NCBI GenBank assembly: GCA_021650915.1
Contig: CP091279.1
Location: forward strand, 1,980,001-2,012,000
Length of the DNA stretch: 32,000 bases
Source of the DNA: Candidatus Brocadia sp.
GTDB lineage: Bacteria > Planctomycetota > Brocadiia > Brocadiales > Brocadiaceae
Direction of reading: 5' to 3'
Part shown: one piece after another, positions 1 through 32,000 of the stretch
Numbering within the stretch: the first letter of the stretch is position 1
Layout of the letters: each line of letters begins with the position of its first letter
Notes under the pieces: model-generated
Databases searched by the model: none
What the model was told of the DNA's origin: nothing
Seen by the model: only the letters and a program-made list of their open reading frames with translations
Made by a program: the position numbers and the translations under genes

Positions 1-334
1 GGGAGGCCATAACCCTGGGTGCATGGTTTGTTCGAATCGGGGAGCGGTCTTCATCAAAGGTGACATCACGAACGTAATGGAGGCTGTTTTCAATACTCCA
101 ATGTCCCCGGTTCAAGCGGAGTATGCGGGCAGGGTCTGCCTTTTGTTGCGTAAGGCTGGTAATGCCATAGACCGTTTCTTCGGTTGTTTTTTGGGATTTG
201 AGGTAGGTAAATTTTCTGTGGATACAAAAGACCTGTCCAACCAAGGGGAATGCAAGGTAATGGTTTAAATCGGCGCTGGTCCAGACCTGGCGGATTTCAA
301 TGCGTCCGTGATGTTTGTCGATGGTTTTGTGCTG
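1..334 (-). CDS. IS transposase, C-terminal DDE segment in the shifted frame (partial, runs off the window)
   Basis: Mirror of 14062-14395 in copy B, which reads QHKTIDKHHGRIEIRQVW...VYGITSL...NRGHWSIENSLHYVRDVTFDEDRS, the conserved C-terminus of ISAs1 transposases. Confidence 0.7.
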
Positions 335-1664
335 AGGGGGGAAAAGAGACCAGGCGGAGGTCTTCGATATGTTGTCTGAGAGTGGGTTGGTTGTCTTTTA
401 CGGTAAAGAGGTAATCGGCTTTCTTGTCTTCAACGAGATACCGCGCCGTCTCTTTTTGGGTATGCAGGGCATCGAGAGTGACCACCTTGTCCTTGATGTC
501 TAAGGGGTCAAGGAGGGTTTTCAGCGTTGGGATTTCGTTGGTTTTCTGGTCAACGGGACATTGGGCGATAACGACGCCTTTTTGCTGGAGAAAGGCAGAG
601 AGGAGATGGATTTTCTGCCCGTTTTCCTGGTATGCGCCCTTGAGGGTCTTCCCGTCAATGGCAATGGCGGTATCTTCTCCGGCAAGGGACTGAAGCCAGC
701 CGTAGAGGGCCGTATCTACCGCTTCGGCATCAACGTCTTGCAGGAACCTGCGGATGGTAGGTTCGCTGGGAGGTTCATAGATGCCGGTCTTTGGGTTCAG
801 ACGACAGCCGAGACGTTTGAGCATATTTTGACTGCATGATTTTGCCCACTCAGCGATAGCGGCAAAGCTTGTGGCAGAACACAGCAGGGCGCAAAGAGAA
901 AGGGTCATGACGGAGAGCTTTCTGTGTCGTTTGCCGCGTGATAGACGGGGATCAGGAATCTGGGATAATCGTTCTTTCAGTGATTCAGCATCTTTCAGAG
1001 AAAGGCGCATCGGTTTTACCTCCTTTGGGGTGTTTCGGGTTTCGAGATACGGTTCAGAGAGTTTTCTTTTCCCATCGGGAAGAACAGGACGAACAAAGAC
1101 CATCTTGGGTTGGTTGTGGGAATAATACCGGTGAGCGCATTTTGCAAACCCGCGGGTATATCCCAGAAACTCCCAGCCCTGGGCCTTGTAACAGGTGCCC
1201 TTGAAAGAGCGCGGATCGACAAAGGTCTCTGCAAGATAGATCGGATGGTTATAGATGGTTTGCCAGTCCCGGGATAATCGTTTGAGATTCCGGGCGAGGA
1301 CATAAGAGGCAAGGTTGGGTATACGGACATGAGGGAAGATCAGGAAACGACTGTTATTGGCAACAAAAGACAACCGCCGGTACTGAAGAAAGCAAGGCCA
1401 TCCTATCCAGCGGTCTCGTACCTTGCATTTGAGCGCCGCTGCTGACCATCCGATCAAGGCAAGCCATTGTCCCTGGTGTATCGCCAGATACCGGATGCTT
1501 TCCCCGATCAGAGAGTGAAGCCCAGGATAATGGTATTGGCGCATGAGTTCGTCCCATCGGGTTCGTTCTTCCCGACGGATGGGTCTTACTTCAATGCCGT
1601 GAAGACCGCCCGATGGTACTACGCTTTTTCGTGTCTCTTCATGGTTCATGAATCTATTATACAA
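297..1664 (-). CDS. IS transposase, upstream reading frame (DUF4338-like domain, ISAs1 DDE_Tnp_1-associated region, first part of the DDE domain)
   Basis: 455-aa ORF. The N-terminal ~200 aa carry DUF4338-like motifs (RWIGW, NNSRFLI, LAETFVD, YKAQGW). These are followed by IPDPR..RGKRH...FAAIAEWA and IAIDGKTLKG / LDALHTQ, typical of ISAs1/H-repeat transposases. The frame ends just after a G6 run at 336-341. Confidence 0.8.
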   Translation of the reverse strand: MYNRFMNHEETRKSVVPSGGLHGIEVRPIRREERTRWDELMRQYHYPGLHSLIGESIRYLAIHQGQWLALIGWSAAALKCKVRDRWIGWPCFLQYRRLSFVANNSRFLIFPHVRIPNLASYVLARNLKRLSRDWQTIYNHPIYLAETFVDPRSFKGTCYKAQGWEFLGYTRGFAKCAHRYYSHNQPKMVFVRPVLPDGKRKLSEPYLETRNTPKEVKPMRLSLKDAESLKERLSQIPDPRLSRGKRHRKLSVMTLSLCALLCSATSFAAIAEWAKSCSQNMLKRLGCRLNPKTGIYEPPSEPTIRRFLQDVDAEAVDTALYGWLQSLAGEDTAIAIDGKTLKGAYQENGQKIHLLSAFLQQKGVVIAQCPVDQKTNEIPTLKTLLDPLDIKDKVVTLDALHTQKETARYLVEDKKADYLFTVKDNQPTLRQHIEDLRLVSFPPSAQNHRQTSRTH

Positions 1665-2148
1665 GAACCATTTTGAAAAAGTCAGTTTATTCCTTTTCTT
1701 TTTTACGTGTCAGTACTTGCGCTTATACTTGACGTAGCCCTGATATGTCACGGTACTAATCGTTTTCGTTTGCGATTACATTTTTGCCACTTTTTGTTGA
1801 TAAGGATGTCCTGCCTTTCTTGCATTCCCCGTTTACCTCCAGTATTGTTGAAAGCCTGCCTGAGTGCAATTCTGACTCGAAGTAAGGGTTTTTATTAATT
1901 GTCAGAAACTCACCCACCTTTTTTACAAAGAGAACCCCGTCTTTTTCCAATCGTTACCGTTCATTCCATAAACAGATTTCCACATCTTCTTTTCGTCGAT
2001 TGTGATTACGAATAATCCACCCCTGATTCCAGAGATTCGTTAGGCTTTGAAATTCACCACGGCAATACATCCTCCCCTATTTTTAAATATTTTTGTCACC
2101 TTCTTATTTCTTAAAGCGATGGAATGATTACATGCATAGGAATTTCAA

Positions 2149-2383
2149 GGTTGCGGTTGTAGAGCGACGAGGTTCGTCGCTCTGCATCGAGAAGGGCACC
2201 AAGGGTCTCATTGAAGAGACCCTGTCGCAGCACAGCCGCAACCAAATTTCCTTGATGAAAGCGGGGAGATTGCTTCGGAAAAGGCCCTCGCAATGACACC
2301 GGCCATGCACTTTGATGGCACACGGCACGTTGTCATTGCGAGCACATTCGATGTGCTCAGGGTATAAACTCCGCGAAGCAATC
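2149..2383. ncRNA. Helix-rich non-coding element (candidate structured RNA or REP/MITE-like element); strand unknown
   Basis: Nested complementary segments. 2149-2160 pairs with 2232-2243 (12 bp, one G-U) and encloses hairpins 2161-2183 (10-bp stem) and 2203-2222 (7-bp stem). 2268-2277 pairs with 2374-2383 (10 bp) and encloses the perfect 12-bp pair 2287-2298/2331-2342, an inner 5-bp hairpin 2302-2319, and hairpin 2340-2358. Only short overlapping ORFs occur here. Confidence 0.3.
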
Positions 2384-2883
2384 CTTCACTCACAAAAAAC
2401 GGCGCCTCCTGAAAGGGGCACCCAATGCAAGGCGCTGTGGGTTGAGTTATAACTTTTTCTAAAAGTGTGTCACGTTTTAAAAAGCCGTTTCGATATGTAA
2501 TATAGAGAACGCACTATCTGAAAAGACATGGTATCTGTGTGGTATGAAAGGCAAAAAATATTTCCTATTGCCTGTCACAGTTTTATTTCTGAGTGCGATA
2601 TACAAGATAGGAAAAATGCTGAGAAGAGGAAAACATTTTCCGTGTACTTCTCTAAAGGAGCAGGAAGCTTCTCAATATTTCCTAAATTGCGTTAAACAGC
2701 AGGCATTTTATTCTTTCTGTATGCAGAATGATCTTTAATTTCTCAAGGAGAAAAAAGCTCTTGTAGGCATGGCGAGCCAAACAAAAAGTATTCTAACGTT
2801 TTTACACATTTGTAGTGCATAGGTACGGATATATATACTCAAGATGCTCATAAAATGTGAATTTTAAATTGATAATAAGGTGG

Positions 2884-2908
2884 CACGGACAAACTCTGTT
2901 TGTCCGTG
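2884..2908. other. Perfect 11-bp stem / 3-nt loop hairpin
   Basis: CACGGACAAAC-TCT-GTTTGTCCGTG, 75 nt upstream of the 2984 start codon. No U-tract follows on either strand, so it is not a canonical terminator. Confidence 0.5.
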
Positions 2909-2983
2909 TTGACCTACTATAAATCACAAATTGTGAGCCTGTGGAGTATCGTTTGTCTGTTTTTTTAGAAAGGAGTTGTCATT

Positions 2984-4792
2984 ATGAATATAACGAGAAT
3001 GTATTTAAATTTGGCCATCGTCGTATTATTGTTTTATCCAATGCTTTCGTTTGGAAAAGACTGGAGATTCCCGGCAAATAAACTTCTACATCAAACGGGA
3101 CGTAAAGAACAATTTAAGCGTGACGATGCAACATGCTGTGGATGGTCTGCAAATACTATCCTGGATATGCCAGGTTATCTTACTTATGGCCCTTACATCA
3201 ATGTATTACCAGAGGGTAAGTATGCCGTACATTTTACTCTTTTTGTTGACAATAATTCTGCAGACAATTTGGTGGTCGCTTCTATAGATGTTTACGATTC
3301 TACTGTAGATAAAATTCTGGATATCAAGCATATTCGCCGAAAGGAATTTGATGCGCCATTTACAGAAAAGATATTTTCGCTTTATTACCAACAATTAGCA
3401 GGGCATACGATTGAATTTCGCACGTACTTCCATCGCACGAGTTATCTGTTTCAGCGTGATGTTGTTGTGCAATCTCCAGATGCCCCGAAAAAACTTTCTG
3501 ATGGTTTTTGCTACGATGAAATGCAAATAACTGCAATCTATCGTAATGGGATCGATCATTGCAAATCTGTTTATTTGGTCGCCAATTGCGGAAAAGCAGA
3601 TGGTGTTGGCGTAAATATACACTCATACGATTCCTTTGGTGGTGTTATGAATGATTCCTCAGATTGCAGTTGCGAAGGTAGTCCATTTTCTTTTGATTTT
3701 ACGGAACTGTCTCAAAGCAGATTGTGGTTTCGTGCTACATTTGGACCCGCTCAACGCAACTATGATTTGGTAAATTTAGCTTTTGATTTTGAGAAGGATT
3801 TCATTGACAGTTTTCAGTTTGATGGTGACAGGTATTATCTTAACGATGCTAAGAGTCCAATCTACAAATCAGGGGATACATACAATAATATTCCTAAGGT
3901 ATACGACATAACAGGTTTGGAGGGAGATAAAAATGTAGGTGTTGCCAAGATTAAGTCTCATGCTTCGTGGGGAGAAGTAACTGGTCCATATGGTGCAGTA
4001 CGGATTACAATAACAAACGCATCCCCTTATTCCTTGCACTTTCACCATCATGATGGAACCAACAATATGGATATACAATTTGGAAGGGTTGAATATGGAG
4101 ATACGGTTTTTGTCGAAGGTGAAATTGTGATTTCAGACGGCACAGCTATTTTGCAGAATGAAAATGATTCGGATTTAAACGTAGTGGGTGATTATCTGTT
4201 TTCTTGTGATTTAGACAATGATAGTCAACATGATAAAATCGCCTGGCGTTCATCTGATGGGACATGGTTTTACAAATTATCATCCGAAAATTTTCAAATA
4301 ATCCATAGCACACAATGGGGTCTTCCCAACGATATACCCTTTGTTGATGATTTTAATGGAGACAGGATCACAGACTTTGTAGTGTATCGTGAGAATGGAG
4401 ACTTTCCTATTTGGGCGCTTTTGTATGATTACACAAAAAGCTGGGGAGCGACGGATAACTATGAAATTAAGCAGTGGGGTTTAAAAGGCGATATTCCCGT
4501 ACCGGCTGATTTCAATAAGGATGGAAAAGCAGAAATTACGGTATGGCGCTCCAGTGAAGGTAACTGGTATGTTTTGAATAGTGGTACATTTGAAGATAAT
4601 GACTGGTATGTTGTTCAATGGGGTTTGCCGGAAGACAAGCCATTTTCTGCCGACATCGATAATGATGGGTTTGCTGATATGTGTGTGTGGCGCAATAGTA
4701 CGAAAATGTATTATTTTATCCCCTCTTCTGGTTCATGTCCTGCTGGCACCCAACAACACCGGCAGGGATGTGAAACAGATTCGTTGAAGTAA
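2984..4792 (+). CDS. Secreted protein with four C-terminal FG-GAP/VCBS-like repeats and an unrecognised N-terminal region
   Basis: AGGAG RBS 9 nt upstream. Signal-peptide-like N-terminus (MNITRMYLNLAIVVLLFYPMLSFG). The C-terminal ~190 aa contain four D-x-[DN]-x-D-G...W/Y-R...W-Y units (DLDNDSQHDKIAWRSSDGTWFY, DDFNGDRITDFVVYR, ADFNKDGKAEITVWRSSEGNWYV, ADIDNDGFADMCVWRN). Confidence 0.75.
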   Translation: MNITRMYLNLAIVVLLFYPMLSFGKDWRFPANKLLHQTGRKEQFKRDDATCCGWSANTILDMPGYLTYGPYINVLPEGKYAVHFTLFVDNNSADNLVVASIDVYDSTVDKILDIKHIRRKEFDAPFTEKIFSLYYQQLAGHTIEFRTYFHRTSYLFQRDVVVQSPDAPKKLSDGFCYDEMQITAIYRNGIDHCKSVYLVANCGKADGVGVNIHSYDSFGGVMNDSSDCSCEGSPFSFDFTELSQSRLWFRATFGPAQRNYDLVNLAFDFEKDFIDSFQFDGDRYYLNDAKSPIYKSGDTYNNIPKVYDITGLEGDKNVGVAKIKSHASWGEVTGPYGAVRITITNASPYSLHFHHHDGTNNMDIQFGRVEYGDTVFVEGEIVISDGTAILQNENDSDLNVVGDYLFSCDLDNDSQHDKIAWRSSDGTWFYKLSSENFQIIHSTQWGLPNDIPFVDDFNGDRITDFVVYRENGDFPIWALLYDYTKSWGATDNYEIKQWGLKGDIPVPADFNKDGKAEITVWRSSEGNWYVLNSGTFEDNDWYVVQWGLPEDKPFSADIDNDGFADMCVWRNSTKMYYFIPSSGSCPAGTQQHRQGCETDSLK

Positions 4793-4813
4793 ATAACATC
4801 GATCAATAATAGG

Positions 4814-4918
4814 AAGGATGGGATTTTGCAGGTATAGAATAGAGTTAATCGCCCAGTGAAGAATGGGTGGTAAAATGATCCTGTAAGTAAATCTGATGTC
4901 TGCAAAATACCCATCCTT
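4814..4918 (+). ncRNA. Clamped stem-loop element immediately upstream of the RT gene (candidate RT-associated RNA or regulatory structure)
   Basis: AAGGATGGGATTTTGCAG (4814-4831) is complementary to CTGCAAAATACCCATCCTT (4900-4918): 18 bp with one bulged base. It encloses 68 nt that include an inner CGCCCA/TGGGTG hairpin. The element ends 59 nt before the RT ATG. Confidence 0.35.
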
Positions 4919-4976
4919 ATGGATATTCGCGAATTTGCGGTGTCAATTTTATAGTGAATGTTTAAGGAGGGTAATT

Positions 4977-5888
4977 ATGTTTTGGAAGAGAAATAATCTT
5001 TACAACGATATTCATACGGACCAGAATTTAACGGCTGCCTGGAACGCTATAAAATCAAATGGCAAGGTAGCTGGTGTTGATGGTATTAGTGTCCAGCACT
5101 ATCAGGGGAATCTGTTCTTAAATCTGAAATTGCTGCAAAGGGAATTAGAAGAAAGGACCTATTCACCGCAGCCAATTAAAAGGTTTAGTTTTACTAAGGC
5201 GGATGGCTCAAAACGCATGCTTGGAATCCTGACCGTAAGGGACAAGATTGTACAAAGGGCATTGTATCAGGTAATCGAGCCAATATTTGAGAGGTCATTC
5301 GAGGATATCAGCTATGGGTACAGAAAAAACAGAAGTGTAACTGAGGCGATTGAGCATCTGAAGGGTTATATTGATCAGGGAAACCACTGGATTGCCCACG
5401 GTGATATTGCGCGGTTTTTTGATAATATTGATACCGTTCAGTTAGGGAAACAGATAACAAGAAAGATTGACAATCAAATGATATTGCATCTGATCCACGG
5501 ATGGCTTGATCAGGAAGGCGCTTTTTCCAAAACTGAGGCAGCGCCAGTAAGGAAAAAAGGGATTTTGCAGGGTGGCATCCTGTCGCCTCTTTTCGGGAAT
5601 ATCTATCTTGACTGTTTTGATAAAAAAGCCACTGCGCAAGGACTCAATATTGTCCGGTATGCCGACAACGTAATCCTGATTGCAGAAAACCGGTGTGAGG
5701 CAAAAAAGGGCGTAAATCAGATACGACAGTTATTGAGGGAGGCAGACCTGCATTTAAACGAAAGAAAGACAATTATTACCCATTTAGAGAATGGTATTAC
5801 CCTCCTTGGGAAGAGGCTGATCCTGTGTAAGCATGGCAAGGAGGTAACGTTGTCAATTCAGGACGCACAAAAACCACAGCTTCGATGA
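4977..5888 (+). CDS. Reverse transcriptase, group-II-intron-like / CRISPR-associated type, short form without a thumb/X domain
   Basis: ATG at 4977 is preceded by AAGGAGG, so the ORF-track start at 4896 is probably an extension. RT motifs are in order: SPQPIKRFSFTKADGSKRMLGI, RDKIVQRAL, GDIARFFDNI, GILQGGILSPLFGNIYL, VRYADNVILI (YADN, not YADD), LHLNERKT, ITLLGKR. The protein ends about 20 aa after the last motif. Confidence 0.85.
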   Translation: MFWKRNNLYNDIHTDQNLTAAWNAIKSNGKVAGVDGISVQHYQGNLFLNLKLLQRELEERTYSPQPIKRFSFTKADGSKRMLGILTVRDKIVQRALYQVIEPIFERSFEDISYGYRKNRSVTEAIEHLKGYIDQGNHWIAHGDIARFFDNIDTVQLGKQITRKIDNQMILHLIHGWLDQEGAFSKTEAAPVRKKGILQGGILSPLFGNIYLDCFDKKATAQGLNIVRYADNVILIAENRCEAKKGVNQIRQLLREADLHLNERKTIITHLENGITLLGKRLILCKHGKEVTLSIQDAQKPQLR

Positions 5889-5933
5889 GCAGCGGTGCAC
5901 AGGAGAGTAACAAATGCAATCGGAGGAGATGAC

Positions 5934-6923
5934 ATGGGCATTGTATATATTATAGAGCAGGGGGCAACCATTACCAAAGCAGATGGCCGCCTGGTGGTAA
6001 GAAAAGATAGCCGGGTGCTTGAGGATATGCCGTCTAAGGATGTTGAACGGCTGGTTATCTTTGGAAACGTGCATATTACAACACCGGCAATGAAGTATCT
6101 CCTGGAAAGTGGCGCCGATGTAAGTTTTTTCAGCATCCACGGGAACTACAAGGGCCGTCTTCAGCCAAGGCTTTGCAGTGATGCGGAATTGAGACGGTTG
6201 CAATACCAAAAATCCTCCCACAGGGAAACGTGTCTGGAGGTAAGCAAAGCGTTCGTTTCCGCCAAATTAAGGAATATGGAAACATTCCTGAAGCGGCAAA
6301 AAAGAAAAACGGCACAGGCGCTGAGCGCCCTTGATACCATAAAACAGGGTTTGCTTGATATACAAAACGTACCCGACATCCATTCCTTGAGAGGGTATGA
6401 AGGCAGCTCTTCAGCAAGGTATTACAAAGCATTGAGCAGTCTGTTGCAAAAGGATTTTCAGTTTCAAAAGCGTACGCGCCGTCCGCCTGCCGATGAGGCA
6501 AACGTTCTTCTGAGCCTTGGATATACCCTCCTGTTTAACAGGGTGTATGGAGCGCTTAACGTTGTGGGACTTGACCCATACCAGGGGATGTACCATCTTG
6601 CAGATCGCGGGCACGCAACGCTGGCCTCTGATTTTATGGAGGAATTTCGTGTGCTCATTGTTGATTCTGTAGTGCTTCTCCTTGTAAACACCCGAGAAAT
6701 TACCGTAAAGGATTTCTCCCATAGCCAGGGGAATATTATGTTAACCCATGATGGGCTGAAGAAAGCCCTGTCGCGCTTCGAGGATAAGATGAATACCGTA
6801 ATAATGCACACAAGAATTTCAATGCGGGTATCGTATCAGCAATGTATCGAAATACAGGCAAGGCAGTTTGCCAGGTTCATTCGTGGTCATGATACAGCCT
6901 ATATGCCTTTTGTATTGCAATAA
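5934..6923 (+). CDS. cas1: CRISPR-associated endonuclease/integrase Cas1
   Basis: GGAGGAG RBS 5 nt before ATG 5934. Cas1-typical features: N-terminal beta-domain (VYIIEQGATITKADGRLVV), RGYEGSSSARYY, RRPPADEANVLLSLGYTLL, GMYHLADRGHATLASDFMEEFR. The candidate catalytic E/H/D residues are present. Confidence 0.9.
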   Translation: MGIVYIIEQGATITKADGRLVVRKDSRVLEDMPSKDVERLVIFGNVHITTPAMKYLLESGADVSFFSIHGNYKGRLQPRLCSDAELRRLQYQKSSHRETCLEVSKAFVSAKLRNMETFLKRQKRKTAQALSALDTIKQGLLDIQNVPDIHSLRGYEGSSSARYYKALSSLLQKDFQFQKRTRRPPADEANVLLSLGYTLLFNRVYGALNVVGLDPYQGMYHLADRGHATLASDFMEEFRVLIVDSVVLLLVNTREITVKDFSHSQGNIMLTHDGLKKALSRFEDKMNTVIMHTRISMRVSYQQCIEIQARQFARFIRGHDTAYMPFVLQ

Positions 6924-6950
6924 GTCGGTAACACAGCGGAGAACGTTTCA

Positions 6951-6968
6951 GTCCCTGCCGGCAGGGAC
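6951..6968. other. Perfect 18-nt palindrome (8-bp stem hairpin) in the cas1-cas2 spacer
   Basis: GTCCCTGCCGGCAGGGAC, preceded by GTTTCA. An A-rich tract follows rather than a T-tract. Confidence 0.5.
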
Positions 6969-7010
6969 GCCTTCTCGGACAAAACAAAAAACCTTCATCA
7001 GGGGGCAACG

Positions 7011-7295
7011 ATGAACAAGCTTTTCACCGTAGTGGCCTATGATATATCAGATGACAAGAGAAGAACAAAATTGCACCAGGCGCTGAAAAAGTATGGAAAG
7101 GCAGTTCAATTCAGTGCGTTTGAATGTTTGGTAACCGCAAAAGAGTTTGCAGGGATGATTGGGACAATACATGGTCTTTTAAAAAAGGAGGAAGATAAAT
7201 TGCGTATTTATACCTTGTGTGATGGTTGCTACAAAGGAATAAAAAATTTAGGCACTGGCGAGATAGCAAAAGAACGACATACGGTTGTCGTTTAA
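7011..7295 (+). CDS. cas2: CRISPR-associated endoribonuclease Cas2
   Basis: 94 aa. Contains FTVVAYDISDDKRRTKL...VQFSAFEC...LRIY, the classic Cas2 ferredoxin-fold signature with the N-terminal Asp. Confidence 0.9.
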   Translation: MNKLFTVVAYDISDDKRRTKLHQALKKYGKAVQFSAFECLVTAKEFAGMIGTIHGLLKKEEDKLRIYTLCDGCYKGIKNLGTGEIAKERHTVVV

Positions 7296-7331
7296 GGTAT
7301 TTTGTTGTTTTTATTGATGTGGAGGGAATCG

Positions 7332-7739
7332 ATGAAACGTGTAGCCATTATTTTAGATAAAAATTTAAAAACCGGACTCATTGGCAATGCTTCTGCCATT
7401 CTTATGGGAGCTGTTGCGCGTTGTCATCCAGAACTCTACCCTTCTGACAATATTTTGGATAGAGACAATCAACGCCATGCTGGTATTCGCTACAACACGA
7501 TCCTATTAAAAACAAGTCAGGTTCAATTGTTACGGTTGGCGGAAAAAATACCGTGTGAATATCCACAGGTAACACAGATACTTTTTTCTCAGATTGGACA
7601 AAATCTGAATAATGCATTTGAAGAATATAAAACTCAAATCAACAAAAGGAATACTACAGAGACCAAACCAGTGGGAGTTATTCTCTTCGGAGAGGATGCA
7701 GAAATCAGAGTGCTGACAAAAAAGTATTCATTACTTTAG
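7332..7739 (+). CDS. DUF2000-family protein (PTH2-like fold family, function unknown)
   Basis: GGAGGG RBS 5 nt before ATG 7332. The pattern MKRVAIILDKNL..G...NASAIL..., the central ...HAGI...ILL block and the C-terminal VGVILFGEDAEIRVLTKKYSLL match my recollection of DUF2000 (Atu0240-like) proteins. Confidence 0.55.
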   Translation: MKRVAIILDKNLKTGLIGNASAILMGAVARCHPELYPSDNILDRDNQRHAGIRYNTILLKTSQVQLLRLAEKIPCEYPQVTQILFSQIGQNLNNAFEEYKTQINKRNTTETKPVGVILFGEDAEIRVLTKKYSLL

Positions 7740-7811
7740 CCACGCCTGTGAAGTTTTCTGATAGCAATGAGGGGGTATAAATCCAAAGGAAAATAACGTA
7801 AGGAGAAAAAG

Positions 7812-8372
7812 ATGGAAAGAAAATTTGATCAAAACATACATAAAGTAGGGACTCTTGGCCCACAAGGTACAAGTAGTGAGCAGGCTGCGATACATTTTGT
7901 CCAAAAAACATTACGGGGGAAGGGGACAATTGTTCTAAAAGATACCTTTGAGGAGGTTTTTACGGACTTAACAGAAGGAACCGTCGATTATGCAATAGTG
8001 CCAGTGGCATATCCAGGTATCAATCAGTTTTACATGACTCAGTATATAGAAGATATTTTAAGTTATCGTTTTGATACTCCTGTATATGAATTGGTTACGA
8101 ACAAGAACGACATAGTAAAAACAAATCAAGTAACAGTAGCATTGCATCCGGCTACAAAGCCATTGATTCCCTTCCTTTGCGAGGACTACTTGGCTGTGAG
8201 TCTTGTAACGGCAACCTCAACAGCTGTCGCAGCTAAATTAGCTAAGGACTGCAAAGTTGATCTTGCTATTACAAACGAAGAATCAAGAAAGAGGCATCAG
8301 CTCACCGTTCTTAAGCCTTGGGGACGGATAGGAATGTCTTGGATTGTATTTGGCAATAAAAACTTCATTTAA
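7812..8372 (+). CDS. Prephenate dehydratase-fold protein without an ACT domain (BacA/AerD-type prephenate decarboxylase-like)
   Basis: AAGGAG RBS. 186 aa. Contains VGTLGPQGTSSEQAA, DYAIVPVAYPGINQFYM, FDTPVYEL, ATSTAVAAKLAKD..VDLAITNE, MSWIVFG. This resembles the PDT domain and, in length and motifs, the non-aromatising decarboxylases of the bacilysin/aeruginosin pathways. Confidence 0.5.
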   Translation: MERKFDQNIHKVGTLGPQGTSSEQAAIHFVQKTLRGKGTIVLKDTFEEVFTDLTEGTVDYAIVPVAYPGINQFYMTQYIEDILSYRFDTPVYELVTNKNDIVKTNQVTVALHPATKPLIPFLCEDYLAVSLVTATSTAVAAKLAKDCKVDLAITNEESRKRHQLTVLKPWGRIGMSWIVFGNKNFI

Positions 8373-8477
8373 CGAGGTAAGTATTTAAATACTGCAGATA
8401 AAATGAGGAAGAAATAAAAATATACTCAATACTATTCTGTTATTACGAATGTTGTTTAAATTAAGGGGACAAAAACA

Positions 8478-9107
8478 ATGAATAATGTTATCGTAAATAA
8501 TTCAAAAACTCAAATCATAAGAGATGGTTTCACTCAAAGTTCACTTTCATTAGGAAAAAAAATTATACTCCTTTTCAACGTATTAAAAGATAGTAATTTA
8601 CCACTCCATAGTCATTCTCATATACAATTTGGATATAATTTCTACGGCGCATATGATTTCTTCATAGATGGCAAAAAATATAATGCAAAACCAAGCCAAA
8701 GTTACTTAATAAACTCAAAGATTAGCCATTCTGCAATTGCAACATCTGATTATTATTCATTAGACTTTAAGTATCTTGGAAATCCATTGGAAAAGGTTTG
8801 CCAGTTTGATGTTTTTGAAAAAGAAATAAGTAATGAAGAATGTAAATTTCAAAAAATTCATTTAGAAAATACGATAATTTTAAAATATACTCCTATAAAA
8901 GAAATAGTTCAACTAAAGCTCACTTCCGGAGATAAAGAGAGGTTTTTTGTTGTAGTAAAGAAAAGATGTCAAATAAAAATAAATGTTTCATCTGCAGAAT
9001 TGTTGCCGATGAATATTTATGAAATCAACAGTTCTAATCACGATATAAATTTTGAACTTTTTAAAGAAGGAGACGAAATATTTTTATTTATAATAAAATC
9101 TACATGA
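8478..9107 (+). CDS. Cupin-domain protein (very AT-rich gene)
   Basis: 209 aa. Cupin-like metal motif LPLHSHSHIQFGYNFYG...FFIDGKKY...ISHSA. A-rich region with an AAGGGGA RBS upstream. Confidence 0.5.
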   Translation: MNNVIVNNSKTQIIRDGFTQSSLSLGKKIILLFNVLKDSNLPLHSHSHIQFGYNFYGAYDFFIDGKKYNAKPSQSYLINSKISHSAIATSDYYSLDFKYLGNPLEKVCQFDVFEKEISNEECKFQKIHLENTIILKYTPIKEIVQLKLTSGDKERFFVVVKKRCQIKINVSSAELLPMNIYEINSSNHDINFELFKEGDEIFLFIIKST

Positions 9108-9319
9108 TTCAACCAACGGCTTTAGATATTTTTGATTATACATGCCTCAAAAGATACCTAAAATATGGCATATTATATATGCGAAAGTACTTTTATTGCA
9201 CTCATAAACAGTGGAATGTCTTGTTGATAATAATTAGTCTTGCAGCGAAATTTAATTGATAATTATAGACAAAAAACCCATCTTAGCAAAATACTTGTTC
9301 TGTTGAAGAGGATTGACAT

Positions 9320-11455
9320 ATGAATGACAACTACATCACAAAGATTGCTGAAGAACTTCGTTTGACGGCAAAGCACGTGCTGGCAACCGCCGCACTCCTT
9401 GGGGAAGGCGCTACCGTTCCCTTCATTGCCCGGTACCGAAAGGAGGCTACCGGGTCACTGGATGAGGTTGCTGTTACAACGATTCGCGACCGTCTTGACC
9501 AGCTCAGGGAATTGGATAAACGGCGGGAAGCCATTCTGAAATCCCTCGGGGAGCAGGGAAAGCTTACCGAGGAACTGAAGGGCGGCGTCCTTGCGGCTGA
9601 GACGATGGCGCTGCTGGAGGATATTTACCTGCCGTATCGTCCGAAACGCCGCACCCGGGCTACCATTGCCAGGGAAAAGGGATTAGAGCCGCTGGCCCAG
9701 GGTATCTTTGCCCAGGGTGAACCTGACGCATGTCTTACGGCTCAGGCCTTTATCAATGCCGAAAAAGGGGTCGATACCGCTGAAGATGCGCTTACAGGCG
9801 CCCGCGATATTGTCGCTGAATGGATCAATGAGGACCTCAATGCCAGGGCAAGGATTCGTGAGCTCTTCCTCGCAAAAGGGGTCTTCAGGACAAAAGTAAT
9901 TTCCGGCAAGGAAGAAGAGGGACTGAAGTATAAGGATTATTTTGCGTGGGAAGAGCCCGTGTCAACAGCGCCATCACATAGAATTCTGGCGATGAGACGC
10001 GGAGAAAAGGAGGGGTTCCTGAGCCTGCGGGTTACCCCGCCGGAAGAAGAAGCCCTAACTATTCTCGAAGCGCTCTTTGTAAAGGGGACGGGGGAATCCT
10101 CCCGGCAAGTCAGGATGGCAGCCCACGATAGCTACAAAAGGCTCCTATCTATATCCATGGAAACGGAGATCCGCCTTGAGACCAGGAAAAGAGCGGATGA
10201 AGAGGCGATCAGGGTGTTTGCGGACAATCTCAGACAACTCCTGCTTGCGCCACCCCTGGGACAAAAAAACATCCTTGCCATCGATCCGGGATTTCGCACC
10301 GGATGTAAAGTGGTGTGTCTGGACAAACAGGGCAAGCTGGTTCATACTGATATGATCTATCCCCATCAGTCTGAGAAAAACACATCGGAAGCAGCAGCAA
10401 AGATTCTTGCCCTCTGTGAAAAATTTCAGGTAGAGACCATCGCCATTGGAAATGGCACGGCGGGCAGGGAAACGGAGGCATTTGTACGAACGCTTGCCCT
10501 GCCGGAAAAGATTCATACCGTCATGGTAAATGAAAGTGGCGCCTCCGTCTATTCCGCATCGGACGTGGCACGTGAAGAATTCCCTGACCAGGATGTAACG
10601 GTGCGGGGGGCTGTGTCCATTGGCAGACGGCTTATGGATCCCCTTGCAGAGCTGGTGAAGATCGATCCCAAATCGATTGGCGTGGGACAATACCAGCATG
10701 ATGTCGATCAGGGAATCCTGAAGCGTTGTCTGGATGACGTCGTTATGAGTTGCGTGAATCTTGTTGGCGTTGAGGTCAATACGGCCAGCAAGCAGTTGCT
10801 CATGTACGTTTCTGGCCTGGGACCGCAGCTTGCCGGAAATATCGTTAAATATCGTGACGAAAACGGCCCTTTCCGGTCACGGTCGGATTTGAAAAAGGTT
10901 AGTAAATTGGGGCCAAAGGCCTTTGAGCAGGCAGCGGGCTTCCTGCGTATCAGGGACGGAGAAAACCCTCTCGACCGGAGCGCCGTTCATCCGGAGAGCT
11001 ATCACCTGGTGGATGCCATGGCAAAGGACATGAAATGCTCAGTTCTCGATTTCATGCAGGACGAGCATCTCCGGGGAAGGATCGATCTCACCAGATATGC
11101 AAACGACCTGGTAGGGTTGCCTACGCTCAGCGATATTGTAAAGGAATTGGCGAAACCAGGCCGCGACCCGAGAATGAAGTTTGAAGTATTTAGTTTTACC
11201 AGAGGAATTGACGCCATTGAGCAGGTAACACCCGGCATGAAACTCCCCGGGGTAGTAACGAACGTAACGGCATTTGGCGCCTTTGTTGATATCGGGGTGC
11301 ACCAGGACGGACTCATCCACATAAGCCAGCTTGCTGACCGCTTTGTAAAAAATCCCGGCGAGGTGGTAAAGGTGCACGAGAAAGTGACCGTTACCGTGCT
11401 GGATGTGGATCTGAAAAGGAAGAGGATATCCCTTTCCCTGAAAAAACAAACGTAA
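9320..11455 (+). CDS. tex: Tex-like transcription accessory protein (YqgF/RuvC-like, HhH and C-terminal S1 domains)
   Basis: 711 aa. N-terminal LLGEGATVPFIARYRKEATGSLDEV, central ILAIDPGFRTGCK, C-terminal S1 domain (GMKLPGVVTNVTAFGAFVDIGVHQDGLIHISQL). Confidence 0.9.
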   Translation: MNDNYITKIAEELRLTAKHVLATAALLGEGATVPFIARYRKEATGSLDEVAVTTIRDRLDQLRELDKRREAILKSLGEQGKLTEELKGGVLAAETMALLEDIYLPYRPKRRTRATIAREKGLEPLAQGIFAQGEPDACLTAQAFINAEKGVDTAEDALTGARDIVAEWINEDLNARARIRELFLAKGVFRTKVISGKEEEGLKYKDYFAWEEPVSTAPSHRILAMRRGEKEGFLSLRVTPPEEEALTILEALFVKGTGESSRQVRMAAHDSYKRLLSISMETEIRLETRKRADEEAIRVFADNLRQLLLAPPLGQKNILAIDPGFRTGCKVVCLDKQGKLVHTDMIYPHQSEKNTSEAAAKILALCEKFQVETIAIGNGTAGRETEAFVRTLALPEKIHTVMVNESGASVYSASDVAREEFPDQDVTVRGAVSIGRRLMDPLAELVKIDPKSIGVGQYQHDVDQGILKRCLDDVVMSCVNLVGVEVNTASKQLLMYVSGLGPQLAGNIVKYRDENGPFRSRSDLKKVSKLGPKAFEQAAGFLRIRDGENPLDRSAVHPESYHLVDAMAKDMKCSVLDFMQDEHLRGRIDLTRYANDLVGLPTLSDIVKELAKPGRDPRMKFEVFSFTRGIDAIEQVTPGMKLPGVVTNVTAFGAFVDIGVHQDGLIHISQLADRFVKNPGEVVKVHEKVTVTVLDVDLKRKRISLSLKKQT

Positions 11456-11610
11456 GGGAACCATTGAGTTTTTGAAAAATCTCAGCCATAGCGATGGTTG
11501 CCGCCTGGCATAGGGGGCGAACATTTGCTATAACTGTCATGCATAGCTCAGCGCTGCCGTAACCGGGTAATACTTATACATGCACACCCAATGGGACAAA
11601 TGCTTCGCCC

Positions 11611-12384
11611 TTATTTTTCCGGTAGATTCCGTACCTTGCCCACCGGCGACAGATAAATGACGAACTCATCTTTTCCATCGATCCGAAGCAACCGGTCCAG
11701 GGCTTCCTGATCATAGGCGGCAATGGCGCACGTCCCGGCGCCAATTGCCTCGCAGGCGAGATAAAGGTTCTGGCATACATGCCCTGCGTCGATAGCAATC
11801 ACCTTATGGGCTGCCAGGTGGTAGCGCCACTCCATCCGGTAAGGAATAGCCGTCCAGATGAACGTCACCGGTGCATTGCCTGGGTAGGGCTGACGGTAAA
11901 CGGCATCGACAATCTTTCTGGCAAGGCGCTCTTCGGAAAATTCAAAGAGCAATTGATGAGAAAGCGGGAGATACCGATAGACGCCCTGATCCAGCCCTTT
12001 TCCATTCAGCACGACCAGATACGTCTCAAAGGCATGCCGGCATCCTGCTGAGGGTACCGTGCGATAGGCATGACTGCCCACAACCTCCCCCCGCACACCC
12101 TGGGTCGTCCAGAGCAGAAAGGAGATTTCTTCCAGGGTAAGAGGTTCTTTGGTATATGCCCTTCGACTCTCCCGATGCCCGATTGCGGTGGTCAGATCGA
12201 TTCTGGTTATGTTTTTCCACGCGTCAGGTTTCACAAGGTCGATGCGCGGCGCATTAGCCCGATAAGGCTTTTCAATGGGCGGAACATCAGCACCCCTGTT
12301 CTGATCTGTTTGTGAAAAATCGATCTCTTTCCGGATACTATCTTTGAGAAAGTATCGATATTGTTCTATCAAATCTTCATCCAT
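11611..12384 (-). CDS. SagB-type dehydrogenase / nitroreductase-family protein
   Basis: 257 aa. Contains RESRRAY, RTVPSAGCRHAFETYLVV, YRYLPLSHQL, and a nitroreductase-fold C-terminus (AIDAGHVCQNLYLACEAIGAGTCAIAAYD). Confidence 0.75.
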   Translation of the reverse strand: MDEDLIEQYRYFLKDSIRKEIDFSQTDQNRGADVPPIEKPYRANAPRIDLVKPDAWKNITRIDLTTAIGHRESRRAYTKEPLTLEEISFLLWTTQGVRGEVVGSHAYRTVPSAGCRHAFETYLVVLNGKGLDQGVYRYLPLSHQLLFEFSEERLARKIVDAVYRQPYPGNAPVTFIWTAIPYRMEWRYHLAAHKVIAIDAGHVCQNLYLACEAIGAGTCAIAAYDQEALDRLLRIDGKDEFVIYLSPVGKVRNLPEK

Positions 12385-12731
12385 GTCCTTTATCCCTCCT
12401 TCTCATTTACGTGCGCTTGCACGTTGCAGTATAACGTCAACTGCGCCTTTTTACAAAAGAATACCCTTCTCCACAATCATGTAAAAAAACAGCTATTACA
12501 ATTGGATTATGCCTTCGGTGATTTTGTTTGAGGCCACACGTAGGGGCGAAGCGCTGCTGCCGCCTCCCCCGTTGCGGCTCCCCCTTATACCGCTGGCATC
12601 GGGGAGCATTTCCGATCTTTTGTAAACCCGGAAGGCAAAAAATGGCCGAAGAACAGGTCTACGTCAAGTATAAACGCAAGTACTGACACGTAAAAAAGAA
12701 AAGGAATAAACTGGCTTTTTCAAAATGGTTC

Positions 12732-14099
12732 TTGTATAATAGTTTCATGAACCATGAAGAGACACGAAAAAGCGTAGTACCATCGGGCGGTCTTCACGGC
12801 ATTGAAGTAAGACCCATCCGTCGGGAAGAACGAACCCGATGGGACGAACTCATGCGCCAATACCATTATCCTGGGCTTCACTCTCTGATCGGGGAAAGCA
12901 TCCGGTATCTGGCGATACACCAGGGACAATGGCTTGCCTTGATCGGATGGTCAGCAGCGGCGCTCAAATGCAAGGTACGAGACCGCTGGATAGGATGGCC
13001 TTGCTTTCTTCAGTACCGGCGGTTGTCTTTTGTTGCCAATAACAGTCGTTTCCTGATCTTCCCTCATGTCCGTATACCCAACCTTGCCTCTTATGTCCTC
13101 GCCCGGAATCTCAAACGATTATCCCGGGACTGGCAAACCATCTATAACCATCCGATCTATCTTGCAGAGACCTTTGTCGATCCGCGCTCTTTCAAGGGCA
13201 CCTGTTACAAGGCCCAGGGCTGGGAGTTTCTGGGATATACCCGCGGGTTTGCAAAATGCGCTCACCGGTATTATTCCCACAACCAACCCAAGATGGTCTT
13301 TGTTCGTCCTGTTCTTCCCGATGGGAAAAGAAAACTCTCTGAACCGTATCTCGAAACCCGAAACACCCCAAAGGAGGTAAAACCGATGCGCCTTTCTCTG
13401 AAAGATGCTGAATCACTGAAAGAACGATTATCCCAGATTCCTGATCCCCGTCTATCACGCGGCAAACGACACAGAAAGCTCTCCGTCATGACCCTTTCTC
13501 TTTGTGCCCTGCTGTGTTCTGCCACAAGCTTTGCCGCTATCGCTGAGTGGGCAAAATCATGCAGTCAAAATATGCTCAAACGTCTCGGCTGTCGTCTGAA
13601 CCCAAAGACCGGCATCTATGAACCTCCCAGCGAACCTACCATCCGCAGGTTCCTGCAAGACGTTGATGCCGAAGCGGTAGATACGGCCCTCTACGGCTGG
13701 CTTCAGTCCCTTGCCGGAGAAGATACTGCCCTTGCCATTGACGGGAAGACCCTCAAGGGCGCATACCAGGAAAACGGGCAGAAAATTCATCTCCTCTCTG
13801 CCTTTCTCCAGCAAAAAGGCGTCGTTATCGCCCAATGTCCCGTTGACCAGAAAACCAACGAAATCCCAACGCTGAAAACCCTCCTTGACCCCTTAGACAT
13901 CAAGGACAAGGTGGTCACTCTCGATGCCCTGCATACCCAAAAAGAGACGGCGCGGTATCTCGTTGAAGACAAGAAAGCCGATTACCTCTTTACCGTAAAA
14001 GACAACCAACCCACTCTCAGACAACATATCGAAGACCTCCGCCTGGTCTCTTTTCCCCCCTCAGCACAAAACCATCGACAAACATCACGGACGCATTGA
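12732..14099 (+). CDS. IS transposase, upstream reading frame (DUF4338-like, DDE_Tnp_1-associated and N-terminal DDE parts)
   Basis: 455-aa ORF differing from copy A by R4S and one I/L change (EDTA[I/L]AIDGK). Motifs as for 297-1664. Confidence 0.8.
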   Translation: MYNSFMNHEETRKSVVPSGGLHGIEVRPIRREERTRWDELMRQYHYPGLHSLIGESIRYLAIHQGQWLALIGWSAAALKCKVRDRWIGWPCFLQYRRLSFVANNSRFLIFPHVRIPNLASYVLARNLKRLSRDWQTIYNHPIYLAETFVDPRSFKGTCYKAQGWEFLGYTRGFAKCAHRYYSHNQPKMVFVRPVLPDGKRKLSEPYLETRNTPKEVKPMRLSLKDAESLKERLSQIPDPRLSRGKRHRKLSVMTLSLCALLCSATSFAAIAEWAKSCSQNMLKRLGCRLNPKTGIYEPPSEPTIRRFLQDVDAEAVDTALYGWLQSLAGEDTALAIDGKTLKGAYQENGQKIHLLSAFLQQKGVVIAQCPVDQKTNEIPTLKTLLDPLDIKDKVVTLDALHTQKETARYLVEDKKADYLFTVKDNQPTLRQHIEDLRLVSFPPSAQNHRQTSRTH

Positions 14100-14508
14100 A
14101 ATCCGCCAGGTCTGGACCAGCGCCGATTTAAACCATTACCTTGCATTCCCCTTGGTTGGACAGGTCTTTTGTATCCACAGAAAATTTACCTACCTCAAAT
14201 CCCAAAAAACAACCGAAGAAACGGTCTATGGCATTACCAGCCTTACGCAACAAAAGGCAGACCCTGCCCGCATACTCCGCTTGAACCGGGGACATTGGAG
14301 TATTGAAAACAGCCTCCATTACGTTCGTGATGTCACCTTTGATGAAGACCGCTCCCCGATTCGAACAAACCATGCACCCAGGGTTATGGCCTCCCTCAAA
14401 AATTGCATCATCAGCATCTTTCGCTCACTGGGGAGAACCGCTATCGCACAAACTCTTAGAAATTTAACCTACCAACCTCACCTTGCCCTGAAACTCCTTC
14501 GCTTATAA
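14062..14508 (+). CDS. IS transposase, C-terminal DDE segment in the +1 frame
   Basis: The frame starting at 14062 reads QHKTIDKHHGRIEIRQVWTSADLNHYLAFPLVGQVFCIHRKF...GITSL...NRGHWSIENSLHYVRDVTFDEDRS. It joins the upstream frame if one C is removed from the C6 run at 14055-14060. Confidence 0.75.
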   Translation, partial: QHKTIDKHHGRIEIRQVWTSADLNHYLAFPLVGQVFCIHRKFTYLKSQKTTEETVYGITSLTQQKADPARILRLNRGHWSIENSLHYVRDVTFDEDRSPIRTNHAPRVMASLKNCIISIFRSLGRTAIAQTLRNLTYQPHLALKLLRL

Positions 14509-14511
14509 CGT

Positions 14512-14670
14512 CTCTTTCTTCCCCTTCCCCCCTTATTTCCCATGCCCTTCGAGGCGCATGGGGATTCCCTTGTCTTTTATGCCTTTTTTTGTCATCTTTT
14601 CGTGTCTTTGCTCGTTTTTCCCTCTTCAAACCCCTTCTTTCCCTTGCCTTGCCACTCCCCCTTTTTTGCT
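14512..14670 (+). repeat. Polypyrimidine (C/T-rich) low-complexity tract next to the IS outer end
   Basis: About 160 nt dominated by C and T on the plus strand (cttccccttccccccttatttccc...ccctcttcaaaccccttctttcccttgcc...). It contains one embedded hairpin, CCATGCCCTTCGAGGCGCATGG. Confidence 0.6.
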
Positions 14671-14979
14671 TAGTGTAGAAACATATAAATGCTGTTTTGC
14701 GACGAGATATAGCTAAAATTGTCCACAATATATAATTTGTAATTAATATGTCTGCACACTAGTATTTGGACCAATGATCATCCACCCAGAATAGAATATG
14801 CCCTTGCCATTCAAAGTGTCAAGGATATTTTTCTGCCTTGTATGCCATGATTTTTTCCTCACAAACCTCTCGTTTTCCGTGGAGTCTTTCATTGGGCACG
14901 GGCAAAAACTTGCAAAAAAATTTTACGCGGCAACACTATAATCGGTCTCGAGAGGCGTTTCTGAAAAGCACACGGTATC

Positions 14980-15834
14980 CTATCTCTGATAATGAGAATA
15001 AATCATTTTTGCCCGGTCTGCCAGTTGTTTAGCCTCGTCCTTCCTTCCGGTTCTTTCATAAAATGATGCCATGTTCTCCAGGATCGTCGCAACCAAAGGA
15101 TGATCCTTGCCATATTCTTTTTCATACAATTGGAGCGCCTTTTTATAAAGGATCTCTGCCTCGGCATTCTCGCCCTGCGAGGAATAGAGCGTCGCCAGAT
15201 TGTTCATTGCAGAGGCAAGGTCGGGATGGCCGGAACCGAGTGTTTTTTCTTCAATGGCCATGGCCCTTTTGTAAAACGGTATTGCCTCAGCGTATTTCTT
15301 CTGGTCTTGATACAGCTCTCCCAACTTGTTCAGGACGTTAACAATACGGGGATCTTCTGCGCCATACACATGTTCACCAATGCCAAGAGCCTGCCTGTAC
15401 AGGGGCTCCGCTTTTGCATATTTATCCTGGAGGAAATACATTTCTGCAAGTTCTTGCAGGACGCTTGCAACACTGGGGTGGTTCGGGCCAAATGATGCTT
15501 TATACATCGCAAGCGCCTGGTTGAAGAGGGGTTCAGCTTCGGCATGTCTGCCGTAGGTTCTGTAAAGAATTCCCAGTAGGGACATTGAATCGGCGATGCG
15601 GGTATCGCCGGGCGGAAATGTTTTTTTCGCTACCTTTAATGCCTCTTCACCCGCCTTTATTCCGTCCGCATATCGCTTTTTTTGCAGAAGTGAGATGGTT
15701 TTGTCATTGAGTTCCTTCCACACGTGCTCCTGGGGATATGCAGGTAAGGCGCACGAACCGAAAATGGCGAACACAACAAAAACCCTTAACCCACAGAGAC
15801 ACAGATGTTTCATCCTGTTTACTACCGCGACCAT
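14980..15834 (-). CDS. Tetratricopeptide-repeat protein with an N-terminal signal/anchor
   Basis: 284 aa. Consecutive TPR units (ALxxYxxxxGxxHPxVAxxLxNLAxLYxxQGxYxEAEPLYxxAL), kinesin-light-chain type, after a hydrophobic N-terminus. Confidence 0.85.
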   Translation of the reverse strand: MVAVVNRMKHLCLCGLRVFVVFAIFGSCALPAYPQEHVWKELNDKTISLLQKKRYADGIKAGEEALKVAKKTFPPGDTRIADSMSLLGILYRTYGRHAEAEPLFNQALAMYKASFGPNHPSVASVLQELAEMYFLQDKYAKAEPLYRQALGIGEHVYGAEDPRIVNVLNKLGELYQDQKKYAEAIPFYKRAMAIEEKTLGSGHPDLASAMNNLATLYSSQGENAEAEILYKKALQLYEKEYGKDHPLVATILENMASFYERTGRKDEAKQLADRAKMIYSHYQR

Positions 15835-16055
15835 TTCACAATCTCCTTTCAGAATGATAATGGCTAATATTCGTTTTATTTTTCACAGAATTATTATATC
15901 ATTATAGTATTGTCCTTGCCACTGCTCATGCAAACGGGGCAGTTGTCCGGACTGAATAAGCCGATTTTAAAGAAACTCATGGCGTTAACTCTTTTCCAAA
16001 AAAAGGAAAAATCAATACCCTGCGGAAACAAACTACCTTCCCCACGGATGGTCAA

Positions 16056-16343
16056 TTGAATAAAAAACACGGGAATTATTGGTTCTTGTACCTGATACGA
16101 TGCAACCAGGGAAAGCTCTACACCGGCATTACCACTGATGTGGAAAGAAGGTTTGCGGAACACACAGGGAACGATAAAAAAGGAGCAAAGTGCTTACGGG
16201 GAAAGGCTCCTTTAACGCTGGTTATGAAAAAGAAGATAGGAAGTAAGCGTGCGGCGTTAAGGATCGAATCGAGGGTGAAAAAACTATCAAAGGTCAGAAA
16301 AGAGATGTTCGTAGAAGGTAAGATCAAAATAAGAGAACTATGA
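16056..16343 (+). CDS. GIY-YIG nuclease-superfamily small protein (UPF0213-like)
   Basis: 95 aa. Contains WFLYLIRCNQGKLYTGITTDVERRFAEH...RIESRVKKLSK. The start is a TTG in the ORF track, so it is uncertain. Confidence 0.7.
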   Translation: MNKKHGNYWFLYLIRCNQGKLYTGITTDVERRFAEHTGNDKKGAKCLRGKAPLTLVMKKKIGSKRAALRIESRVKKLSKVRKEMFVEGKIKIREL

Positions 16344-18127
16344 TGAACAAGAATAAAACCAGGGATCAAATAGATGACAAATACAAGTGGGATTTGTCCG
16401 TTGTGTGCGCATCAAATAATGCCTGGGAAGATGACTATTGCAGGCTGGAGAAAGGACTTCCCCAACTCCTTGAATTTAAAGGTTCTCTTGCCGATCCCCG
16501 CAAGCTCGGAAAGTTTATGCAGTTGTACATCAACCATTCTGTCATGAGAGAAAATGTGTATGTCTATGCACATGCGCGCTTTTATGAAGATACCCGAAAC
16601 GCCCTCTATGAAGAGATGAAGGGCCGTATTGAACTGCTCGTCGCAAAGATTTCCGCAGAAACCGTTTTCATCAAAAAAGAATTGTCGTCTTTATCACAGA
16701 ACGATATCGATAGCATGATGCTCGAAAATCCTTCTTTGGCAGAATACCGGTTCTTTCTGGAGAGTTATGCCCGGTACCACCCCCACATCCTGTCTGAAGA
16801 AACAGAAACGGTGCTGGCGGAACTGGAAATCGCCTTGAAAAAGCCCGATGATATTTTTTCGGCCTACAACGACAATAATATTGTATTCACGAAGTTTGAG
16901 CATAAGGGAGAAACCATCCACCTCTCCCACGCGAAGTACGCCCAACTGTTAGAGTCTCACGACCGGGAGCTCCGGCAAAAGGCATTTGAACACTATTACC
17001 GTCCTTTCCGGCAAAATATTGACGTCCTGGCAAATACCTATGCCGCGAACGTGCTGACAAATATCAAACTGGCAAAAGTGCGGAACTATCCGTCCATGCT
17101 GGAAATGGCCTTGTTTCCTGATTATCTGCCGGCCTCCGTAATCAGCAATCTCGTGGAAGTCGCCAAAGAAAACATTGATGCGATCAGTGAATTCAATGCC
17201 CTGAAAAAAGAGGCTCTTGGCATTGAAGCGTTGCACTTCTATGATAATTATGTCCCACTGGTCAAGGCGATTGATAAGAAATACTCTTACGAAGAGGCAA
17301 TTGCGCTGGTACGCACGGCGCTTGAACCCCTTGGCGCAGCATATCTCAGGAAGTACGACGCCACGATCCGGGCGCGGGTCATTGATGTATTTGAGTCTCC
17401 CGGCAAGAGGTCCGGGGCGTTTTCCTGGGGGAGTTATGCAAGCCGGGGATTGATTTTCTTAAATTACACGGAAAAGTTCTCTGATGTCTCAACCTTTGCC
17501 CACGAGTTCGGGCATTGCCTGCACCGGGATTATTCTATTGAAATCCAGCCCTATCTCTACTACCAAAACCCCATCTTTCTGGCCGAGGTGGCCTCGACAT
17601 TCAATGAGGCTTTATTATTTGATCACATGTCAAAGATTGCCGAGTCCGCCGAAGAAAAGAAGTTCTTTCTGTATCACAATATGAAACGGACAGAGGCAAC
17701 CTTCTTCCGGCAGACGATGTTTGCAAATTTTGAAATGGATGTTCACACGACGGCGGAATCCGGCAAGGTGTTGATCGCAAAAAGCATAACCGACATTTAC
17801 CGGAAAAACCTTGAGACGTATCTGGGCCGGGGTATGATTATTGACGATGAGTTAAACTACGAGTGGGCGCGCATCCCCCATTTTTATCATGCCTTTTATG
17901 TCTACAAATATGCCACCAGTCTGTCAGTGGCGATTGCCCTGTCCGAGCGGGTAATCTCTGGTGAAAAAGACGCAGTTGAGGATTATCTGGCATTTCTGGG
18001 GGCAGGGTCACACAAAGAGCCGCTTGAAATCCTTAAGGACGCTGGAATCGACCTTACCGGGAAAGGGGTATATGAAGTGACGGTTCATAAATTCAGGAAA
18101 TTATTGAAAGAATACAAAGCGTTATAA
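16340..18127 (+). CDS. pepF: Oligoendopeptidase F (M3B family)
   Basis: 595 aa. Zinc motif FAHEFGHCLH. N-terminal WDLS... and overall M3B-like layout. The start overlaps the upstream stop (ATGATGA). Confidence 0.85.
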   Translation: MMNKNKTRDQIDDKYKWDLSVVCASNNAWEDDYCRLEKGLPQLLEFKGSLADPRKLGKFMQLYINHSVMRENVYVYAHARFYEDTRNALYEEMKGRIELLVAKISAETVFIKKELSSLSQNDIDSMMLENPSLAEYRFFLESYARYHPHILSEETETVLAELEIALKKPDDIFSAYNDNNIVFTKFEHKGETIHLSHAKYAQLLESHDRELRQKAFEHYYRPFRQNIDVLANTYAANVLTNIKLAKVRNYPSMLEMALFPDYLPASVISNLVEVAKENIDAISEFNALKKEALGIEALHFYDNYVPLVKAIDKKYSYEEAIALVRTALEPLGAAYLRKYDATIRARVIDVFESPGKRSGAFSWGSYASRGLIFLNYTEKFSDVSTFAHEFGHCLHRDYSIEIQPYLYYQNPIFLAEVASTFNEALLFDHMSKIAESAEEKKFFLYHNMKRTEATFFRQTMFANFEMDVHTTAESGKVLIAKSITDIYRKNLETYLGRGMIIDDELNYEWARIPHFYHAFYVYKYATSLSVAIALSERVISGEKDAVEDYLAFLGAGSHKEPLEILKDAGIDLTGKGVYEVTVHKFRKLLKEYKAL

Positions 18128-18146
18128 AATCAGAAAGGAGATTTTT

Positions 18147-19874
18147 GTGATGTGCTTAAAACGACGCTGGAAATTGTTTCCTGTCATAGGGTGTAAAATT
18201 ACGCTCCTAACGGTGCTTGTGTTTACTCGCGCCTTTCCTGCATATGGAGAAATACGTGGAGACTTTAACGGGGATGGTTTCTCTGACCTTGCAATTGGGG
18301 TTCCTTTTGAAGATATAACCGCGGGTACAGCAACTGTCACCGATGCAGGGGCTGTAAATGTACTCTATGGTTCATTGGCGGGACTTCAAGCATCCTCACC
18401 TGATGATCAATTCTGGTATCAGGGCGATTCGGGTGTACAAGATAGCGCTGAAAGAATAGACAGGTTCGGATATTCTTTAGGTACGGGCGACTTCAATGGC
18501 GACGGATGCGATGATTTGGCAATTGGAGTCCCGTTTGAAAATATAACGGTAGGAACAACAACCGTTAACAATGCAGGCGCTGTACAGGTGTTGTACGGTT
18601 CGTCCGTCACAGGACTCCAGACAACCTCGCCTGACGATCAGTTCTGGTGCCAGAACTGTCCAGGGGTTCGGGATATACCCGAAACAGAAGATTATTTCGG
18701 TTGGGCTTTAAGTGTGGGCGACTTCAATGGCGACGGATACGACGATTTGGCAATTGGAGTGCCCGCTGAAGATCGTGCAGGCGCTGTACAGGTGCTATAC
18801 GGTTCATCTGCGGGACTTCAGACAACCTTGACTGACGATCAGTTCTGGCATCAGGACAGTGGAGGAATCAAAGAAGCAAGAGAAACACAGGATAACTTTG
18901 GCCGGTATTTAAGTGTCGGTGACTTTAATAACGACGGGTATGATGATTTGGCAATCGGAGTCCCCGATGAAGATATAGTCGCAGGAACAAGAAACGTCCA
19001 TAATGCAGGTGCGGTACAGATTTTATACGGTTCGACTCATGGACTTCAGGCGAACGGTGTGGATGTGCCCGATGATCAGCTCTGGTACCAGGGCTATTCG
19101 GGTGTCCAGGATACGCCAGAAGCCGGGGATTATTTCGGTTCGAATTTAAGCGCCGGCGATTTCAACAATGATGGGTATGACGACCTGGCGATTGGAGTTT
19201 ATCGTGAAGTTAGTATAACAGGAACCAACAATGAGGGAGCTGTACAGGTGTTATATGGTTCATTTAACGGACTTCAAGCGAATGGTGTGGGTGCGCCTGA
19301 CGATCAGTTCTGGCAACAGGGCGGCGATGTCCACGACCATGCCGAAGAAAAAGACAATTTCGGCTTGCCTTTAGCTTCGGGAGACTTCAATAACGACGGA
19401 TATGACGATTTGGCCGTTGGAGTTTCTGATGAAGATATCATAGAAGATGAAGCAGGCCACCTTAATGATGAGGGCGCCGTAACGGTGTTATATGGTTCAT
19501 CTGATGGACTTCAGGCAAATGGCGTGAATGGTCCTGATGATCAGTTCTGGCACCAGAATAGTCCTGGAATGAGAAGTTTTGCGGAAATAAAAGATTGTTT
19601 TGGCTCATCGTTAGGTGTGGGCGACTATAATGGCGATGGAAGTGACGATTTGGCAATTGGGATTTTTAAAGAAGATGCGAGAGCAAGAAGCCTTTTCGAC
19701 GCCGGCGCTGTAGCGGTGTTATACGGTTCATCCACTGCGGGACTTCAGGTATCTGCGCCTGATGATCAACTCTGGGGACAGAATAGTCCCGGCGTCCTGG
19801 ATGAAGCAGAGGATGGGGATCATTTCGGGATGGCCTTGGCGGAGACTCATGAGGATGGAGACCTGCCGCAATAA
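18147..19874 (+). CDS. Secreted seven-repeat FG-GAP (integrin-alpha-type beta-propeller) protein
   Basis: AAAGGAG RBS. Signal-like N-terminus. Seven GD[FY]N[GN]DGxxDLA[IV]G[IV] ... GAVxVLYGS units. Confidence 0.85.
   Translation: MMCLKRRWKLFPVIGCKITLLTVLVFTRAFPAYGEIRGDFNGDGFSDLAIGVPFEDITAGTATVTDAGAVNVLYGSLAGLQASSPDDQFWYQGDSGVQDSAERIDRFGYSLGTGDFNGDGCDDLAIGVPFENITVGTTTVNNAGAVQVLYGSSVTGLQTTSPDDQFWCQNCPGVRDIPETEDYFGWALSVGDFNGDGYDDLAIGVPAEDRAGAVQVLYGSSAGLQTTLTDDQFWHQDSGGIKEARETQDNFGRYLSVGDFNNDGYDDLAIGVPDEDIVAGTRNVHNAGAVQILYGSTHGLQANGVDVPDDQLWYQGYSGVQDTPEAGDYFGSNLSAGDFNNDGYDDLAIGVYREVSITGTNNEGAVQVLYGSFNGLQANGVGAPDDQFWQQGGDVHDHAEEKDNFGLPLASGDFNNDGYDDLAVGVSDEDIIEDEAGHLNDEGAVTVLYGSSDGLQANGVNGPDDQFWHQNSPGMRSFAEIKDCFGSSLGVGDYNGDGSDDLAIGIFKEDARARSLFDAGAVAVLYGSSTAGLQVSAPDDQLWGQNSPGVLDEAEDGDHFGMALAETHEDGDLPQ
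18258..19830 (+). repeat. Intragenic tandem repeats (about 200-235 bp units) encoding the FG-GAP blades
   Basis: DNA-level recurrence of ggcgacttcaatggcgacgga...gatttggcaattggagt...gcaggcgctgtacaggtg...tacggttc across the gene. Confidence 0.7.
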
Positions 19875-19883
19875 CCAGGGACG

Positions 19884-20678
19884 TTGAAGAGAGGTGTGCG
19901 CGATTTACCGGCAGATGCCTTTGCAACTGCAGCAAAACGCCTCAGTGTTAGCGAAGAACGATATCAGATTTTATACGAGGAGTTTTGCTCTACGTTTCGG
20001 GCGGGTCAGAGGGTATTTATTTTGAAAATTACGAACGGGCAGCGGTTCCTTTTCGTTCCCTACATTCTTTTTCCCATAACAATCGGGTTGGGAATGCTAT
20101 TGATCGTTTTCTGCGCCAATGCCGTTTCTGGACCGGAGAGAGCTACGAATTTGGTATCCCCACCGGGAGCCGGAACAACCCTGCACGCTGCTCCGGAAGA
20201 ACCCCTGCCACCCGAAACGGTGCAACATATGCTAAGGGAAAAAGGGCTTTTCGATTCCCGCAGGAATCCTGCAGGACATGGTATTTCTCATAAATACGAA
20301 CTGCAGAAAAACGGCAGGATTGTGTATGACCATGCCAGCGGCCTGATGTGGCATCAGGCGGGTTCACGAAACGATATGAACTACCAGGATGCGAAGGACT
20401 ATATTTCAGCGCTGAATAAAGAGCGGTTTGCCGGTTATCGCGACTGGCGTCTGCCAACCCTGGAAGAGGCAATATCATTAACAGAACCGGGGAAAAAGAA
20501 CGGAGATTTGTACCTGGATCCGATATTTGATTCCCGCCAGAGAAGGGTATGGACGGCGGATCTCAGGAAGGACGGTATGGCCTGGACGGTCTGGTTCGAT
20601 TCCGGCTTTTGTGACTATACGTATACCGACACCAACATCAGGCACTACATCAGAGCAGTCAGGACAATGCTTCCTTAA
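19884..20678 (+). CDS. DUF1566 (Lcl C-terminal domain) protein with a membrane anchor
   Basis: C-terminal HASGLMWHQ...MNYQDAKDYISALNKERFAGYRDWRLPTLEEAISL...VWTAD matches the DUF1566 signature. There is a hydrophobic segment FLFVPYILFPITIGLGMLLIVF. The start codon (TTG in the track) is uncertain. Confidence 0.7.
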   Translation: MKRGVRDLPADAFATAAKRLSVSEERYQILYEEFCSTFRAGQRVFILKITNGQRFLFVPYILFPITIGLGMLLIVFCANAVSGPERATNLVSPPGAGTTLHAAPEEPLPPETVQHMLREKGLFDSRRNPAGHGISHKYELQKNGRIVYDHASGLMWHQAGSRNDMNYQDAKDYISALNKERFAGYRDWRLPTLEEAISLTEPGKKNGDLYLDPIFDSRQRRVWTADLRKDGMAWTVWFDSGFCDYTYTDTNIRHYIRAVRTMLP

Positions 20679-20799
20679 GGTAAGGTTCATAGCGCGTCAC
20701 TGCTGCAACCAAGTCCTCCTTAGAAAGAGGGGAGAAAGGCGTGCCTTGAAGTATGGGATACCTAAGTGGTTGAAAATATCACCTCTGCGAGCCTAAATC

Positions 20800-22760
20800 C
20801 TCGTAGAGAAGTTTGTACCTATGCGTATACAAAGGAGCAATCCGTATGCGTAGAAGGATAGCGTATTCCCGTGAGGGGTATGACGGAGTACGAGGTACAG
20901 ACGACCTTTTGGGGTGTATGAGTATGGCGTGTTAGTTCGTGCCAACTGCCCTTTCTCAGTGAAGCACTGACAATGTCCTTGTTGGAGATGTCAAAAGAGA
21001 CCTGGTGAAAACATCTCTGGATAATGCGTTTGAACATACATCACGAAGGGAAAAGGGGTAATCCATATGACCGGGGGAGGACTTACGTCTTGGGAAGAAA
21101 TTCCCTAACAGCGAGGTATAAGGGAAATCCGAAATCCAAGCTGTATGAGATGGTGACAGACGACTGGCTCTCACAGGTCTGTCTTTGAAGTCGTCAGCAG
21201 TGCTCATAATAGTTTCTGGTGTAAGCCAGGAATGAAGGGGCATAACCGTAGTGGAGTTGATGAAACGTGGTAGATTGAATACGTTCCATGAGAAAAGAGA
21301 CTCTTTGCATGGGCAAGTAGTAGCAAGAGACTCTCTTGTTTTGCCTCTGTCAGGAGGAATCTCGACTCAGGAAACACGATTGACAAGTCTATTATCCGGA
21401 ATCAATCAAAAGGAACATATCGGGAGATGCTTAAGTATCATTCTTTAAGAGACAAGGTATTCAGTCTGAGAAACCTTTATGCGGCTTTTGGGCACGTAAA
21501 GAAGAATAAAGGCAAGGCTGGTCTCGACAGGGTAAGTATTAAGCAGTTTGAAAGTGACCTTGAGAATAACATACAAACTATTCACAGGGAACTGAAAACC
21601 GCCATATACAACCCTGCACCCGTCCTAAGGGTCTACATTCCCAAAGGCAGGCATGACAAGAGACCTCTTGGCATTCCCATTGTCAAGGACAGGGTGGTAC
21701 AGCAGGCGTTCAGACAAATCATAGAGCCAATATTCGAGAAAGAATTCTCGGATAACAGCTTTGGATTTCGTCCAAACAGATGCTGTCATGATGCTATCAA
21801 ACGGATTGAACAGTATAAGCAGCAAGGGTATCGGAACATTTTGGACGCCGATATAAAGGCGTTCTATGACACCATACCTCATAAGCTTATCATGAACTCC
21901 TTGCGTGAGAAAATCGCTGACGGATGGGTTTTGAACAGTATCGAGAACATGCTCAAGGCAGGGGTCATGGAGAACGGCATCGTGCATGAGACAAATCAAG
22001 GCACTCCGCAAGGAGGCGTCATATCTCCCTTGCTTGCAAACCTTATCGGTGACATCATCGACAAGGAGCTTGAAAAGGCAGGATATAAATTTGTCCGCTA
22101 TGCCGATGACTTCGTTGTCATGACTAAAACGAAAGAAGAACTCCCTGCCGCCCTTCAGTACGTCAAGGAAATCATCGAAGGGAAACTTGAAATGAAGCTG
22201 AACGAGGATAAAACCAGGCTCACCAACTTCAAACGAGGCTTCCGGTTTCTCGGATATAATTTCATGGGCAAGAACAAGGGTGTAAGCATGAAATCCCTGG
22301 ACAAACTCAAGGACGCCGTCAGGGACATCACCAAACGCACACAAGGCGTCAATCTGCAAGCCGTCATTGATACATTAATCCTGTCATAAGGGGACATGTC
22401 AACTATTTTCGGCTGGGCAATGTACAAACGGTATATCGTTCGTTAGACTGCTGGGTACGCATGAGACTGAGAAGTTTCAAGTTTTCGAGAAAATGGAAAA
22501 CTGACAACAAACGTTTCCCGGTACACCGATTCTTTAAGATGGGGTTACTCTCATTTGAAAGAGAATTTCTTAAGGCACGTGCAAAGGCATGATAGGTTAC
22601 TTTTCTCTGCTCCAGAGCAACACTATGGGGTCGCTAACTACGGGAAAGCCGTATGGTTTAAAAGGATACTTTGTCACGTTGTCCAAAGTATCTGGCGACG
22701 ATTGGGGGTTGGAGGCGGTTCGCCTCCTTCCTACCAGCTAGATATCCCCCGGAGCAAAGA
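20800..22760 (+). mobile_element. Group II intron (approximate boundaries) located between genes
   Basis: Contains a group II intron-encoded RT/maturase preceded by about 600 nt of non-coding sequence without credible ORFs and followed by hairpin-rich sequence. I could not pin a GUGYG 5' end or a canonical domain V by eye. Confidence 0.6.
21427..22592 (+). pseudogene. Group II intron-encoded RT/maturase, interrupted by a 1-nt frameshift; no endonuclease domain
   Basis: RT motifs are present (RVYIPKGRHDKRPLGIP, KDRVVQQA, DADIKAFYDTI, GTPQGGVISPLLANL, VRYADDFVV, LNEDKT, FRFLGY). The frame stops at 22389, but the -1 frame from 22377 continues NPVIRGHVNYFRLGN...RLRSFKF, the maturase X domain, up to the TGA at 22590-22592. 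Confidence 0.8.
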
Positions 22761-22858
22761 TAAAGCGTCACGTATCCTGGAGAGATGCGGTGCTGCCGGA
22801 TTCCCTGATTTAGCCTTCAGGAAAAAAGACCCTTCGCACATCAATAAGGAGGTAGAGC

Positions 22859-24502
22859 GTGCGTTTGAAGTCAAAAGAATTCCTGCTTCTTTTTGGGATA
22901 TTCTATGCGTTCTTTCTTTTATTAGCGCCTTTTGACTCCTTTGGCACTATTCCATTAAGCTTCCATCAGGGCTTTTTTAGTCTGGTAAGATTTGACCTGG
23001 TTGCTGACGATGGTGGACACTATGCGTATTTAAGGTCTTTATTCTTTGATGGAAATATTGATTTTGCCAACGAACCCTTTAATAGCCTTTTGAAGCCGGA
23101 TGTAACAGGGTATCTTTCTAATCCCTGGACGATAGGCGCATCAATCCTCTGGACACCCTTCTTCCTGATTGGCCATTTGATAACCCTGACACTCAATTGG
23201 CTCGGTTGTAGTTTGGGAGAACATGGTTATTCCTATCCTTACATTTCAATGCTGGCGATAGGCTCCCTGTTCTATAGTTATTGCGGGTTGGTTTTTTGCG
23301 TTAAGTTTTTGGAGCTATTATTTCCTTCCGGTTCTTTCTTTGCCACTGTGGTAACGTTCACTTCATCTTGTTTTTTGTATTACTCTTTCATAAGGCCGTA
23401 CTCAGATGCAAACATGGAATTTTTTGCCTTATCCCTCTTCATTTATTTATTCACCTTCTATGCAGTCAGGAAGCCGGACGGCAGGGCATTCTTCATCTGT
23501 CTCGGAATTTCGTGCGGTTTATTAGCATTAATCAGATTCAACGGAATTATTTATCTTGCAATAATCATAACGTATTTAACCTTAACCATTCGCATCTCAC
23601 GGATAAGCGTAACAAACATCGTTTACACCCTGATTCCCTTTCTTGTCGTCATCAGTGTACAGGGTTGCTGCAACAAAGTGCTTCATGGCGGTATGTTTCT
23701 GGTAAGCAAGGATACAACCGGAAATGTAGTATCCTTTGATATTGTCAAAATGAAAGACATTTTGATCGGCAAGTCAGGCCTTTTGCTTCAGTGTCCTGTG
23801 TACCTTACGGGTATACTGGGTTACGTTGATTTAATCAGGCATCACAAATCGTTAAGGCAGTACTGTTATGCTCTGTTCTCTGGCTTTCTCCTCCAGATAT
23901 TGCTGGTATCAACGCTCGCTAACTATGGCAATGATTATGGCATACGGTATCTTGCTTCAACGATCGTATTGGTCATGCCTGGTATTGCAAGATTTTTTTC
24001 TCAGTTGAACAAAACAAAGATCTTTCTTGCGGTGGGGCTGGTATTGTGGCAATACGTCCAGGTAATACAGTATAAAATAATCTTTGATTATCATAATTTT
24101 AGCATCTTTAAAGCGCCATACTACCTTTGGCTGATACTGAAAGATCGTCAGGACTTGTTGTTGCGGTCATCAAATTATGTCTCGTTAGTGTTACGAGGAT
24201 TTTGGGGAGTTGAGAATTATACAGATGCCTATTTCCTCTGTTTCATTCCCTGTTTTGTTGCAGCATTATTATTCCTTACACCATACATTCTTACGGTGTG
24301 TAAAAAGAAAATAGCGATAGGATTTGTCCTGATCTTTTTTCTCTTCACATCATGTCTGATCGTTTTCAACTCGCCGAAATTTTCTCAGGATGAAACGGAC
24401 CGTCGTCACAGGCTTTATTCTCAGGTAAATATACCCGATGCAGTAGGATATACGTTTAAAATGATGAACGACAACCTGGGGATTAAGGTACAAAATTGGT
24501 GA
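22859..24502 (+). CDS. Polytopic membrane protein, possible GT-C-fold glycosyltransferase
   Basis: GTG start 7 nt after AAGGAGG. 547 aa with many hydrophobic helices. An acidic first-loop motif (LVADDGGHYAYLRSLFFDGNIDFANE) is reminiscent of ArnT/PMT-like enzymes. The functional call is weak. Confidence 0.4.
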   Translation: MRLKSKEFLLLFGIFYAFFLLLAPFDSFGTIPLSFHQGFFSLVRFDLVADDGGHYAYLRSLFFDGNIDFANEPFNSLLKPDVTGYLSNPWTIGASILWTPFFLIGHLITLTLNWLGCSLGEHGYSYPYISMLAIGSLFYSYCGLVFCVKFLELLFPSGSFFATVVTFTSSCFLYYSFIRPYSDANMEFFALSLFIYLFTFYAVRKPDGRAFFICLGISCGLLALIRFNGIIYLAIIITYLTLTIRISRISVTNIVYTLIPFLVVISVQGCCNKVLHGGMFLVSKDTTGNVVSFDIVKMKDILIGKSGLLLQCPVYLTGILGYVDLIRHHKSLRQYCYALFSGFLLQILLVSTLANYGNDYGIRYLASTIVLVMPGIARFFSQLNKTKIFLAVGLVLWQYVQVIQYKIIFDYHNFSIFKAPYYLWLILKDRQDLLLRSSNYVSLVLRGFWGVENYTDAYFLCFIPCFVAALLFLTPYILTVCKKKIAIGFVLIFFLFTSCLIVFNSPKFSQDETDRRHRLYSQVNIPDAVGYTFKMMNDNLGIKVQNW

Positions 24503-24597
24503 GTGGCAAACGCCGCACCGTGCGCTCAACGACATCTCTTTTTTTTCCATATCAGAGCGCCAAGAACCGTTCCGGAGATCTCCGCAATCTGAAAACA

Positions 24598-24636
24598 GCG
24601 GGGAAAAAGAGAATGCCCTCCCTTTCCCGCTTTTTT
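24598..24636. terminator. Putative bidirectional rho-independent terminator between convergent genes
   Basis: GCGGGGAAA...CTTTCCCGC stem followed by TTTTTT on the plus strand. On the minus strand the same stem follows the gdh stop codon and precedes TGTTTTC. Confidence 0.55.
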
Positions 24637-25894
24637 ATGGATAGAGCCCTCGCACGGAGATTGCGTCCGCTATCCTTTTTATTGCGATTGACATAGCGGC
24701 AGTACGCATGCTCAATTTCTTTTCCTGGGCAAACGCGTGTACCGCTTCGTAGGTGCGGTCCAGGATATTCTTAAGTTTTTCATTCACCTCATGCTCACAC
24801 CAGAAATAGCACTGCACGTCCTGTACCCACTCGAAATAGGAAACAATCACGCCGCCCGCATTCGCCAGAATATCAGGAATAACGGGTATTTTGCGTTCAT
24901 TTAATCGCCGATCTGCCTCTATCGTTGTGGGCCCATTGGCGCCCTCAACAATGAGCTTTGCCCGGATTCTGTCCGCATTCTCTTTGGTAATCTGATTACT
25001 CATCGCCGCCGGCACCAGCACGTCACACGGCAACTCCAGCAACGACTCATTGGTTATCCCTTCGGCGCGGGGAAAGCGGTCAAAGGAACCGCTTTCCTGA
25101 TAATGTTTTAAGAGGGCATGATGATCAAGCCCCTTTGGATTATAGATCCCCCCTTTGGAGCTGCTTACGGCAACAATTCTGCATCCCATTTCACTGAGGA
25201 ATTTCCCAACGGCTGACCCTACATTTCCATACCCCTGAATTACTACCTTAAGGTTTTTTGGGTTCATTTTCTTATATCTGGTGGCATTCGCAATCGTGTG
25301 GGCAATGCCAAGACCCGTTGCATCCGTCCTTCCCAAAGAGCCACCAACATTAATGGGTTTACCGGTAACGATTCCCGGTGTACAATAGCCATTATTTATG
25401 CTGTAGGTGTCCATCATCCATGCCATAATCTGCTCATTGGTATTGACGTCAGGGGCCGGGATATCCTTTTCGATTCCGATAATGGGCATGATTGCATACG
25501 TATAACGGCGGGTAAGCCTCTCCAGTTCGCCTTTTGAAAGGGTCTTGGGGTTGCAAACAATGCCACCCTTCGCGCCTCCAAACGGCACACCAGCCAGAGA
25601 GCACTTCCACGTCATTTCCATTGCCAGCGCCTTTAAGTCATCGAAGGTAAGTTCCGGATGATACCGTATGCCACCCTTATAAGGACCGCGCGCCGCATTG
25701 TGCTGTACCCGGAATCCGGTAAATACCTTCAGAGAACCATCATCCATCCGTATCGGAACGGAAACGGTTAGCGCCCGGTCAAAATTTCTGAGCACCTGGC
25801 TTATGTCCACGGAAAGCGACATGAGTTTTGCCACCTGATCAAATTGTGCCAATGCCGTTTCCCAGGCATTTGGTGTCGCAGCGTTTTGCCGCAT
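24635..25894 (-). CDS. gdhA: NAD(P)-dependent glutamate dehydrogenase
   Basis: 419 aa. Contains KGGIRYHPELTFDDLKALAMEMTWKCSLAGVPFGGAKGG and the Rossmann motif VVIQGYGNVGS. Confidence 0.92.
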   Translation of the reverse strand: MRQNAATPNAWETALAQFDQVAKLMSLSVDISQVLRNFDRALTVSVPIRMDDGSLKVFTGFRVQHNAARGPYKGGIRYHPELTFDDLKALAMEMTWKCSLAGVPFGGAKGGIVCNPKTLSKGELERLTRRYTYAIMPIIGIEKDIPAPDVNTNEQIMAWMMDTYSINNGYCTPGIVTGKPINVGGSLGRTDATGLGIAHTIANATRYKKMNPKNLKVVIQGYGNVGSAVGKFLSEMGCRIVAVSSSKGGIYNPKGLDHHALLKHYQESGSFDRFPRAEGITNESLLELPCDVLVPAAMSNQITKENADRIRAKLIVEGANGPTTIEADRRLNERKIPVIPDILANAGGVIVSYFEWVQDVQCYFWCEHEVNEKLKNILDRTYEAVHAFAQEKKLSMRTAAMSIAIKRIADAISVRGLYP

Positions 25895-26007
25895 AGAGTC
25901 CTGCCTTTTTCAAAATGATTACAATGGTTTTCGTGAATATCGTGAGTATACGTTAGCAGTTTACCGTCCTTATGGTTACGCCAGAGTCGCGCCTCAACCG
26001 TCAAACC

Positions 26008-26529
26008 TTAAGTGCCCTTCACGCCGGAATAATCAGCAACCCATTTTTCTACGCTGGCATTTTCCAGGTTGTAGAAATTCATTACGGTCAAGGGAGGAAA
26101 ATAGATATTAATCATCACTAATCCCTCTGAGTGGGCATTGGATACGCGGTGAATGGTGGTAAGGTTTACGCAGGAAAATTCCTCCGTCTGAAACCTGCGG
26201 GTAAAGGTTGAGACAATCATACCAGTGGGTTGCCTATCGAACAACTCCTCTGTCATGGTGCCCTGACGTATGATGGTAACGCCAATCGAATCGCCATGAT
26301 CATGGATTGGGGTATGTTGCCCCGTCTGAAAGCAGAGCACGGAAATTTCACACCTGCTGCTGACATGAACGACATTCCTCTTGTACCCCTGCTCTGAAAA
26401 ATTTACATACTCGTCAATAGACACCTGCCTTCCATCCATTTCCCGCAAACATTTTTTTAATCCATCATGGGATGGGTTATCCGGCAACGATTCCAGGCGA
26501 TTGATGAATGCTCTTAAATTGATATCCAT
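26008..26529 (-). CDS. Cysteine dioxygenase type I-like cupin protein
   Basis: 173 aa. Contains CFQTGQHTPIHDHGDSIGV...IHRVSNAHSEGLVMINIYFPPL, the CDO_I-like cupin pattern. Confidence 0.6.
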   Translation of the reverse strand: MDINLRAFINRLESLPDNPSHDGLKKCLREMDGRQVSIDEYVNFSEQGYKRNVVHVSSRCEISVLCFQTGQHTPIHDHGDSIGVTIIRQGTMTEELFDRQPTGMIVSTFTRRFQTEEFSCVNLTTIHRVSNAHSEGLVMINIYFPPLTVMNFYNLENASVEKWVADYSGVKGT

Positions 26530-26531
26530 CC

Positions 26532-27584
26532 TTAAAAACCCACCGGCACCCGGGGAAAGGTAAGTGGCGCGCTCTGGTATGTGATCTGCACCAATTCTCC
26601 CGTCAGCGCCTTCATAAACTCAATCAGATCACTGGCCTCCTGTCCGGTCAAATTCAGGGCATGAATGTCAGCGCTTTTGTTTTCACTTCTCCCACCTCCG
26701 CCGTTATAAAACTGGACTACCTCAAACAACGTAGGAAAAAACCCGTTATGCATATAGGGGCCTGTTTCGGTAATATTCCTCAGGGTGGGTGTCTTGAATG
26801 CCCCTTTATCAGACTCGTTCCTGGTAACGTTGTACCGTCCCAAATCTTCTTTGAGTGGCCCATCTGCAGGCACTCCGATATTATGAAATTTATTGTCAGT
26901 AAAATTTGGTCCGTTATGGCATTTGATACACTCTGCCTTGCCCTGAAACAAATCCATACCACGCCGCGCCGATTCGCTCATCGCATGCACATCCCCTTGC
27001 ATATAGCGGTCAAAAGGAGCATTTGCAAATACAATAGTTCGTTCAAATGCGGCAATTGCCTTGGCAATACCGTCAGCGGTGACACCGGTCCCAAACACCT
27101 CCTGAAACGCCTTGACATACTCAGGAATTCCGCTGAGCTTTCGTACGACATTATCAAGTGTTTCAAACATCTCATTCGGATTCTGAATAGGGCCCAGCGC
27201 CTGTTCTTCTAAGGTAGCCGCCCGGCCATCCCAAAACTGGAATTCATTATAGGCGGTATTCATGACCGTAGGAGAGTGCCTTCCGCCTTCCTTTGACGCC
27301 GGACCGCCCAGCATCCTGGGCAAGCCGTCTGCAAAGCCCAAAACCGGGTTATGACAGGTAGCGCAACTGATCCAGTTATTTCCGGAAAGCCGGGGATCAA
27401 AATAGAGCTGCTTGCCCAACGCGACCTTTGCCTCGGTTTGCGGATTATCCGCCGGTATGGTTACCGGAGGCAGGGGTCCGATGGGAGGAAAAAGCGGGAA
27501 ATCACCGGCGTAAATTCCCTGTATTGTTAAAACCAGTCTGGCAACACCACAAAAAAATGATTTTGCAATTCTTATCCTGTTCAT
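26532..27584 (-). CDS. Di-haem cytochrome c peroxidase (CCP/MauG family)
   Basis: Two CxxCH motifs in family context (CATCHNPVLGFADG; CIKCHNGPNFTDNKFHNIG). I chose the ATG at 27584 (MNRIRIAK..., GGGAGG RBS, signal-like N-terminus) over the longer ORF-track start, which overlaps the SDR gene. Confidence 0.85.
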   Translation of the reverse strand: MNRIRIAKSFFCGVARLVLTIQGIYAGDFPLFPPIGPLPPVTIPADNPQTEAKVALGKQLYFDPRLSGNNWISCATCHNPVLGFADGLPRMLGGPASKEGGRHSPTVMNTAYNEFQFWDGRAATLEEQALGPIQNPNEMFETLDNVVRKLSGIPEYVKAFQEVFGTGVTADGIAKAIAAFERTIVFANAPFDRYMQGDVHAMSESARRGMDLFQGKAECIKCHNGPNFTDNKFHNIGVPADGPLKEDLGRYNVTRNESDKGAFKTPTLRNITETGPYMHNGFFPTLFEVVQFYNGGGGRSENKSADIHALNLTGQEASDLIEFMKALTGELVQITYQSAPLTFPRVPVGF

Positions 27585-27615
27585 CTCGATAAACCTCCCT
27601 TCATGGAAATGGTAA

Positions 27616-28380
27616 TTAATGCGCAGAAAAACCGCCGTCCACACAGAGCACCTGTCCGGTAATATAATCAGATGCCCTTGATGCCAGAAATACAACTGCG
27701 CCCGAAAGGTCGGCAGGTTTGCCAATTCTCTTGAGCGGTATTCTGGAAAGGATGATGTTCTTTACCTTTTCATTCTCCAGCATGCTCTTCGTCAGATCCG
27801 TCTCCAGGGTATAGGGGGCAAGGGCATTTACCGTGACATGGTATTTTGCCCATTCCATGGCCAGCGCTCGCGTCAACTGGATTACCCCGCCCTTGCTTGC
27901 ACAATATGCTGCAGAACTGCCGGCGCCAAACAGCCCCAGGACAGAACTCACATTGATGATTTTCCCCTGCTGCCGTCCGACCATGTGCTTCCCCACCGCC
28001 TGTGAACACAGATAGGTGCTGGTGAGATTAATCTCCATCATCTTGTGCCAATTCTCCAGGGAAAATTCAAGAAACGGGCCGCCAAGAAAGGTGCCGACGT
28101 TATTGACCAGGATATCAATCGTTTTCAATTCCGCCAGAACTTTTTCTACCATCATATTTACCTCTTCCTGGCGGGTAACGTCCGCAACGATGGGTATTGA
28201 CTGTACGCCGTTATCCTGAATCTCATGTGCCGTGGTTTCAAGATCGGATCGCGTGCGACTCACCACGGCTACATGGGCGCCTGATTCAGAGAGCGCCAGG
28301 GCCATCGATTTTCCCAGCCCCTTTCCGGCGCCGGTGACCAACGCAACTTTATCACGCAGACTAAATAATTCAACACACAT
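27616..28380 (-). CDS. Short-chain dehydrogenase/reductase (FabG-like)
   Basis: 254 aa. Contains TGAGKGLG, NNVG, and the catalytic S...YCASK motif. Confidence 0.85.
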   Translation of the reverse strand: MCVELFSLRDKVALVTGAGKGLGKSMALALSESGAHVAVVSRTRSDLETTAHEIQDNGVQSIPIVADVTRQEEVNMMVEKVLAELKTIDILVNNVGTFLGGPFLEFSLENWHKMMEINLTSTYLCSQAVGKHMVGRQQGKIINVSSVLGLFGAGSSAAYCASKGGVIQLTRALAMEWAKYHVTVNALAPYTLETDLTKSMLENEKVKNIILSRIPLKRIGKPADLSGAVVFLASRASDYITGQVLCVDGGFSAH

Positions 28381-28463
28381 ATTCTATCCTCCCCGTTTCT
28401 TATTGCATGAGTATCTTCAGATTCTGCCCCATCCGGTGCATTTCTGCCCTTTTTACCCAACTC

Positions 28464-29318
28464 TTACCTGGCAAGAACTTCGCGCAGGTAGTAATTTACC
28501 TGGCGCACCTCAAAATCATTTAACAATAATGGGTCAAAGGACCTCATCAACTCGACCGTTTTGACCCATTCCGCCGGCGTTTTCCGGGCGGTAAATACCC
28601 GCTCAATGGTATGGCACGTGTGGCATTTTTCCAAAATAATTCTCATGCCCACCTGGATATCCATCTTCGTTTCATCAATTCCCAGGTTTTTCACTAAGTA
28701 ACCCAGGGCGTTCAATGCCTCCCGGTCATTCATGAACGCAGGGTCTTTCGCGCGCATGCGCGCTACGTAATCCCGCCAATCAGCCTCCGATTTAACATGG
28801 GCATACACCCTTTCCAGCGAATGACAGATAACGCATTTCTGCCGGACGATCTCTCGTCCGATGCGGATATTGACCCGCACCAGCCTTCCCTTATCAGAAA
28901 GGGCAATGTATTGGCTCCTGATTGTGGAAATAAGATACAATCCCGCATGGAGGGGAATCTGCAAAAACACGGCAATCATCAGGATCACACCGTAAACCGG
29001 AAGGCTCTTATAAAACTTTTTATAGAATCTGGCAATACCTATCTTGATAATGATCAAAGGAAGAATAGCGATACCGATATAGGCATGAATAGCCGCTTTT
29101 GGCGGTAAGACACTCAATCCTTCGAGTTTTTGAAACATGACAACACTAAGAAACAGATAGAGGGAAAAAAACAGATACCCGCTGATCCGATGCACCCAGC
29201 GAAAGTATCTTCCATGACTGGTGTCATGCCTGTTCAGCAGGGTGAGGATGTGCGTTGAGGCAACAATACCAATACCCAGCAAAACAAATGACAATACGGA
29301 ATTCATCATCGGCGTCAT
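28464..29318 (-). CDS. Membrane-anchored di-haem c-type cytochrome with a duplicated haem-binding module
   Basis: The N-terminal half has about 5 hydrophobic helices. The C-terminal half has two similar ~60-aa modules: KCVICHSLERVYAHVKSEADWRDYVARMRAK... and KCHTCHTIERVFTARKTPAEWVKTVELMRSF.... Confidence 0.65.
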   Translation of the reverse strand: MTPMMNSVLSFVLLGIGIVASTHILTLLNRHDTSHGRYFRWVHRISGYLFFSLYLFLSVVMFQKLEGLSVLPPKAAIHAYIGIAILPLIIIKIGIARFYKKFYKSLPVYGVILMIAVFLQIPLHAGLYLISTIRSQYIALSDKGRLVRVNIRIGREIVRQKCVICHSLERVYAHVKSEADWRDYVARMRAKDPAFMNDREALNALGYLVKNLGIDETKMDIQVGMRIILEKCHTCHTIERVFTARKTPAEWVKTVELMRSFDPLLLNDFEVRQVNYYLREVLAR

Positions 29319-29467
29319 GATGTCTCTTTCACCTTAGGCTGCCTTTGATATCGACAGTGTCTTTTAACTCCCTCAATCCAGGACGACCAGACTGGTCGCT
29401 CTACAGGGACCGAAGGGAGGTATGAAAGGCGCTTTTGCGCAAGCGTTTGAAACTTGGTAGCATGAAA

Positions 29468-30685
29468 CTATTTCAGCAAGCCTTTGAAATCAAAGTCCGG
29501 CTCCAATATCTCTTCTTTATAGCTGCTGATGTCTATCTTTTTTTCCATAAGCTGGGCCAGATCGTGCGCGCTTTTGTTATCACCCAGAAGAATTGCACCC
29601 ACAATTATTCCCTCTTTTAAAAAGAGCTCTTTATAAAGAAAGGTCTCCGGATTCTTTCGTTTGATTTGTTCAACGTCCTTGCCTTCTTTGAGGATATCAC
29701 CCAGAGAAGTAAGACGAATACCTGCCACTTTCAGGGTTGTTGATGGCACGGTGCCCGTATAAATTTCATCCCCGCCGGACATATTTATTCCGGCAACGAC
29801 CCCTTGTCGTTGTGCAGCCGGCCAGATTCCGTATACCCGTCCTTTATGCTCTGCAGCGTCTCCTGCTGCATATACGCCGGGAACATTCGTTTCCATACGG
29901 TTATCCACCAGGATGCCTTTATTTACCGATATGCCTGCTGTTTTAGCCAGGGTAATGTTTGGCGCAATCCCTGCGGAAACCAGGATAAAATCGCTTTCAA
30001 TAATCCTTCCGTCGGCTAACTCAAGGATTTTTGTCTGTCCTTTCTCATAGATGCGTTTTGATTTGGCGCCCAAAATGAAGGTAAGTCCCATACCCTCCAT
30101 CTGTTTCTGCAACATTGCAGCGCCTTCTCCATTCAATTGCCGGGGAAGCAGCCGATCGAACATTTCAATAATGGTAACGGAGACGCCCAGCTTTCTGAGC
30201 CCGTTTCCTGCCTCAATCCCGAGCAATCCACCTCCAATGAGGGTAACTTTTTTTGCACCCGTGGTACGATGTGAAATAGTCAGTGTGTCTTCTACCGAGC
30301 GCAGGGTAAAGACTCCTTCGGCAGTGGTAATCCCCTCAATGGGGGGAAGAACACCGCTGCTGCCCGTTGCCAATAACAGTTTGTTATAGGTAAAAATCGA
30401 CCCGTCCGCTAACGTAATCGTTTTATTTCTGGAATCGATCTCTTTCACGACGCTGTTGAGGTACAGATGGATTTTGTTTTTGTGATACCACGCAAGGTTG
30501 TAGACAAAAAATGCCTCAAGCGCAACCTCTCCTGCCAATAACTCTGGTATTCTGGGCCTGGAATAAAAGGGATAATACTCCCGCGTGAAAATCATTATCT
30601 CGGCACAGGGGTCTCTTTTACGGATGTTCTTTGCCGCTTCTGTTCCAGCTACGCCGTTACCAACGATGATATATTCTGTATTCAC
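29468..30685 (-). CDS. FAD/NAD(P)-dependent pyridine nucleotide-disulfide-family oxidoreductase
   Basis: 405 aa. N-terminal FAD motif IIVGNGVAGTEAA, second dinucleotide motif VTLIGGGLLGIEAG, and GVYAAGDAAE. Confidence 0.8.
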   Translation of the reverse strand: MNTEYIIVGNGVAGTEAAKNIRKRDPCAEIMIFTREYYPFYSRPRIPELLAGEVALEAFFVYNLAWYHKNKIHLYLNSVVKEIDSRNKTITLADGSIFTYNKLLLATGSSGVLPPIEGITTAEGVFTLRSVEDTLTISHRTTGAKKVTLIGGGLLGIEAGNGLRKLGVSVTIIEMFDRLLPRQLNGEGAAMLQKQMEGMGLTFILGAKSKRIYEKGQTKILELADGRIIESDFILVSAGIAPNITLAKTAGISVNKGILVDNRMETNVPGVYAAGDAAEHKGRVYGIWPAAQRQGVVAGINMSGGDEIYTGTVPSTTLKVAGIRLTSLGDILKEGKDVEQIKRKNPETFLYKELFLKEGIIVGAILLGDNKSAHDLAQLMEKKIDISSYKEEILEPDFDFKGLLK

Positions 30686-30730
30686 CTTGTCATCCTCTTC
30701 CTCACGCCAACGAAAAATTGCAGACCATCC

Positions 30731-31810
30731 CTACCGGCCAAAACTAATCCCTATCGATTCCGCAACTTTTACCAATCCATCCTCCGTTGGCACCGTTTTC
30801 TGGCCTTGAGCGACATCGCTGAAGGGAACCGATTCAATCCTTTTTCCCCGTAAACAGACCATCTCGCCAAATCGTTTCCTGGCAATCAGGTCAACCGCGG
30901 CTACCCCAAATTGAGTTGAAAGAATGCGATCAAAAGCACAGGGAGAACCCCCTCGCTGCAAGTGGCCCAGGACGGTCACGCGCACCTCCATGCCATAATT
31001 GCCGATACTCGCCCCAACCTTATTCCCGATACCGCCCAGGCGTTCAGCGCCGCCACCTGCTTCTGCACAATGTAGTACAGTAACATCTCCTCCGACAGGC
31101 CTTGCTCCTTCCGACACAACTACAATATTCGACCTGTTGCCGCCTTTTTTGCGATCCATAATCTTCTGCCCCACCTTTTCAATGTCAAAGGGGATTTCTG
31201 GAATAAGAATCACGTCTGCTCCGCCACCTATGCCAGTTTCCAAGGCAATCCAGCCCACATACCGACCCATGACCTCAACCACCATAACCCGGTGATGGCT
31301 TTCTGCGGTGGTGTGTAACCGATCGAGGGCGTCCGTAACCGTTTGTACCGCGGTATGAAATCCAAAGGTAACATCCGTGGCCAGGATATCATTGTCGATG
31401 GTCTTGGGCACCCCAACGACCGGACAGCCGAGCTTAAACAATTCGTTAGCAATCTTCAGCGTGCCATCACCGCCAATAACAATCAGGGCGTCCAACTCCA
31501 TCGATTGGATGTTGTTCATCACCTCACGGGAAACATCCTGCACTTCAGGCTTTCCATCTTTCATGACTTTATATTCAAAGGGATTTGACCTGTTCGTTGT
31601 ACCCAGAATAGTCCCGCCAATCGGGAGAATTCCCCGGATGTTCCATGGGGTTAATTCCCGCGATTTATTCGGCAAAATGAGCCCGTCAAAACCGTCCTCA
31701 ATTCCAATGATTTTATAGTTGTACTTTACCGAAGCTGTTTTAACAACGGCACGGATCACGGCATTCAGTCCCGGACAATCGCCTCCGCCTGTTAATACAC
31801 CAACTTTCAT
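30731..31810 (-). CDS. pfk: 6-phosphofructokinase (ATP- or PPi-dependent)
   Basis: Contains MKVGVLTGGGDCPGLNAVIR, IGGDGT, PKTIDND, MGRYVGW, GHLQRGG. I chose the start at 31810 over the 29-codon longer ORF-track start. Confidence 0.9.
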   Translation of the reverse strand: MKVGVLTGGGDCPGLNAVIRAVVKTASVKYNYKIIGIEDGFDGLILPNKSRELTPWNIRGILPIGGTILGTTNRSNPFEYKVMKDGKPEVQDVSREVMNNIQSMELDALIVIGGDGTLKIANELFKLGCPVVGVPKTIDNDILATDVTFGFHTAVQTVTDALDRLHTTAESHHRVMVVEVMGRYVGWIALETGIGGGADVILIPEIPFDIEKVGQKIMDRKKGGNRSNIVVVSEGARPVGGDVTVLHCAEAGGGAERLGGIGNKVGASIGNYGMEVRVTVLGHLQRGGSPCAFDRILSTQFGVAAVDLIARKRFGEMVCLRGKRIESVPFSDVAQGQKTVPTEDGLVKVAESIGISFGR

Positions 31811-32000
31811 TGCATACCGCCCCCTTTTATAGAATAATTTGCATAACACAATAGACAACAACTGCCCCTTTGCCCTTTTTTCTATGGAAACCGACAAAGA
31901 CGGGAATTGTTATAGCCGGTCTTTTTGGACGGAGGCATGTCTTTTATACCCTGACCCGAACCGTTTGAAAAGACAAAGTCCGAAGCACAAAATTCCTGCA

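Follow-up and report, generated by a model that had tools for sequence, protein, structure and literature searches.

In our view the RT-cas1-cas2 genes of this Candidatus Brocadia contig are probably an ordinary adaptation module of the type that accompanies type III CRISPR-Cas loci, one that a local rearrangement has cut away from the leader and array it once had. Modules of this kind accompany type III loci in anammox Planctomycetes and in other bacteria. The window, by which we mean the whole stretch of 32,000 nucleotides that was analysed, is by its sequence identity of the Candidatus Brocadia fulgida lineage: positions 1620-12893 are 99.99% identical to contig LAQJ01000220.1, and LAQJ01 is Ca. 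Brocadia fulgida RU1 (PMC5541045 supplement). The sequence-only reading had placed three co-oriented genes for an RT, a Cas1 and a Cas2 here, and Pfam and the positions of the open reading frames agree with it; all three genes are intact. The features on which the argument rests are collected in Table 1.

Table 1. Features of the window that bear on the fate of the RT-cas1-cas2 module.
Feature	Position	Strand	Basis
Left ISAs1-family IS copy, cut by the window edge	1-1742	-	inverted repeat, Pfam, NF033564
12-mer ATGTCACGGTAC, candidate repeat remnant	1745-1756	+	exact match to the 3' end of the repeat family
FG-GAP repeat protein, upstream of the RT	2984-4792	+	Pfam
RT, stand-alone, group-II-intron-derived, 303 aa	4977-5888	+	Pfam RVT_1 1.2e-31
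Cas1 integrase, 329 aa	5934-6923	+	Pfam Cas_Cas1 4e-90, catalytic E/H/D/E segments intact
Cas2, 94 aa	7011-7295	+	CRISPR_Cas2 3.4e-20, TIGR01573, best PADLOC model Cas2d
Terminator-like hairpin at the cas2 end, 8 pairs then a T-rich run	7272-7293	+	consensus scan only, weak
Junction where leader and array are expected	7296-7331	.	comparison with L006
Low-GC (0.31-0.39) cassette DUF2000/BacA-like/cupin	7332-9107	+	GC, Pfam
Right, inverted copy of the same IS	12654-14490	+	outer end inferred from sequence reading

The RT and cas1 are separate open reading frames, with a 45-nt gap after the RT stop at 5888. The RT is matched well by the CRISPR 'RT' model of PADLOC (PDLC01136, 4.5e-94) and by the RT part of Cas1_IIIb (1.9e-55), it scores 258.6 bits with TIGR04416, which is under the cutoff of 300 for that model, and its best PDB matches are the group II intron RTs 5HHL (3.7e-41) and 7UIM. 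Only RT blocks 0-7 are present, without a maturase or thumb domain according to Pfam, the clade alignment and the PDB alignment, and the protein ends about 36 aa past the stretch that can be aligned with intron RTs, which are 427 aa long. Motif C is YADN and not the canonical YADD, both in the clade alignment and in the alignment with the 5HHL group II intron RT fragment, whose YADD lies opposite the YADN of the window. The clade to which the RT belongs (P0001-P0040) consists of unfused, group-II-intron-derived RTs of 303-373 aa that lack a GIIM domain, and the motif [YF][AS]DN is found in all seven members of the nearest subclade (P0001-P0007), with Y[AG]DD in the remaining clade. The RTs of this subclade thus have their second catalytic Asp replaced by Asn, and they have no thumb domain. 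A literature search for the YADN motif in RTs gave nothing relevant, and a metagenome scan with the clade alignment returned mainly group II intron RTs, the close ones being L007-L009 only.

A group II intron was rejected as an explanation of the RT gene, as there is neither an intron RNA nor a maturase (X/thumb) domain: the Rfam scan of the window at E<=1 gave 0 matches, and so no intron RNA family, and Pfam showed no GIIM domain in the RT. Retron, DRT/UG and Abi RTs were rejected as well, since all such models score far under their cutoffs and well below the CRISPR RT model; the retron St85 model, for instance, reaches 49.8 bits where its cutoff is 235.

The reading frame of Cas1 spans 5895-6923 and can also be opened by a GTG at 5895, and the likely start is the ATG at 5934. 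The Cas_Cas1 match covers positions 1-282 of the 283 in the model, TIGR00287 gives 289 bits, the best PADLOC model is Cas1d, and exactly the same 329-aa protein is annotated in LAQJ01000220.1. That Cas1 is apparently intact had been proposed from a few candidate motifs, and this holds: RGYEGSS, MYHLADRGH and LASDFMEEF, as well as VVAYDISDD of Cas2, are all present in the translations, and in an alignment with the best PDB match, the solved type I-G Cas4-Cas1 structure 7MI4, EG.S, YH and D..ME.FR are kept, in line with its catalytic E/H/D/E segments. The cas2 gene begins 87 nt past cas1, and its product is 66% identical to the Cas2 of the closest ortholog, L006, which has the same length. Comparison with L006 gives dN/dS values of 0.09 for the RT, 0.16 for Cas1 and 0.08 for Cas2; dS is saturated, so that these values describe the long-term history and not the time since the array was lost, and by this measure all three genes have been under long-term purifying selection. 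A casposon or a Cas1-solo was rejected: Cas2 is there, family B DNA polymerases are missing from all the open reading frames, and the sole long inverted repeats in the window are the two IS copies.

Neither an array nor effector genes had been noticed in the 32 kb, and the searches confirm both absences. Tandem Repeats Finder gave nothing array-like, a repeat search found no family whose copies were 24-40 nt long and spaced 55-90 nt apart, the repeats present in several copies all being coding ones inside an FG-GAP gene at 18.3-19.8 kb, and a scan for chains of k-mers (k = 8-11) in three or more copies, 45-110 nt apart, found none in the window; the same scan detected the arrays of L006 and L087. 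The Rfam scan (E<=1) showed no CRISPR-DR family, and in the window neither the L006 repeat, with at most three mismatches allowed, nor any of five repeat variants scanned without gaps matched better than in shuffles. Pfam, run on the 25 longest non-overlapping ORFs across the window, found no Cas10, Csm, Cmr, Cas3, Cas6, Cas7 or single-effector protein. PADLOC was given ten ORFs, namely the module genes, the three-gene cassette that follows them, a second RT with two downstream ORFs found elsewhere in the window, and the IS transposase, and its cas matches were the RT, Cas1 and Cas2 only. The loss of the array is demonstrated for the 32 kb window only.

The orthologous neighbourhoods show what the module normally looks like. 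An RT followed by cas1-cas2 in the same orientation is found in five of five homologue neighbourhoods (L005, L006, L087, L088 and L090), as in the window. In the closest ortholog, L006 (67% identity), cas2 is followed by a leader and, 360 nt on, by an array of four repeats, and the next one, L005, at 52% identity, belongs to a type III-D locus that also has Cas7 (1e-161), Csx19, RAMPs and Cas6; no Cas10 gene was seen in 21 kb around it. L087 has an array of 8 repeats and a CARF protein, and L088 has arrays on both sides, of 27 and 30 repeats. At L090 no array was found in the DNA examined, and the 1444-aa protein that adjoins this module was rejected as an effector, since it reads as a P-loop/UvrD-like helicase. 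L102 and L103, which carry an RT-Cas1 fusion, have neither an array nor an effector in 13-15 kb, and the k-mer chain scan found no array in the DNA examined for L005, L090, L102 and L103. Array-less loci are thus not rare among the relatives. By and large, the orthologs sit in ordinary CRISPR-Cas loci, with arrays in L006, L087 and L088 and a type III-D locus in L005.

The suggestion in the sequence-only reading that an RT-plus-integrase unit might here do something other than CRISPR adaptation, which would be new biology, does not fare well against these ortholog contexts. It would have a thumb-less RT with [YF][AS]DN, together with Cas1-Cas2, kept as an array-independent unit, for example for placing RNA-derived DNA into non-CRISPR sites or as a sensor, a version that we regard as highly improbable; the more general form, a role outside CRISPR adaptation perhaps linked to the [YF][AS]DN active site, has equally little to recommend it. 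The absence of array and effector in 32 kb, the intact genes, and the Asp to Asn change in the thumb-less RTs P0001-P0007 could be cited in its favour, but the same subclade includes the array-bearing L006 and L005 in its type III-D locus, which means that the motif change predates the loss of the array, the genes after cas2 do not recur beside the orthologous modules, and the IS copies, about 99.9% identical, speak for a recent rearrangement. A module that turned out to work without any array would show Cas1-Cas2 in a new role, and the present evidence speaks against it.

At the cas2 end the window departs from L006. Only 36 nt separate the stop of cas2 from the start of the DUF2000 gene (7332-7739), where L006 instead has the 360-nt leader and its array. 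The homology found by blastn between the window and L006 covers 4963-6923 only, and cas2 is similar at the protein level. The genes that come right after cas2 had been read as DUF2000, a BacA-like protein and a cupin, and Pfam bears this out; for the second one the Pfam match is to the N-terminal 50 residues of prephenate dehydratase only, and the 186-aa protein is consistent with a BacA-like protein of the prephenate-decarboxylase type. Any thought of these three genes as conserved partners of the module has to be given up, as they are absent from all five orthologous RT-cas1-cas2 neighbourhoods. Judged by this comparison the cassette is not part of the CRISPR module and occupies the place of the array. 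The NCBI draft contig LAQJ01000220.1 shows the junction between cas2 and DUF2000 as well, and so do many independent Logan assemblies; it is therefore not an assembly artefact. Upstream of the RT, an FG-GAP gene precedes the module in L006 too, but the two FG-GAP proteins are only 30% identical, against 66-70% for the cas genes, and the synteny is weak.

The other side of the module shows traces of a mobile element. The transposase of the IS has a DruA-like N-terminal domain (Pfam DruA, DDE_Tnp_1_assoc and DDE_Tnp_1) and matches the ISAs1 model NF033564 at 2.3e-45; in the right copy it is split into ORFs of 455 and 118 aa, and the outer end of this copy probably lies near 14490, judged by a terminal match CAGGGC...GCCCTG. 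The program reports the 1742-nt inverted repeat with 12654-14395 as 100% complementary, and by eye there are 2 mismatches in the terminal 23 nt. A composite transposon that carried the module was rejected, because tex, a housekeeping gene with a normal GC, also lies between the IS copies. All contigs found by exact look-up of the RT, Cas1 and Cas2 are at most 11.3 kb long and bounded by IS; no exact match was found for the IS transposase, for the FG-GAP protein or for Cas1 in its long form.

The left IS has its inner end at 1742, and only 2 nt further in stands the 12-mer ATGTCACGGTAC, which is the conserved 3' end of a CRISPR repeat family linked to RT-associated Cas1. With at most one mismatch 0.05 matches are expected, and in about 0.6 Mb of loci gathered for other reasons the 12-mer was found only in the L006 array and in L001, the latter being the draft-genome copy of the window's own site. 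No full-length repeat match at the fragment exceeds shuffles, that is, the chance level. When the whole collection was scanned for ATGTCACGGTAC at array spacing, 10 loci were found, seven of them with an RT gene within 8 kb and five of these seven also with a Cas1 match, and the 3' motif is common to the arrays of very different RT-linked modules. These observations suggest that the IS landed in an array and left a 12-nt repeat end. The earlier proposal that the IS copies had cut the module off from its locus is thus supported on the left side, by the repeat end beside the IS, and not at the other, since no IS lies at the cas2/DUF2000 junction itself.

Put together, the local rearrangement that we favour would have run as follows. 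Cas1-Cas2 of such modules would integrate protospacers at the leader-proximal repeat, and the RT would let RNA-derived spacers be fixed as DNA. From the comparison with L006, a leader and an array after cas2 would have been lost here, and a foreign-looking, low-GC metabolic cassette would have taken their place. A second, upstream array was probably struck by the ISAs1-family element, so that the last 12 nt of a repeat remain. What is left may be a remnant that was orphaned recently and has no function at this place, or the module may still be feeding arrays elsewhere; the genes are intact in many samples, which would fit a retained function too.

The position of the 12-mer can also be taken to mean that the locus is split rather than eroded: the IS would have inserted in an array, and the rest of this array, perhaps with a type III effector operon, would lie just beyond the left IS, a few hundred bases outside the window, which makes the module part of a complete, IS-interrupted locus. 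We give this reading tentative credence at most. The repeat end is oriented as for an array that extends leftwards, about 95 nt of the left IS lie outside the window according to the reading of its sequence, and two Brocadiaceae loci, L097 and L098, have an array upstream of the RT-Cas1 gene in the same orientation. On the other hand, no locus recognisable as part of this genome appeared in the contig scan for two ATGTCACGGTAC repeats at array spacing, where it should be said that short-read MAGs often lose arrays, and a search with the type III-D Cas7 of L005 gave no protein of the 4,046,273-bp Brocadia contig, which carries the RT as L3J18_08865, among the best 120 matches, which is a weak argument.

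It is likewise possible, but rather doubtful, that the module works in trans and integrates spacers into distant chromosomal arrays that serve type III effectors encoded elsewhere. The three genes are intact with the catalytic motifs of Cas1 kept, the shared 3' motif of the repeats would suit such an exchange, and contigs LAQJ01000315 and LAQJ01000147 of the B. fulgida draft genome carry two further RT-Cas1 fusions (PMC5541045 supplement); LAQJ01000220 is absent from the 2017 list of Toro in the same supplement. RT-Cas1 has moreover been described as an autonomous module able to work with diverse type III systems (Silas et al., PMC5513706). Against this, the searches made showed no array of this genome, and the searches with a Brocadia RT-Cas1 fusion, with the cluster members and with P0255 led to other organisms and to no further locus of this genome. 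Between the RT of the window and the RT part of a Brocadiaceae RT-Cas1 fusion the identity is only 32%, and between the Cas1 of the window and the Cas1 domain of the fusion only 27%. As Cas1-Cas2 pairs normally recognise the leader and repeat of their own system, the use of other arrays is not assured with Cas1 proteins that far apart.

Unfused group-II-intron-like RTs that adjoin cas1 have been described as RT-CRISPR clades 1, 9 and 13 (Toro et al. 2017/2018) and as branch 7 (Silas et al. 2017) (PMC5541045, PMC6013744, PMC5513706). The module resembles these in that the orthologs of its RT are found in type III contexts, and differs from them in its YADN, in an RT that stops after block 7, and in a locus without a nearby array or effector. 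The RT-Cas1/Cas2 of Marinomonas mediterranea MMB-1 (type III-B) and the RT-Cas1 of Vibrio vulnificus (type III-D) acquire spacers from RNA (PMC11014452, PMC6821258), and this is the presumed role of the family to which the module belongs. Both are single RT-Cas1 fusions with the canonical YADD, beside arrays and effector operons, whereas the RT of the window is a separate gene. The Cas6-RT-Cas1 of Thiomicrospira (PDB 7KFT) matches both the RT (1.7e-32) and Cas1 (8.3e-29) of the window, but it is a three-domain fusion, and the unfused RT and Cas1 have their best PDB matches elsewhere. An effector complex that is partial or of unknown type was reported for 41 of 110 RT-associated loci (Toro et al., PMC5541045); unlike in those partial loci, the loss in the window can be traced to a junction at most 36 nt beyond the end of cas2 and, probably, to an IS strike in an array.

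The locus would then be a small case study of how a CRISPR locus erodes. An island that inserted at the cas2 end, and probably also an IS that landed in a repeat, would have deprived the adaptation module of its array, in an anammox Brocadia whose genome has many IS elements and many RT-linked CRISPR modules. The change from YADD to [YF][AS]DN in thumb-less RTs that stand beside arrays or type III-D genes raises the question of whether such enzymes polymerise at all. The conserved 3' end of the repeat, AATGTCACGGTAC, marks arrays beside RT-linked Cas1 genes in several phyla, and could serve as a handle in searches for them.

The RT, cas1 and cas2 genes form a module of a known kind, in which a CRISPR-associated RT that is not fused to Cas1 accompanies Cas1-Cas2 (Silas et al. 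2017, PMC5513706; Toro et al. 2017/2018, PMC5541045, PMC6013744). Its present state is degraded or split; it may be recently orphaned, split by the IS, or acting in trans. All three genes lie where the sequence-only reading had placed them, and the Cas1 that it took to be apparently intact is so; the motifs it picked out line up with catalytic segments in the solved Cas4-Cas1 structure 7MI4. The best PADLOC match of the RT is the CRISPR-associated RT model (4.5e-94), followed by the RT half of an RT-Cas1 fusion model, and a retron, DRT or Abi identity was rejected since those models score far below cutoff. Compared with L006, the closest ortholog (RT 67%, Cas1 70.5% and Cas2 66% identical), the dN/dS values are 0.09 (RT), 0.16 (Cas1) and 0.08 (Cas2) at saturated dS, which shows long-term constraint on the RT-cas1-cas2 family and is uninformative for the period after array loss.

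Positions of the features in the window and in the loci fetched for comparison
Feature	Locus	Position	Details
ISAs1-family IS, left copy	window	1-1742	truncated by window edge
12-nt repeat fragment	window	1745-1756	ATGTCACGGTAC
Palindromic element	window	2139-2187; 29372-29405	about 50 nt, intergenic
RT	window	4977-5888	303 aa; Pfam RVT_1 1.2e-31
Cas1	window	5895-6923 (ORF)	ATG 5934 is the start in public annotation (329 aa); Cas_Cas1 4e-90, whole model covered
Cas2	window	7011-7295	94 aa; 3.4e-20
Terminator-like hairpin	window	7272-7293	at cas2 end
Cassette	window	7332-9107	DUF2000, 186-aa protein, cupin
ISAs1-family IS, right copy	window	12654-14490	complete
FG-GAP protein gene	window	18147-19874	made up of about seven coding repeats of 230 nt (61-73% identity)
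Second RT and the two ORFs after it	window	21427-24502	RT of 320 aa
Palindromic element	L005	8037-8084; 9116-9165	around the HicAB pair
RT/maturase and 1444-aa protein	L090	3376-9117	adjoining RT-cas1-cas2
RT-Cas1 fusion	L102	2859-5174	771 aa, Brocadia-type
RT-Cas1 fusion	L103	1443-3758	771 aa, Brocadia-type

That the 32 kb hold neither array nor effector had been noticed before and is confirmed here. Nothing array-like was found in the window by Tandem Repeats Finder or a repeat-family search, the Rfam scan gave 0 matches at E<=1, and a k-mer chain scan that detected the arrays of L006 and of another orthologous locus, L087, found none. The only multi-copy direct-repeat families of the window are explained by the coding repeats of the FG-GAP gene, and an array was rejected there. 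Pfam found no cas effector families among the 25 main ORFs, and PADLOC, run on ten of these, limited the cas matches to RT, Cas1 and Cas2; the window otherwise carries genes for housekeeping and redox functions, another RT and the two IS copies.

The neighbourhoods of the orthologs show where such modules belong. L006 consists of an FG-GAP gene, RT, cas1, cas2, a 360-nt AT-rich leader and four repeats (GTCTGATGGGACGTCCCATATTTAATGTCACGGTAC) spaced 72-74 nt. L005, with an RT 52% identical to that of the window, reads RAMP, Csx19, two large RAMP proteins, Csx3-like, HicAB, RT, cas1, cas2 and Cas6; one of the large RAMP proteins matches Cas7_IIId (1e-161), and the locus is of type III-D, with no array within 10 kb. 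L087 has an array of eight repeats and a CARF protein 5 kb upstream, L088 and L089 have a 27-repeat and a 30-repeat array, one each side, and the 12 kb of L090 contain none. The genes for DUF2000, the BacA-like protein and the cupin, to which the sequence-only reading had drawn attention, are absent from all of these neighbourhoods and show no conservation there. The module thus belongs to CRISPR loci as a normal part and the three genes are not its partners, and the idea of an RT-plus-integrase unit with a role other than CRISPR adaptation is not borne out and must be regarded as very improbable. We also observed in L090 an RT/maturase of the true group II intron kind, together with a protein without family match, in which a P-loop (GRAGSGKST), UvrD-like helicase motifs and a repeat-rich C-terminus can be seen by eye.

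The 12 nt that begin 2 nt past the inner end of the left IS are identical to the 3'-terminal 12 nt of the L006 repeat. A shuffle control, with up to one mismatch allowed, gives 0.05 expected matches in the window. The loci fetched for other purposes, about 0.6 Mb in all, have the 12-mer nowhere but in the L006 array and in L001, which is the window site as it stands in the draft genome. The match is a short one, and a full-length repeat comparison at this position is at chance level because the remainder is IS sequence. Identity, position and orientation of the fragment fit an ISAs1-family element that would have inserted into a repeat of an array upstream of the module. The IS copies lie in inverted orientation with about 99.9% identity, a sign of recent activity, and bracket 10.9 kb including the housekeeping gene tex, a segment that recombination between them could flip. 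The N-terminal domain of their transposase is DruA-like (Druantia), and in the right copy the transposase is split between ORFs of 455 and 118 aa; the left copy ends at the window edge before the split point.

On the other side of the module, nucleotide homology to L006 covers RT and cas1 only (4963-6923, 72.6%), and cas2 is complete, with the same length in both. Only 36 nt separate its stop from the start of DUF2000, in the place that leader and array occupy in L006. GC content is 0.31-0.39 in the cassette (7.3-9.1 kb), 0.44-0.47 in the cas genes and about 0.5 in tex and beyond. The cassette was probably acquired horizontally, and we infer that it would have replaced leader and array after cas2. 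Its 186-aa protein has the size of a BacA/AerD-like decarboxylase and a prephenate dehydratase match confined to the N-terminal part, and the pairing within the DUF2000/BacA-like/cupin cassette recalls BacA/BacB-type steps of non-aromatising prephenate metabolism.

Contig LAQJ01000220.1 (GCA_000987375.1) is over its whole 11,274 bp 99.99% identical to window 1620-12893, and LAQJ01 is Candidatus Brocadia fulgida RU1 according to the supplement of Toro et al. 2017 (PMC5541045). The identical RT is also found as L3J18_08865 of Candidatus Brocadia sp., on a contig of 4,046,273 bp. All short-read contigs with module genes end at IS copies, and all of them share the cas2-DUF2000 junction, which shows the arrangement to be genuine and widespread in the lineage. 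Two RT-Cas1 fusions, of clades 2 and 8b, are listed on other B. fulgida contigs (Toro et al. 2017, PMC5541045), so the module in the window is not the only RT-linked CRISPR module of the genome. With the III-D Cas7 of L005 as query, no protein of the 4.05-Mb contig was among the best 120 matches, a weak negative.

The nearest relatives of the RT (P0001-P0040) are 40-67% identical to it, all of 303-373 aa and without maturase domain; the sequences beyond them, 34-40% identical, are true group II intron RT/maturases. Residues 6-267 align with group II intron RT fragments in PDB, and with about 36 residues thereafter, versus about 160 in the intron enzymes, the window RT has no thumb/X domain; thumb/maturase is missing across the whole clade, and Rfam (E<=1) detected no intron RNA in the window. 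In the window RT (residues 228-231) and its six closest relatives (P0001-P0007) the motif is [YF][AS]DN, with Asn for the second catalytic Asp of YADD, whereas the remaining clade members, like the intron RTs, have Y[AG]DD. P0001-P0007 keep all other RT blocks, with conservation of the catalytic and nucleotide-binding ones (D143, the QGG.LSP block, D230 and K264). Retroviral RTs require the second Asp of YxDD for activity, but the polymerases of non-segmented negative-strand RNA viruses naturally have GDN in place of the related GDD and are active, and inactivity is therefore not assumed. The variant is common to L005 (FADN) and L006, both normal CRISPR contexts, and thus predates the array loss in the window. 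No mention of a YADN RT motif was found in the literature searched. Among the by-products of the analysis, this thumb-less subclade and the 3' end conserved among the repeats lend themselves best to reuse.

When one genome per species was scanned for two occurrences of the 12-mer at array spacing, 10 loci emerged, none from the window's genome; arrays are often lost from short-read bins. The repeats of the ten arrays differ in their 5' two-thirds and have the 3' end [AT]TAATGTCACGGTAC in common; L006 and L092-L101, with hosts in Brocadiaceae, Thermodesulfobacteriota, Desulfobacteraceae, Nitrospirota and others, share this end in repeats that are otherwise largely different. An RT gene lies within the fetched 8 kb in seven of the ten, five of them with a Cas1 match too, including two Brocadiaceae loci with the array just upstream of a 771-aa RT-Cas1 fusion. 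The common end may be a signature of RT-linked arrays. Two further loci with such a fusion, L102 and L103, have no array or effector gene in the 13-15 kb fetched and IS630-like transposase fragments at the array position of related loci; the fusion is apparently another stranded RT-linked adaptation gene.

The second RT of the window has a canonical YADD, is 33% identical to the first, scores 360 bits against a group II intron RT/maturase cutoff of 300 and ends inside the maturase region. No intron RNA was detected for it, and the two ORFs that follow (126 and 547 aa) match nothing in Pfam, NCBIfam or PADLOC. This RT may represent an intron ORF in decay or an RT system of its own. The palindromic element, with the core TGTAGAGCGA.GAGG.TC.TCGCTCTAC, recurs in L005 at 80-84% identity and has the look of a REP-like repeat dispersed in Brocadiaceae.

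Follow-up and report, generated by a model that had tools for sequence, protein, structure and literature searches.

The window, that is, the whole 32-kb stretch of DNA analysed here, carries an RT-Cas1-Cas2 module whose cas2 gene is directly followed by three genes of another kind, encoding a DUF2000 protein, a short protein with a prephenate dehydratase (PDT) fold and a cupin. Whether this trio works together with the CRISPR adaptation genes or merely lies beside them is the question that the locus raises. An earlier note on this DNA had named both possibilities, functional partners of the cas genes or an unrelated small-metabolite cassette. Our data support the latter, and we put the probability at about 80% that the trio is a small, horizontally acquired, incomplete metabolic cassette of the prephenate branch and not a CRISPR accessory.

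The three genes behind cas2

All three open reading frames are intact and lie on the strand of cas2, as had been described (Table 1). Of the gap lengths given before, those between the DUF2000 and the PDT-like gene (72 nt) and between the PDT-like gene and the cupin gene (105 nt) were reproduced, whereas cas2 and the DUF2000 gene are separated by 36 and not by 37 nt. Each gene has a Shine-Dalgarno-like sequence 6-9 nt upstream (GGAGGG, AAGGAG and AAGGGG). An alternative TTG start of the DUF2000 gene at 7302 gives 145 aa, while the gene calls of the public contigs start at 7332 (135 aa). In agreement with the earlier note, the trio is not adjoined by any reductase, aminotransferase or ligase gene; its neighbours encode Cas2, Tex and, next after Tex on the opposite strand, a SagB-type nitroreductase. 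Partners of the types BacC (oxidase), BacD (ATP-grasp ligase), BacE (exporter), BacF (aminotransferase) and BacG (reductase) are all absent next to the trio, and the only SDR and amino-acid dehydrogenase genes of the window are located on the opposite strand, at a distance of over 15 kb. Rfam families were not found in the window.

Table 1. Features of the locus; positions are those of the window
Feature	Positions	Strand	Evidence or remark
ISAs1-family IS copy, cut by window start	1-1742	-	inverted twin of 12654-14395 copy
FG-GAP repeat protein	2984-4792	+	Pfam; syntenic with RT-Cas1-Cas2 module in L092
Group-II-intron-like CRISPR-associated RT, own gene	4977-5888	+	Pfam RVT_1; PADLOC RT 6e-94
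Cas1	5934-6923	+	Pfam Cas_Cas1 4e-90; NCBIfam cas1 equivalog 4.3e-86
cas2	7011-7295	+	Pfam CRISPR_Cas2 3.4e-20
Terminator-like hairpin and U-rich tract, cas2-cassette boundary	7262-7312	+	pattern scan, RNA fold
DUF2000 (PF09391) gene, 135 aa	7332-7739	+	ATG start; Pfam
BacA-type PDT-fold gene, 186 aa (predicted)	7812-8372	+	Pfam PDT; HMMER; BLASTP
Divergent BacB-like cupin gene, 209 aa (predicted)	8478-9107	+	PDB match, phmmer, BLASTP
Tex gene, next after cupin	9320-11455		
Second ISAs1-family IS copy	12654-14395	+	inverted repeat; transposase families

The 186-aa protein matches Pfam PDT (8.1e-13, residues 12-65 aligned) and shows no match to an ACT domain, as expected from the earlier description of a short PDT-fold protein lacking ACT. 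A word-indexed homology search with this protein gave no match; its relatives came from an exhaustive HMMER search, which found 331 of them with end-to-end alignments. Their source names include the Bacillus "bacilysin biosynthesis protein BacA" as well as "prephenate decarboxylase". Bacillus BacA itself is 35% identical over residues 12-181 (BLASTP, E 4e-32). The protein has kept G16 and W177, all 17 near-invariant positions of the family, the motif TLGPxGTSSE and the C-terminal motif M-x-W-x-x-F. On these homologies, it is a full-length member of the BacA prephenate-decarboxylase family. Its closest surveyed relative in species-representative genomes shares 41% identity, and by distance it lies closer to the clade that is partnered with BacB. 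PDB sequence searches found no structure of BacA, and with the single 186-aa sequence (phmmer) the PDB matches stayed at noise level, with prephenate dehydratases at E 1.8.

For the cupin, the best PDB match is BacB (3h7j, E 0.0034), and BLASTP with BacB of B. spizizenii gave an E value of 7e-7. The metal motif HxHx3Q...H is present (H44, H46, Q50 and H84) and aligns to HKHRNEQ...H of BacB. To place the gene in its context, we used a neighbourhood survey of 80 of the at least 235 BacA-family loci (±10 kb), collected by a genome scan with an alignment of 11 sequences as query. In 49 of the 80 loci, a cupin of about 230 aa starts a few nt to about 90 nt past the bacA homologue. A phmmer search with the cupin among the 4041 neighbourhood ORFs returned 45 matches in 45 loci; the 40 matches listed are all located immediately 3' of a bacA homologue, genuine Bacillus bacB included, and 44 of the 45 fit the BacB slot in position and length. 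The similarity is restricted to a part of the protein. With a BacB HMM, residues 31-91 align to the C-terminal cupin of BacB with about 25 bits and a second stretch gives 0.3 bits; similarity to the full-length bicupin of about 235 aa was not found, one cupin domain is recognisable, and in the C-terminal 110 residues similarity to BacB is not detectable. A single-sequence AF2 model reached a pLDDT of 33.5, which is too low for a fold comparison with BacB. A plasmid collection held neither a homologue of the cupin nor DNA similar to the locus. Taken together, sequence and position indicate a divergent, putatively BacB-like cupin in the BacB slot directly downstream of a bacA homologue. The three family assignments and the analogy to BacA/BacB made in the earlier note are supported by the exhaustive HMMER search, the names of the source records, the PDB matches and a gene order that is conserved.

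A more ordinary reading would be that the 186-aa protein is a truncated prephenate dehydratase, a pheA fragment without ACT, next to an unrelated cupin of the AraC or sugar-binding type. It would explain that Pfam and NCBIfam name the protein only PDT or prephenate dehydratase, and this just for residues 11-65, and that the Pfam matches of the cupin are AraC_binding (2.4e-5, 24.5 bits, cut-off 21.1) and Cupin_2 (7.9e-5, 22.7 bits, cut-off 27.2), at or near threshold. However, nearly all of the 150 BacA-family relatives listed among the 331 are proteins of 160-280 aa that stand alone and align over their whole length, BacA among them. Moreover, the BacA-family profile matches solved prephenate dehydratases weakly (E 2.6e-4), in an alignment that ends before the M-x-W-x-x-F motif, and the cupin protein has no DNA-binding domain and specifically recognises genes in the BacB position. 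We give this reading the smallest chance of all.

The DUF2000 protein matches PF09391 with 1.3e-17 and 64.5 bits (cut-off 25), and the family profile finds the PDB entry 2gax (Atu0240), the DUF2000 member with a solved structure, with 9.8e-8. An AF2 model (pLDDT 72.8) was placed by Foldseek on 2gax (E 1.7e-6, TM 0.66, 17% identity) and, marginally, on the archaeal Pth2 hydrolases 1xty, 1rlk and 2zv3 (E 0.05-0.08), which bears out the DUF2000/PTH2-like assignment made before. To our knowledge, no member of the DUF2000 family has a known function, and the literature that we searched contained no mention of the family.

Elsewhere, DUF2000 adjoins BacA-like genes in 16 of the 80 BacA-family loci, 14 from Streptomyces/Amycolatopsis and two from Bacillota. 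In the 14 loci it lies 2-3 kb from the decarboxylase gene, and in the annotated one of them (L042) the order is DUF2000, PaaK-like ligase, class IV aminotransferase, decarboxylase. The same paaK-ilvE-decarboxylase order has been published for a type of 2,5-dihydrophenylalanine cluster (bioRxiv 10.1101/2025.04.26.650784). The two Bacillota loci contain decarboxylase, DUF2000, FGE-sulfatase, Mo-oxidoreductase and permease genes. On the Priestia plasmid NZ_CP072475.1, 1 nt separates a short PDT-like gene from a DUF2000 gene whose product is 46% identical to that of the window, and ATP-grasp, MFS and aminotransferase genes adjoin the pair. The association of DUF2000 with PDT/BacA-like genes is thus seen in three other architectures besides the window, in three phyla. 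This recurrence suggests that prephenate decarboxylases probably have in DUF2000 a dedicated companion that had so far gone unrecognised, a claim that we hold less firmly than the main reading. A co-occurrence of DUF2000 with a BacB-type cupin was seen in none of the 80 surveyed loci; the three-gene combination of the window has no precedent among them, which counts against the reading as a single cassette.

The cassette occupies the leader/array position of related modules

RT, Cas1 and Cas2 are intact and stand in canonical order. Their identities, as given in the earlier note, were confirmed with Pfam, NCBIfam and PADLOC; RT and Cas1 are encoded by separate genes and are not fused. The RT also matches the N-terminal part of the PADLOC model Cas1_IIIb, and the same RT protein (KKO19091.1, LAQJ01000220.1) has been catalogued as a CRISPR-Cas RT (PMC8934634). 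The 32 kb of the window contain no CRISPR array, so that the description of the module as array-less holds within this range, and CRISPR effector genes are likewise absent from it. For a second RT, at 21427-22389, we considered a diversity-generating retroelement and rejected it, as no VR/TR repeat pair was found despite a nearby Lcl_C/DUF1566 protein.

The closest relative of the module is found in locus L092. Its RT, Cas1 and Cas2 are 67%, 70% and 66% identical to those of the window, and the order FG-GAP-RT-Cas1-Cas2 is the same, with an FG-GAP gene upstream of the RT that is 34-40% identical to that of the window (tblastn). Past cas2, L092 has a leader of about 360 nt and then four 36-nt repeats, exactly where the trio of the window starts. 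In blastn, only positions 4963-6923 and 7011-7304 of the window aligned with L092; the DNA homology ends at 7304, 9 nt past the cas2 stop. Arrays 3' of cas2 are also found in L104, L114, L140/143, L142, L164 and L166, and in eight related loci the array starts 170-650 nt past cas2. Relatives of the RT are accompanied by arrays, Cas6 or RAMP genes. The cassette therefore occupies the position of the leader and array in the relatives of this module.

Homology to the L092 leader was undetectable in the cas2-DUF2000 gap, the cupin-Tex spacer and the IS-FG-GAP spacer. The last 12 nt at the 3' end of the L092 repeat (ATGTCACGGTAC) are also found next to the IS, at 1745-1756 and thus 2 nt away from its end (BLAST E 0.04). 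An extended local alignment scored 16 and was no better than shuffles (12 ± 2, maximum 25); the match was not counted as evidence for an array.

If the trio served the array-less RT-Cas1-Cas2 genes as an accessory, transcribed together with them from the cas promoter and with its product or its PTH2-like protein acting in adaptation or defence, a recurrent co-occurrence with cas genes would be expected. We found none across lineages. Cas1, Cas2 or RT genes were present near BacA-family genes in 0 of the 80 loci, and BacA-like or DUF2000 genes in 0 of 84 loci holding relatives of the window RT, 17 of them with Cas1 and 14 with Cas2. In the loci surveyed, DUF2000 and BacA-like genes thus do not recur beside RT-cas1-cas2, the very outcome that the earlier note had named as refuting the functional partnership that it proposed as an alternative. 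None of the trio proteins matched a PADLOC model. As a side observation, one of the 84 loci, without cas genes, contains an unrelated cupin. The juxtaposition of trio and cas2 was met only in contigs whose encoded proteins are identical or 98% identical to those of the window, that is, in one species. It is the same in every public contig of this organism, which may be taken in favour of an accessory but also leaves no variation inside the lineage from which the separability of cas genes and trio could be seen.

The boundary itself has been described as lacking a visible terminator. We found, however, a hairpin at 7272-7293 with a U-rich tail to about 7312, overlapping the cas2 stop codon (-15.1 kcal/mol, z = -3.1; none of 200 shuffles as stable), which speaks against an accessory. 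The hairpin is AU-rich and weak, and the gap between cas2 and the DUF2000 gene is tight and showed no sigma-70-like promoter; hence cas2 transcripts may read through into the trio, which would then be co-expressed. These features, together with the shared strand, fit an accessory role, and a DUF2000 relative in L008 (52% identical), which starts 1 nt past a HicA toxin gene (stop 2846, start 2848), hints at contexts in defence islands. Against this stand, besides the surveys, the leader and array that the relatives have in place of the trio, a composition of the trio unlike that of the cas genes, and the Priestia plasmid, where the DUF2000 gene is translationally coupled to the PDT-like gene and no cas gene lies within the 12.4 kb read. 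We therefore regard an accessory role as very improbable. Equally slight is the chance that a cassette expressed by read-through has been co-opted with the orphan RT-Cas1-Cas2 genes into one lineage-specific defence or stress unit, in which a prephenate-derived Phe/Tyr antimetabolite pathway would be combined with self-protection by the PTH2-like protein.

Probable foreign origin and putative product

The trio is compositionally foreign. GC3 is 0.32 for DUF2000, 0.34 for the BacA-like gene and 0.19 for the cupin gene, compared with 0.46-0.50 for RT and Cas1 and 0.52-0.57 for Tex, SagB-like and other core genes. The GC content of the cupin gene is extremely low (0.26) and differs strongly from that of the other two (0.38-0.40), and the trio may therefore not have arrived as one unit. 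The two IS copies form a 1742-nt inverted repeat, reported as 100% complementary, with two mismatches at the termini by reading, and bracket a 10.9-kb segment that carries the cassette together with the FG-GAP, cas, Tex and SagB-like genes. Both copies are break points of the public draft contig LAQJ01000220.1 (11274 nt). Insertion scars and flanking direct or inverted repeats were not found around the trio.

These features would also suit a relic without function, in which rearrangement has stranded part of a larger bacilysin- or aeruginosin-like cluster: the partners of BacC, D, E, F or G type are missing from the neighbourhood, GC is heterogeneous within the trio, near-identical IS copies enclose the region and the C-terminal half of the cupin has no recognisable counterpart in BacB. 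On the other hand, the ORFs are intact and have good ribosome-binding sites, and a 209-codon ORF in DNA of 26% GC is improbable as a chance survivor. In addition, the BacA-like protein retains every conserved family position, the cupin retains its metal motif, and contigs from many sequencing runs encode an identical BacA-like protein. A relic is therefore unlikely, although it deserves more weight than the other rival readings.

We thus favour a small, acquired prephenate-branch cassette. By homology to BacA, the 186-aa protein would decarboxylate prephenate without aromatization, yielding endocyclic dihydro-4-hydroxyphenylpyruvate (en-H2HPP), and the cupin, by homology to BacB, would then isomerize the diene of en-H2HPP to the exocyclic form. 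The trio has no dedicated reductase, aminotransferase, ligase or exporter gene next to it; its end product would therefore be a keto acid of the H2HPP type or the dihydro-amino acid that general aminotransferases make from it. For DUF2000, whose companion role is suggested by the recurrence of its gene neighbourhoods, our speculative favourite is an ester hydrolase that might protect the producer, for instance by removing the Phe or Tyr analogue from mischarged tRNA; alternatively, the protein could act on the labile diene keto acid, as an enzyme or as a chaperone. In the likeliest history, foreign DNA replaced or displaced the array, in a region that was also struck by two IS copies. What stayed behind would be an orphan adaptation module, placed next to the cassette by a lineage-specific accident.

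Comparison with known systems

The host is presumably an anammox planctomycete, and we know of no prephenate-derived antimetabolites from this group. Here, a deep-branching pair of the BacA/BacB type, at most 41% identical to any species-representative genome, is found in such an organism. The association of DUF2000 with prephenate decarboxylases, which includes dihydrophenylalanine-type clusters, is a reusable lead and offers a testable context for an uncharacterised family; the companion role, if true, would be the first functional context for this orphan family. Had it held, the proposed connection to CRISPR would have been new.

The closest parallel is the bacilysin cluster bacABCDEFG of Bacillus, in which an ACT-less PDT-fold decarboxylase is also followed by a cupin on the same strand and the BacA proteins share 35% identity. 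The roles of BacA in the non-aromatizing decarboxylation of prephenate and of BacB as an isomerase have been described (PMC9147277). In contrast to bacilysin, the window lacks equivalents of bacC, D, E, F and G, a DUF2000 gene precedes the pair, and the cupin is a protein of 209 aa with one recognisable domain, whereas BacB is a bicupin of 235 aa.

A decarboxylase and cupin pair, AerD/AerE, is also known from the Choi moiety of the cyanobacterial aeruginosins and was seen in L027 (Hormoscilla) and L048 (Oscillatoria), which we take to be aer-type loci. AerE, like BacB, isomerizes the endocyclic diene to the exocyclic form. In the window, however, no AerF-type reductase or NRPS genes are nearby, and the similarity of the window cupin to the cyanobacterial ones is weak (E about 2e-3). 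The clusters for 2,5-dihydrophenylalanine (DHP/H2Phe), plu3041-3043 in Photorhabdus and their Streptomyces counterparts, share a prephenate decarboxylase of the same family, and in the Streptomyces/Amycolatopsis loci surveyed DUF2000 is found near the decarboxylase and heads the paaK-ilvE-decarboxylase operon in L042. Unlike these clusters, the window lacks both a PaaK-like ligase and a class IV aminotransferase, and only the window has a BacB-like cupin. For the DUF2000 protein, Atu0240 (2GAX) and, more weakly, archaeal Pth2 are matches at the level of the fold.

With the RT-associated CRISPR adaptation modules, which are mostly of type III, the locus shares RT, Cas1 and Cas2 in canonical order; it differs from them in having no array or effectors and a metabolic cassette at the leader/array position. 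It is a clear example of an RT-Cas1-Cas2 module whose adjacent array was lost to foreign DNA, and it cautions that adjacency in rearranged, IS-bracketed regions should not be read as functional linkage.

The three genes behind cas2

The earlier note had described a DUF2000 gene, a 186-aa gene of prephenate dehydratase (PDT) fold and a cupin gene following cas2 on the same strand, across short gaps and with no visible terminator. This trio was confirmed by the gene order in the ORF listing, by spacings of 36, 72 and 105 nt from cas2 onwards and by a Shine-Dalgarno-like sequence upstream of every trio gene (3/3). The statement about the terminator was too strong, since cas2 overlaps, at its stop codon, a hairpin that runs into a U-rich tail (7272-7312; -15.1 kcal/mol, z = -3.1). 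This hairpin is weak, and the trio may still be co-transcribed with cas2. A perfect GC-rich hairpin, GTCCCTGCCGGCAGGGAC, lies inside the 87-nt cas1-cas2 spacer (6945-6985); it occurs once in the window and folds at -18.6 kcal/mol, with a z of only -1.9. In L092, the closest relative of the RT-Cas1-Cas2 module, cas1 and cas2 instead overlap, leaving no spacer of this kind.

Genes around the trio, with window coordinates, listing or scans run, and GC3 (one range for Tex, SagB-like and other core genes)
Gene	Position	Strand	Listing or scan	GC3
FG-GAP protein	2984-4792	+	ORF listing; Pfam, NCBIfam, PADLOC scans	
Group-II-intron-like reverse transcriptase (RT)	4977-5888	+	PADLOC 'RT' 6e-94	0.46
Cas1	5934-6923	+	Pfam, NCBIfam, PADLOC scans	0.50
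Cas2	7011-7295	+	Pfam, NCBIfam, PADLOC scans	0.38
DUF2000	7332-7739	+	Pfam, NCBIfam, PADLOC scans	0.32
PDT-fold protein, ACT-less (BacA-like)	7812-8372	+	Pfam, NCBIfam, PADLOC scans	0.34
Cupin	8478-9107	+	Pfam, NCBIfam, PADLOC scans	0.19
Tex	9320-11455	+	Pfam, NCBIfam, PADLOC scans	0.52-0.57
SagB-type nitroreductase	11611-12384	-	Pfam, NCBIfam, PADLOC scans	0.52-0.57

An identical 186-aa protein is encoded on contig LAQJ01000220.1 of GCA_000987375.1, which we take to be Candidatus Brocadia fulgida, and with identical synteny on many Logan contigs. The draft contig (11274 nt) breaks at both IS copies. On a JGI contig, a 98% identical DUF2000 is positioned behind RT-Cas1-Cas2.

A predicted BacA-type decarboxylase and a probable BacB-type cupin

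A word-indexed homology search with the 186-aa protein returned no relatives; an exhaustive HMMER search of 1.84 billion representatives recovered 331. Among the 150 listed, nearly all are 160-280 aa long, and most align over practically their whole length. Some relatives belong to clusters named 'bacilysin biosynthesis protein BacA', with members from many Bacillus genomes, or 'prephenate decarboxylase'. The window protein is 35% identical to Bacillus BacA across residues 12-181 (BLASTP, E 4e-32). In a 46-sequence alignment it has retained the two invariant residues (G16, W177) and 17/17 near-invariant ones, including the TLGPxGTSSE and the C-terminal M-x-W-x-x-F motifs. The BacA-family profile matches solved prephenate dehydratases weakly (4lub at 2.6e-4), in alignments that stop short of the M-x-W-x-x-F motif; PDB sequence searches found no BacA structure. 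Judged by its sequence, the protein is a homologue of the BacA-type prephenate decarboxylases.

The top PDB match of the cupin is BacB (3h7j, E 0.0034). We scanned the GTDB species-representative genomes with the BacA-family alignment, obtained 235 relatives and kept the top 80 loci, each flanked by 10 kb. A phmmer search with the window cupin against the 4041 ORFs lying up to 6 kb from a bacA homologue matched 45 ORFs in 45 loci, with genuine Bacillus bacB among them. All 40 matches listed lie on the same strand, directly 3' of the bacA homologue. Of all 45, 44 pass a filter on position after that gene and on length (190-260 aa). After HMM iteration, a BacB-type cupin gene was found in 49/80 loci. 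Only one cupin domain is similar (window residues 31-91 against the C-terminal cupin of BacB), with a conserved HxHx3Q...H motif; no similarity was detected for the other 110 residues, and single-sequence structure prediction gave no usable model. We accept the cupin as probably BacB-like in function and as sitting where BacB would. Whereas BacB belongs to a bicupin family, the match here is confined to one domain, and the window protein would be a divergent BacB-type partner. The HMMER relatives, the alignment to BacA, the BacB structure match and the cupins in BacB position support the families assigned earlier and the proposed analogy to BacA/BacB.

BacA/BacB chemistry was reportedly addressed by Mahlstedt and Walsh in 2010 and by Parker and Walsh in 2012. 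Following the characterised BacA and BacB (PMC9147277), the decarboxylase would convert prephenate to endocyclic dihydro-4-hydroxyphenylpyruvate (en-H2HPP), from which the cupin would form the exocyclic ex-H2HPP. No dedicated downstream enzymes are adjacent to the trio.

Genes at 24635-28380 (-) encode a Glu/Leu/Phe/Val-type amino-acid dehydrogenase, a cysteine-dioxygenase-like cupin, a di-haem cytochrome c peroxidase and SDR proteins; dehydrogenase and SDR are activities absent from the cassette. We rejected these genes as cassette partners, as they lie more than 15 kb away on the wrong strand.

Relation to the CRISPR genes and to the IS elements

The proposed neighbourhood survey was run from both sides. 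No Cas1, Cas2 or RT homologue was found within 10 kb in any of the 80 BacA-family loci. The cas-side sample, a metagenome scan plus RT-relative loci, comprised 84 loci, with Cas1 in 17, Cas2 in 14 and arrays beginning 170-650 nt after cas2 in eight; none carries a BacA-like or DUF2000 gene. No PADLOC model matches any trio protein (0/3), and there is no CRISPR array anywhere in the 32-kb window. Its RT is KKO19091.1, given as a CRISPR-Cas RT in PMC8934634.

The closest RT relative (P0196 on L092, 67% identical) stands in the same order of FG-GAP, RT, Cas1 and Cas2. DNA homology between the two loci (72.6% over RT-Cas1, 70.8% over cas2) ends at 7304, 9 nt past the cas2 stop. Downstream of the L092 cas2 come a ~360-nt leader and then four 36-nt repeats (GTCTGATGGGACGTCCCATATTTAATGTCACGGTAC, spaced 72-74 nt), whereas the window has the trio at that place. 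In other relatives, cas2 is followed by Cas6 and type III RAMP genes (L093) or by a group II intron RT (L094). Nothing comparative supports a functional link, and the suggestion that the trio partners RT-Cas1-Cas2 is not supported: the two co-occur in 0/80 BacA-family and 0/84 RT-relative loci.

The GC3 of the trio sets it apart from the core genome as foreign; the spacers flanking the cupin gene have 27-30% GC. The trio may be a mosaic, because the composition of the cupin gene differs from that of the other two. In the best-supported reading, an incomplete prephenate-branch cassette was acquired horizontally and occupies the leader/array position of RT-Cas1-Cas2, in a single lineage and an IS-hit region. 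The other possibility raised in the earlier note, an unrelated small-metabolite cassette, fits this reading, given the foreign GC3 and the lack of co-occurrence with cas genes in 80 + 84 loci.

Near-identical inverted ISAs1-family copies (1-1742 and 12654-14395) bracket a 10.9-kb segment from the FG-GAP to the SagB-like gene, trio included, and point to recent rearrangement. What they enclose may represent a composite-transposon-like unit, or else a segment that can invert. The N-terminal region of the transposase matches Pfam DruA (Druantia protein, 3e-23), and in the right-hand copy the frame is interrupted at ~14099-14152. The sequence ATGTCACGGTAC (1745-1756), separated by 2 nt from the left copy's inner end and on the strand of the cas genes, equals the 3'-terminal 12 nt of the L092 repeat. 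One possibility is a terminal repeat truncated by the IS, with the remaining array beyond the window start; another is chance (BLAST E 0.04; extended alignment not significant). The 1.24 kb between IS end and FG-GAP gene (1743-2983) contain no ORF >70 aa; their promoter-proximal part is weakly homologous to the L092 FG-GAP upstream region (local score 26 vs null 16 ± 2.3).

A second CRISPR-type group-II-like RT lies at 21427-22389 (PADLOC RT 4e-85), without Cas1. Genes for an FG-GAP repeat protein (18147-19874) and an Lcl_C/DUF1566 protein (19884-20678) come before it, and one for a 547-aa protein (22859-24502) with no Pfam or PADLOC match comes after it; neither a VR/TR pair nor an Rfam group II intron was found. 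An FG-GAP gene thus recurs upstream of both window RTs and of the L092 RT.

DUF2000 and the prephenate decarboxylases

In 16/80 loci, DUF2000 is found no more than 3 kb from the bacA homologue. The contexts shared with a decarboxylase are 14 Streptomyces/Amycolatopsis loci, two Bacillota loci and a Priestia plasmid. L042, the one annotated of the 14, carries, in this order, DUF2000, a PaaK-like ligase, a class IV aminotransferase, the decarboxylase, an ornithine-cyclodeaminase-like protein, EamA and a P450. The Bacillota loci (L063, L091) combine decarboxylase, DUF2000, FGE-sulfatase, Mo-oxidoreductase and amino-acid permease with a divergent MocR-type regulator. On the Priestia plasmid (NZ_CP072475.1), a 184-aa PDT-like gene is followed at a distance of 1 nt by DUF2000 (46% identity to the window protein), with ATP-grasp, MFS and aminotransferase genes divergent from the pair. 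With the window counted in, the association spans four architectures and three phyla.

Among the 80 loci, no decarboxylase has both a BacB-type cupin (49 loci) and DUF2000 (16 loci) as neighbours, and 15 loci have neither; the window, with both, is without precedent in this sample. A neighbour-joining tree places BacB-partnered decarboxylases apart from DUF2000-partnered and unpartnered ones. The tree splits in the same way as the partners. Exclusivity and tree suggest two alternative branches of the pathway, one marked by DUF2000 and the other by BacB. The window decarboxylase is a deep branch, whose 15 nearest neighbours are all BacB-partnered.

From these neighbourhoods, DUF2000 appears to belong with the decarboxylase, not with cas2. 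Its fold matches 2GAX, the solved DUF2000 member, and, marginally, archaeal Pth2 hydrolases; the searchable library contained no mention of DUF2000. Our favourite, though speculative, is a PTH2-like ester hydrolase that might shield the producer from a Phe/Tyr analogue. The nearest named relative (52% identical; L008, GCA_030699855.1, 2408-3258) has a setting that differs from the prephenate-decarboxylase context: a HicA toxin gene, itself overlapping a DUF7387 gene, stops 1-2 nt before it, and the contig ends 163 nt downstream.

The most useful by-product of the analysis is the linkage of DUF2000 to prephenate decarboxylases. The paaK-ilvE-decarboxylase core of a published 2,5-dihydrophenylalanine cluster type (bioRxiv 10.1101/2025.04.26.650784) is also present in L042, there with DUF2000 first. 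The trio adds a deep-branching BacA/BacB-type member to a known kind, in an unusual three-gene combination.
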